Assembly (NCBI GenBank): GCA_036785375.1 | Contig: JAWMAR010000603.1 | Coordinates: forward strand, 558,001-622,000 | Source: Leucoraja ocellata | Lineage: Eukaryota | Reading direction: 5' to 3' | Length of the DNA: 64,000 nt | Part shown: positions 1-64,000 of the stretch, piece after piece | Layout of the letters: every line of letters begins with the position of its first letter | Numbering within the stretch: the stretch's first letter is position 1 | Notes under the pieces: model-generated | Database searches by the model: none | What the model was told of the DNA's origin: nothing | Seen by the model: the letters and a program-made list of their open reading frames with translations, nothing else | Made by a program: the position numbers and the translations under genes

Positions 1-2136
1 AATTTAAAGATTGCATGGATGAACTACAACAATTGTTCATCCCAGTTTGGCAAAAGAATAAATCGGGGACGGTAGTGCATCCGTGGATAACAAGGGAAAT
101 CAGGGATAGAATCAAAACAAAAGATGAAGCATACAAATTAGCCAGAAAAAGCAGCCTACCAGAGGACTGGGAGAAATTCAGAGTCCAGCAGAGGAGGACA
201 TAGGGGTTAATTAGGAAAGGGAAAATAGATTATGAAAGAAAACTGGCAGGGAACATAAAAACTGACTGCAAAGGTTTTTATAGATATGTGAAGAGAAAAA
301 GATTAGTTAAAACAAATGTGGGTCCCTTGCCGTCAGAAACAGGTGAATTGATCATGGGGAACAAGGACATGGCAGACCAATTGAATAACTACTTTGGTTC
401 TGTCTTCACTAAGGAAGACATAAATAATCTACCGGAAATAGCAGGGGACCGGGGATCAAATGAGATGGAGGAACTGAGTGAAATCCAGGTTAGCCGGTAA
501 GTGGTGCTAGGTAAATTGAATGGATTAAAGGCCAATAAATCCCCAGGGCCAGATAGGCTGCATCCCAGAATACTTAAGGAAGTAGCCCCAGAAATAGTGG
601 ATGCATTAGTGATAATTTTTCAAAACTCTTTAGATTCTGGAGTAGTTCCTGAGGATTGGAGGGTAGCTAATGTAACCCCACTTTTTAAAAAGAGAGGGAG
701 AGAGAAAACGAGGAATTACAGACCAGTTAGTCTAACATCGGTAATGGGGAAACTGCTAGAGTCAGTTATTAAAGATGGGATAGCAGCACATTTCTAAAGT
801 GGTGAAATCATTGGACAAAATCAGCATGGATTTATGAAAGGTAAATCATGTCTGACGAATCTTATAGAATTTTTCGAGGATGTAACTAGTAGAGTGGATA
901 AGGGAGAACCAGTGGATGTGTTATATCTGGACTTTCAGAAGGCTTTCGACAATGTCCCACATAAGAGATTAGTATACAAACGTAAAGCACATGGTATTGG
1001 AGGTTCAGTATTGATGTGGATAGAGAACTGGCTGGCAGACAGGAAGCAAAGAGTAGGAGTAAACGGATCCTTTTCAGAATAGCAGGCAGTGACTAGTGGG
1101 GTACCGCAAGGCTCAGTTCTGGGACCCCAGCTATTTACAATATATGTTAATGATTTGGACGAGGGAATTGAATGCAACATCTCCAAGTTTGCGGATGACA
1201 CGAAGTTGGGGGGGGCAGTGTTAGCTGTGAGGAGGATGCTAGGAGGCTGCAAGGTGACTTGGATAGGCTGGGTGAGTGGGCAAATGCATGGCAGATGCAG
1301 TATAATGTGGATAAATGTGAGGTTATCCACTTTGGTGACAAAACAGAAAAGTAGACTATTATCTGAATCGTGGCCGATTAGGAAAAGGGGAGATGCAACA
1401 AGACCTGGGTATCATGGTACACCAGTCATTGAAAGTAGGCATGCAGGTGCAGCAGGCAGTGAAGAAAGCGAATAGTATGTTAGCATTCATAGCAAAAGGA
1501 TTTGAGCATAGGAGCAGGGAGGTTCTACTGCAGTTGTACAGGGTCTTGGTGAGACCACACCTGGAGTATTGCGTACAGTTTTGGTCTCCTAATCTGAGGA
1601 AAGACATTCTTGCCATAGAGGGAGTACAGAGAAGGTTCACCAGACTGATTCCTGGGATGTCAGGACTTTCATATGAAGATAGACTCGGCTTGTACTCGTT
1701 AGAATTTAGAAGATTGAGAGGGGATCTTATAGAAACTTACAAAATTCTTAAGGGGTTGGACAGGCTAGATGCAGGAAGATTGTTCCTGATGTTGGGGAAG
1801 TCTAGATCAAGGGGTCACAGTTTAAGGATAAGGGGGAAATCTTTTAGGACCGAGATGAGAAAAACATTTTTCACACAAAGAGTGGTGAATCTCAGGAATT
1901 CTCTGCCACATAAGGCAGTCGAGGCCAGTTCATTGGCTATACTTAAGAGGGAGTTAGATGTGGCCCTTGTGGCTAAAGGGATCAGTGGGTAGGGAGAGAA
2001 GGCAGGTACGGGATACTGAGTTGGATGATCAGCTATGATCATATTGAATGGCGGTGCAGGCTCGAAGGGCTGCACCTAATTGGTGCAGGCTCGAAGGGCT
2101 GCACCTACTCCTGCACCTAATTTCTATGTTTCTATG
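1..2136 (+). mobile_element. CR1-clade LINE (HER1-like), ORF2 reverse transcriptase region plus 3' UTR; inactive, 5' part outside window
   Basis: Consecutive ORFs give [42 protein letters not shown] and RPHLEYCVQFWSP. They are broken by stops at 201, 498, 795 and 1080 and by a frameshift at the G-run near 1207. The element ends in a (TTTCTATG)n tail. Confidence 0.95.
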
Positions 2137-2294
2137 ATACAGAAGTCCCGCTAAATGGCAAACTCACTCAGTCGTCTTTTTGACACCCAAAAATTTGGTG
2201 CTGGACTCCCCAAGGTGGAGCCCAGCCAGACAATTCAGCATTTACACATAGAAATTCAGCTCTCAATTCCTAGAAACATTGTTCCATTGATTTC

Positions 2295-2483
2295 CACGAA
2301 GATGGACTGGAGTAACTCAGCGAGACAGGCAACATCTCTTCATAGAAGGAATGGGTGATGTTTCGGGTCGAGACCCTTCTTCTGACCAATTCCTTCTATC
2401 TAAAGATGTTGCCTGTCTCGCTGACTTACTCCGGCATTGTGTGTCTATCTTCGGTGTAAACCAGCATCTGCAGTTCCTTCCTA
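2295..2483. mobile_element. Fold-back Penelope terminal-repeat insert
   Basis: Two inverted arms of the common GCTGGAGTAACTCAGCG...GACCCTTCTTC repeat, flanked by direct repeat TCCATTGATTTC at 2283-2294 and 2484-2495. Confidence 0.8.
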
Positions 2484-5130
2484 TCCATTGATTTCAGTAT
2501 GGTTTGAAGGGTGTTAGTAAAAATGTGCTTTATACTCACATGGTTTTACCTTGGATTATATTAAAATATCATAATATTAATCATTTTTAAACATTCAGAA
2601 TGTTTTTTAAAGTCTCAACAATTTTGACAACTGACAGGGGAATTTTAGTTCAAGGTTTCTCTTTTTCAAGTTCTTAGTACTTCCCACCACCAATTTCTGG
2701 AACTCTTCAGGCCATCCATATCCAAATCTAGAAGCCTGTGCATGCGGCAGGTACAAAGGCCACTGTGGATTATAAGCCTGTGCCAACAATATCTGATCAG
2801 ACAAGAGATTGTTGTCGTGAGCAAATAGCCACTCCAATCTTTTTAACAAAGATTTAATAATTTTCCTGGGGGGGGATTGATCTCCCAAAACAAAAACAAA
2901 AAGTCATGACGATATTTAACCATTTTGAGCAGACTATAGGGAAATATTAGACAACTTGCTGTTCATCAGAACCATTTTTGTTCCCCCCCCCACCCACAGG
3001 TGCAGTCTTTTCTGCTCAGAAATAAATACTAAAAATAAAAGGCCCATTTTATTAGTAGAGAGTGTGTTTTGTCTATCTTATGAAATGAAATACATTCAAC
3101 TTTCAATAAACTAGAATTTAGTATTAATTGGCAGTGTCTACAGAACAGGTTACTATCGCCCCTGCACAAAATAAATAAATGATAGGAAAAGGCAGACTTT
3201 CCAGTATCTAATTAAGTAATTTTTTATAGAAGTCCAAGTGAAATTTGAAAATGAAAATCTGATAGTGAGCAGACAGAAAAATCAAACTTTGTAAGTATGA
3301 ACAAGGAGTTGAAATGGGCTTGGGGGGGGGGGGGGGGGGGGAGAAGTATGGAGGAGATAATTAGATCAAAACACCAGAGTGGAAGCAGATGAACAGAGCT
3401 TTGGAATGAGTACGCAGTTTTAAGACATCATGGGATCAAATGACACCAAGGTTCAACTTTAGTCAGTTGACAAGAAAATAATTTCTAGCTGAGACCAAAG
3501 ACAGTAACTTCACTGTCTCACTAAGAGATTTCTGTTCAAACAGTTCTAGATACAGAACAAAATCTGCCAATTTTGAGACAGCATACAAATAATGAACAGC
3601 CAGGTGTATATCAGTAGACACTGACACTATGTTTGAATATTATTTTTAAAAGGGCAGAGTGCAGAAGAAACAAATAATTTGTAGTCATCTAGCACTGCGG
3701 TAGCATTATCCGCCTAGTGTGTTGATGAATTAACTTTACAATATGGATCTTCCCCAGTTTACTGGGAGACCAGTAGGGTGGATTTGCCGGCTGCGATGGA
3801 GCTGCAGACATCTTCTGCTATGTGGGAACATTATTCTGAGCAGTATCTGAACAGCAAAGTTAAATGCCCTGGCTTAACTACACACTGCCTTGGTTGACCA
3901 ATATTTTTATTTAAGTATTTTGCCAGGCAGCCACTTTTCCAACCTGCAAACTCATCGGGCAACAAACTGCTCTTAGGAACTGGGAGGATCTGTACAGCTA
4001 TAAATGAACCCGTCATATTGGGAATGCAGCGGCTTCTCTAAACCGCATTCCATGCCCGTGTGCAATGCCAAAAGAGGCTTCCTAATATTAAATAGCAGCT
4101 GAAATAAGATCATTTTATTTTCTAGCAAGCAGAAATGGTTAAAACTGAAAAATAATGTTACTTAAAATACCCATGCATTTGAAATAAAACTAGGATGTCT
4201 GAATTACAAACTTACCAAAGCATATCAATCAATTTTAATTCCTGTAATTATGACCCACATCTGCTTTAAGGAAAATAAGCTACCTTCCTGGAAAGGTTAA
4301 CAGTACATTTACAGGAGAATACAGCAATTCTTTTCATATCTTTGTTGTTGACTCAAAGCCAGGATGACAACCGAATGAACATGAAGATCAAGGGCAACAA
4401 AGTAAAAATATACAGAATTACAAGACCACAGGGCAACACAAGACTCACAAAAATAGGGTTCAAGACAATTTCTGCAGCCTAAAACCTTGAATCCTCCGAG
4501 ACTATTAGATCAGCAGTCACTGAACATTCATCATTCCCTAGGCTGAAGGCAAACTTTCAAGACAGCATTAATAGGGCAAAAACAGGCTACACGATCTGTG
4601 CTACGTGCCATCAGTTCAACCAAAGGGCTCGTGACTGCTGGCTAAATAAGTCAAATCACTGCCTGCTTATGGATGCATGTCACAGCTTCTTCTGCTGTTC
4701 AGTTATTTGCCTACTTCACAAGATGAGGTGTACAAGCTTTACTGATTAAAGGACACTGTACAGATGCAATTGGTTGTACACATAAAAATGCAATGTTCCC
4801 ATGCTACCTTTTAAAATGTTAAGCACCTGTTATTAATGTATTTTATGTTTGACAAGACACTGGAATATTTATGAAGACGCTGGAATATTTATCTAGAGAA
4901 TGAATGAACTTCAAAAAAAAAAAACCCCATCATGCCAGGAACGACTTACCAAACTACAAACGCAGGTTGAATCAAATTTTAAAATGCTACAGTGAGAAAA
5001 AAACTACTTCAATTGCACAAAGTAGTCACACTAAGGGTGCAGAAACATGATCCTAACTTTTGCTGTCTGTCTCATAACTCCAATCCTGGATTCCCATGCG
5101 AGTGTGCTGTGCAGCATAAACATTTGGGAC

Positions 5131-5830
5131 TCAAGGTTTCAAGGTCAGTTTACTGTCACATGTACCAATTAAGGTACAGTGAAATCTGAGTTGCCATACT
5201 AAGTGAAAAGCAACAAGACACACAACCACATAAAAGTTAACATAAACATCCATCATAGTGGATTCCACATTCTTCACTGTTGGAAGTCAATAAAGTTCAA
5301 TCTTCTTCCTCTTTGTTCTCCTGCGGTCCGGGCAGTCAAATCATCTGCAGTCAGGGCGATCGAAACCCCCGCAGCCGACGGTCGAAGCCCCCGTCAGGGT
5401 GATCGAAATTCCCGCGCTGGGGCAATTGAAACTCTCTCCCGAGTCGACCTCTTCTTACCGGAGACCGCAAGCTTCACGATGTCTACAGGCCCCACGGTTG
5501 GAGCTTCGATCCCCGGCAAAGAGATCTCATGCTCTGCGATGTTAAAGTCCCGCAGACTCCCGCGGCATAGAGCGCCTGTCGTCTCCAGGAAAGGCCACCA
5601 ACTCCACAATGTTAGGCCACAGTGGGGATGGAGATACGATACAGGGAGAAAAAAAAAATGTGCGTCCCCGTCGAGGTAAGAGATTGAAAATAAGTCCTCC
5701 CCCCACCCCCCACATAAAACGAACCAAGGAACACTAAACATACCTTTTAACACATGCTAAAAATAACAAGAAGAAGAAAGGACAGACAGACTGTTGGCGA
5801 GGCAGCCACTGCTGGTGGCGCCACCTGGTG
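5131..5830 (-). mobile_element. Non-coding retroelement (SINE-like) with Rex1-like tail; same family as 56302-57060
   Basis: The reverse complement shares the head CACCAGGTGGCGCC...GCCTCGCCAACAGTCTGTC, the middle GGCCTAACAT.GTGGAG and the tail TTTCACTGTACCTT...GTGACA with the 56.3 kb copy. Confidence 0.75.
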
Positions 5831-7320
5831 AGAGTTATATCTGGCAATTCACCATCATTGGAGTCCAACTGTAAGGACTAGAGTACGTTTCTTGGCTTCT
5901 CAAGGATTGCATTGAGGGAAACAGTCAATTGAATATTGTGTCGGTTTAGACCTCAGGATTGCAATCATCAATTTCAATGAGGATCACAAGAGTAAATATC
6001 AAGGCGATAAAAGAGAAGCCCAATTATCCTTTCTTAAATTATTTATTCGATATTAAACCAGGTTCAAATCTCTTTTTTGTTTACACTTAGTTTTAGGCAA
6101 AATCCAGCCTTTTCAGTTACATGTCATCAAGAGATGATTCCTGCCCTGAAACAATTAAATCCAAATAAATCTAAACTAGTGGTAGTCATTGGACAGATTG
6201 GTTCAATCTTCGCCTCAAATACAATCTGAACAAAAACTTTCTTGTAACTGCCCCATTTCAAACGACACTACAACTCTCCACCTTCTTCAGCAAGTCATGC
6301 CACGGATCCACCTTCCCCAAATTTTGATTGAAAATCTGGGTTGGAGCACCAAAAACTCACCTATTCATTGCACATTTAAGCGGTTGCATTGTTTACATAT
6401 GGTACGTTCATCATTTTGGTTCAACTCCTGATGACAAATGTAAGGACTCACCACTTCTCACAAGGGTAACCTTTAGTTTTTCCACATGGACTAACAATCC
6501 GCAAGATTACACCCACTTTTGATGCAATTTCTCAAAAAGTCCTCACGGTCAAAAGATTATTAGCCTTGAACATACTCAGAGCATTTACAGCCCTCTGGAG
6601 GTAGAACAAATATTTTCAGGGAGTCAAGGAATTTCTCTTCATCTTAGACCTAAACAGCCAACACCTTACCCTAAAATTATATCCCAGTCCCTGCAACACA
6701 AGGAAACATCCTCTTAACATCCATCATGTCAATCTTGATAAGAATCTTTGATGCCATGAGGTCAACTCTCATTGTTCCAATCTGAAGTATACATCATTTC
6801 TTCCTCTCTCCTATGATTGATAAAGGCAACAACTTTTGCATTGTGGATTTATACCAATTTATAATTTAAAACCATTTATGAAAACCTTCCTGTCTACGCA
6901 TAAACAAACGTAGAAGTGCTAAATGTTACCATCCAATTTTACATTTCTCCTCATTAGCTCTTCCATTTTCATCTATCCATGACAAATGAATCAAATAGGA
7001 AAACAAGGCTCAAAAGTGAGTAATGCCGGTCATGATTGCAACTGTTCTGAGAGAGGGGCCAAGGGCTGTTTTCACATTCCTTAAAAAAAATACTTCTGGC
7101 AAAAACAATGAGAGATAACGTGAGAAACTAAATAAGCTCTATTAATTCTCTGCTTTTAAACAAAGTAGATTGTTTCACCTCTCTGGATTTTGACACTAGT
7201 AGGAAATTAAAAGTAGATACTCAAATTACAAGTCATTTAACAGATACAGTGAATCTATTTTATTTGCGACTAACACTGAATTGCATGTTATGAGAAATGC
7301 TAGCATTGAAGCAGACTTAC

Positions 7321-7394
7321 CCTCGAGGATTCATACGTTGGGCTTGGCTGGTCAGCTGATCCCCAAGAATTAGTACCTGTTCTTTCTTCCATTA
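7321..7394 (-). CDS. TCF12: TCF12/HEB third coding exon, (V)MEERTGTNSWGSADQPSPTYESSR
   Basis: 74 nt, with acceptor ttttcttttgatAG and donor AGG/GTAAGT. Its phase-1 start matches the previous exon. It resembles human TCF12 [24 protein letters not shown] as I recall it. It is absent from the ORF track. Confidence 0.93.
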
Positions 7395-8590
7395 CTATCA
7401 AAAGAAAATACAGCGTTACTTAGACTGAAGATAGCGCTCAAAAAACGCGTTTGCATCATTTGTGTTTCTTAAATTACTTTTTTGAAAACGTGAGGTAAAT
7501 TTAACATAATAATAAATTCCTCAAACATTATCTAAATATCGGCAAACCCAATAGCATCCTGCCAAATTAGTTCTTAGGAAATTCTTAGAACTATGTATTG
7601 TTGATCGACAAAAATGTAATTTCATTTCCATTCTTTAACTGAAGGTGCTCACTGTGATAGGATACGAGCACAAGGAAATGAGACAAATTTTCCATTTTAG
7701 ACCAGTGCCAATTATTTTAAGATTCTTCAAAAGCAACAAGTTTCCTCAGTTATTTTTAACCAAACATCTTGGACCTATCCTCAAAAAACACATTTGCTTC
7801 ACAAATTATTTTCCATCCTGAACCACCAAATGAGGTGCCAATTAGTATAAAATTATAGGCATGTTTGTACTTGGAAATATTTTTGATACTGCCCCGACTT
7901 GTATAATGAAGATGCTCAAGCTGGTAAAGAAAACATATCCATTTGGATTAGATTCAAATCAAGATTTCAGAACTGAAAGTCCTTGATAGACCACAGTGGA
8001 GACACAAGAGACTGTAGATGCTGGGGGGGAAAAAAAGTGCTGGAGGAATTCAGCAGCTCAGGCAGCATTTGTGGAGGGAAATGGCAAATGAGATGACTTT
8101 CTGGATCCGATCCTTTCACAAGATACCAGCACTGTGATTTTTTTGCACATTGATACAAGTAATAGAGGTCCAGTACAATATCTCTTAACAATCAACTTTA
8201 AACGGGTATAATACAAACTAGAACTGGTCTTTAGTGAAAAACAATATTTGACCCAGGAAAAAATTATACAACTGTTTCTGCAATTTTAACATGCTTTAAT
8301 CTTCTTTTGTAAAGGCCGCTTTATAGATCTACAGAATAGAGCTTTCCACAACTTGACTGTATCTTGTCTTCCACACCTTTCAGTGAAAATTACATCACAG
8401 ATTTCTAGACCCAACTACCAGTTTATTTTTGATTTGTTTCTACCAACTGCATATACACTTCCAATAATTAGTGGATCAGCAGCATTAACATTTCACTTCT
8501 CCAACCAACTATCATGACCAATATTAATATACTACAATGTTTTTCATTAAGAAATTGATATAAAATAGACCAAAACACAAAGTATAAAGT

Positions 8591-8642
8591 ACAGTAAATA
8601 CAGTAGACTAGACATGACAGTAAATACAGTAGACTAGACATG
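8591..8642. repeat. Perfect 26-bp tandem duplication
   Basis: ACAGTAAATACAGTAGACTAGACATG occurs twice. Confidence 0.95.
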
Positions 8643-9140
8643 GATTGAAACTTTTGCACATCTCTATTCTTGAACCAATCATTATTTAGATAATATACAC
8701 TTTTAATATTGTCCATGAGACCAATGAACTTTCACAGTTTCTACTTAATCTCTGACATTATCTTAAACTACATCCTCCCCTGTAGTTTTATGTCCTCTTC
8801 AGAACAACTTTCATGTCCATCAGCAAATTTATCACACCTCTGGATGTTCAAATGATTTAATTATACAATGCAACTGAACAAATAAAATTAAGTCTGCACA
8901 AAACAGGAGCTTCATACTTGAACGGGATTTTTTTTCCTTCCAATCACATTGTGAAAAAGTGAAATTTGGATATTCTACTCTGATATTTGGCTATGTATTA
9001 GCAACCTCTTAAATGTTAACTTCAATGGCAATAAGATTTTTCACCACAAATTCCATCATCTGGGATACAATAGTTAATTGTGTGCATTCATACTGTGCAT
9101 GAATGCAAACAATTGGTCAAGGAGAAGATAATTTACAGTG

Positions 9141-9143
<3 letters not shown>

Positions 9144-9185
<42 letters not shown>
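9144..9185. repeat. (AT)n microsatellite
   Basis: Uninterrupted AT dinucleotide run; it explains the YIYIYI ORFs. Confidence 0.98.
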
Positions 9186-9188
<3 letters not shown>

Positions 9189-10009
9189 ACAATATCTTTC
9201 CTTCTATATTTATATTTACTGTCTTCGAGTTTTTAAAACCTGTAAATATACAAACATTAGGATGATGAAGAAATCTTTTGGTTTTAATTCCAAGTTTTAA
9301 CAATTGTAGGTCTTTCATACCATATCCAAACAACTAATCATTAATAATTCAGTTCAAGATGAAAAACCATGGATCAAAACATTTATTTTCAAAGCAATGG
9401 TAAAATAGGGTGCAAGCTTGCCAGCTGACTAGGCTGATCCAATGATAGATTTTAACCAATAAAAACTAGATTTCCGATATAGTAATAACAGGTGTACTTA
9501 TGCTTCTGCCAAGCCAGTGCCCAAGTTTCTAACTTCATTTCACCCATAATGATACTCTTAAGTATAGATTCTATCTAGCATCAAATAACATGAACATTTT
9601 TTCAAATCAAATTTTCCCAACTTCCATGAAGATGCAATGTTGAAATGGTTTCAGCAAATTGCCCAACTCCATTGAAATTGTTTTATCAAATGGTAATGTT
9701 CAGTTGTTACATCATTTCTACCTTTATCATGTGAACAATCCATTTTATTTCATGAAATGCAATTTGAGATGTGCAAATTTCCATCAATAAAAATGTAATT
9801 TTGCTTCATCAAAAATTCTATCCTTAAAGAAATGCACTTTAGCGTTTAAATCTGTCTTGTGTAGAAATATTCAACATTCCAATATTCAACCATGATTGCA
9901 TTCACTCCTGATTCAGTCTCCATCTGTTCGGGCATTGATGTTTCTAAATGCTGAATCCAACATGAAGGAATTTTAGTTTGCAAATTCCAAAAGGCAAGTC
10001 AATTAAGAA

Positions 10010-10102
10010 CAATTAAGTCTGAAGAAGGCTCTCGGACCCGATTCCTTCTCTGCAGAGATGCTGCCTGTCCCGCTGAGTTACTCCAGCATTTTGTGTCTAA
10101 CT
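10010..10102 (+). mobile_element. Single-arm Penelope terminal-repeat insert
   Basis: AGTCTGAAGAAGG...GCTGAGTTACTCCAGCATTTTGTGTCTA, flanked by TCAATTAAGAA at 9999-10009 and 10103-10113. Confidence 0.75.
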
Positions 10103-10535
10103 TCAATTAAGAATATGTTTGGCTTTGAAGTTGATCCCCAATGCAGATTCCAATTTCTCATGGCCAATTATGTACAGTTAAGGATAGCTACTCATCAGTT
10201 AACAGATAGTTGAACCAAAATTAAATAGAACAATTATTAAACAGCACTTCCATTCAAGATATGAAAACCCAATTGAATGAAACTCGGCTAATATTTAACT
10301 GGGAATTTTATAATATTACTAGAACAAGTGGGACCACTCACCCATAGCCGACAACTGCGCAGGTGGTGCTCATTTCGCCTTATGCACCCTCCCTCATTTG
10401 TAAAATTTTGAAAAATGCATTTGCACTTGTTAGTTAGCAGAACTCAGTGTACTGTGACATTAAAACAAATGCATGTGCACTTGCTAAGGCTAGCAGGACT
10501 CAGTGTACTTGAAAAGCAACAATGTTGCGAGCAGG

Positions 10536-10734
10536 NNNNNNNNNNNNNNNNNNNNNNNNNNNNNNNNNNNNNNNNNNNNNNNNNNNNNNNNNNNNNNNNN
10601 NNNNNNNNNNNNNNNNNNNNNNNNNNNNNNNNNNNNNNNNNNNNNNNNNNNNNNNNNNNNNNNNNNNNNNNNNNNNNNNNNNNNNNNNNNNNNNNNNNNN
10701 NNNNNNNNNNNNNNNNNNNNNNNNNNNNNNNNNN
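10536..10734. other. Assembly gap
   Basis: Run of N. Confidence 1.
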
Positions 10735-13700
10735 TGTAGTTATAAGAATGGTTAAATTTGGTCTTCATATACAGTTCAGTTCAAGATTGGACGTTAATAC
10801 GTTAAGCAGACCAGTCTATGCGTAATAATTCTCTTGGAAAGAATAGGAAGTGGAGAGAGAAAATACCATTAGAAAATACCATCCCAGCATTGTTCAACAT
10901 GGAGAGAATGTTGCAACAGCAGCTGCAAGGGAATCAGGCTGACCAGTGTCAAACTACGTGTGCGTGTATGCGTGCGTGTATGCATGCGCGTACACATGCG
11001 AGTGCATGTAAAGAGTAGAGAAGAAATTAGCACACATGCCAATCCAGATAAGCAACTGGAGACTGAGATAAATGCCGAAGTGTCTGCTAAGATATCAGAA
11101 TGTTAGCCCCTCATCGGGCTGGATGGATTAAATGGTGGCACAGCCAGCTACAAGGGGAAGGTACCCTGACCTTCACACTATCAATGCCAAATGTCATCTG
11201 CTCACTCTCTCGCCCTCACTATGGAATGACTGGGCACAGAAATAAATGTTTCTCATAAAGCATGGAAGGTGTCTGTTCTTCAACTGATTTCTTTCTCCCC
11301 AGAAACAGAGGCTTGAGAAAATTAGTTATTACTGAAATATTTCAACGTTCCTTTACTAATTTCTGCCCAGTCTACAATTTCACTACAATTTTTTTACATT
11401 CAATCAGACCATAGGTCATGACAGAGAACCGGAGTCCACCCAATTTAAATCTTCAAGATGTTGCAATCAATAAATAAATAGTTAATTTATTTTCCTGGTA
11501 AGGGATCGGTGTAAATTTTAATGCGCATGTACAAGGCTCAGAGGACAACATTGAACGCAGAACTTTGAGTCTTAGATAGTTTTCTGTCTCCGATTCAAGC
11601 CAACGCTTTTTGACCAAGGAATGCAAGGAAGCAAATCTATAACAATAGGTTGTTGAATTACAGGAAAATTGCAACAACGACAAGATAATCATTAAGCAGA
11701 TAAAAATAAATCAAGAGTGAATTCCAGGAGCTTTGAGCAATCATTTTAATGACAATTCTTTATTGTTTCTTCTTTTATTACTCAACTATTTTATATAACC
11801 AGCAATAAATCACTCACTCAAATGTCAAAATCCATCAGGACAAAAGCACAAAATGTAGACTTGTGGGCAAAAGCTATAATTATGACTGCATCCAAGAGGT
11901 TTGCTTTAAGTTTGCCTTCAGGATATGAAATCTTTGGATAGTCAAAATCTGTGCTGAGAAGTTAATGGTGATTGATAAGCAATCTTCAGAACCCATAAGC
12001 AATGCAATATTAACAAGTTACTGCCAGATAATGGACTCGCATGTCCACTTGAAACTCATGTCACTCGTCACAATGGTTACACAAAATCCACATGTTGCTG
12101 GAAGTTTCAAACAGGTAGATCTTCTATAACTAGATAGCTGCTCTCTTACAAAATATTGCATATAAAAACAATTGTGTCTATAGGAAGGCGCAGGGGGGGG
12201 GGGGGTGGGGTGGGGGCGTTAGGGACTAGAGTTTCAGATTAACATTGTTATTTTTACTGCATGATTTTCAACAAAAAGGTATTTTTAAGAGCTACGTCTG
12301 TTTTTCTAGTTAAAATAATAATGGCTGCATTTTACATTGTTCGAGTTTCATTGCACAAATGTCATTAGAAGCAATTGCCTGTCAACTTCACTGACCATTA
12401 GTGTGATACAATCGTTTTATATCTGTAGTGAAACACTTTCGAGCAGAACTGCCAGTATTCAGTAGATCAGGCAGCATCTGTAAAAAGACAGACTGCAATA
12501 CTGGCAGTTCCTGGCCCACTGAGAGTTTCCAACAGGTTATGTCACTAACAATCAGGATGGATTTAATTTTTATTCAGATTCCCACCATGAAGATTTTTGC
12601 CATCAACCATGTTTTCTCAGCAACAACCTCCACCCCCACTCCAAATTGTGAGGATTACAAGACCATCTGAAACATTCTCCCAATTCCTTTGAGATAGAAG
12701 CCATCCAATGCAACAAATCAAAGTGGTACGATAAGGGTCAGAATCCAACATTCAACTCAGCTCTAAACAAGCTGTCCCATTTTGGATTTTCCACAATTTA
12801 TGGATGCAGCATATCAGATACATCTTCTTAGACAGGATTATTGTAATGTTGACAAAATACTAGACTTCAGTCAAAAGCATCAAAATATCCAGTATCTCAA
12901 AGGGCATCTACTCCAACTTTAAAATCCTGATGCGCATTTTAAAGGAATGCACAATATTGATCGTTAAGAGCAATTTCAACATTAGATCAGGATGAGACAC
13001 AATCCTCTGGTAATGGTATGATAGGCAAGGAATAAAAGAGGGACATACTGTTGAAAATGCTTTGTTATTAAAACACCCAACTTCATCAGAATAATAAGCA
13101 CAAAGCATCTTGGCAACGCACCTGCTCCAAGCAATATCACCATGTTTGATTATATCATCCAAGTGATTGCAAAGATGTCTACATCACCCACTCCACTAAA
13201 GGTGAACTGCTGAACTGAACATTGCTTAATCTGCTCTATTAACCCGATCAACCTGGCAGCAAAACATCAGCAGCAACAAAACATTAGCATCAGCAGACGT
13301 ATTGTTACATATTCAATGTCAAAGCATTCAAAAAAACCCACAAAACTCTCTTTTCAGACCACACCTCACAGACAACCTGTCAATTCTCACCTATGAGAGC
13401 CACATAGTGTCCACAGCCAATGAAGTCTGCAATAATTGGCACGTTGAGCAAGAACCAGGCCAGGTTTGATGAGGATAGCCAGCAGATCAAGCAGTTAATT
13501 AGCTGCAACGTGTTCCTGGATTGAAAAGTCCCACTGATCCCCAAAAGGAAAAGCAACAGCAATACAGGTAACTGAAGCCAGATGCTCAGAGGAAGCTCAA
13601 ACATCAAATAGCAGATGGTAGACGGAGACAGCACAGAGGGCTCATCAACTCAGATAGTCATGGCTTGTGAAGACCATTAGCACTGGAAGAAGCTATCGAC

Positions 13701-13950
13701 ATTCATGTGCACCTCTATCCTCATCTACTGCATCCGCTGCTCTAGATATGGCTTCCTTTATGTTGGCAAAGCGTAGAAAAGGCAATTGTTTTGCCGAACA
13801 CGCACTTGATCCACCAAGGTCTAGTGGATCTCCCGATTGCTAGCCATTTTAGTTCCTCATCCCTCTCCCATAATGACCTTTCAGTCCTGGGCCACATCTA
13901 TTGCCAGAGGCCACACCCAAACTGGAGATATGAATTCCTTCATAATTCCG

Positions 13951-14256
13951 CTTCTCCCCGTTGGATTGCAACCTTGTCGTGGTCGGGGAGCTTATGTGTC
14001 TCAGTGACCCCTAGAACTATGCCAGCAGGAGATTCGACTCCAGTTAGGGTCTCCCATGCTGGGCAGGTCGAAGGGTAGAGGTGAGACGAAGAGCGATCCA
14101 CTGGTCCTCGAGGTTGTTGGTTGCGCACAGAGTTAACAACCCTGTCTCGTAAAAACAAATATGTTCCGGAAACAGCAACTGTAGAAATCAACACTAAGTG
14201 GAGCACCTTCGTTGCTGCCCTACATGCCAGGAGGCATAATAGGCAGTAAGTAAGTA
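13951..14256 (+). mobile_element. Non-autonomous RTE-clade element (5' UTR fused to 3' tail)
   Basis: 9-bp target duplication ATAATTCCG (13942-13950, 14257-14265). RTE-type 5' motifs ACCTTGTCGTGG and TTAACAACCCTGTCTCGTAAAA. Tail GTTGCTGCCCTACATGCC...(AGTA)3. Confidence 0.8.
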
Positions 14257-14344
14257 ATAATTCCGAGTGAGTAGTTTACAACCCAACGGTATGGGTATTG
14301 AATTCTCCAATTTTAGGTAACTAACCAAACCCCACCACCTTCTC

Positions 14345-14544
14345 GTATAGGAAAGAACTGCAGATTCGAAGGGATACACAAAATGTTGGAGTAACTGGAG
14401 TAATGCTGGATGCCGGCAGCATCTCTGGAGAGAAGGAATGGATGACGTTTTGGGTCAAGACCCTTCTTTAGACCAAAACGTCATCCATTCCTTCTCTCCA
14501 TAGATGCTGCCTGTCCTTCTGCGTTACTCCAGCATTTTCATCTA
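14345..14544. mobile_element. Fold-back Penelope terminal-repeat insert
   Basis: Inverted arms meeting near 14470; duplication CCCACCACCTTCTC at 14331-14344 and 14545-14558. Confidence 0.8.
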
Positions 14545-17500
14545 CCCACCACCTTCTCCCGGTATTTGTCCCCTCCCACCAAATTCCTTCCTCTGGCTTC
14601 ATGTTTTCATCTCTGGCCTTTGTCCACCCACTTGCTAAACAACTCCCACCCCCCTTCACCTGTATTCACCTATCAACCTTTCACTTGCCAGGCCATGTCC
14701 TTGCCCCACCTCTCTACCAGCTTCCTTACCCCAACCACAATCAGTCCGAAGAAGGGTCCCAACCCAAAACATCATCTACCAATACTATCTAGAGATGCTG
14801 TCTGGCCCACTGAGTTACTCCAGCACTTTGTCTTTTTTTCCCCCGAGGTTAAAACTTTTGTTTCCAGATAAAAAATAAATGGCTTTGAGGGCCAAAGTTC
14901 TTGCCACTAAAGTATCAAAACTTAAGAGCTTTAGTTATGTACCCACAATCTTACTGAGCACACTGGAAAGGATATCACTGCAAACCTCAAATATTCCATA
15001 CCTGTAGCTATCTTCAAGCAACAAGACAAATAACACAATTACTGTTGGATTACAAACATCTGCCTTTTGTCACTGTGCATATGAACAAGCTCCCTGAGAA
15101 TCAGAGTTAAACAGCAATAAAACAGACCCTTCGGCTCAATTCTTCCATGGTGCCCACCTGAACGCATTTGCCTCTAAATCTTCAAAAGTTCAAAGTACAT
15201 ATATTTATTCTTACAGATGGCAAAACCAGTTTCCCGTCTCTAAACTTTTAGGAATTGTTCTGAACAAACTTATGCTTCTGGTGTCTTTCATTACAATGTT
15301 GTGGAGGTATGGTACTGTAGAGTGATTATGTATTTTCCAATTTTCAGACAAAAGTTGATTCATGGACATTTAAAAACAAAACCTATTCAGTACTTGGTGA
15401 AGGTCTATACCCAGTTATTTTTGTGATATTAGTGATTTATATATTAAAACTACACAATTGTGAACAAATTACTTGACTTCTTTACCCCAAAGCACTGCAG
15501 GAGCATTCTCACCATGCTGACTGCAACAGTTCAACATGATGGCTCATCTTGTCTTATCTTAAACTAGCTTCGACCATTGCTAAATCCTATCAATGAGTTT
15601 AAAACAACGTTCAGCTTTGGCAATGTAGTGTGCTAAATCATCACTTGGTTCAGCGAGTTAAATAAACATATTTATTTTCAACAACTGTCGGTTTGAATTA
15701 ATAGCTTTACACCACAAACATCAAATTCATCATCTTTAAAGCAGGAAATGTTCCGGTGTTTATTAATAAACAATGCTGATCTCATTTGCATGCAGTGCAC
15801 ATCAGGCAAAGTGATGTGTTGATTTACACCATGCTGTATTTTCTCTGCATTGCCTTCTACTTGTTTTTGGCAGAATCCAGAGATATTCAGCTAATCATCA
15901 TTTAATATAATCTTAAAGTGAATAAAGACCAAGTCTAGCCTTCACTTCAAGATTTTTTTTTCTCATAATACATTTCGTGAATCACAAAACATCACAATAA
16001 CCCTAAGCCGGAAGCAATTGCTAATCCTACAAAAATACTGCACTGATTTGCATGCACTCAATTTGCATTCTAATGTACTAGGCTATATTACAGGTCCATG
16101 AGAGAAATTGCATATTTTGTCAATGCACAATACCCGAATCAGATACACGCAATCACAGAACTGCCAGAGTCTATATTTAATACCCACTCCCCAAGAGCAT
16201 ATTTTTATTTACACAATTTTATGGAAGATGCTTCTTGACTTAAAAGTGGTTGATGTCATAACTATCATTCAAAATCAAAATAGTTTTGATACATCGTTTA
16301 CATTATGCATCCTCGCACAAGGCTCAAATTCACATGCCCCCCCCCCCCAAATTAAATCTCAGTATTATTTAAGGAAGTTATTTAATTTGAAATTCAGACT
16401 ATAGCACAATTTCATTTACCGAGTCCTGAATAATCAATCAAAAAATCGACAAGCAAAGACCGATGAGGATACCATACATGACATGCAGCTGAAGCAAACA
16501 CTAGCAACATACAGGGAAGAAAAACAAGTGCAATGAAAAAGGGAACAGAGAAATACAATTTATAGATTTAATGGAGGAAAAATTGGACAAGGCTCAAGCA
16601 GACCATCATTAGTGCCAAATGGTCTGCTTCTATTGCTCAAAACATTGACATCTTAAAACTATTTGAGAAACAGCCCCTTATTATCGCATTTAACAAAACA
16701 CAACTACTTGGAACATATTGGTAACACCTTGGCACAGCTGAATTTAGGCTCAGTTTTCAATAAAGCAAGAGGAAACCAAGGGACAAAAGAGCAAATTGCC
16801 CAAATGCCTGTTAGTGGAACCGCCAATACTGCCAACAATTACAAGTTTTTCTTTGCAGAGGATAGGAAATTGCCTTGGGCACTTGCATAAGCCCAACTCC
16901 CGAAGTATTTTCATCCATCCAGCAAAACCTCTGCTGAAATGTCAAACTCTTCAATGCACTCTGGATGCCAGCAGAATATTCTGCCCCTTGCTTGTCTGCA
17001 CGAACAGCCTACTCGATTGTTAATCTAGGCAGTGGAGCGCACAGCAGGCATACCTATTCTGCAGGAAACTCACCATGCCCAAAAACAATTCATAATACTT
17101 GACAGTGCTTGCTTGGGGTGGCGTCCAGAATTCCCAAGATAAGATTTGGTTCCATCCTTGAGCATGGCAGAGTGAGCCATCAAGGAAATAAGAGCATGAC
17201 TGGATAAAACTAATTGGGCTACAAGTTCACCAGCCAGATTCTTCAATATGGACTACCATTGTGAAGGTTCAACTCTAATCTCCACTAGCACCCAATCTTT
17301 TAGTTCAAGCCTCTATCTTAGCAACATGACTGGGAAAGGTTTTAGATTTTGGATGAGCACATAGCCTGCCAAAAAAATTAATGTGCAGGTTGGGCAGGAG
17401 AAGAGTTAAAGAAGAACAGGTTGACTATCTACACTGAACATATACGAGAGGGGGGACATAATTATACTATTCAACACAGGATACTCCAAAGTAAAATAAT

Positions 17501-17756
17501 CTTAAATGCTTTTTTTTTTTTAAATTAGAATATTTAAAAATTACAGAGGATGAAAAACTGTGGTATGTTCAAGGAAAAGAATAAAAATCCCTTCCTGGTG
17601 AATAAAATCTAGCATTATCTGGTATAAAAATGAATCAACTATAAAATTGCAAACTCGCATGCAACTTTCCATTTCATTTGTTAATGCTACAGTCATTTTC
17701 CACTATAAAATCCTGAAAAATTGTGAGTATAACACAATAACAATTGTAGTTTTATA

Positions 17757-18735
17757 GGTAAGAAGGAACTGCAGATGCTGGTTTAAACCGAAGATAGACC
17801 CAAAAAGCTGGAGTACCTCAGCGGGACAGGCAGCATCTCTGGAGAGAAGGAATGAGTGACGTTTCGGGTCGAGACCCTCCTTCAGACTGAAAGTCATGGG
17901 AAGGAAAATGGGAGATATAGATGATGATGTAGAGAGATGTAGAACAATGAATGAAAGATATGCAAAAAAGTAACAATGATAAAGGAAATGGGCCATTGTT
18001 AGCAGCTTGATGGGTGAAAACGAGAAGCTGGTACGGCTTGGGTGGGGGAGGAATGGAGAGAGAGGGAATGCGGGGGTTACTTGAAGTTGGAGAAATCAAT
18101 ATTCATACCACTGGGCTGTAGGCTGCCTAAGCGAAATATGAGATGCTATTCCTCCAATTTGCGTTTCGCATCACTCTGACAATAGAGCAGACCTCGGACA
18201 GAAAGATCAGTGTGGGAATGGGAAGGAGAATTAAAGTGTTTAGCAACTGGGAGATCAGGTTGGTCCAGGCAGACTGAATGAAAGTATTCAGCGAAACAAT
18301 CGCCCAGTCTACGTTTGGTCTCGCCGATGTACGAGTGCACATCTTGAACAAAGGATACAGTAGATGAAGTTGAAGGAGGTGCAAGTGAACCTCTGTCTAA
18401 CCTGAAAGGACTGTCTGGGTCCCTGGAAAGTGTTGAGGGAGGTAGTATTGGGACAGCTGTTGCATCTCCTGCAGTTGCAGGGGAAGGTACCTGGGGACGG
18501 GGTTGTTTGGGTGGGATGGGATGAATTAACCAGGGAGTTGTGGAGGGAACGGTCTCTGCGGAAGGTGGAAATTTGGTTGAGATGGGAAGATGTGACTAGT
18601 GGTGGTATCCCGTTTGAATGATTATCTGTTGTATGCGACAGCTGATGGGGTGAAACGCAAGGGCTAGAGGGACTCTGTATCTGTTGCGACTAGGGAGAAC
18701 AAGGTTGAAGCTGTGGGGTACCGAGGAGACACATG
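17757..18735 (-). mobile_element. Penelope-like element 3' part (frameshifted GIY-YIG domain plus terminal repeat)
   Basis: ORF 18146-18340 reads YIGETKRRLGDCFAEYFHSV...DLPVAKHFNSPSH. Terminal repeat at 17757-17890. Confidence 0.9.
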
Positions 18736-20646
18736 CGAGTTGCATTTAATGCCCCAATCACCACCATAGTCATTCCATTCTTCAATTTATTTGCCTTAAA
18801 ATGGGTGCATTTGGAAAATATTTCACAAGGAAATATAGCATTAAATGCCAAAAAAAGCAAATGCTCTTGTTATTCTGGCATTGAAACTCAACCACAAAAT
18901 CAGCATCCGCAGTCAACAATTTTAATAAGGATACATTCTATAAACAACTGAACACCAATAACTAAATATTCCCCCCATTGACTCCAGGAGATTACTTTGC
19001 AGGCAAGGTTGCAGAGCACCAAGACTTTCATTTGCATGAGATTAGGATTTACCACCCTGAACCATGGACTAAGGTAGAGGCAGCAACGTACTTTTAAAAC
19101 AAAACACATAGATGTGGAAAAGGTTGAACTTTTGCCAATTTGCTGAATAACCTCACACTTTAAAATTAAATCTCTCCCCCAGGGATCACCCAGAGGATCA
19201 AATGCATTATGTTGAATAATCTCATTAGCAAAAGAACCAATAGCTTAAAAGTCTTGTTAAGAAAGGCCACAAAAGATTTTGGGATTCAGTGGCAGTGGAA
19301 CACCTGTGCGTTCCAACCAAAAAAGTGAAACGTTTTAACTTAAAAACATTTAAATATAAATACATGAAAGGATTTACTGCATTTAACATATAGGGGTGAT
19401 ACGTATGCATTTGTAACAGAAGATCTTCACTGACAGAAGATTGGGATTCAAGGCAGTGGCTGGAAATTTATACTAAGTTAAATTGCAATTTTACTCAATG
19501 TTTGAAGAATGAATCTGTCCAATATCTAATGACAGTTATTTCTTGGCATTAAGTAGCATTCCAAGTCCTCAAGCTTATACAAGGATCATGGTGAATGCAA
19601 CAATTATCCCCGAGAGACTCCAACATGAAAGTTGGGACAAAAGCTTTATTTCCCCCTAGCATCAGCAGTTGTTTTAACCTGGTTGATGAATGTATCTCAG
19701 TATTGAAATCAAACTTTAAGCATGAAATATTGGTCCAAGTGTTTGTATCTTAAAAGTTAAAAAATACTAACCACAAACGAGTCTACAAAGTAATTTTAGT
19801 CAAAAAAAACTGGATGGATGAATATACACTCAAATTTTAAGTAAAGGACTTTACTCCGTGAGTAGAAAGATCGAAATGCAGACTCTTCCTTAAAATACTC
19901 TCTTCTGTGCAAACCAGAGATCACACTCAGCACTCGGCAGAATCCTGAAGTCATCCAACTCATTGATACTTCTCAAGCAGCTGGAAACTAGCTCCCATTT
20001 TTCTGCTCTTCATCACTTGGGGGTATTGAGAAATTGCAACAGCCCAAACATCAACTAATATCAATCAAATCAGACAAGAGATCAAATCAGACAAGAGATC
20101 AAATCTGATCTATTGTCTTCCCTTTCTTGCCATAAAAGGATTGTACATTTGCCCAAATGCCCACACGAGAACAATCTAGCTATGTCCATTACAACTGATG
20201 TGCAGGTCATTCAAGACAATGAAATTACACAGAAATCTATAGACAGAACCCATCCTATACAACTTGCCTTTGACAGTGTTTGTGCGTTACGTGAGCTTTC
20301 CACAAAACTTACTTCAACTAACCTTACTTAATGATCTTCATGTTCTCATTCAGCATTTTCGTGAAACCCATTTCCTCCATTTACTTCAATTATCCCATGG
20401 AGGGTCAGATTCCACAAAACAAATAAACTGAAGATACTAGTTAGAGATCCTGAAAAATGAGAATGTTACAATCTATTACTACATTACTAGCTTAGATAAT
20501 TAAATTATGAATGTAAATTACAACCCCCATCACTCTGAATTCAGGTGTGACACTGTCAATTCTAATTAAGGGCATACTGTCAAATTCAGAACCAAAAAAA
20601 ATGCACATGTTTAAAACATGAACATCCTAAAAGTTGTACAGTTAAC

Positions 20647-20891
20647 TTTTTTCACACAGAGAGTGGTGAATCTCTGGAACTCTCTGCCACAGAGGGTAGT
20701 TGAGGCCAGTTCATTGGCTATATTTAAGAGGGAGTTAGATGTGGTCCTTGTGGCTAAGGGGATATGGAGAGAAGGCAGGTACGAGATACTGAGTTGGATG
20801 ATCAGCCATGATCATATTGAATGGCGGTGCAGGCTCGAAGGGCCGAATGGCCTACTCCTGCACCTAATTTCTATGTTTCTATGTTTCTATG
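20647..20891 (+). mobile_element. 5'-truncated CR1 LINE 3' end
   Basis: FFTQRVVNLWNSLP matches 1867-2136. Canonical tail GGCTCGAAGGGCCGAATGGCCTACTCCTGCACC followed by (TTTCTATG)3. Confidence 0.93.
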
Positions 20892-22309
20892 TAACATGGC
20901 AAAACAAAATAAAACTGTTAGCTGGTTACTCTTGATGTCAAATTAGATGAGAACAGAACTGTATTCATAAAGGCAAGGAAAATAATTCTCAGACCCATGT
21001 ACCGAATAGATGCGAGCATAACTAGTAAACTGGCATATTTTTTAAGTCTTGTTTAGAAACCCACGGAGATATTTAAGACTTTGGATAATCAATTATCACA
21101 GGAAGGCAATGAGAGCTTCAACAGACCAGATTATGCTATGGCCTCAGGTTAATATTTAATTTAGCTACTTGAATTCTTCACCAAACCAAAAATAAAATCA
21201 TTTATAGCGTCAATCCTACTATATACAATTCTGCGATAACAAAATTGAAGGAGCCATTAATCTAACGAAATAGGCTGTGATCTGAATGCCACATACTAAA
21301 AGCTAATCGGAATAAATCGGACCCTTCCAATTCACAGAAGTAATCAATGTGGAATGATATATTAGAAAGATCAGGTAAAAACAGATCCTAGTATGCCAAG
21401 AACATAGAGATACGTTACAAAATTAGATGCAACTAGATTTTTTTTTTTTTTTAAAGCATATTGGCAAGTCTTCCAGGCAAGTTTCTTTCTCACCAATTTT
21501 GTCACGTTGTTTCAGCAAATTGGCATTATTGGAAACCCAGACGAAATAAGTGAAATACAGAAGTTGAATTGCACAGCTGGTCTTTTTTTTCCAGCCATTT
21601 CCTTGCATTTTGTCCAAGTTTCAAAGCTATTGAAAGATTTATGGGATTGACTTACCATTGCCTTAAGGATAAATGTATCTTCTGCTTCTTGCTATTTGGG
21701 GTGGGGGAGAAAAGGATCCATCATAGTAATCATGGTTGGAGGACCTTAAGAAGAATTACGAGAGAAAGTCTATTTCTGAATGAAATTTTAAAAGCCAGTT
21801 GACATTTATAATTTTACCCAATAGTCAAAAATAATGCTTCATTGCAGAAATATTGCATATTTATGATTGTAAGTCACTAATATTTAGAGATGCAGTTAGA
21901 GAATCAATACATTCCATTTATGTTAGTGTCAAAACATTAAAACAGAAAATAGAAAATGAATCAGAATAACTATTAAAAATGTCAAATTAATTTTGCTAAA
22001 ATTGTGTTCTCCAAGAACACTGATTTAGCTGTCTCTTGCACAAATATTGGCATATTATTTACTCAGAATTCATAAAGCTGACTTGAAAACAGCATGAAGT
22101 TACCAAATTTGCCTTTCAGACCCAAAATGTCAACTGGCAATTTTCCTTATGCTGCAGACTCAGCTTCTTTTTTCGTGTAATAAAACCGTTAAAGTAGCTT
22201 CTTTCCTTAGCACAAAGTGCAAATGCATTAGCAAAGCCAAATTTAGAACCAAGTAAATCTTATACTGCTGCAGGGGGACATTTATCCCTGTGCTCACTAA
22301 TCAAGTGAG

Positions 22310-22935
22310 GAGCAAAGACGAGGTAAATTGGGTATAACGCGGGAAAATATGAAACTGTCCATCTCGACAAGAAAAGCAGCAGCATTTTATCTCAATGGCA
22401 AGAGATTGCAGAAGATCTTTTTTTTAAGTCAACAAATTGCAAAGTGTCAGTATGAAGCCCCAGCAAGTAATTAGAAAAGCCACAATGTTCTCATGTATTC
22501 AATTCTATGAGCAATAAATAAGTAAGAGGGCTTGCCTTTCATCTTGGAAACTACGTCTGGAGTACTGTGTACATCATGGTCTCATGGAGGGAAAAACATA
22601 ATGAGCTGGAAGGACTTCAGAGCAAGCTTACCATACTAGTATCTGGAGTGGGCGAGTTGTCTAATGAGTAAAGCTTGGATAGGCTAAGTTTTCATTTCGT
22701 TTCGAAGAGCAACAGCGAATGACCAAAACAAGAAGGTCATGTAAATGTTGGGAGGATATTTCCTTCTCGGGAGAATCCAAAAATGAGGTCTTCCATTAAA
22801 AAGAGATTACATTTCTTCATAAGAGTTGAGCAAATTGCAGGGGCTAGTCTTTGAATATTGTTAAAGCGGAGATACATGCAAACAAGGGTGTGTAAGATTA
22901 CCATGAATAGACAAAAAATGTTATGACATGATCTT
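22310..22935 (+). mobile_element. Old degenerate CR1 fragment
   Basis: Patchy colinear similarity to about 1300-2050, e.g. CTGGAGTACTGTGTACA..TGGTCTC and CATGACATGATCTTATT-like end. Confidence 0.5.
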
Positions 22936-25834
22936 ATTAAAAAATACACTTTAGCTACTGAGTGTTCTGCTCAATGTATCCCTTCCCTGAAAGGTGATCT
23001 AGTTTGCACTACCAAGTAGTATTGAGAGTTGTTTAAATTTGCTATAGCTGTCGTTAATCAACAATTCCACTCATTATATACTAATCTGCAAGTAATATTT
23101 TTTTTAAATATGGGGAAACATTTGCAAGGAACAGACACACCATTTAAGGCAAACATTAAACCATATTTAAAGTTGAATGCCTATTTCCAACATTAAATTA
23201 ATCTTTTATATGCAATCAGACAAATCTTTCCACATAGAGGAACGTAAACGATTCTGCAGCTTCCCAAGGCATCACTTCCTTTCCATAGATCACAATTGCT
23301 ATGGAAACATGCTCCTCAGTGAGAATGATTGAAATGATCTATGACACACAAATGATGCCCAAACTCAAACATTTCAAAACCAGCCAGTCATTCAAAGAGG
23401 CAGCAATTGTCAATTATATCTTCCAAAGAATTAAGCAGGACACTTGTTAAAAAGGTCAGCTGGTCACCCAAAAATAAACTACTAATTAAATAACACGCAT
23501 TGGACATCTTAAAGGTGATGCAAAAGCCCAATAGGCAACTCCATGAGGTTACCAAACAAAAAAAAGCATTTAAAAGGAAAGTTCTACTAAAAGCAACTTA
23601 CAAAATACCAAATTTAAGAATATTGAACCCACTTTGAAGCAAAGCACAATATATATATGGACAGATCCCTGCATTTGTCCAATTCTGTTCTTTCTCCATT
23701 TGCAATTACCCAATTCATGGCACTTTTACAAAGTATGGTTACAGAACAAGAATATTTCTCGATTTCCAGTTGAGTGCTTGGCACGAGTCAATAAGGGACA
23801 TTACCTGTAACCAAGAGCAACCCTGAATAATTTATTCTATCAACTTGTTAACTGCTTGCTATGATAAGCTCAAAAGGGGAGGTGGCTTTCAGAAGTCTTG
23901 CACTAAATAAATACCTGCCCATTGAAACCAAGTTAATGTAATTCAGGCTTAAATGCTATGATCACTGGCTTGGGAGAAGACATTAGACTGCTTATTCTAC
24001 AGTGGATTTAAAGGCTTTTGCAGATGTAACATAGGGGAAAATCACCCCAGTGTTTCCAGGTTTTGGCCCACTTACAATTTTCTGGCAACAGGTGGTCCGG
24101 CACCTCCTTTAATCCGAACAAAATTACAAGAACATACTTTGCCCCTCCCCCCACTCCCCCAAAAAAAACAGTGCCTGGTTCGGCCGGAGCCAGTAGATCC
24201 ATTCCCATCGCCAACTTCAGAGGCCAACTTTGCAGGCCGGTATCATGGCCCCTTGGAGGACCATTCCGGGACTGTTGGACTCCTCCCAAAGACCATGATC
24301 TCTGATGGTATGATAAAACGGATAATCCAGAAAGGCTCTGGAACCAAGTTTGCTGGGGAAATTGGTGGTGGTCCTGTACCCTCATTAGGTAGTGCACGAC
24401 TAGGAAGCAGAGCTGCCCAGTAAACCATCGTTTTGTGTTTGTTTGATCTTCAAATTACTCCTTTCCAGTCAGGAAAAGGCAATGGTAGTATACTGCTTAC
24501 CAATCCTTGTATAAAGAAAACAGTTCTGCCTCTCTTGAACCTGGTTTGCTCAATTACCAATTTCTGAAAATGACATAGGCACAAAATGCTGGAGTAACTC
24601 AGCAGGTCAGACAGCATCTCTGAAGAAAAGGAATAGGTGATGTCCTGAACAAATGAAAATGTGAAAAGATGAAAATTTCACCCCAGCTGAACAGATGCAG
24701 ACTGTTCCCTTCACTATAGGAAATCATGCAACTCAGTATAAAAATGAACTGAAGATAAAGTCCAGAACTAATGGAATTCTTCTTGGATTTGTATCAAACA
24801 TCTTTCTTCTGATTGATAGATAATAAAGTATATTACCATAAACCAACTCCACTCTATCAAAATTAAAACATGCCAAGAACATGTAACTACCAGGATTTCC
24901 TTCCACTCCATTCCTAATGAAAGATTTGTTCAGGCATCAAGCCATACAGATCACAATTGGTGTGGAGATGAGGAAGCAGGAATTTAAAAATCATTTGTTA
25001 CAATCGTAGTACTTTCATTGGAAGCAACAAGGCTGCAGTCACTCCATAGTGTACAAACATCAGGCACACAGAAATGATAAATAGGGACACAATGCGCCTA
25101 TGGTATAATATGACAATAAAGTACAAAGTATCATTCTATAGGTGCCAGTTAACCGTTAAAATCAATGGACAATATTGGAAAATAATATATCCAGCAAACA
25201 AAAACTCTTTCACCCTTACTCTCAACTAAATGTGCTTTTTGTACTTCAATGTTGGAATTTTAAGCTTAGAGGAGAAAATAAAAACCACTTTGCGTGAAAG
25301 AATGCCACTATTCATTATACCATTAACTACCTCTATTGCTTCAACTACATCAAATCTATCAAAAGTAACAAATCTTCAAGGGTAAATATTAACTGTTCAA
25401 GTCAGTTATCATTGACAGAAACATTGTCAAGATCAACAATGCCGTTAAGTATGTCTTGCTACTGAAAATATTAAGCGACCTAATCCAGAATCCTGTAACC
25501 CATTGCCTATACCAAAATAAACAACATTCTGGTCAATGGCTATGAATGAAATTCTGACTTAAACTTCCATTAGGAATGCCATTGCAGATCCGCAAACATC
25601 TAAAATGCACCAAATACTTAATTCGGAATGCTCCATACATGCAGTTCAGTCTTCAGTTCCCTTTGCAAGCAATGACTGGAAATAGATTTTCTGGCTTTAG
25701 GGAATAAAGTATTTGCAAACATATGTTGCACAACCTAGTTTAAAACTAAGCACCGTATAAAATGCATTCCTGTGAGCATTTAAGATAATTAATGGCACCT
25801 CAAGATTTACGGTACTACAAATATCTAGAATCCA

Positions 25835-26750
25835 TATTATTGTCACAAGTACCGAGATAAAACAAAGTTTTGCATTGTATGTGCTATCCAGGCGGATCAA
25901 ACACAAGTGTGATCATACCACACACAGTACAACAGCTAATACTAAAAGAGAAATATAATGATCAAGCCACAAAGAAAGTGCAGATAATAAATGCAAGGGC
26001 CACAATGAGGTTGATTAGGGATTCATCCTTAGCATGAGCGGTCTGTTCAAAATTCTGACAATAGCATGAGCAGAAGCTGTTCTTGGATCTGGTACGTTGC
26101 TTTCAGTCTTTTGCACCGCCTGCCTAACATAAGGGGGAGGGAGGAGTGACAAGGGTGTAAGTGTTCCTTGATTACGTTGGTTGCTTTCCAGAGGCAACTT
26201 GACGTGTAGATGGAGTCAATGGGGATGGGGAAAGGGCTATTTGAAGCAGAATTTGGCCACACATTTGTGAATGCACATGGAATACAGTGAAGGGCTGAGG
26301 ACCTAGCTTGCGGGGCACAGGTGTTGAGAATTATCGTAGAGGATGCTTTGCAGCGCAACCTTAAGGTCCTGTCCCACTTTCACGACCTAATTCACAACTT
26401 TTTTTACTCGTGGACATTTTTCATCACGCTAGAAAAACACCCCAATCTGCTTGATGCCACGAGTACCTACGACTAGCATCACGGCCTGCTACGACCTACC
26501 TACGACCTCCTATGACCTTGTGACGACCATGCTGCGAGTATGAGTCATGGGCAAACTTGGCAGAGGTCGTGAATTAGGTCGTGAAAGTGGGACAGGCCCT
26601 TTACTGATTGTGGCCTACAGGTGAGAAAGTCAAGCATTCAGTTACAGAAGCAGATGCTGAGGCCTAGGTCCAGGAATTTAGTTCAAATTTTGGTGAAGGC
26701 AGAGCTATAATCAATAAATAGGGTGTCTGATGACGATGTTCTTGTTATCC
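25835..26750 (-). mobile_element. Old Rex1/Babar-like LINE 3' fragment, interrupted by a MITE
   Basis: Shares GAAGCTGTTC.TG.ATCTGGT with 45403-45423, and has the TTATTGTCACA tail at its left end. Confidence 0.55.
26364..26600. mobile_element. PIF/Harbinger-type MITE
   Basis: About 35-bp terminal inverted repeats AGG(T/G)CCTGTCCCACTTTCACGACCTAATTCAC. TTA on both flanks (26361-26363, 26601-26603). Internal ACGACCT repeats. Confidence 0.9.
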
Positions 26751-27334
26751 CTGGATTATTTTGCCAGTCAATTCCAAACTGTGCACTCTGGACATCCACT
26801 TACTCATGCCACAAGATGTAGTATGTTTTGATTTGGTGCACTATAATTTCAAGCATCTTCAGCGATCTTCCCTCAGCTTACTCACCCAAAAAACACACAA
26901 GCTTCTCATCACCGCAAACGATGAATTAAAAAGAATTAAAATGTTACACAAAAATTTCAAAGTTCAAAGCTAAAGATGCTTAGCAAGGTATACTGTTAAC
27001 TGCGGTCATCACAAGTGATTTCTGTAATTTCATTTTACATTGAATCGGCAAAATATCTTTCACTTTTAAATTGCAAACTGTGAACAATGATCATGCAATA
27101 TTTTGCTACCATATAGACTAAATTTGATCTTGTTAAGATTTTTAATAAACTATTTTACTCTCACAAATGTTGTTAAATACTTATGGAATTAGACGCAACT
27201 GTGCACCAGTAAATATGCAAAATGCAAATATATCAGCCAAAAAAAGCTGTGACCGAAAACCTGCCCTCAAACCTTTTCTATTCCGTTATTCACTCTTTCA
27301 AGCCTCCTGATTTGTGTACAATTGAAAACTGTTA

Positions 27335-27654
27335 TGGGCCTGTCCCACTTAGGCGATTTTTTATGCAACTACAGGTGACTAGTTTGTCGCCGCATAATTG
27401 GCGGGAGTAGTCTCCTCAGTCGCGCAAAAAGTTGTGACGTCTTTTTTGGTCGCCGCAAAATTTTCAACAAGTTGAAATTTTTTCGCCGACAGTGATTTGA
27501 CGCCAATGAGCATAGCTTGACGTAAGTGCTGCCGTAGGTTGTCGCCAGGATGACGTAGGTTGGTGCCGGGTTTTCAGCGACCTGCTACGACTATGACAAT
27601 CACCAGCAGTTGCCTAAAAAAACATTTATTAAATCGCCAAGTGAGTCAGACCCA
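27335..27654. mobile_element. PIF/Harbinger-type MITE, second family
   Basis: Terminal repeats TGGGCCTGTCCCACTTAGGCGATTT and AAATCGCCAAGTGAGTCAGACCCA. TTA on both flanks (27332-27334, 27655-27657). Confidence 0.85.
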
Positions 27655-29720
27655 TTACATTTACAAAAAATCCAATTCCATGACAGAAAGCTCAACAATT
27701 TACAGACATCAATGTTTTACATTCTTGTAGCCATCATTAAATTGAGAGGAAAATGGAGGGGATAATAAATCAAGGGGGGGGGGGGGTGAGGGGGATGCTA
27801 GTTGACTCAAATGCCACTGTGAAGTACAGAGACACCCTTTCTCCAACACCAATAAACAAAACATACCATTTCTGGGGGGTTTTTACGTCACAACTATACC
27901 AATGAGATGGAATCCATGGAAAATATTTATATAATCTGAGCAATGTATAATTGTACAGTTGGAGAACTTAAATCTCATCCAAAAGAGATCAACTCCAACA
28001 GTGCAGCACTCTCATGGTACTACACCAATGTGTCCCTCTAAAAATTGTATATGCTGAAAAATTGAAATAAATAAAAAACACTACAAAGATTCAGCAGATC
28101 TTAGCACATCTGAAGAAATAGAAACAGTTAACATTTCAAATGTCGCCTGACCGCTATTTGTTTCCAGCATACTATTCTCATGTCAATTTGGATATGTTTG
28201 CCAGTCTCCAAAATAAGTCCCGAAGCCACAACCTGCTGCCTCACAAGAATTTACTAAATGATACACAGCCAACAATGATATTGGCATGAGGACTTAAAAA
28301 CAGAATATTGAAGCAAATAAATGGCATCCAGGTTAGTTGAGCAATAACTGGTCCAAAAAAACAACGTCAAGGTGTGCAAGTGAGACTGCATTTCAAATGT
28401 TTCCAAATAAACATCTTTGTACTCTCAATCTTCATTCAGTGAGACATGTCTACATGCCTTGATTATTAAGAAAAATATATGAAAGATTAATAACCTGCAC
28501 AAGACTCAAGAAAATTTGTAAAATCATCATTTATAAGACAATTTTGTAAAATCAACCAAAAATGCATTAACTTTAACCCAGCAGCCCCAGAACAGAAATG
28601 TATGATTACATTTAGATGACATGTGAATAAAGCAAGAATCCATACATTTAAATGCTTAATTAAATTGCTGTTTTACATTCACATATGCAACTAGTTTATT
28701 GAAAATCACTATTTTCTCCTTGATAATATTTAATTCAATTAAATAAATGGAATATTACCATAGATTTATTTATTTTTCCTTAAAATTTAGGCAATACAGT
28801 ATAACGTTTCAAACTTGGACTAGTTTTGGCAAACTTGAATCAAAATGCAGTCAGAAACAAAAGATATATACAAAGTCAAAAATTAAAATTCTCCAATACC
28901 AATAAAATGATCCAACATTCAAAAATCAAAAAACTGCCGACAAAGATGCATATTCCATAGTTAAACATATTTAAAGAGAGCAAACCATGTAGACAAATTA
29001 CTTATCCAAAACTGTTTCATTTCCCCATTTTACACTTAAAAGTATGCTTAAAAGCAATCTTCTTTATTGACCTGACCACATAAACCTCTGACAACTTGTC
29101 ACACATCTCTCAGTGAAAAACGACAAGATAACCAAAAATCAGGGGGGGGTGGGAGAAGCTCAACATAGATAGAGAGCTTTTGGTCCTTTTTGCAATTCTT
29201 TTTTAATGTTAGATTGTGAAACACAAGTCTACTATCTGGCCTCTGACATTACCCAAGGAAACATTATTACAAAACGTACACATAATTAATAACCATTAGT
29301 ATATGGGATAATTCAATTTTTGACAGAACAAATTCAGCTTAATCCTACATATGAAAATGTAATACCCATTTCATAAAACCTTTCAGTTCTAATTTCACAA
29401 ACTGAACAGTATTTCATTTTCAATCCACGCTTCCTGAAACCGTAAATAGCAGACCATATTACTTATCTCTGCACTAATCCTTAAAACCTCCAAAGATTTA
29501 TGATTAACCCCAAAAGGCTTAACATCTCCCCACTCGTCTTCACTGTGGCTTAAGATGAAGACTTGAAAAATAAGACATTTAAAGTACCAGCATTCAGAAC
29601 ATGTCAGCACTAACAAACCTCCAAAAGGAGGTATACATCCATGACATACAATTAGAAAAATAGATGTCTCTTAATAAAACCATTTCAAAATACTTATTAT
29701 AGACGGTATTTAAATCTTAC

Positions 29721-29793
29721 CCGAGCCACCAAACTGGCTGCTTGCAAGTGTAGTTGGTCCATTTTTTCCACTATTAACAGGAGGAGAAAACAT
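29721..29793 (-). CDS. TCF12: TCF12/HEB second coding exon, MFSPPVNSGKNGPTTLASSQFGGS
   Basis: 73 nt, with acceptor tctttttatAG and donor CGG/GTAAGA. It continues the AD1 motif ...DFSA|MFSPPV in frame. Confidence 0.96.
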
Positions 29794-30258
29794 CTATAAA
29801 AAGACATTGAGATTAATGAGTTTACTCTTGTGGTTGAATACATCTAAACCCATTTAAAAAGATAATGCAATACACAAAATCTGTATTTGTGATTGAAACA
29901 AGGACTGTGATGTAATTACATTTTTTTTAATTAATACCAATTACAACATATTGCAAGGATTGCCTTTACAGATCATCAGGACCAGAAATTACAAAACTGA
30001 TGAAGAGCGACTTCTAATAAAAACATAGTACTGGGCGATTTAAATAACAATGTATTTGCCATTTCCACCAATCTAACAATACTGATCAGGTGAAAGCTGG
30101 AGCTAGTCAAAGCATCGACAGACAACTTTAGGCAAGGAGAAAACATTCTAAATTAATTCAGTGCTAACCCAAAAATTAAACGTGTGCTGAACGTCACTAA
30201 AAATTGTAGCACTTTCCAAGTGAATCTATCCCTGTGAAACTACTGGACTTGAAGTCTA

Positions 30259-30465
<207 letters not shown>

Positions 30466-30879
30466 TCACTAAACCTATGAACAAAACACAGGAACCCACG
30501 TTATTTAAAAACAATGCATCTACTTGTATATATATATTTTTAAAAAGCCAACAAATGCTCTAAAAGTTTGCAGGGAGGCGAGGATCAGAAGAATGGAGCA
30601 AAGAGTTTAAATCCACGATTCCAACTCTCTTAACAAATAAGACTGGAGGGAACTTCCTGAACAAGTAAAAGTCTGCAGCAGACTCCAACCACATAAAGAA
30701 AGTGCGTCCCTTCCCAACCACAAAAGTATAAGTTACTTTACCCTAAATGACAGGCAATCTGCTAACATTCCACATGACAAAGACGAGTTAACCTCGACTG
30801 GCAAACCCCATGTAAGTGTTTTTAAGAGGGTAAATCACCAGTATTAAGTTTTGTGTAGAGCAGCCTCCAGCAGTGTTTG

Positions 30880-31400
30880 CTCCGCGGGGGCGAACTCCTT
30901 CACAGATGTTCCCCCTCTTTCTGAGGGTTTAAGCGGAGCTGCGGCCGTCCCGCTCTCCCGGGGAGGGCACCGGGCGACGTTTCCAGCCGACGGTGCCTCT
31001 CCTCCGCCCCGGCCCGGCCCAGCCCGGCCTCCCAGTTACCCTGCTCTTGCCCTCCCGAGGCCCAGGCTCCCGCTCCCTCCCTGCCGCCTCAACTTTGTCC
31101 CCCCCACTCCGTCAAACATCCAACCTCCAGCGGCGCCGCTCTCGGGTGAGGGCTTCGACTCCCCCACCCCGCGATCGGCCACCGTGCCGGCCTCCACTAG
31201 TAGGGTTGGGCTGGGCGGGAGTGAGTGAGTGGGCGCGTGAGGCGGCCTCAACCCTCGCCCTCCGCAACCGCCGATCCTTCAAGCGGACTTTCTTTGGGGG
31301 GGGGGGGGGGGGTAACTGAGTGAGAGGGCTGAGCCGCGTCACCACGCCGTGTGAGGACGCTGTATCCCTCCGAGCTGCTGCTTGTGCAATCATGTACCTT
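30880..31400 (-). promoter_or_regulatory. TCF12: CpG island: TCF12 promoter and probable non-coding exon 1
   Basis: Abrupt GC/CpG-rich block about 0.4 kb upstream of the ATG exon. GC boxes (CCGCCC near 31003, GGGCGG near 31213). Candidate minus-strand donor AGG/GTAACT at 31040/31039. Confidence 0.8.
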
Positions 31401-32329
31401 CCTTGCCTGCCCTTCTCTGCAGGAGACAGACAGACTATGCAGTGTGCAATCTAATGCTTACACTTGCATCTTGGTGGATGTTGAGATTACAAAAAAAGAA
31501 TGATAATGAGTGCGAAGGATCCTTTGTTTGCGCGGAGTAGGCAGCGGTATGTTTTCCCCTGTATTTGATTGACGCGGATTAGTTGATGGGGTCGAATTAC
31601 ACGCATGGTCAGTCAGATGTTATCTTCCTGTAGTACGGAGGCCAATATACACACACACATATATATTCATCCTGGAGGCAATCTTTAATGACTTCGAAAT
31701 AACTGGCATCAGTCGAAGAGAACAGAACCATATCAACAAATAGATGGCAGTGGTAATAATGTTACTTAAAAACTATGCAACTGCTCATGTTGATAAAGAT
31801 AGGCTACACAGTTTTTAAACTTGGAATAATTTTAATTGTGCATTGTCTGGAATCGTGGCTTGTGTGAAACTATTTCATTGTCATAGACATTGGAAGATCA
31901 AAGCTATATCTGGACAAACGAGACAATCCTTGGAATTAATTAATGCCTTTAGAAAGGAAATCGCTTTATCATATTAACAATAACTAACGCGTTGAATTAT
32001 TCATACTTAGTTGGAATTAATGTTTATTTTTGTCATTTACATATGTCCGAACTCAACAAGATATCCAACAGTATGCTTTTCACTCAAGATTCCAGCATCT
32101 GCAGTCTCTTGTGTCAGCCACAACATATCTTACTTTCAATTTAATGGGACACTCAAACATGATGGCGATATGAATGTAATTTTAATTAAGAGTGTGGGAT
32201 TTCTAAATCTGATTTGGTTTAATAACAATCACCACAAAAATACTCGAGATTGAAAAGAGATCGAATTAATAAAAACCCAAATGCAGAAACTAGCACCAGT
32301 TTTCTTGACACAAACCTGCGTTCATTCAT

Positions 32330-32860
32330 GATTTTCGCGGTTTTATGCTCAGTTTTAATCGTTCGCCGCTGGACTCGGCAATCCCCACGCGATCGAAAGG
32401 TAGCGGAAGGGGAGGCGATGAATCGAACTGAAGTTAGAAAGATTTATGGAGGGCCATCACATCTAACACAGAGAGCAACATGTGCCATTTGTCGCAAAGA
32501 TCTTTGATTTGTCGGACCCGCGCCATTTAGTTGACCCACTGAAGAGGATTACATAGGTCTTTGCACGTTGCTCTCAACTGGGTTCAAATACACTACATTT
32601 GTATTGAAATCCTGCCGGCAAACAAAAAAACGGAAGTTCGGGCACCATCCAGCCTTTCCCAAGATCCCCTGTTCTTTCATCCCACAAAATCGGTTCGGGG
32701 TGGAGGCAGAGCAGCGGCTGCTGCAGCTCCGAGCTATCAGACGGCAGCGCCGCATGCCCAGGCCACCGCCGCTGGGAACCTTTGACACAAAGCACCCGGT
32801 TCCAGCGGAAAGACAGGGTTAAAAAGCCACCCGCTCCGCCCCTCATCTGTTGAAACCACA
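32330..32860. promoter_or_regulatory. Second CpG-rich block (candidate alternative promoter or enhancer)
   Basis: High CpG content, not a recognisable repeat. ETS motif CGGAAGT at 32631 and YY1-like CGCCATTT at 32521. Confidence 0.5.
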
Positions 32861-33076
32861 GCCCCATAGCTATTCGTGGAAAATTCTTTCACACGAAAAG
32901 GCAAAGTAATATAAATAAAAACAAACTATCATGAACATTTAAAAAATAACAGTTCCCATGCACATTAATTCCCTCTGTTTCTAGGTCCAACTCTTTATCG
33001 GTTGAGTTTACCCAGCAACTTTAATATCCCGATATTTCATCCACTGAAATGCTAAATGCAACTATTTTAAGGTGTT

Positions 33077-33235
33077 TAAGAAGGAACCGCAGATGCTGTA
33101 AAATCGAAGGTAGACAAAAATGCTGGAGAAACTCAGCGGGTGGTGCAGTATCTATGGAGCGAAGGAAATAGGCAACGTTTCGGGCCGAAACCCTCTTCAG
33201 ACAATCTGAAGAAGGGTTTCGGCCCGAAACGTTGC
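33077..33235. mobile_element. Asymmetric fold-back Penelope terminal-repeat insert
   Basis: A full arm plus a short inverted arm; duplication CTATTTTAAGGTGTT at 33062-33076 and 33236-33250. Confidence 0.85.
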
Positions 33236-33739
33236 CTATTTTAAGGTGTTCTATTGGTGAGAGATAATGTCCGTTTTAACAGGAATGGCCTTCCGGTAAA
33301 CTAAACGGCACTGCATAGTTTGCTGTGACCTCAGTTGACAGACGAAAGATACGGGACTACCAAATTGTGAACACTGTCAGGATGAGGATCAATGTCAGCT
33401 GTAACTCCGTATAATTATTGTCAATTACATGGCACAACGTAGCTCGTTAATCTAAAATATCACATCACATCTCTCAAGAAAATAATCTGATAATTTGTTT
33501 CAATGGCCGTGAAGCCTTTGAGATGCCCGAAAGTCGTGGGAGGTGCTTTTTTTTCCTGTATGAAAATGCTTTTTATGATAGAGAATATCAGTGTGCAAAT
33601 AAATGTGATAAGTGCTGTTCAATTTAGATTATCTTCTAACTAGTTTAAACCATAACTAATTGAAAAGTACTTAGATATGACAGTTAATATCTACAATAAT
33701 CTGGCAATTTGCAATTTCATCCAGTAGACAATTCCTAGA

Positions 33740-33870
33740 TTGGAGGCACAAGAAACTGTAGATGCTGGAATCTTGAGTAAAACACAAAGTGTTGGAGGAA
33801 TTCAGCAGATCAGGCAGCATCCATGGAGGGAATAAGCAGACAACGTTTCGGGTCTGGTCCCATTCAGACA
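33740..33870 (-). mobile_element. Older Penelope terminal-repeat copy
   Basis: AAGAAACTGTAGATGCTGG...CAGGCAGCATC...AACGTTTCGGGTC..TTCAGAC. Confidence 0.7.
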
Positions 33871-34493
33871 ATCTTTAAATATTGTGTAGAGGAGATGAAA
33901 GTATATCAATAACGTGTTTGCATTCAATCCATATTAATGTTTGATTTCTACTTCAATCTGAACAACGGTCTTTAAACCACAGGAAAACCGCAAACCACTC
34001 TGCTATATAATTTGCTCTAAGGCGGCAGAGAAATGTTTATTATAATCATCAGCAAAAGAGAACCCACCAAACATTGCGTTAAAGGGCAGTCCATTCGTAT
34101 CTATGAACCCGTTTAAGTAATGTATCTGGGAAACATTGTCATGGTCCTTTAAAATGCAGATGGACAAATTGGAGCTTGGGATATGTCGCCAGAAACTATA
34201 TTTATTCTCTCAAGTCACAGAAGTCATACCGAGATTGTCTGCTGCCAAGTGTAGGTTTTCATGTTCTGTCATTTATTCACCCACGGGGTGTTTCATTCAT
34301 TTAAACAGAAAACAACCTAAGAATTGAACCTTCAAGTTTATTCTGTTGCTAATCAGATTATATTTTCCCAACAAGTTTGTCAAGAAATGTGCACTTCGAT
34401 AATGACTCCCACAAGCTCACATCTGAAATTATTTCTGCACACGCAACGAAGAATTTTAATTTCCTGGTATTTATTCACCATCTAATTTACTTA

Positions 34494-34596
34494 ATATGTT
34501 TAAGAAGGAACTGCAGATGTTGGAAAATCGAAGGTACACAAAAATGCTGGAGATACTCAGCGGGTGCACCGCTGAGTTTCTCCAGCATTTTTGTGT
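34494..34596. mobile_element. Short fold-back Penelope terminal-repeat insert lacking the hammerhead part
   Basis: Arms turn at CAGCGGGTGCA|CCGCTG; duplication ACCATCTAATTTACTTA at 34477-34493 and 34597-34613. Confidence 0.85.
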
Positions 34597-36549
34597 ACCA
34601 TCTAATTTACTTATCTATCTATTATCAATAAAATCCCAAATATAAAGCACGTACTTCCATATGAAAGCGACGAGAGTCTAAGTGTGTTGACGCGTCTTGG
34701 TGGCAATGTTTCGTGAATTGATCATGGCCTTTGCATTGCATTGCCTGGGACGTAATTTCAGCTTTCAGAGGAAGTATCTCTCACAGTTTACGCTGACACA
34801 ATATGCAGTCAATCTTGCTCCGTGTATCCGAATATGATATCAGCAATACTGACAACCCGGTGAAGTAATCCTCGTGTTTACAAGGCTGGTAGACTGAGTG
34901 TTAATTTACAGTTGCTTCTCGAGGCTCTTTTGGAGGCTCTGATGGTCTAATTAATGAAACGGGAATCCACGTTGAAATTCTACTCGTTTGCCGCGATTGT
35001 TTAACACCAGAAAGGCCACATACCAGGACAGTCCCGTTACACCCAGATTTAATTAGCGGATTGGAAATTGTTCCACGCTGGTGTATTTTTAAGACGGCAA
35101 GATCACGAGGTAAACAGGAATTATCGACATGTTTCATTTGTTATTGAATTTAACGGTGACAGCAGCAGATTTAAAACGATAACTAATTGTAGCTTTTTTC
35201 ACGCTGCACCGTGGTCCAATTATGGTTTGAGCATCTATATTTTACTGACGTTAGTTTAAAAGAAAATCACGTTCCGACTGTTTCCGTGGAGTTCGGATAT
35301 TGCATTAGAATGCTAACATAGAATGACAGCAGTACATTACACGCACGGAGCGGGCTGCTTAAAGTTGATGTCTGACATCCGCTGTGTTTACATAATAAAA
35401 ACACAAACGCCGTCACAAACAGGAACATTGCAAATGAAAAAGGAGAGCACGTACCTCGGTATTCAGGCTAATTGGTGCAGCATGAAGAGGAAGACTTTGT
35501 AAAGTTCTGCCCGGAAGACGATTCCCGCCAGCAGCATCTAGTGTCACTGTATTGACAGCCGAACAAAGGTGCTCCCGGCTCAGAGAGGGCGAGGAGAAAG
35601 GAGTGATCTGCAGGGATTCCCGTGCAAAATTCCACACTGAAAATGGCTGATAAAGTGAAACTGATTTTCGGATGATTTAATAAATATTTCTAATACAGAA
35701 GTCTATTTGAAAAACCACATACCTCAGATGTTTCTCTTCTAACTAAACAACCCAAATAATTAGTCGGTGTTTATCCCAGCGGAGAGATGCGAAGGTTATT
35801 GTAGAGAGCTGGAATGATTTTGCACCACATATGATTTCATTGCAAAGTACGAGATCTGTGCCTCGTTTTATTACCTTTACAAGGTGGCTGCAGATTGGAG
35901 CATTTGTCCAGGATAACTCCCTTAGAAATTCAATAAAACCTGCTCATATCTGTGGAAGACGGGTTAATATTGTACTTCAGAATCGTTATCAGGTTTTCTC
36001 TGTTCAATTGCCACGGATTTGAAATGATGCAATTAGCGTCACCTGTTGGCAGCGAGAAAGCGGAACGTGTTAAATCAGCCCAGTCTCGCATTGTTTTTGG
36101 CTTTGCTGCCGGGCTCTGAATCTTTTGGAATCAAAGCCGAATTCTTCAGCAATCCTCCAAAGAATCTTAACTTCCGTTGATTTCCATTGAGCTTTTACGG
36201 TCTCTTGAACTTAAAAAAAAAGTATTAAAAAAATATATTTTCCGCTTGAATACAAACGCTGAAACAAGCCGGACAGGACAGCGCTTCCAAGTTTGTAGAC
36301 AGCAGCACCGGGTACAGTATCTGCATTCCCCAAAGGGACCTGCACTAACGCCGTAGGACCACAGCTCTGAGCTGATTCTGGGATTAGCATTCACGGAGTG
36401 CGCTCACCGATGGAAGGACCCGTGTTCTGTGTTGACGAATGAAACCAAACAAATATCTTTCAAGTTTTGACACTGATGTGAATTTGAAGCGCCGGCGGTC
36501 ATTGGTCGCATGCGCAGCCATGACATGAGGAACTCGGTTGTTGCAGTCA

Positions 36550-36830
36550 CGTCCCAACCGGTTGCAGTTTTGCCACTGACTCATAAGGTTGTGGGTTTAA
36601 ATCCTACCCCAGAGACTTGCACAAAGTTCTCGGCCGGCCCTTCACTGAAGGAGCGCTGTTGGAGCTGTTGTTTCCGAGACAAGTTGTTACACTGTTTGTG
36701 CCCTGTTTGTCTTCTCAGCTGGACGCAAACATCCCATGTCACTGTTTCAAAGATCAGGAGGGTTGCCACTGTAGTACAACACAATATACAAGCATGACCA
36801 ACATTTCCAAAATATTCCCCTCCGTCAACA
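36550..36830 (+). mobile_element. Old Deu-domain SINE (SacSINE1-like)
   Basis: B-box-like GGTTGTGGGTTTAAATCC, followed by CCCTGTTTGTCTTCTCAGCTGGACGCAAACATCCCATGTCACTGTTTCAAAGA, which resembles the Deu core as I recall it. Confidence 0.6.
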
Positions 36831-36953
36831 TTTTTAGTCGCTATTTTGAGATTTCTCTGTGCGCAAGTTGACTGTCAGGGTTCATTCATTAAAATAGTGG
36901 CCACACTTCAAATATAAAGCGCTTTAACGTGTGCGGAAAGGAACTGCAGATGC

Positions 36954-37188
36954 ACAAAATTGCTGGAGAAACGCGGCGGGTGCAGCAGCATCTATGGAGC
37001 GAAGGAAATAGGCGACGTTTCGGGCCGAAACCCTTCTTCAGACTGCAGACTTCAGGGTCTGAAGAAGGGTTTCGGCCCGAAACGTCGCCTATTTCCTTCG
37101 CTCCATAGATGCTGCTGCACCCGCGGAGTTTCTCCAGCAATTTTGTGTACCTTCGATCTTCCAGCATCTGCAGTTCCTTCTTGAACAC
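36954..37188. mobile_element. Young fold-back Penelope terminal-repeat insert inside an older copy (about 36930-37310)
   Basis: About 90-bp arms (36954-37043 and 37057-37146) with 2 mismatches and a 13-nt spacer. Duplication AAGGAACTGCAGATGC at 36938-36953 and 37189-37204. Confidence 0.9.
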
Positions 37189-37786
37189 AAGGAACTGCAG
37201 ATGCTGGTTTATACCGAAGATAGACACAAAGTGCTGGAGTAACTCGGCGGGTCAGGCAGCACCTCTGAAGAAAAAGGATGGGTGATGTTTTGGGTTGCGA
37301 CCCTCCAGTAGTTTGAGATGCTCGGAAGGCTGCTATTAAAAAAAGTATTTCCGTTCAGCCAATAACTTTGAAATTCTATGCAGTGTTTGTGTGCGCATAG
37401 AACATCTAACATAGAAATCGCAACCATTCGTCAGTTTTTCTGCATACTCGCATCGTTTAAATATTCCAAACAAAGATTGGCTCTGTGCGAGCCAGTTGAT
37501 CTGCATCAATGTTACTGGTTTAGTTGGAGCATGATGGACGATGGTGATGATTGGGTCACAACCAGAAGACTGGATATGTGCAGTCCAGTCATATCTTCAG
37601 CTGATGTAAATGGTGAATAGGAATGAGACTGGATAGGGTGGGGTCATTTTCATTCATGGATCTAAGGACCTTGGAGAGATACATAACATCAGGAGGGAGA
37701 TAGATAACACAAATTATCACAGAATTTTCTCAGGATAGAGAAGTCTAAAAATAAAGGACATGGGTTAATGGGGGAAAGATTTAGAG

Positions 37787-37910
37787 CAGGGGTGGGGAAC
37801 CTTTTCATATTGGAATGCCGCAATAAGTTAGCTGTAATCTAATAAGGCCGCATCCAAGATACTTCAATCAGATATACTTCAAAATGTACATTATTTTGTT
37901 AAAATAGCCC
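37787..37910 (+). mobile_element. hAT-like transposon end
   Basis: Starts CAGGGGTGGGGAACCT, a typical hAT/Charlie terminal repeat. Partner end not found, so the extent is uncertain. Confidence 0.45.
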
Positions 37911-38714
37911 TCATGACTTACTAATGTTTTAACTGTGGCCGTCAGTTGGGGAGGATTATTTCGTTGAAACATCTGGTTTGGAATGAACCATTCAGGCTAT
38001 GTTACATATCTGTCAAAAATTGAAGTATTTAGATTACTCCCAATTTCAGTTTGTTGTCTATGACCTAGTAAGTTAAAGCTCTTTAAGCGCTCATTCATCC
38101 AACATTCACCACAAATATTTTACTGTTGTTTAAAATATATCAGTGTAGTTCTTTCCAGGATGTTCTTTATACATTTTTGTAATAAACATTCTTCCACAGA
38201 CGTATGGGTATCTTGAGATGTCCTCAGTACCACTTATTTAACTATTAAAACTCATCAATAATGAAAGTTTTCTTCAACCATGTGACTTGGTGTCTGAAAA
38301 GGATTACTCCAAGTATGATTGCATCGAAGGCATCCATTTCCATGAAGGCAGATGGACCACTACAGTAATAATACCAAACACACACAGCAAGCACAAGGCA
38401 AAATATTTTTTACATTGTCAATATTTTCCAAACCCACGCAAAATGTCAATGAGGTTCGTTTTACAAGTAAACACTTTCAGAAAAGATTGATGCAAGATCA
38501 GGAATCTACGGATAGGAAATTCAGGGTGGAAAAATCGTGCAAGCCAGAATTACGGGAGCATAAATCTCCTATGCTGAAAATAAAGATTTATTTGTGGTCT
38601 CTGAGCAAGATTGTAAATATAATGCTGATTGTGCTGTTGGCACAGAACAAGTCAAATGCTCTGTCAGTGACTGAAGATTATTTTGGATACTCTTCCTTTT
38701 TCATATTAATTACA

Positions 38715-39935
38715 AAACCCAAATGTTGCTGTACTTGGCGAAGTGTGGCCTGTCCCTCCCTCCTACGCCACAGGGATCACCCGGGCCGTCTTCCACTTCA
38801 TCTGGGGGTCGAGGATGGACCGGGTGCGACAGGCCACAATGCACAAGTCGGCAGACAACGGAGGCAAAAGCGTGCCCAATAACGCTCTCACCCTGATGAC
38901 CACTTTCGTGTGTGGCTGCATCAGACGGAGCGTAGAGCCAAGTGTCACTACCTGCTACCTGTCCCCGTTGTTCCGAAGGATGGGCCTGGCACAGACGCCA
39001 CGAAATGTGCCAGTCAGCTGGACATTGCTGCACCATCTGTCGCTCGTGGAAAGGTTCTTCCGGACCAACACCTTTGACCACAGGTCCATCGGGCAGTGGT
39101 CAGCATGGAACGTCCTGCAGGCACTGCAGGGAAATGACTCGATGGATCCTGTGGCATGGTTCCCAGAGCAGACTGCCCAGCTTGTCTGGCGAAATGCCTC
39201 ATTGCTAGAACTCACCAACAAGTAACAAGACCTGGCTTGGCTGGCAGTGAGGGGAGCCCTCCCCATCAGATCCCTCCTGCACCATCGGAACCTCACTGCC
39301 AGTGCACGCTGACCTTGGGACGGCTGCTGTGGAGAGGAGATGGTTGCCCACGTCTTTGCAGAGTGTGGCTTTGCAAAGCGAGTCTGGAGAGGTCTGTAAG
39401 GGTCCTTCACGATTTATTCCGAACAGCTCTGCCACAGAGGACTCTGTGATTTACGGACTGTTCCCAGGGATGCATTCAGAGACTGACATCGAATGTTGCT
39501 GGACGGTCATCAACTCGGTGAAAGACGCTCCTTGTTCTGCCCGAGCTTTGTTGATCTCCCAGCGGAGCAAGATATCTGTCCGGGAATTTTGCCGACTCTC
39601 CCGCTGCAGACTGCAGGAGTACTTGCTGAGGGACGCACTGAAGCTCAGTGTAGCCAACGCCAAGGCTCGGTGGAGGAGGACCACAGTCTAAGATCCTTCC
39701 GCTGCTAGATATGGGGGGGGCAGGGTGTGGTGGAGACACCCCTCAAAAATAAGGGAAGGGATTCCACACCAGTGGGCCACATGGGTGGTAAGGGTGGGGG
39801 ATAAATTTGTGTAAACAGAATTGAATGTTTGTATATCCTCCGAGAATGTCGGAGGCTTTACAAACATCTCCGAGGGATGAATTTTTTGCACAGTTCCTGT
39901 ATTGTATATTTTTATTACTTGAATAAAATGAAAAA
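38715..39935 (+). mobile_element. Tx1/L1-clade LINE 3' fragment (post-RT region, CCHC zinc knuckle, 3' UTR)
   Basis: AVFHFIWGSRMDRV..GG.SVPN, then WLAVRGALP...C.GEE..AHVFAECGFAKRVW with stops and a frameshift. G-rich UTR and AATAAA at 39922. Confidence 0.88.
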
Positions 39936-40342
39936 ATGTTTAATTGTTCTGTTCATTGGATAAACAGGAACACCCATATTCTAAATACATGCTAAAGAGT
40001 GGCTCTCGGTCTCAGCTAGGCTGCTGTTCTGTTCTTCAAATTAGAAACAAAGAACTGCAGATGTTGGTTAATACACAAAAGTACATAAAGGAAGAAGGGA
40101 CGAAGGGTCTCGACCCAAAACGATACTTATCCATGTTCTCTAGATATGCTGTCTGACCTGCTGAATAACTACAGCACTTTGGGTCCTTTGGTTTTAAACA
40201 TACATTTATCATGGTGACCATCATAACCTGGGGATATACAAACCATTTCATAGGTTAAGTCGAAGTGGATTCTGCTATAAGACATCAAATATTGCTCTGC
40301 AAAGAGGCCTTATCATGAAAAGAGATATTTACTTTAATACAA

Positions 40343-40434
40343 GGTAGACAAAAATGCTGGAGAAACTCATCGGGTGAAGCAGCATCTATGGAGAGAAGGA
40401 ATAGGCAACGTTTCGGGTCGAGACCCTTCTTCAG
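40343..40434 (-). mobile_element. Single-arm Penelope terminal-repeat insert with intact hammerhead core
   Basis: Minus strand reads CTGAAGAAGGGTCTCGACCCGAAACGTT. Flanks ACTTTAAT(A/G)CAA at 40331-40342 and 40435-40446. Confidence 0.8.
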
Positions 40435-42509
40435 ACTTTAATGCAACACCATTCACATCCATTTCAAGACACTTGTAATGTGTTTTTATAGCTAATCAAA
40501 TACTTCTGATGTTAGTCACTGCAATGCAATTTAGTGCAATGTTGAAGTAGGAATAATGAAGCATGTGGCCATGCCAAAGAGGAAAGTGATGTAAACAATG
40601 CGGAATTAGTTGAGGAAATATAACAGACAAGAAGACTGATCCTTCCAGTCTGGACCAGATACCATGGATATTATTCTAAGGAATGATATATTCATTCTCA
40701 ACACAGTTAAGCACACAGACACTATAAAATAGACAAAATTAATTTAGTCTGATTTGCCATATTCTCTTCCCTCGGGGGCTTAATTGTTTCAAAAGTATGA
40801 GGATAATTCAGTACATTTTCTACACGATTTCTCTCATGAAAAGTCTAAATGTGCAGGCTCTCTTCTGAATTTCACTAACAGCTTTGGTAATATTAAGCAT
40901 CCTTCTGGTTTACAACATAATGACCTAACACAAAGTCACCCACATGCAATTGTGTCGTACCTGGCTGGTTCTGCACGCTTTCAGCAAACCAAAAGTTACT
41001 TGAGCAGGGATGAGCTGGATGTGCTTTACCTTGGGAGACAGATGATTCATTTTCATCAGGGACATGTCATTGCTCCTGGTTACTCTATTAACATGTTCAC
41101 TGATCTGTCTAACAACAGAACTTTAGGCTGTGATCCGAGCTTAATGCCTCCGAAGAATAATGTGACCATTCATAAGAGACGCTCTCACTGATCTTCGGCC
41201 ATGAAAGCTCTATTCCAGATGCTGAATGATTCTCCCCAAATGCCACTGTCGACTGCAGTATAGATTACTATTTACTTAGGAATGATTTTCTGATCCAGCT
41301 ATTCTATGCATAACTTTTTTGTGCATTCTGCATAAACCCACTAGTTCTTAGAAAATAGGCAGGTAACAATTTCCAGTTGCAAATGGACCCTCAATTAACA
41401 TTGTAAAAATGTCAAGGCTAAACTGGCATTGCCAGGAACAGCAAGTGGTAAATTAGTAAGTACAGGTTTGACTCTGTTTATTATTTGCAAGGTGAGAATA
41501 ACTTAATGTAACTTAGTGTAATACAAAAGCATGTCATTCACCAAATGAGTCTACTGAATAAAGAGATTGATTACTATTGATTACTATACTGCATATTTGA
41601 AGAAGAGCCAGTTAGCGTCAAGGCAGCTATGCATGACATTAATTTAGCAATATTTTGTGGATTGTATACCAACGCACAGAAAAAAACAGCTTGCGTTTCT
41701 GAAGTTCAATGAGAATTTTACTCAAAGAATAGCGGTATAATATAAATTTCACTTACAAGTTGTAGCAGGGTTTCTTTGCATGAATGTAAAAATCCTCTTT
41801 GTATTAGTGTTTTCCCACTTCTTGGGTTCTGGAAGTGCTTAATTTCTGCAGTAAATAATTTTGGAAGTATTATGTAAGGTATTACGTTAAAATACAACTT
41901 AAATGTCTTTGGAGATGCCTGCTGTGTGAAATGCGTTACGTTTGTTTTGTGTGCTGTAACCAAGAGCTTAAAAGTAGAATGGAAAATCTGTTATTGCCAA
42001 AACACTATTGGTCATTAGCCAATTCAGCCAATTGAAACTTTCCCCATAGATTTGGAACCAAATGTGTTTTGAATTCCTTTACTGAAATTGTATTTTTATC
42101 ATTTAGTATCATTTTGAGTAAGAGAATTCTTCCTGGTATTTCATTTTATCCAAATTCACTTGTTCCTGTATAAATTCGGAATAAATTTCTATGTTTTTTT
42201 CTAAATTGAAATAATATCCTTGGCTTAGAAATGCCATTTAACATTTTAAATCTTAACTATAACCACTTTCTCCTAAACTACAAAGCCCCGGCATTTTTAA
42301 CATGTCCTCCTGGTTCCTTCTCCTTTGGATTTGAATGTCTTATTGTATTTACATCCTTTTTGTTTCAAAGCAACCTGATGAGAAGAATGCTTAATTTTCT
42401 TATTCTTATTCTTATTAAAGAATTCTTATTAAAGAATTCTTATTAAAATTCTTATAATCCTTACAACTGTGAAGACACTTTGTTACAGAGTTCCATCGCA
42501 TCACATTTA

Positions 42510-42829
42510 AGTAAGACCTGAGTGATCTCCTGGACAAGTGTCGATCGCCTAGATTGGGGTCGGAGAGGAATTTCCCGGATTTTTTTCCCGAATTGGACCT
42601 GGGTTTTTATCCGGTTTTTTGCCTCCCCCAGGAGATCACGAGGTTCTTGGGGTGGAGAGGGGTGATAGCGGTATAAAGGGGAGGGTAGTGTCTTGTGTTC
42701 TGTGTCTTGTGTCTACTGTTTGTGGGTAAGTGTGTCTGTTTAGTGTTCAGCCATGAGCGAATGGCGGTGCGGGCTCGATGGACCTGGTGGTCTGCTCTCG
42801 CACCTACTTTCTATGTTTCTATGTTTCTA
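42510..42829 (+). mobile_element. CR1 3' UTR of a distinct subfamily, or a CR1-tailed SINE
   Basis: GGGGTCGGAGAGGAATTT...TTTTTTGCCTCCC body with a variant tail stem-loop and (TTTCTATG)n end. Confidence 0.75.
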
Positions 42830-42889
42830 ATGTACCGAATATGTTGTAAAGCCTTAACGTTTCCTTTATACATAGATAGGCCTTTACAT

Positions 42890-43010
42890 TTACATTTTTT
42901 CGAATATGCAAGAAAACCAGAGCACGCAGAAGAAATCCACACAGTCACAAGAAAAACTTACAAACTACACAGACAGTGCCTGAGGTCAGGATTGAACCAG
43001 AATATCGAGG
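42890..43010 (-). mobile_element. Old V-domain SINE (HE1-like) fragment
   Basis: Reverse strand reads GGTTCAATCCTGACCTCAGG...TGTGTAGTTTG...GTGCTCTGGTTTTCTTGCA (B box plus V-domain-like sequence). Confidence 0.55.
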
Positions 43011-43079
43011 CACTATCTTAAGTACTTAGGGACTAGGTGGGGGTTGATAATAAGGATTGCAGAGGTTACATATGGTCAA

Positions 43080-43520
43080 AGTCATAGAGCACGGAAACAT
43101 TTGGCCTACCTTGCCTTCGCCAACTAAGATGGCTACACCCACACGAATCTTCACTGCCCATATTTGGCCATATACATCTATCCTATAATGAATCTGTTCA
43201 AATGTCTTTTAAATGTTGTTATAGCAGCTGCCTCAACCACCTCTTCTAGCAGCTCGTTCCATATACCCGCCACCCTCTGTGTGAAAAAGTTGCCCGTCAG
43301 ATTTCTATTGAATAGAAACATAGAAAATGGATGCAGGAGTAGACCATTCGGCCCTTCGAGCCAGCACCGCCATTCAATATGATCATGGCTGATCATCCAA
43401 AATTAGTACCCCGTTCCTGCTTTTTCCCCATATCTCTTGAATCCGTTAGCCCTAAGAGCTATATCTTGCTCTCTCTTGAAAACATCCAGTGAATTGGCCT
43501 CCACTGCCTTCTGTGACAGG
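43080..43520 (-). mobile_element. Two adjacent CR1 3' fragments
   Basis: GNFFTQRVAGIWNEL at 43180-43300; a second copy with its tail at 43312-43520. Confidence 0.85.
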
Positions 43521-45184
43521 GAATATTTCTGCTCTCATCTTAACTTTCCCCTCTCATCTCAAAGAGAGTGAAATTGCACTCCAGCTCAGCTGCAGGGAAC
43601 TCGGCAGCCCACTTCAGTGGATCAGACAACAGGAAAAGTTGATGAAATGCTTAATTTACTGGAAAGTCTGTCATGCAGGAACAGGCAAGAGTCCGGCACC
43701 ACATGGAATTAAGTGTAGGTGTCGAAGCCCTTCATGGAAGGAAGGTGACATAATATCTTTCAGCTCATCCGTGAAACTCTCCATGCAATGGAACAAGCAT
43801 CCACACATGTGAGTGTGCTGCCTGCAGCAAAAGAGGCTGCAGTAATGGGATCTTGGCCAGGGATCACCCTAGATAATATGCAGATTAGGAGCGGGAGGAG
43901 CCTGCTCTACAATTCAATAACATTTTGGTGATTGGACCATAACCTCAACTTCAAATTTCCTCTAGTCGACCATTCTATTTCTCTTTCCACACATGCTGCC
44001 CGACTTGCAGGGTGTTTCTAACATTTCCTTTTTTTTATCACTGAATAAACCTTGTCTGCATTATTTCCAATTTGTTGATATCCTTTCATTAAAGAAAGAG
44101 ACTAATGTCATGGATTCATCACCTGAGGTATCACAGCACCCACCAACATCTTTCCAATTGATCAGGAAGATGGTCATTGATTTTGTATTAATGGAGGGAG
44201 GACAGTGTTGGGAAGGGAGAGAAACAGGAATGTTGGTGAATGCCAGATTGCACTTGAGGTTACTGGCATCAGCATTGTTTTGAGTTTATATGATCCGGGC
44301 AAATTGAGCTTTCTACATTGTACCTCCCGTTATGTTCCTGTTCCTGTTCCCTCTTTTCCCATTGCATTCTGTCTTCCTCAGTTTAATCTTCCTCCACCCA
44401 CCCCTCCACTCCTCAAATAAGCTGCTGCAATAAGGGATGATCCTCAGAATGAACAGATTGAAGAGGTTACAGATGACCAGCACAAACCCATACAACTGCC
44501 CTACTGTGTCAGTCAAAGTTCATTCAGAAATATAGCTTGTAGCTGCTTATTGTACAGTCTACGTTGTTCTTCGAGCATGGTGGCTTTTACTGGACAGCTG
44601 CCAAGCACGTGAATGAAGTCTTAGAATGGAGATCTGAATCACATCGTCAGAGGATAACTCTTGTTCCCAATAGCCAGCCTTGAACTTGCTGCAGTGAGGT
44701 ATATATAAACCTAACAGAGCACTCTTACATGCTGCAGGAACCGAGGCTGTTGCAAGGATAACCTGCGCCTGTGATCACTTGCATGAACAAAATGTAAGGC
44801 AATGTGCATAGTGTCAGTGACACCCTGCACTAAATCTGTGCTCACCCTTGAGGTTTCTCCATCTGTTTATTACTGGCAAGAGGGAATGAAATAAAGCTGT
44901 CTCTCTCCGTACAGAACGCCTCAGGGACATTCCTCAATTACCCAAATGCTGCAAACTGCATGAAGTTGCTTCTGTCACCAGCAGCCACCTGGAGGGAGAG
45001 AGAAACACAGAATTCAAGAGCCATGGTTACATTAATAGTCACAATTAACATGATTTTGTCCTGTCCTGGATTAGCTGTTGTGGCTGCAACATTTGGCATT
45101 GATCGATACCATCCCTTTATTGAGGAGAAAGCATTGGTATTGATGTCTGATTATCACATGTTCTGAAATACATTGAAAAGATTA

Positions 45185-45795
45185 TTGTGCGCTATCCAGT
45201 CAAATCATTCTGTACTTGACTACAATCAAGCCATATACATGTAGTGCAGAGAAGAGTGTTGCAACTGAGTTCAGAATATATAGTGTTACAGCATTATAGT
45301 ATTACAACTACAGAGAAAAAAATTCAAGTGAGTTAGGTCAGAAGATCAAGTCTACACCATAACTTATGGGAGGACTGTTCGGTTGTCTGATAACAGCAGG
45401 TAAGAAGCTGTTCCTGAATCTGGTGGTATGTGCTTTTAAGCTTTCTATCTTCTAGCTGATGGGAGAAGGGTGGAGATGGAATGATCAGGGTAGAAAGGGT
45501 CCTGGATTATGTTGGCTGCTTTCCTGAGGCAGCTTGAAATGTAAGAGTCGGCTAGTCTGTGTGATGGGCTGGACTATATCCACAACTCTCTGAAATTTCT
45601 CAAAGTCCTGGGCAGAGCAGTTGCCAAACCAAGCTGTGATGCATCCTGCTAGGATGCTTTCCACAGTGTACCTGTGGAATTTGGTTGGGGTCGATGAAGC
45701 CAAACCAAATTTTCTTAGTCTTCGGAGCAGTAGAAACGTTGGTGTGCTTTCTTGGACGAGGTTTTAATGTGGTTGGTCCAGGACAAATTGGCAAA
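45185..45795 (-). mobile_element. Rex1/Babar-like LINE 3' fragment
   Basis: ORF 45485-45703 reads FHRYTVESILAGCITAWFGNCSAQD, a Rex1-type C-terminal motif. Confidence 0.75.
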
Positions 45796-46019
45796 GCATC
45801 TAAAGCAGTTGTCCATTCCGTAGATAAGGTATGAGAACAGTTCCTGATAATCTGTGGTGCTTAGACTTTCTTTTGGGAGCTTCTCATCTTCTCTATCTTG
45901 TCCTCTATTCTAGCAGTTTATCCTCTGTTACTTCCCAGCTGTGCTCAATTCCAGGGTGAAGGTGCACTTGGCACTTCTGTCCTAACCGTGCTGTAACACA
46001 GTTCCTAAACAACCATAAA

Positions 46020-46250
46020 AGTCAATACCTCAACTTCTACAGATGTGCCATAGAAAGCATGCTGTCAGGTTGCATAACAGCTTGTTTTGGAAACAGCTCT
46101 GCCCAGGATAACAGTTGTAGATGTAGCCCAGTCCATCACACAGATCAGACATCATACCATTGACTCCATCTGCACGTTACACTGCCTTTGAATAGCAGGC
46201 AAAACAAAGCTTCTCAATGTACCCCATTACATGTGACAATAATAACCTTA
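46020..46250 (+). mobile_element. Rex1/Babar-like LINE 3' fragment
   Basis: Reads FYRCAIESMLSGCITACFGNSSAQD; tail ACATGTGACAATAA. Confidence 0.7.
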
Positions 46251-47758
46251 AACTGATGAATGGATAGGAAATGTGTAGGAAGGAACTGCAAATGCTGGTT
46301 TAAACTGAAGATAGACACAAAATGCTGAAATAACTCAGGGGGGGGGGGGGGGACACAAAATGCATTCCCTTAATAAATGTTTCCAATAAAACAAAAGCCA
46401 CAAAAACAAGCCCTGCTCAAAACTAAACATATTATAGTTCCCAGTGATTTTCCTGATATGTGCGACTTGAAGCACATAAAAAGCTTGTGAGGATGAGTTA
46501 TATAGTATAACCACACACATTTCTGTTTATTCTTCCATAATTAGCACACCTACTGTGTCCCAGAATTATTAGAATTTTCTTTTTTTTTTTGATGCTTTGT
46601 TCACTTTCATCTATTTGTGCATCTCATTGGCATTGATTTTTCTGTCTCACAGAAAGAGTCTCAACATACAAATATTTGAGGGTGTGTGCTCATGTTCTCC
46701 AGTCTGAATTCAGATGCATATGGCAGATGATGTACAAGTGCAACAAAGAAAGGCAACACTATACATATGGAGGGAATGAAGAAGACATTCATTGGGCTGT
46801 TGAAATAGTGCCAGAATCATTCAAGAGAAGACTCATGAGAAGGAAGTGTCATAACAGCATCCTTTGCCTTCTCTTCAGGCAGTGGTTCCATCCTTTCTGT
46901 ATCTTCCTGTGGAGGCTCAAAACTCCTCCATCTCCTTCAAACCTTCACAGCAAGTCACCTTGCAAGACTTGTGTGACTATCATGAGTTTAGCCAAGTTAT
47001 ATTGTGGAAGCCCCTTGTGGTAGAAGTACGTCTGCAGTTGATAGTTAGTTGTATGTTCAACACCTACTCTGGTGTATGAATAACACACTTCATAAATGTT
47101 TCCAATAAAATAAAACCTACAAAAAAACAAGCTGTAGGTTGAAGTTAAACGAGTTCAAGACAAGATTTTTAAGCCTTCTTTCATCTCCCTCTAGTATAAA
47201 CACCTGTATAGAGTTGTTGAGTTGAATGTTCATCCTCTGTGCTGAAAATAACATGTCTAGTCATCTATTTATTATTTTTATTTCTCTCTCCAGGTCTTCT
47301 ACAAAAGGAACATTTCCAAGAACCTCAGCAGGTGCACACAATCAATAATGTATTTCTGAGCCATAATTCAAATGTTCTCCAGTTTGATCCTAGATTTGTT
47401 CTGAGTTACCTGAACCCAGCTGGTAGCAGTTGGCTATTATAATTGGCCAAGTCTGACCAAAGAGCAAACAATATAAAGGGAACATAAATTCTTTATTCCT
47501 TCTGTCCAACCCACCCTTCCCTATCTCCTCTCTGACATGCTACATGAAAGCTGTGATGATGAAATTGCTTCCTAACGTTCACTAGCAGAATATTCTGAGG
47601 TTTGTAAAACTGCGCTCCAGTACCTTCGAGGAGAGAGTAAAGAGAGGCAGAGAAAAGCAGTTGGTGCATTAACTGAGAAGTACCGCTGATTTCTTAATTT
47701 AATGTTCCTTAACAAAGACTTTGAAATTCAATGGTGCTGATGGAAGCATGCGAGTAAA

Positions 47759-48350
47759 GAGCAAACTTTACCTCCCCCCTCGACTCCGTTCAAGGACCCA
47801 AGCAATCGTTCCAGGTGCGACAGAGGTTTACCTGCATCTCTTCCAACCTCATCTATTGCGTCCGCTGCTCTAGATGTCAGCAGATCTATATCGGTGAGAC
47901 CAAGCGGAGGTTGGGCGATCGTTTCGCCGAACACCTCCGCTCGGTCCGCAATAACCAAGCTGACCTCCCGGTGGCTCAGCACTTCAACTCCCCCTCCCAC
48001 TCCGTCTCCGACCTCTCTGTCCTGGGTCTCCTCCATGGCCACAGCGAGCAGCACCGGAAATTGGAGGAACAGCACCTCATATTCCGTTTGGGGAGTCTGC
48101 ATCCTGGGGGCATGAACATCGAATTCTCCCAATTTTGTTAGTCCTTGCTGTCTCCTCCCCTTCCTCAGCCCCCCTGCTGTCTCCTCCCATCCCCCAGCCT
48201 TCGGGCTACTCCTCCTTTTCCCTTTCTTGTCCCCACCCACCCCGCCCCCGATCAGTCTGAGGAAGGGTTTCGGCCCGAAACGTTGCCTATTTCCTTCGCT
48301 CCATAGATGCTGCTGCACCCGCTGAGTTTCTCCAGCTTTTTTGTGTAACC
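47759..48350 (+). mobile_element. Young 5'-truncated Penelope-like element with open GIY-YIG endonuclease domain and terminal repeat
   Basis: ORF 47815-48141 reads NLIYCVRCSRCQQIYIGETKRRLGDRFAEH...LEEQHLIFRLGSLHPGGMN (IY-CxxC-YIG, catalytic R, E and N). 10-bp duplication TGCGAGTAAA at 47749-47758 and 48351-48360. Confidence 0.93.
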
Positions 48351-50089
48351 TGCGAGTAAAACATGTTGGTTGTTGGGGAGTTGTTCAAATTTAACAGTGC
48401 CTGAGGCCCAATAAAGTAGCGTTATGAAACATAGCTTACTAAAGAATAGTCTTCCCATTGTCCACCTGCACCTGCCATACAAAATAAATGGATAAATATG
48501 GTGCTCGGGCTGGACTTAAGTTACTATGGGGAAGGGGAAGGTGGTGAGGATTCAGTCAGGGATCAGAAGTGGAGGTTGAAGAGAGGATTGGCTGTTGGTG
48601 ATTAGTACTCGTGGGACTTATGATGGGCACTTGGGCATGGTGAGGGGTCAATGAAGAGGTTGGAGAGTTGAGAATCTCTGATCACCAGCGAGATTGTTGG
48701 GAGATCAGAATCTGGGGTTCAGAAGATTCAGGCATAGGGGATGTAAAGTCCACATCAGGAGCCAAGGAGAGTTCTAGAGTGGATGGGCTTCAAAATACTG
48801 AGTAAAGTCGATCATTTACAAACATCCTTCATTCATGAGATAGACAGGAGCCATCCATACACAAGAACATTCAATAAAGTCAGGCTGGCCTCAGCTCCGC
48901 TCTGTGCCCGATCTCCATAGCGCTCAATCCTTCAAACATGTATGTACCCACACTTTTATATTCTTCTCATGATCCCAGCCTTCACAATACTCCCTGGGAG
49001 AGAATTATAGAGATACACACCCTCTATGTGTAAACATTTCAGATGCACCTCAGTTTGAAACAACCAAACTTCATCTTGAAACTATGTCCCCTCATTTGAG
49101 ACTCTCCCTCTTGAAACATTCCAACATCTGCTTTGTCATGTCCCCATAGGATCTTATAATGTTCATTCAGATCACCCCTCATTCTTCTAAGCTCCAAAAA
49201 AACACCGAACCTATTTAAGGCTCTTGAGGAACAATTTACTCAATTTGCCTGACAAATCTCTTTTGGATTGCCCCCATTGATGCTACTGTATATCCTTTCT
49301 TAGGTAATGGAACCAAAACTATGTGCATTTATATTTGTTTTCTTTCCAACAACTTTTCTCAAGCTTCCTGTCCCTGAAAATATTTGCCACATTAAGCAAC
49401 AATTAGTTACATAAAGCAATCCTTAGATTGATGACAACATTAAAAGAACATTTAATATGCAGAGGCCACAATACCTATGACACATATGTTACACTCATCC
49501 TCGAATACCTCCGCAACTGGTCCATGGCAGGCACTATCTCCCTGGAACACCTGGATAACAAAGGCATCTGCACCAGATTCCTATTTATTAATCATAGCTC
49601 ATCCTTCAGCTCCACCTTCACGCTAACCTGAGAAAGGAACTAGAGACAAAGCTTCGAGATAAGGGGTTGATCATTTAAAACTGATACATGTGGACATTTC
49701 TCTTGCGGAGGGTAATTAATTGTTAAAATTCTCTACTGCCAAGAAGGATTTCTCACATAACACCACTATTGTCGTGGTACCAACACTGCAGCAGGTCTAT
49801 GGGGTTCTCTAGCACCTTTGGAACTGTGCGTTTGCCAAATTATCCACATCCTTAGGACAAATAGAAGAATATTCCAACTGTTCATTTGCCCCCAGTAGAT
49901 GCTGCCTGACCCACTGAGCTCATCCAGCTGTTTGTTTATTTGCAGAACATTCCTGTTGCTATAGCAAACCTGACTGGGTTAAGCTAATTTTATATATTAA
50001 GCACTTATTCCTAATCAGACAGCAACCAATAGTTGATTATTCCCAATACATTCAGGCATGACAAAGCTTTGATTCTCATTTACCTTTGT

Positions 50090-50430
50090 TTCAGAAGGGA
50101 AGTCGAGCTAATGAAGGAAATTATAGGTCGGTGAACCTCAGGTCGGTGGTAGGGAAGCTATTGGAGAGGATGCTTTGGGATAGGACATTTGGAAGAGAAT
50201 GGGATAATTAAGGACAGTCGACATATCTATGTCTGCAGCGTGTCCTGTTTCAGTAAATTGATTGATTTTTTTGAGGAGGTGATGATGGTGATTCATGAGG
50301 ACAGGCAGTGAATATTGTTAACTTGGATTTTGATTAAGCACTTGATGTAGGCTGATCCAGAAGATTAAGATGTATGGGATCCATTGTGACTTGGGGCGTG
50401 TGGATTCAGATCTGATTTAACTATAGAAGG
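50090..50430 (+). mobile_element. Old CR1 reverse transcriptase fragment
   Basis: GNYRSVNLRSVVGKLLE-like stretch colinear with about 710-1030. Confidence 0.65.
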
Positions 50431-50762
50431 CATGTAGAGGACAGTTTTATTTCTATTTAAAATTTTAGTCCATCGTGGTTTGCTTTAAAATCAATTCGAG
50501 CAAGCGGCACAGAAATGTTAACAGGATTACCTTTTCCAGGAGAACCTTATCACTGAGGCGCTTCAGTTACAGACTCACACAATTTGCATTGGTCTTCATT
50601 CTATTCATGTACCTGAGTTTTGCCTACTATCACAATTCCATGCACTTGTCCACACTGGGTCCCTGGTGGTGGTCCTGAAACAGTCCAAATTGTACTCACC
50701 CTTGCAAACTACTAGCGCTCCATGATCTGTGGCTGTGGCAACCAAAGGGCAAATATCTGTTG

Positions 50763-51141
50763 TAGAAACATAGAAAATAAGTGCAGGAGTAGGCCATTTG
50801 GCCCTTCGAGCCAGCACTGCCATTCAATATGATCATGGCTGATCATCCAATATGAGGAGAAGGCAGGAACGGGGTACTGATCGTGGATGATCAGCTATGA
50901 TCACATTGAATGGCGGTGCTGGCTCGAAAGGCCGAATGGCCTACTCCTGCACCTACTGTCTATTAGTCAAGCATGATTTCCCCTTCATAAATCCATGCTG
51001 ACTGACCGATCCTGTCACTGCTTGTCACTGCTATTACATCTTTAATAATCAACTTAAACATCTTCCAATGTCAGGCTAACTGGTCCATAATTCCCTGTTT
51101 TCTCTCGCCCTCTTTTCTTAAAAAGTGGGGTTACATTAGCT
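50763..51141. mobile_element. CR1 composite: minus tail, plus tail, then a minus RT fragment
   Basis: 50763-50850 is the reverse complement of the CR1 tail, 50853-50962 is a forward tail, and 50965-51141 matches about 665-855 reversed. Confidence 0.8.
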
Positions 51142-52892
51142 CCCCTTCACTCCACCATGATTTGACATTGTTTTAAATTCATGGTCAATTTGACTTTATT
51201 TTGTTTCAATGCTGATGTGCCACCCTTCCCAGACCATTTTTGCCTTAACTCAACAATTTATTTAAAATGGCCCATGCTCATTAGGTTTACAATCGTGTGT
51301 CCTGCTCCAAATTGAATAACAGGGCACTTTTCCACATTAAAGTCCATTAAGTATTACTTTGCTCTTTTGTTTATAGCGGTTCCTTTTCCCATTATTAGAC
51401 TTTCCTACGCCAGTTTCCAAGCACTATCATTTGATGTCATTAACGATTTGTTTAAACATGTTACTGTACTGCGCTCTGTCATATATGATGTGTAAACAGA
51501 GAACGCTAGGAACAAACCCTGGTGCAACTGTTTACAGAGGAGGCCTCCATTTATCAGCGCTCTCTACTTTCTAATTCAACACTAATTTGTTCTCAATTCT
51601 TTGCACCATTATCTACTTCAAATGCCTCAAGTATGGAGCTTGCATGTCACTGCTGTTTGACAGCATAGTGGTAGTCTCTTCACCTCTGTAATAATATTTG
51701 CATAATACTCAGATTAGAGTCAGCAAACACCTGGGATCATTATGTTCAGTGCAGCTTCTGGAGTTCAAGAGGTCACCGCATAAATTAGTTAAGCGCAGAA
51801 CTGGATTGAACCAGTTCTCAAGATACTGCATTAAAATTGCGTGTTCTGTGAAGCAGAAATAAGGAACCCACCGGGTAGAAACAGTGACAACATCACTACA
51901 TGCCTCTCACATGCCTGCCTAATGTTTTACTATAATGTGCGAGTCTTCAGGCAGCACGTTCAAACAGCAGAGAACTCACTCAACAAACATTCTCTGGGGA
52001 ATAAATGATGTCTAGAAGCACTGTACCAGAAAGTCGCACAGCCAGTGGGTTTGAATTACATTAGATGGAAGAGTGAAACTTAGGCGGTTTATTGTCATCA
52101 AGTTCTTGACTGATCTTGTCTTGACTGCTCAGATCGTGTTTACCTTAAGATCATGTATGGTTGGTACAACAAGCTTAACCTTAACTCTCCTTCCTCACAT
52201 TTGATTTAGTCTAAACATGGTTATAGTCAAATGCTAGATTTGCATTGCAGATGCAGATCTGATAACAAAGGCATCCCCAATACATAGTTTCAGTGGTGCA
52301 ATCTGCAGCATCAATGCAATTTACCAGACACCAACATAGTGTCAAATTTTAATCCTTGTTAATGGCATTGCAGGATTTTTCCATGTCATGTGAGGGTTAA
52401 CAACAGCAAATTCTTGTTAATACAGTGCAGCAAGTGCCAGCAATAACATTTTTAGATGTGTTTGATGGTGTGAGGCCAAACTCAGTGCAGTACTGATAAT
52501 TTACATTTTATTATTAGAGATTTTAATTACAAGCTTTCATCCCAAAAGATCTGAGAGTGCCCAGATGTTGCCTGCCAATTCAGAAATCTGTACGTGTTAG
52601 TCTATGCATTTGGTGCGATTAGGCACGTGCACGCTCTGTGCAGCACGTGACTTTTCCTTTATACAGCTGCAACCATAATCCAAATCAGTGATGGAAGAAA
52701 GGACCCAGTGCAAAGCTGCCTGATGATCTTATTTTGGACTCATTCTGTAGTCCAAGATACAGGGCTTTTGATCATCTGTATTCTGGATTGTAGTTGGACT
52801 ATGCTTCTTGAAGTTATCCATCACAGGCAACGGATGTTTCTGATTCTACATCCTGATTGCCCTTTGAACTGACCAGGCCATTTCAGAGGGCA

Positions 52893-53120
52893 AACAAACC
52901 CCACAAAGTGCTGGAGTACTACAGCGGGTCAGGCAGCATCAATGGAGGATATGTATAGATGATGTTTTGGGTTGGGACCCTTCTTTGGAGTCTGAAGAAG
53001 GGTCCCAACCTGAAACATCACTTATCCATGTCCTCCAAAGATGCTGCCTGACCTGATAAATTATTCCAGCACTTTGACTGTTTTTTGTAAACCAACATCT
53101 GCAGTTCATTGTTTTTCCCT
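52893..53120. mobile_element. Older fold-back Penelope terminal-repeat insert
   Basis: Inverted arms meeting near 52988; degenerate flanks TTTCAGAGGGCA and TTCCAGAAGGCA. Confidence 0.75.
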
Positions 53121-54544
53121 TCCAGAAGGCAGTTGGGATTGAACCACGTTGCTGGGTTTACATTTGCTAATGTGGATCGGCAAGAAAGCAGCCTTCCTTC
53201 CTTCCTTCCTTGAAGGGTTCAGTGAACCAGATGGGATTTTACAACAACCCAGTACTTCCAAAGCCACCATTATTGTTACTAACTTTACATTTCAAAATAT
53301 ATTTATTTACTTGAATTTAAATTTTCCAGCTGTTATTGTGGGATTTGTACTTCTGTTTCTGGACCAATAGTCCAGGCCTTTGGATCCAATCCAGTAACTT
53401 ATCCATTATATTCCTGTATCCAGAGCAGCTGCACAAATGTGAGAAACAGTGCTGTGGCCGACAGAACTGTTTAATCCCTAGAAATGGGAGTTTTTTTAAC
53501 CAATTTACTGCAAAGGGATATAGTATGGAAATGCGAAGTTTGATTTTATGAAAATAGCTGCACTTAAACTACCTTCCATAAAAAATATAGGCTTTTTAAC
53601 ATGCCAGATAAAGATTATTTGAACTGGCAAGATGGACTGAAAACATTGTGCATGGTGATTTGTACAGAAACACAGTGAGTGTGAAATTCAGCACTCTGCA
53701 GGTGATCTAATTTCTATGACTGGAATTGAAACGAGCAGAATTCCGTTATATATTTTAACTGCATTTTGTGCTTTCAGTAATTAACTTCCCAATGCATTTA
53801 AATCCAGCAATAACAAGAGGAGAACAGATAATACAATCCTTGGTTCTGCTTTATTTTCCATGCAAAATTGGGAAATTAGAAAATAAAACTGAATAGGATT
53901 GTATTACAAATCACAATTTCAGTGTTGCATTTCTGCTGAGCTATGCGAGGCAGGTGTGGTTGTTATATAATTGGCATCTGCAGCTCACCTGCCCATCACC
54001 AGACGGAACAGTGCTGACCTGGGCTCAACCAACTGGAGACGCATTAGAAATACAAACTACGTTGTGCCGGACAAGGCATCAATCCTGGGTCCATGCTATT
54101 ATACAAATTGCATCACCAATTAAAAAAAAATTGTTTTGGATGTTTAAAAATAAATCTTGTGACTCACTTTCCTGGAAAGATGCTGGTGGCTGATGCATTT
54201 AAGAAGCTTCTAGACAAATACGTAAATCCCTAGAAATGGGAATTTTTTAAACCAATTTACTGCAGAAGGAATACTTGAATTGCTAAGGCATGGTGGGCTA
54301 CGCACTAAGAGCAAGTAAAACAGATTAGCGTGAATGGGTGCTTGATGGACAGTATGGGCGTAGTGCGCCAAAGGGCCTGTTTTCGTGCTGTATGACACTA
54401 TTCAACTTTATTTAGGATTATGATGATCATTAAAGCAAACCCGATTTTCGCTTCTGTTATCTTCAGATAATATGCTGACCAGATAAAAAGATCACTGATA
54501 CCATGTTCAGCAGGGCAAACTCCCTGCAAAAAGAAGGCTGCTTA

Positions 54545-54695
54545 AGGGTCTTGACCCGAAACAGGTCTGAAGGGTCTCGACCCAAAATGTCACCTTCTCA
54601 TTTTCTCCAGAGATGCTGCCTGGCCCGCTGAATTACTCCAACGTTTTGCAGCTATCTTTGGTGTAATGCAGCAACTGCAGTTCTTTCCTACACAA
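54545..54695 (+). mobile_element. Penelope terminal repeat with tandem hammerhead-like segments
   Basis: AAGGGTCTTGACCCGAAAC is followed directly by AGGTCTGAAGGGTCTCGACCCAAAATGTCACCT and then the rest of the repeat. Confidence 0.75.
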
Positions 54696-56301
54696 TTTGT
54701 CAGCTCTTATCAATTGCTTCATTATCTAATGCCCAGGGATTCATATAGTATATAGAAACTTGTGGATTTAGATAATTCTCTTTGCCCAGATTACGATGGA
54801 GAAACTGGTTAGAGCTTCGAGAAGCCTTCAGTTACTACAGCAAGTTCTACAATCTGAACCTGAGCAGTAAACTAACCAGACCCATGCGTCACTAGATAAA
54901 ATAATTTGCGCCTAAACTGAGCATTTCGCTCAGCCGAATATTGAGGTTGTTGGAATCATGATTGCTGCATTTCCTTGATCCTGCTGGCTGAAGAACTGAA
55001 CTAGGAGGCGCATTAAAATATTATCTACAACTAAGACTAGATTGGCAGAATATTCCTTGGAACATTAGTTGAGAGGAATCAAGGACAACATTATATCAAA
55101 AGACCAGGGCAGGATGGGGACCCATGTCTAGATTGGAACTTTCAATGAAGCTCAGCATCAGGTCAAAGTGGAGCATCTCTCCTCACTTAAGAAATTGCTT
55201 TGTCAGTTTCCAAAGAAACTCTCTTATTAACCAATGGCTGCATTTGGAAACAAAAGCAACTGCAGTCGTCGCAAACTGGAGCAAAAGAACAGTCCAAAGG
55301 CTAGAAAGTGATAGTGATAGATAGAGACAGATGAGGAGAGAGGAAGGAAAGGTCAGATGGAACCAGGTAGGAGGAGGAGAGCGTGAAAGTCAGTGTAAGA
55401 CTGCTGGTTCTTCACTCATTACCTTCCATCCTGTTTGAATGGAGAAGTACACTTTTAAATGCATGTCAGAGAAAAGTAAGACAGCAAAATGAACGCCATG
55501 CGTTAAAAAAGCCATAATTTCTGTGTATGTATCAAGAAATGTAATTTGAATTAAAATGGACAAAATTTGTTGTTTCTTTTGTAATTTGTATTTATTTATT
55601 TCCTCCCTACATAAGTTCCATAAGAGCACTGTATGTATTTTTTATCTCAATTTTTTGGGCAGAGTCATGGATTCCATAAGGGCAAATAGCCATATCCCAA
55701 ATATCTTAACATGGAGGGTTGCCAGCATATCTCTAAGCATTCTATCAAGGGTCCAATCAGACATGTAAACTCTATCTCCACTGGTGCTGCCTGATTCACT
55801 CAGAACGTCCGGTATTTTCTTTCCGTTATTTCTGGATCTGAGTATCTGCAGAACTGTTTGCGATAGAGACAAGTGATGGGCAGGTTGAAGCCGGAAGATA
55901 AACCCCTGGATATGGAGGTGCCAGTGGAGCAGGACCTCAGCTGCCTCACACCCTGATGGTCACTTTTCTTGCAATGTGGTCCCCGGAATCCCCCACCACT
56001 AGAAGCTTAACTCATTGGAAAACCAGTTGCCACGCACACCAGCATAGGACCCGTCTCCCAGTGCCAGTGGCGTGTGGTGCTGACAAATGGGTTTGACAGC
56101 CTGTACACTCCCAGTTGTTAAGATGACTCTTCACATTGAATCTTTCATACTCAAACCATTCAAGAGCTATAAAATATTAAAAAATTGCAAAAATCCAGGA
56201 CGATTATCAACTCACAGATAAAAACTATAATGGCTTTGTTACTAGGGTTAATATTACATATTGTTACCGTTGGCATGAATGCATGGATTAGTTTTCAAAA
56301 A

Positions 56302-57060
56302 CACCAGGTGGCGCCGTAAGTGGCAGCCTCGCCAACAGTCTGTCTTGTCCGCTTCATCTTTTGTTGTTTTTAATCTGTATTCTTTTTTATGTTTTAGTGT
56401 ACCTTTAATTTTTGTATTATATGAGGGGTGCAGAGAAACTTTTTTTAATCTCTTCCCTCGACGGATATGCGACTTTTTCCGTATCGTATCTCCGTACGCA
56501 CTGCGGCCTAACATCGTGGAGCTGGAGGTCCCTTTGTTAGGGATCGACTGCGGGAGCTCCAACCGCAGGAGCTTCGACTGCACCGATCGCGGGAGCTTCG
56601 ATCGCCCCGACCACGGGAGAAAAGGAAGAAAGGTGGTAAAAGTTATTTGCCTTCCATCACAGTGGGGAATGTGATGAAAAAGAAGATGGACGTGCTGCCT
56701 GCACTGGTGAAGGCTTGGAGGGATTGCCGTGAGTGCAGTGATCTCGATGTTTGCATGGATATCATGCCATGAGAATATCACGCCATCTGGTGCGAATGTG
56801 GACGGCTTTCTGACTGTTCAGGCGGACAGTAGAACTCTGGTCACATCATGATGAAGGAGTATGTGTGTGGCCAGGACATTGAACTGATGGCTGTTGGTCT
56901 CCGCTTATGCTGTGTGCCCTAGGGATTCTCAGACGCCGCAGTGGTGGCTGTTTATGTATAATCTTTGTCGTTTTGTATCTTGTTGCTTTTTTGGTATGAC
57001 TGTACAGTAAATCAAATTTCACTGTACCTTGGTACACGTGACAATAAAGGACCAATGAAC
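56302..57060 (+). mobile_element. Non-coding retroelement, same family as 5131-5830
   Basis: Shared head and tail (see 5131). Internal GGAGCTTCGA repeats at 56550-56610. Ends GTGACAATAAAG. Confidence 0.75.
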
Positions 57061-60000
57061 CATATCGATTAAGGTGTTCCTCAGCTAGGGAAATCCGTAC
57101 TGCTATATTGTACAATGCAAATGAGGAAAGATAAGTATTGATGTATGAAAAGGTTTTGTCTAGAGGAATAAATCTTACTGCTTGCTAGGCAGCAGTCAAT
57201 ACCCTTTCTGTGTAACTATACACATTAGCAAGGATGTCCTGTTCATCATAATTTAGCATTTTAGAATGATTTAATATTTCTTCATTTCTGCATTGAATCA
57301 TTTCTTAATTCATCCCACATACCCAGAAGACTTGATCACGCTTACCATTGTAAAAATTATCCGTTTGTATCTCTGGCCCCTTCGCTTGCTCTCATGGTTT
57401 AATTTATAACAATATTCCAGGAAATTATTCCCTTTTTATTGAGACATTGGCCTCCAGAGTATAGTTTCTCAGATGTGCATATGGTTAGAAATATATGCAC
57501 GAGTGCCATGTAACTGGATGGCTGTGTAAAACTCTTTATGGCATCATATGCTTGTGGAGTTTTGTTTTGCATTCATAATAACAACTAAACATGCAAGTGT
57601 GGCCTGATCCTGACATGAAACAGTCGTTGATTAATTGTGCTAGTGTGCCTTAGACCCCTTTCCCCTAATGCATACTACAGCGACTCTAGGTCTCCAAGAG
57701 ATGGTTAACTTTCCATTTAAATAGTTTGAAAGGTTAGTCACGCACTTGGGAATATTCTTCAAATTCGTCTGTTGTATATAAACATTGTATGTGGAATTAA
57801 AGCAAGCAGCTTTAGCTTCTCACATTTCTAACAGCCATGCACCAGTATCGCAAAACTTAGAAATCGGCATGATTTTGCATTGAAATAATAATTTAACTCT
57901 CATAGGCATATGACAGCTCAGTAAAGGAAATGAAAAACCTTGTGCCTCAGGCTGGAGCCAAGGCAACATTTGAGAATAGAATGATAATTATCTAATTTCT
58001 GGTGGCTTAAAGGTGAGATTGACTACACAAAATAGAACAGATCCTGTTCTTCCCTGCCTCCCATAATTTTATATGCTTCTGACAGGTTTAACCTCTAACA
58101 GTTTCGAACACTCCCGAGAAAACAATCCAAGTTTTTCCAACCTCTCCTTATAGTTAATACCTCTAATTCAGGCAGCTCAGAAGACTAACCACTCAGGTTG
58201 ATGGGGGCAGAATTTGTATATTAGAATTCTACATGTAATAGATAAAATCCAAGTTGATGTCAGGCTGGGAGCAAGTCCAACGGCAAGGGTTAATGCCTGA
58301 ACAGCTCTTGATTTATTTCCCTGGCTTCTACTCATTTGATTTATTTTTAAATATTAGACAAGGCGACAAAGAAAATAATTGATGTGTACTTAAGCTGCTG
58401 AATAAAGATCAAAGAACTAGATGAATCAATAAATGGTCCACCAGTTAATGTTGAATTTTGTGTTAAATTCACATAATATAATTTAAGATTTATAAATTAA
58501 AATTTGAATTAATATCAATTAACACAATTTTGCACTGGGACTATGCTATATTTGTAGCATAGATCTATATGCTAAAACACCAATACCATATTTAATCGCA
58601 CACTTGTTTTATATTGTAATCATCAAATATTGCTTGATTACTTAAACAATGTCTGCTTTGCATCAGAATTGTAAAACTCAAATTTCTCCAACTACCTGGA
58701 AGCAAAGCACCTCCTTGAAATCTGGCTGAAAATTGATGGTACTTATCCACATAAGCCAAAGAGTTTGATTGGTGGTGTCTGAAAAAAGTTAACAGCAGAT
58801 TAATTTGTTATTTCAAGAGCATGGAATGGCTGGATTCAGTTGTGCACTCTGGAAAAATGCCCACTGAGCATTTCCACGCACTCTTTACAACTCTATCCCC
58901 ATCCCTCCAGATTCTCCTACTCCCATGCATACAAGGTCATTGACAGTGTGCAATTAACTTAGTTTGGAACATGGGAGGAAGCTGGAGCACCTGGAGATGA
59001 AGAAACAAGGAACTGCAGATGCTAGTTCACAAAAAAAGACAAAATGCTGGAATAACTCGAGGGAGTACTCCATCCCTTTATGTCTTTTTTAACACCTTGC
59101 GATGGGCTGCGTCCCCTGCATCTGGCAGCAGCATAGCTGTTCAAGCTGCTGCTGCATTGGTCCATTGACCAGGATTTGATCTTGAACTTTGATGCTTATT
59201 GGCAAGATGGCATGGTGAGAGAATTTGTGGGGATAAACATTCAAGAGAAAGTAGGCGGCAGAAAAATAAGTGGGGGAATGGGACTGATCGGAATGCTCCG
59301 AGAGGCCAGATGGGCCAATAAACCTTCTTTATGATGTTTGAACTTTTCTTTTTAAATCATCATTGTTATCCAAATTTTTTATTATTTTTTAACCATGTAG
59401 CAGTCAAATATGCGTCATTCAACAATCTTGCCTCTCAGCACCCTGGTTAAGATTCAGCAAGAGATCTGCAACATCATTGATTTCAGTAGGATTCTCAGCC
59501 AGTGAAGCAGGGGCAAAGCAACGGTAATTAGCTTTAGTTTTTTTTTTTAATTTAATGATTTTTCATTTATTTTTGTATTTAAATTAACTGAAAAATTACA
59601 TATTTGAATTAATTTTTATTCTAATAAGTTTCAAATGCTGTGAATGTCAAAAGCATTAAAAAAGTTAAATTATAACTTCCAACTTGTCCTTTGCTTGGGG
59701 TTTGGCTTGGACACTGTGATGGTAGGTCTGGCAGTACATTGCCTGAGGCCTGATCATCAGCAGGACCTTGCAGCCCATCTCTAGGGCCCGGAAGCCAACA
59801 GGATAGCCGTCTGTATCTGGCCCCAGCAAGAGACCAAAGCGTAGATTCTAGCTAGGCAAGTATTTTGCCATTGTTTTAACGGACTTCTTTATGGCTGATT
59901 TTGGTTATAGCGGAAGGAACAACCATCGGCTGCCCACACTGGCACACCTCTACCCTGGGCTCACGCTGCTTCCAGACGGAACCTACCTCCGGAATCACCA

Positions 60001-60182
60001 GCCCCCACAGCTTCCTCACTTGCTTCCAGGCCACAACTGCCTCCAGGCCACAACTGCCTCCACTGCACCTTACCTGCTTTCTGACGCTGACCATTGACTG
60101 CACTGATCAGACCCTCTGCCCTAGCTACCAGCAGCCATGGCCATCAACTCACCTGGATTCCAGACCCAGTTCCGGACTGAGA

Positions 60183-60300
60183 AACTGAAGAAGGGTCTCG
60201 ACTCGAAACGTCACCTATCCATGTTCTCCAGAGAACTGCTGAGTTATTCCAGCACTTTGTGTTTTTTATCTATTAACCAGCAACTGCCGTTGTTTGTTTC
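60183..60300 (+). mobile_element. Penelope terminal repeat, preceded by a C-rich region from about 59900
   Basis: CTGAAGAAGGGTCTCGACTCGAAACGTCACC...GCTGAGTTATTCCAGCAC. Confidence 0.75.
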
Positions 60301-60874
60301 TACTATTTATACAATAACACCATACTCGGTTACAGCAAACAATCGGCAATAATAGACACCCTTCCTCCCCCCCGGTATAACAATGGTTTACTGTACACTG
60401 AAAAACTCAACTGTGGCAATGCATGTTCAGCCTCACCAAGATATCATGTGTAAATGTTGATCATATAAATATAGCCACTGGTTAATTAGATAGATGACTA
60501 GAATGACTTGAATCCACATAAGCAAAGAGATGATATACACCATCAAAATAGTGTTTCATGGTTTGGAGCAGTGTAATTGGGATTCTATTATAGCTATATT
60601 AAGCCAGAAAGCCTAAAGCCAATGTGCAGATTGCTAACTCTTTACACTCTGCATTCAGCTTCTGCACTGCCGGGGATCATGGGAATGGAATTACTGTGGT
60701 TCAACTCGCACTAAAGCATGAGACGAAGGTTCTTTAACCCACTGAATGTTTTTTTTTTTTAGATCACCAGACTTATCAAACTGCTATTAGAGATTCAATA
60801 CGATCTGGGCAGGGTTTTATTTTCAGGTCAGATATGAAGAATGGGATCTTTTGTCATGACACCAGAACAGTGCC

Positions 60875-61820
60875 TGCAAATGCTGGTTTACACCGAAGGT
60901 AGACACAAAATGTGGTGTAACTCAGGCAGCATATCTAGATAGATGGAATGGGTGACGTTTTTGGTCAAGAAACGTCTTCAGACTGAGTCAGGGTAGAGGG
61001 AGACACAGAGATATAGAAGGGTGAGGTATGAAAACGAGATTTCAAAGGTGACGAAGCTCAAGGAAAATGTAGAATAGATCAGCGTTAGCTAGAAGTCGAC
61101 AACGAAGCATACAAAGATAAAATTTAATCAGGACAGTCAGACTATTGGGAGAACAAGGATGGGGGGGGGGGGGCTTAGCGAGAGGTTCTAAGCTGCCCGA
61201 GCGAAATATGAGGGGCTGTTCCAATTTACGTTGAAACAGTAGAAGAGGCCCAGGACAGAAATGTCACGTTGGGAATAAGAGGGGGAGTGTTTAGCAACTG
61301 GGAGATCATGTAGGTTAAGGCGGACTGAGCAGTGGTGTGCTGCGAAATGATCACTGAGCCTGCGTTTGGTCTCGCTGATATATAGCTCACACCTGGAACA
61401 GTAGATGAGATTCAAAGAGGTGCAAGTGAACCTCTGCCTCACCTGAAAGGTCTGTTGGGGTCCTTGGACGGAGTTGAGGGAGGAGGTATAGGGACAGGTG
61501 TTGCATCTCCTGCGGTTGCAGTGGAAAGTACTTGGGGAGGGGGTGGTTTGGGTGGGAGGGATGAGTTAACCAAGAAGTTGCGGAGGGAACGGTGTCTGCG
61601 TAAAGGGGTGGAGTTATGGCTTGTAGTGGGATCCCGATGATGGCAAAATGTCAGAAGATTATGTGCTGTATGCGACAGCTGATGGGGTGAAAGGTGAGGT
61701 CCAGGGGGACTCTGTCCCTTTTGTGACTGGGGGTAGGGGGAGCGAGAGTGGAGCTGCGGGATACCGAGGAGACACTTGTGAGGGCCTCATCAATCATGGA
61801 AGTGGGAACCCCCGTTCCCT
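60875..61820 (-). mobile_element. Decayed Penelope-like element 3' part
   Basis: ORF 61188-61442 reads RQRFTCTSLNLIYCSRCELYISETKRRLSDHF. Colinear with 17757-18735. Confidence 0.88.
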
Positions 61821-61889
61821 ATTAGAAAAGACCCATTCCCCAGGAGGAATGGTTAATAAAGTAATTGAAGGAATGTATAAGATGAGGGA

Positions 61890-62090
61890 GAGATAAGACA
61901 CTACTGGAGTTGGCCGAATATCAAATAACGATGACACTAAGCACAGAAAGGTGATCGAGAACCTTGTAACTTGGTGCCAACAACAGCCTCTCCCCAACAT
62001 CAGCAAGACAAAGGAGATTGTGACCGACTTCAGGAAGCAAAGCAGCACACATACCTTGACGGCACCAAAGTAGAACTGGTCAAAAGCTTG
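61890..62090 (+). mobile_element. Rex1-like RT fragment
   Basis: DTTGVGRISNNDD...LVTWC...NISKTKEIVTDFRK. Confidence 0.7.
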
Positions 62091-62275
62091 AATTCAAACA
62101 AAAAATATCCTATCTGTGCCTCTCAATTTTGTAAACTACAATAACATTTAAAAGACATTTGGACAGGTGCATGGATGGGAAAGATTTAGAGGGCTACGGA
62201 TTTAATGCGAGCAAATGAGATTAGCTCAAATGGGCTTCTTTACCAGCATGGATCTGTTGGGCTGAAAGGCATGTT

Positions 62276-62835
62276 TCTATATTACTAAAACTCTGTTCTT
62301 GACCGGTTTCGGCTTTCTGTGCTGCGGTTTCCGAGAGTACGCCACCGCGTAGGGCCGTCATTTTTGGCCACCTTGCTCAGAGCCCCCCTCCGCCGAGTGT
62401 GTGACGAGGAATTTTCCCTTCGATGAAAATTGAGAGAGATATTAATGTTTTTACAACATTCCCCATTCTCTCTGCTGCCCCTGCTGGAGGGAGGGGGAGC
62501 GGCTATAAAACCAGGAAGTGGTGTGCCTCAATCAGTCTCTGCAAGTGGTGTGCCTCAATCAGTCTCTGCAAGTGGTGTGCCTCAATCAGAGCTTTGAATG
62601 ACACTGACAAATGTCTACAGCACTGTGAGTACCCTTAATTTGGTTTGAAAATGAAAATATGGTTAGAGGTAAAAAAGCACTGCCTGCAAATAGTTGTTTG
62701 GGTTTGGGTTGAAGTAAAAAGGCACTCTCTCTCCCCCCACCCCCCCTCGCTCTCCTCTTCTCTCCCCCCTTCCACTCCCCCCCCCCCCCCCCACACGTTG
62801 GGGGAACAGACCCAACGGGTCTGCACTTGGTCTAG
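62276..62835 (+). mobile_element. Non-autonomous Helitron
   Basis: 5' end TCTATATTACTAAAA. 3' hairpin CAGACCC-AAC-GGGTCTG (62807-62823), followed 8 nt later by CTAG|T. No target duplication. Confidence 0.8.
62516..62589. repeat. 27-bp tandem repeat inside the Helitron
   Basis: AAGTGGTGTGCCTCAATCAGTCTCTGC, about 2.7 copies. Confidence 0.95.
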
Positions 62836-64000
62836 TATTTCTCTATAAATCTGTCAATCCATAAATGATGGGGCCAAAGATACTGCACTTTCAAATACTA
62901 CTGTTGACGTTCTAGAACTGGCATGAATAGCATCCAACAATTTACTTGGTGTCTTCATCACTGAAGAGGAATAGTTACACTAGGGAAGAGTAATAAACAT
63001 TTGATATTAACTTTGAGAGTGTCAGTGCTGCAGTTATGAAGATAGTTCTTAAATTCAAACAAAGCCCACTACAGCATAAATTGAAGTATTCAGTTAAAAG
63101 ACCCGACAGTAGATAAACAAACGTAAACATTTAAATAAATAATTCATAATTCTCAGTAAACAATTATTCTCTTCAGGATAAAAATCTGCTGGAAAAATTA
63201 AATTTAATGCAAGTGCTTGCAAGGTTTGCCAGTGATGTTGCGAGTTTTAAAAGTTAAATTTAATCAAAAATCATCTCATTTCTATACATTAAAGTGAATG
63301 AATTACCTATTTGTACTAATTATCGCACCAACATCACAAGGTGTATGCATCTGTTAAACTGGAGATACATTAGTGGTGGGTTATGGTCATCCTTCAATGT
63401 CCGACCTCTCAACTAACATAATTCTCCAGGGCAGGTTAAAATCCATTCCAGTTGAAAGGCAACTGACAGCTAAGTGAAGGAGTAACAACGCAAAACATAA
63501 CTATAACTTGAAGCTGCTATGGCAATTCCATTTAAATTGTACCAGTTGCCAAATGATTTTAACTGCGCTCTAATAAAAATACTTGCCAATATTAATTTTC
63601 CACATACTTTCCTACCTCACTCACTCAATAAATCCTCGGTTCCTTGTTCTCTGACCCTCCGAGTTAATCCAGCACTGTCTTTTTTTTTTAAATGTTCCAT
63701 TCTTCTCTGTGCACATAATCTTTCCAAACCCCATTGGATCATATTTCAGAACAAATACCACAATCATCTTTGGGCTGATGACACTATGTAAAATTTGCAG
63801 AACTGATTGAAGCACTTCACACTTTTAACATTTATTGCTCAACTGTGAACTATTTAACATAATGATTATAGAAGGTGATTGTTCAAAGTGTTTATGACTG
63901 ACTCTTTCCATCTCTCATACTGCAAGATTAGATCTCAAGGAAAGTGCACAATAGTAGCACCATGTTTTAACTGACAAAACGACGAATTCCAAAAAATGAT

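Follow-up and report, generated by a model that had tools for sequence, protein, structure and literature searches.

Does the short repeat at 13,951 to 14,256 of the window (the whole stretch of 64,000 nucleotides analysed here) carry a self-cleaving head, and if so, which fold and which residue would make the cut? An earlier note had placed an HDV-like ribozyme within 13951..14010, with C14002 as the catalytic base. The HDV-type fold at the head of the element is real, with covarying helices and a length of about 147 bases, and the motif runs to 14100. Our reading, held at a probability of roughly 0.78, is that 13954-14256 is an internally deleted RTE copy whose HDV-type head likely self-cleaves before C13954 and so sets the 5' end of its RNA. 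The features are:

13942..13953, plus strand: left target-site duplication, exact over 9 bp (13942-50), probably 12 bp with CTT at 13951-53
13954..14256, plus strand: non-autonomous RTE element of bipartite build, 303 bp long, or 306 bp with CTT
13954..13960, plus strand: P1 5' strand, pairing with 13984-90; C13954 is +1, with predicted cleavage just 5' of it
13962..13969, plus strand: P2 5' strand, 8 bp with 14093-100
13971..13983, plus strand: P3 (3 bp) with L3 UUGUCGU, and the flipped P1.1 pair G13976-C13991, read from the sequence
13984..13992, plus strand: P1 3' strand (13984-90), C13991 (P1.1) and U13992
13993..14086, plus strand: 94-nt P4 domain whose helices covary, including a hairpin capped by UUCG (loop 14033-36)
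13998..14008, plus strand: kink-turn-like motif, bulged strand (C-stem 13998-14002, 3-nt bulge 14003-05, G14006, A14007)
14075..14082, plus strand: kink-turn-like motif, non-bulged strand (U14076 at 2n, A14077 at 1n, C-stem 14078-82)
14087..14092, plus strand: J4/2 with candidate catalytic C14087, then GAA, between P4 and the P2 3' strand
14093..14100, plus strand: P2 3' strand, pairing with 13962-69, from covariation
14101..14196, plus strand: rest of the RTE 5' region, conserved downstream hairpin and start of the ORF region, from blastn to relatives
14197..14256, plus strand: probable RTE 3' part (ORF end, stop codon, small hairpin, (GTAA)n tail), from the reading frame
14257..14268, plus strand: right target-site duplication, exact over 9 bp; its final 3 nt depart from the left copy at 2 places
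14257..14345, plus strand: host repeat of the right flank, a decayed Penelope-like GIY-YIG frame (C-terminal end), matching the end of the 47758-48138 frame

Insertion site and bipartite build

An exact duplication, ATAATTCCG, at 13942-50 and 14257-65 encloses 306 bp. Because empty-site copies of the host repeat, among them a minus-strand homologue near 18120 within the window, read ATTCCG and then CTT, the CTT probably comes from the host and 13954 is the likely first base of the element. This reading requires two substitutions in the right-hand duplication. P1, set by the earlier note 3 nt inside the duplication, thus probably lies 0 nt from it, with CTT matching the target repeat. The left flank (13866-13953) belongs to the same decayed Penelope-like GIY-YIG repeat as the right one. 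In run X4, a contig of depth 31.5 covers the element tail together with the right flank (window 14197-14321), which hints that the same insertion is present in the organism of that run; the left junction was not among the contigs listed.

The window holds only one copy. Judged on contigs of other runs (four sequencing runs from three organisms were compared, none shown to be the source animal of the window), the element is multicopy. Between 3,196 and 3,583 contigs per contig run match 13861-14340, flanking repeat included. In three runs the contig depth climbs about a thousand-fold, from 23-38 over 13925-40 to 40,000-81,000 over 13957-72, and drops after 14260; the pieces listed begin at 13952-13954. 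The internal junction near 14195 is bridged by several contigs. In run X1, a different sequence precedes 14197 in 41 contigs, which is what one would expect of an autonomous partner, and in some contigs the tail repeats go on behind 14257. About 20 majority differences and one deletion separate the window copy from related copies; it keeps every core base and lies about 7% off their majority. Majority letters at six positions (G13994, G14016, G14027, U14037, U14042 and C14082) restore conserved positions, the UUCG hairpin and a G-C pair, and among 40 of the 61 rows of the majority comparison none falls in 13961-93 or 14083-109.

The 3' part reads ...TFVAALHARRHNRQ* ahead of the (GTAA)n tail and holds about 17 last codons of an ORF, which we take, from this type of peptide end, to be that of an RTE. 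The element is thus more than the ribozyme/5' UTR plus tail that had been proposed.

Relatives were collected with a search pattern that fixed only inner P3, L3, GCTT and GACRAAR, left the P2 strands and the P1 5' strand free, and matched at least 100 metagenome loci. Among the matches listed, 73 loci were linked by similarity of the unconstrained P4 region and 4 were added by eye, while 23 of 100 were dropped as unlinked to the family; the resulting 78 sequences (77 relatives and the window) form 19 clusters. Viral contigs gave 3 chance matches with the core pattern and 0 with a P4-only pattern. Prokaryote genomes gave 10 matches with the P4-only pattern, none of which was scored by the P4 profile, so they could not supply an unbiased set for the catalytic C.

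The head is common to ORF-bearing RTEs. Similarity to relatives in blastn reaches element position ~240, with 70-79% identity to those bearing an ORF, and several relatives run from the ribozyme head into a long frame. In L013 this frame is endonuclease-like (Pfam Exo_endo_phos at E=0.002, below the cut-off; placed by the atlas among endonuclease clusters at 0.96, with the family on 16% of members) and in L009 it matches RVT_1, whereas 5 of the 7 downstream frames searched had no Pfam match. Over 210 nt, L057 and L098 match L013 at 98% identity, after which a short tail follows abruptly; judged by this alignment, L013 and the latter two are autonomous and non-autonomous elements sharing one head. 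Downstream of P2, the hairpin at 14101-14155 varies in step across L011, L013 and L072 (by eye), and in relatives the reading frame is already open here, with no early AUG, which fits proposed cap-independent initiation. In L004 (454-720, minus strand) the ribozyme head is duplicated in tandem, and the second copy keeps the J4/2 C.

Both ribozyme-headed and bipartite RTEs are known arrangements (PMC5786205, PMC6765202). The elements RTESINE1/2, WALLSI3, MAR4_MD, RTE1-N1_LA, RTE-N1_Lch (262 bp) and RTE-N2_Lch (286 bp) join RTE 5' and 3' ends in about 300 bp, as the window element probably does, and like it they have no tRNA head, a microsatellite tail and a target duplication (PMC5786205). The window family is separate from them, with no named match found; the consulted part of that paper gives no ribozyme structure for these elements.

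Core fold, pairing evidence and the 5' end

P1 (13954-60/13984-90) comprises seven Watson-Crick pairs. P3 (13971-73/13981-83) closes L3 TTGTCGT at 13974-80, which has U first and C-G near its end, as HDV-like ribozymes require, and the P1.1 candidate is a single G13976-C13991 pair followed by U.U. These parts read as the earlier note had described them. Its P2 and P4 had seemed weak, and here the fold differs: the real P2 is the 8-bp helix 13962-69/14093-100, which closes the 94-nt P4 and is also present in the MFE fold of 13951-14105.

RNAalifold on alignment A1 mispaired P1 and P2 and was set aside; since the strands of both helices are out of register in A1, covariation was judged by a permutation test that needs no register. 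When each of the 19 clusters was represented by one member, P1 scored 5.47 for cognate against 4.45 for non-cognate strands (p=2e-5) and the long-range P2 scored 5.84 against 3.73 (p=1e-5), p values that are optimistic because the clusters are kin; the picture was unchanged over 30 random picks of cluster members. The P2 drawn earlier, GGATTG/TGACCC, gave 3.71 against 3.63 (p=0.33). A best P1 with 7/7 pairs occurs in 39/72 members, which is weak alone, since 5/30 chance loci also have one. Among 23 aligned sequences the outer P3 pair is A-U in 13, G-U in 6 and G-C in 2, and the P2/P3 junction often carries 1 or 2 mismatches in relatives.

A compact ribozyme with P2 closing at ~14005-14010 and C14002 as the catalytic base is therefore very improbable. 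A helix of six pairs, three of them G-U, can indeed be drawn for it in the window copy, but it has no cognate excess, no C-R-R-A follows C14002, and this base belongs to a stem and is U in 11/66 members.

The nested order P1-P2-P3-L3-P3-P1-P1.1-P4-J4/2-P2 occurs in the window (descriptor match 13971/14087). An HDV-type descriptor, composed after the motif had been seen, matched once in 128 kb (both strands of the window), exactly at the motif and with 14087 as the J4/2 C, and not at all in 60 x 128 kb (7.7 Mb) of dinucleotide-matched sequence. Rfam models gave 0 matches in the window at the gathering score, and 24 at E<=10 over 13800-15000, none overlapping the motif. The earlier note had set a nested double pseudoknot of HDV type at the start of a non-autonomous RTE, and the descriptor match and the covariation of P1 and P2 support it.

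That the helices pair by chance in a GC-rich repeat head, no fold being shared, would accord with the absence of an Rfam match and with the unremarkable folding stability of the window copy (z=-1.25 over 13951-14105). However, P1, P2 and P4 covary and the descriptor control gave 0 in 7.7 Mb. We regard this explanation as scarcely credible and, because of the covariation, as already refuted, unless a tree-aware test (R-scape) removes that covariation.

Copy 5' ends coincide with P1 +1. Conservation begins there in 5/5 multi-copy clusters, and duplications of at least 9 bp were found in 12 of 59 distinct relatives, 7 of them ending exactly at the preset +1; the chance of 7/12 at one of 14 positions is 5e-6, and a shifted control zone gave 3/58 duplications. 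In L094 and L056 the duplication abuts the C that starts their best P1. The other three stop earlier, one at -1 and a pair at -3 or -4, an AT run among the pair. In total the duplication stands directly before a C at P1 +1 in 9/12, and all nine copies begin with this C, so that the link between copy ends and P1 on which the earlier proposal hung is found in the relatives as well.

P4 domain and candidate active site

For P4 we used a hand-picked alignment of 23 of the 78 sequences (18/19 clusters). Paired changes on both sides occur in 14 of 25 named pairs, 4 of which were set by the search pattern, and the both-side changes number 42 cells against 15.2 in shuffles (0/500). The kink-turn-like motif has a covarying 5-bp C-stem, 13998-14002/14078-82, in which 4 or 5 of the 5 pairs are formed in 63/66 distinct members. 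Past the 3-nt bulge, the predicted pairs are G14006.A14077 and A14007.U14076. Among the 66 distinct members, 2n-1n is UA in 48, GA in 13, CA in 1 and other in 4, and 1b-2b is GA in 38, AA in 25 and other in 3; by cluster, GA leads in 17/19, with one large cluster AA and one mis-indexed through an insertion.

Kt-23 of Thermus thermophilus likewise has a 3-nt bulge, G.A and then A.U at 2b.2n (PMC2790904), but 3b.3n is a C-G pair in the window motif. As C-G at this position has been linked to no folding in ions alone (PMC4382518), a kink-turn in P4 would by analogy need protein to fold, and protein may bind at the predicted turn.

Five relatives (L022, L031, L072, L075 and L016) are natural deletions of the inner P4 hairpin, 14-26 nt shorter; they keep P1, P2 and the kink-turn-like motif, which marks the hairpin as dispensable. 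The tRNA-like GATTCGACTCC at 14031-41 was considered as a B box and rejected, being the decayed UUCG hairpin. Twister variants have been reported in the RTE Perere-3 (PMC8501958), and a twister-like reading of P4 made by eye was dropped once P2 and J4/2 turned up beyond P4.

C14087 is the predicted general acid, judging from its place in J4/2; in some copies it may have undergone CpG decay. C14002, in the role formerly given to it, is instead a stem base, pairing with G14078 in 23/23 aligned sequences (19 C-G, 4 U-G) and in 64/66 distinct members. A C14002U mutant, suggested earlier as the control for a cleavage assay, would do no more than replace C-G by U-G in a stem, as 11/66 members do naturally.

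The window L3 (U..CG) and J4/2 (C-R-R-A) match elements of a published descriptor (PMC6326823). Our pattern prescribed L3, the G-C-U-U behind P1 and GAC-R-AA-R, and hence their invariance in the 77 relatives is no evidence. Repbase RTE/BovB consensuses (PMC5786205 supplement) were not pattern-chosen, although they were aligned to a horse SINE and similarity to it is a milder filter. By eye, G-A-C-N-A-A is kept in 14/14 of the alignments covering it, the base after the catalytic C being U in several. L3 recurs in RTE-3_Crp, RTE-14_Lch and RTE1-N1_LA, while RTE-1_OAf has A for G. RTE1-N1_LA, again by eye, has the same P1-P3-L3-P1.1-P2 order, with P1, P3 with both inner pairs changed, an identical L3, C after P1 and a 6-bp P2. 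Recognisably the same head is present in RTE-3_Crp, RTE-14_Lch, RTE-4_PM, RTE-7_PM, RTE-60_LMi, RTE-3_MD and BovB; RTE-3_Crp and RTE-14_Lch share L3 and its flanks with the window, and several of the 5' ends share the bulge-GA/GA motif and GAC-N-AA. In contrast to these heads, 2n is U here, not G, and the P1 and P2 sequences differ. RTE-1_MD has been used for gene writing, with UTRs optimised empirically (PMC13708176).

The published HDV-like ribozymes at RTE 5' ends (PMC5786205, PMC6765202), as far as these two papers describe them, resemble the window head in the 7-bp P1, 3-bp P3, L3 U..CG and J4/2 C-R-A-A, and in that P1 +1 is the element 5' end. They differ from it in that the window has C-G at +1, a single G-C P1.1, a 94-nt P4 with the kink-turn-like motif and no Rfam match. 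The +1 base, C in place of the usual G as the earlier note had remarked, forms a C-G pair here and in 9/9 relatives whose duplication abuts +1, against the G1-Y rule; P1.1 has reversed polarity, the G of L3 (G13976) facing the C after P1 (C13991), against the standard L3 C-G. The CPEB3 ribozyme shares with the window head a 7-nt L3 (UUNNCGU) and a P1.1 of one pair, after which comes a U.U-like pair. The window head differs in the reversed P1.1, the C at +1 and the long P4.

Full activity of HDV requires G1-U37 (PMC1874588), and the standard descriptor admits only G1-Y and a P1.1 of two C-G pairs (PMC6326823). As it departs from these two features, we file the head as a variant, not a plain member, of the HDV-like ribozymes. 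The combination of C+1, flipped P1.1 and kink-turn was found neither in Rfam nor in the literature searched (Ruminski 2011, the likeliest place, lay outside the search); the consulted parts of PMC8191799 and of a 2026 preprint on drz-Agam-1-3 do not contain it, and the PMC7245038 supplements gave no match for two motifs.

The fold could be kept for another purpose: a head that cleaves poorly or not at all may serve as a protective, translation-initiating or protein-binding 5' module, with an internal Pol II promoter setting +1. The C-G at the cleavage site and the single flipped P1.1 pair, which break active-site rules, speak for this, as do the conservation of the long P4 far beyond catalytic need and the lack of a pile of RNA starts. 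However, RTE consensuses of independent origin retain L3 and C-N-A-A, the 5' end lies exactly at P1 +1, where HDV-like ribozymes cut (the first base of P1; PMC4908430), and R2 ribozymes tolerate broad variation of the core (PMC3774820). We consider such a module unlikely, though it deserves more weight than the other alternatives, and retain self-cleavage before C13954 as the preferred reading.

Proposed mobilisation and neighbouring elements

Under self-cleavage, a transcript entering from upstream of the element would fold the ribozyme head, C14087 would act as the general acid and the RNA would be cut just before C13954. The RNA freed in this way could be reverse-transcribed in trans by the protein of an autonomous RTE and copied back into the genome.

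The element had been called promoter-less and may be so; no exact Pol III A or B box occurs in 13901-14300. Its release from host transcripts, proposed with it, drew no backing from a poly(A) RNA run of another organism, a library poorly suited to the purpose: in the 6% of the run that was read, 206 reads lay on both strands and formed no pile of 5' ends. Nor was a host gene found in the window, where short host exons would escape the Pfam frame scan.

Five duplication-flanked relatives (L016, L037, L054, L064 and L094) contain the 5' RTE part only, from P1 +1 to 270-375 nt downstream. They are collinear with the ORF-bearing L011 to differing end points and have no RTE tail, which suggests that an RNA with the 5' module alone can be retrotransposed.

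A wider proposal, which we put forward tentatively, is that the BovB/RTE1 branch carries an undescribed delta-ribozyme subclass: it would cut before C on a flipped C-G/G-C platform outside the standard descriptors, its long P4 would hold a protein-dependent kink-turn loading an L7Ae-family host protein or the RTE protein, and the 5' module alone would be enough for mobilisation.

For the head common to many animal RTE/BovB elements, on which the literature at hand goes no further than a ribozyme predicted for several families, the analysis provides a corrected, testable structure, and the conserved predicted kink-turn is a concrete candidate protein-binding site. Should the head cleave, the current G1-Y and C-G P1.1 rules would prove too restrictive, and an abundant class would be escaping descriptor searches. 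Cleavage would also explain the ready spawning of promoter-free bipartite SINEs by RTEs, a question left open in PMC5786205.

Among 89 stop-free frames of at least 85 residues in the window, Pfam matched only two RVT_1 pieces and one GIY-YIG. The former correspond to broken RVT_1 frames of a LINE at the left end of the window (798-1472, plus strand). The latter is an open, Penelope-like GIY-YIG endonuclease frame at 47758-48138 (plus strand; E=4e-4, below the cut-off); pieces akin to it occupy 18089-18739 and 61189-61782. An exact hammerhead core (CTGANGA...CGAAA) occurs six times, at window 33206, 37041, 37059, 40434, 48257 and 60185, in a repeat family that comes after Penelope-like GIY-YIG frames. 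Decayed copies of this family occur at 14345-14540 and 14743-14839, and 14415-14511 is a 39-bp near-perfect inverted repeat belonging to it; with these copies beside it, the RTE element adjoins a second ribozyme-bearing retroelement.

Follow-up and report, generated by a model that had tools for sequence, protein, structure and literature searches.

Head-to-head pairs of Penelope-like element ends in a 64-kb window of a skate genome

Features of the window

The window (the whole 64-kb stretch of Leucoraja ocellata DNA that was analysed) is repeat-rich, has a 40% G+C content and contains one assembly gap (10536-10734, 199 N). The insert at 36954-37188 is a head-to-head pair of pLTR (pseudo-LTR) ends of a Neptune-type Penelope-like element (PLE). 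Five further inserts are inverted pairs of the same repeat (Table 1); each insert is referred to below by its first position. A Pfam search of 9 of the 38 listed reading frames identified no host gene. The inserts at 33-37 kb may sit in a first intron, and a GC-rich stretch at 30848-31450 looks like a CpG island. Other repeats include a 239-bp MITE-like element at 26363-26601 with 36-nt terminal inverted repeats (94%) and a further repeat at 45556-46144 that forms nested inverted repeats of 32 and 78 nt and spans approximately 590 bp.

Table 1. Coordinates of the PLE-related features in the window.
Feature	Position	Strand	Description
Inverted pair, family 2	2295..2483		12-bp duplication; lacks an intact core; long arm begins at approximately the predicted cleavage site
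Inverted pair, family 2	14345..14544		14-bp duplication; no intact core; nested in older PLE 3' UTR (~14270-14840)
5'-truncated, frameshifted family-2 PLE	17760..18730	-	CX4CxxC linker, endonuclease, 3' UTR, pLTR with tail
Inverted pair, family 1	33077..33235		15-bp duplication; GUU cores on both strands
Inverted pair, family 1	34494..34596		17-bp duplication; both arms cut 5' at palindrome; no hammerhead region
Target-site duplication, left copy, 16 bp	36938..36953		Exact match to 37189-37204; family-2 tail sequence
Short arm	36954..37043	-	pLTR from 5' boundary to arm position ~90, without tail
Minimal type I hammerhead core	37014..37041	-	GUC triplet; helix I of 2 bp
Junction insert, 13 nt	37044..37056		Short repeats of adjacent arm end
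Long arm	37057..37188	+	pLTR with ~35-nt tail
Minimal type I hammerhead core	37059..37086	+	Predicted cut between 37086 and 37087
Target-site duplication, right copy, 16 bp	37189..37204		Exact match to left copy
Older decayed family-2 pLTR copy	37189..37306	-	Its tail is the landing site; tail remainder ~36929-36953
5'-truncated family-1 PLE	47758..48355	+	GIY-YIG endonuclease end, 3' UTR, pLTR without tail
Inverted pair, family 3	52893..53117		Decayed 14-bp duplication (11 of 14)
Decayed 5'-truncated PLE	60872..61812	-	CX4CxxC linker, endonuclease, pLTR

Structure and target site of the 36954 insert

Among the 13 inverted repeats found by a search of the window, the pair 36948-37043 / 37057-37152 ranks best (96 nt, 96% complementary, 13-nt spacer). 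The arms of the insert agree at 89 of 91 bases and diverge outward from the centre, i.e. they lie head to head, with a right arm of 132 nt and a left arm of approximately 90 nt. The 13 nt between them may represent a templated insertion, and the short arm has 1 nt of microhomology with the duplication. The arms differ solely at 36974-36976 and 37125, by three changes to G (plus strand) in GC-rich stretches; at 37125 the family majority (98%) is against the G. These changes may be sequencing errors, in which case the arms would be identical.

Contigs of three organisms (one set each) and poly(A) RNA reads from one run of a relative were aligned to 37030-37700, with 158,486-176,738 contigs mapped per run. 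In these reads and contigs, clusters of loose ends mark the long arm: one before 37057, one behind 37152 and one behind 37187.

The 16-bp duplication is itself PLE tail sequence, and the older family-2 copy to its right ends at the duplication edge, its last bases resuming left of the insert; thus, the family-1 insert landed in an older family-2 tail. The letters at loose ends across the family agree with this reading of the left flank. The left 'duplication' could instead have been a left-arm tail that had lost 17 nt by deletion, but this reading was rejected: the flank continues family 2 while the arm is of family 1, and the duplication edge is exactly where the older copy ends. According to PMC11167929, the tail is recognised by PLE endonucleases, which may nick the pLTR of their own element.

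Other inverted pairs and solo copies

The original prediction counted at least six inserts of this repeat in inverted pairs, five with exact 12-17 bp duplications, and six were found. Inserts 2295, 14345, 33077, 34494 and 36954 are flanked by exact duplications of 12, 14, 15, 17 and 16 bp, respectively (duplications of at least 12 bp occur at 1 of 2974 random position pairs), and the sixth, 52893, retains 11 of 14 bases. In the same order, the six inserts are 189, 200, 159, 103, 235 and 225 bp in length. They are covered by three subfamilies, discriminated by loop II, each of which gives fold-backs, and both arms belong to one subfamily in every insert. The arms of 2295, 14345 and 36954 share letters absent from every other listed pLTR copy in the window. 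The letters common to the 36954 arms are not private, since each is present in approximately 30% of the family depth.

A pLTR profile built from 11 window copies produced 34 hits in 64 kb: 12 are the arms of the six pairs, four are the ends of longer PLE copies and the remainder are solo copies or weak fragments. Two of the six inverted inserts are nested inside older PLE copies (14270-14840, in the 3' UTR; 36929-37306, in the tail). A solo pLTR at 9999-10113 is flanked by an 11-bp duplication, and part of the target sequence is repeated once more at its 5' junction. At 54540-54600, a family-2 pLTR is preceded by a short direct tandem of the hammerhead region. Joints of the pLTR unit running tail to head are present in all three contig sets (13-29 contigs per run) and hint at retrozyme-like tandems.

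Parent element

As originally predicted, the repeat terminates GIY-YIG copies at 17.8, 48.3 and 60.9 kb, where it follows a C-terminal endonuclease and a pyrimidine-rich 3' UTR; a decayed example lies at 14.7 kb. The Pfam GIY-YIG match (E 4e-4) falls under the curated cut-off. Because the repeat follows the endonuclease and 3' UTR, with a CX4CxxC linker upstream, it is identified as the pLTR. In the 47758-48141 frame, two cysteines are positioned between the GIY-like and YIG motifs and are followed by later histidines, a stop codon, the 3' UTR and the pLTR, so that a C-terminal GIY-YIG endonuclease with a CCHH motif stands upstream of the pLTR as in endonuclease-positive PLEs. The optional tail of 30-40 bp, the tandem and inverted insertions and the variable duplications (11-17 bp) are also those of such elements.

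Relatives of this endonuclease frame were found at 60-87% in skate, ray and shark proteins; the closest named relatives are 28 hits among 118 candidates, the best of them (75-87%) in Leucoraja. PF00078 (RT) is present in two longer relatives, the window copies themselves being 5'-truncated. A metagenome protein scan returned 21 distant loci (30-62% identity), which were left aside, and exact-pattern scans of metagenome, genome and viral contigs returned no match. The CX4CxxC linker occurs in frames 18309-18689 and 61188-61565 and in relative P0002. A CX2-5CxxC linker between the RT and the endonuclease is a mark of Neptune and also of Nematis, and it rules out Penelope/Poseidon (PMC8557442). 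In vertebrates, Neptune and Poseidon have been reported. Judged by this linker, the parent PLE would be Neptune-type; the 5'-truncated window copies have no full RT.

In the four longer PLE copies (48252-48258, 17886-17892, 60982-60988 and 14741-14747), TCA precedes the pLTR start and follows a pyrimidine-rich tract, with divergent sequence upstream. This TCA boundary is the usual start of the short inserts. Two origins were considered for the fixed 5' boundary. It could be a transcription start, given the initiator-like TCAGT and a 'GA' before GTCTG that might be a copied cap; this 'GA' is seen in three of the joint rows listed, joint letters being listed for 12 of 671 rows. It could also be a splice acceptor, given the pyrimidine tract and CAG. 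A scan for bacterial promoters, a poor fit for this DNA, gave no match. In D. virilis, an intron ends at helix I (PMC4209133).

Hammerhead motif

The predicted hammerhead core of the 36954 insert, CUGAAGA-A-stem II-GAAA-CGUC, is present at 37059-37086 on the plus strand and 37041-37014 on the minus strand. Its assignment to the minimal type I class also stands: the core boxes, the CUGAnGA motif, the extra base before stem II, G10.1-C11.1, a palindromic helix III (15.2/16.2) and the place in the pLTR, and less clearly the short helix I, are as described by Cervera and de la Pena (2014, PMC4209133) for PLEs of metazoans. Unlike in those hammerheads, stem II is 4 bp here rather than 7-8. A second stem II variant exists, as had been noticed, and so does a third with the loop CCCA.

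Two parts of the prediction are overstated. Cores on both strands are found in this insert and in 33077 (2/6) but are not a general trait: 52893 has a core on one strand only, with a helix III mismatch, and 2295, 14345 and 34494 have a strict core on neither strand. Similarly, the insert has a GUC cleavage triplet, but C>T at 37086 in 52-73% of the summed depth gives GUU, the most common triplet of family 1.

In a comparison of 18 copies, stem II is paired in 94% of cells (with U-A or U-G as the fourth pair and a variable loop) and helix I in 52%. Helix I has 2 bp in its natural element context and reaches 4 bp only in the 36954 plus arm, using junction bases. Covariation in these 18 copies was not above that of shuffles (431 of 500), and no stem II pair had changed on both sides. 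An Rfam search of the window detected no hammerhead family, even at E values up to 1, and gave 11 weak hairpin-type hits, all below threshold. A single minimal motif is reported not to cleave, and dimers to cleave at a low level (PMC4209133). The same paper describes pairs of minimal hammerheads in Schistosoma that occupy opposite strands at a distance of 100-700 bp; unlike these, the cores here are approximately 18 nt apart and wholly paired with each other.

Integration of the inverted pairs

Each of the six inserts has one tailed long arm and one shorter, untailed arm, an outcome with a 1.6% chance if tailing were random with even odds. Five of the six short arms end at profile position ~90-98, the exception being 33077, with a short arm of only 37 nt and 6 nt of microhomology. 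The 3' ends are bimodally distributed in the 28 window copies whose E is 1e-3 or lower (12 at ~90-109, 15 at 121-127 and one at 37); one of these ends was adjusted by hand, as the profile ran into the duplication. In the RNA reads of the relative, the loose-end clusters behind 37152 and 37187 are 35 nt apart and coincide with the pLTR end and the tail end. The cluster before 37057 is seen in all four runs, and full-length copies add to it. Many 5' ends lie 0-3 nt before the CUGA box, a position 30 nt upstream of the predicted cut.

From the pairing of a tailed with an untailed arm, and from the five of six short arms at the solo-copy end, we infer that a single uncleaved RNA was the template on which both target strands primed. 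The endonuclease would nick both target strands 12-17 nt apart, giving rise to the duplication. Reverse transcription would start internally at two preferred sites separated by approximately 35 nt, one at the pLTR end (~90-100) and one at the tail end (~131), with each nicked strand priming at one of the two sites, probably on the same RNA. Both copies would run toward the 5' end of the RNA and stop mostly 0-3 nt upstream of the CUGA box; because copies reach upstream of this box, the template would not have been cut by the hammerhead. The two new 3' ends would be joined head to head, with microhomology over a few bases or a short templated insertion at the joint. The product would have a tail on one arm only and encode no protein, with its hammerhead predicted to be sequestered in either read-through transcript. 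In L1 twin priming, both target strands prime on one RNA, which results in an inversion with junction microhomology, and the two parts copy different stretches; unlike there, both arms here copy the same RNA stretch.

We lean slightly toward the detail of this scheme, i.e. both nicks priming on one uncleaved RNA followed by head-to-head joining. A fuller version is offered tentatively and may well prove wrong: that the mini inserts record PLE integration, with an enzyme dimer priming both strands on a single uncleaved RNA at the sites bounding the tail, copying to TCAGT and joining the products head to head. If true, single-RNA dimer priming would explain inverted pLTRs with a tail at one end only, and arms starting at the predicted cut (2295; joints of run X6, described below) would be the first genomic sign of in vivo PLE hammerhead cleavage. 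Counting against a single template, the partner arm is the top match for only two of the six short arms (34494 and 36954); for the other four, another window copy scored equal to or higher than the partner arm. No empty orthologous site was recovered for these inserts.

The main competing explanation is snap-back, in which priming occurs once at the tail end, the cDNA (or an antisense template) self-copies the first arm and the second target end captures the product. An antisense-template or self-priming origin is favoured by Arkhipova (2013, PMC3846280), whose discussion lends it support. Snap-back of cDNA would yield the same centre junctions as twin priming, which counts against twin priming, and several junctions suit it: centre overlaps of approximately 2-7 nt or a 3-nt loop are found in 2295, 14345, 33077 and 34494, the 34494 junction is palindromic, and the short-arm ends of 33077, 34494 and 36954 have 6, 3 and 1 nt of microhomology (centre overlaps were read directly; microhomology values were determined by script for three of the six inserts and by direct reading for the other three). 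A similar pair formed by a CR1-like LINE also speaks for it. The shared stopping point of five of the six short arms and of the solo and ORF-linked copies is, however, not predicted by snap-back (rough p of 2e-4 for the clustering, in a 13-nt window picked after seeing the data), and we regard it as possible yet rather unlikely.

The CR1-like pair lies at 50770-50963 and is a head-to-head arrangement (87 nt, 87%) of the 3' end of this LINE, which is present at ~935-2140; it has no clear duplication. Because a LINE end forms such a pair, head-to-head geometry needs no PLE-specific chemistry.

Hairpins and transcripts

The original prediction that either strand forms a hairpin of approximately 90 bp agrees with the folding energies predicted for 36930-37210 (-228 and -224 kcal/mol). 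In the predicted hairpin the core bases are unpaired with a probability below 0.003, and forcing the hammerhead fold is predicted to cost 51 (+) or 46 (-) kcal/mol. As the arms diverge from the centre, the antisense arm is made first in a transcript from either side. The suggestion that the inserts seed working ribozyme motifs is not borne out: the two cores lie on opposite strands, so no transcript has the two sense copies of a dimer, and full pairing is predicted for the sense core. A dimer is probably needed by minimal motifs of this kind. With one sense copy per transcript and its core sequestered, the ribozymes on both strands are predicted to be a by-product of duplication, silenced by their arrangement. 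The seeding of dsRNA by the inserts is plausible. Most likely, an insert is dead on arrival and dsRNA is a side effect when a host transcript crosses it.

In the poly(A) run of the relative, of which approximately 5% was read, 30,395 of 12.9 million reads (0.24%) carry the repeat. These reads are of one of two subfamilies, represent both strands equally and in 98% of cases run on into other sequence. Such abundance, together with the siRNA that Penelope inverted repeats yield in Drosophila (PMC3681739), would suit hairpins that selection maintains because their siRNA or edited dsRNA silences the parent element. We consider this improbable: older pairs decay like neutral DNA (arm complementarity of 83-97%, cores lost), and the unique flank at 37329-37700 is covered by no RNA read in this run. 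Nor is there an excess of editing when RNA is compared with DNA of the same species, as A>G/T>C places number 73 vs 44 (ratio 1.66) and transversions 106 vs 60 (ratio 1.77), in a comparison that is weak because the species is not that of the window, copies are pooled and the library is fragmented. No molecule-end cluster indicating cleavage was reported in this one run, which is a weak test. A search of sequencing runs listed no RNA run containing this locus, a result that says nothing about its expression. With six long hairpins in 64 kb, skate-like genomes may have a large dsRNA load, and such hairpins can mislead microRNA annotation.

Independent insertions or a copied family

Both the PLE origin and the very high abundance of the repeat are supported: the summed depth of the first arm bin is approximately 3 x 10^5 times that of the unique flank in all three contig sets, a depth that is not a copy number. 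The original prediction went further and described a propagating fold-back family, which is not supported. The centre (spacer) bin has a summed depth of 2,286-5,886 vs 8.1-12.2 million in the next bin, so that the 36954 junction bin represents 0.03-0.05% of the depth of the adjacent arm in the three whole-genome runs. A clonal fold-back family is not compatible with a centre bin below 0.05% of the adjacent arm. Non-autonomous fold-back or MITE-like elements have many copies with the same ends and centre; here, centre junctions differ in all six window inserts, and these fall into three subfamilies. The inserts are very probably by-products of PLE insertion. That they are head-to-head pLTR ends, each made anew at integration by the element's own enzyme and not derived from a fold-back master, is likely as well.

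Counting against independent origin, some junctions recur well above single-copy depth, such as that from 37089 to 37057 in run X6 (depth 1207 vs approximately 42). Recurrent joints in this run lead from 37089, 37090, 37092 and 37147 to 37057, with A or GA between, among the 15 printed of 841 joints found. Three of them lie 2-5 nt past the predicted hammerhead cut; the joints may be inverted or tandem.

A non-autonomous fold-back element whose hairpin transcript the PLE enzyme mobilises as one unit would account for this raised depth of a few junctions in one relative and for six inserts in 64 kb, all with duplications; non-autonomous, hammerhead-bearing PLE derivatives do exist in the form of retrozymes (PMC7229834; bioRxiv 10.64898/2026.07.22.740005). 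In addition to the low depth of the 36954 junction and the three subfamilies, no junction or length (103-235 bp) is common to two window inserts, and the outer end of the short arm draws on bases of its own target site, something unnecessary for a unit that is copied. We therefore judge a mobile fold-back unit very unlikely. Least credible of all are two solo pLTR insertions lying head to head by chance, DNA rearrangements or assembly fold-backs: solo copies are dense (the 34 profile hits) and independent adjacent copies are known (40099-40200 with 40338-40436; the 37057 arm with the 37189 copy), but a single exact duplication encloses both arms in five of the six inserts (null 1 of 2974), the arms are 0-13 nt apart, of the same subfamily and like age and head to head in all six, and they are unequal, unlike a sequencing fold-back.

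Relation to known elements

It had been left open in the original prediction whether this form was known, and it has been described (PMC3846280, PMC8557442, PMC4209133). Inverted pLTRs with a tail at one end and a target duplication are textbook PLE structure (Arkhipova 2013, PMC3846280; Craig 2021, PMC8557442). The former reports a direct pLTR with an adjacent inverted pLTR that is 37 bp shorter, a 31-bp tail on one of them, 8-10-bp duplications and head to head as the most frequent arrangement; the latter describes an inverted 5'-truncated copy as typical and the tail as often at one end only, and states the origin of inverted pLTRs and one-sided tails as open. Like these endonuclease-positive PLE inserts and those of Schostak (2008, PMC2377424), ours have head-to-head pLTRs, a 30-40-bp tail restricted to one end, a single duplication enclosing the entire insert and a palindrome or overlap at the junction. 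Unlike the inserts described in those papers, they consist of the two ends alone (103-235 bp) and are very abundant.

The protein of an anole PLE (the Poseidon element PAc; Frangieh 2024, PMC11167929) cuts and extends both strands and is a predicted dimer, with two internal RT start sites bounding the tail and uncleaved RNA as the main template. The inserts studied here resemble PAc in having two 3' end positions, one on either side of the tail, in copies extending 5' beyond the hammerhead cut and in insertion into their own pLTR. They differ in their Neptune-type assignment, and head-to-head inserts are not derived from the two start sites in the sections of that report cited here. Non-LTR retrozymes (PMC7229834; bioRxiv 10.64898/2026.07.22.740005) are likewise protein-free, short and pLTR-related, with a type I hammerhead. 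They are, however, direct tandem repeats with a hammerhead in each, described as self-cleaving and circularising, whereas the arms here are inverted and predicted not to cleave.

Beyond the cited papers, as far as their consulted parts go, we found no account of an ORF-less inverted pLTR pair or of this element in cartilaginous fish; Arkhipova 2006 and supplements may hold one. The inserts thus seem to represent a known PLE insertion geometry in a lineage where it is apparently uncatalogued. A family this short and abundant offers many natural products for telling twin priming from snap-back.
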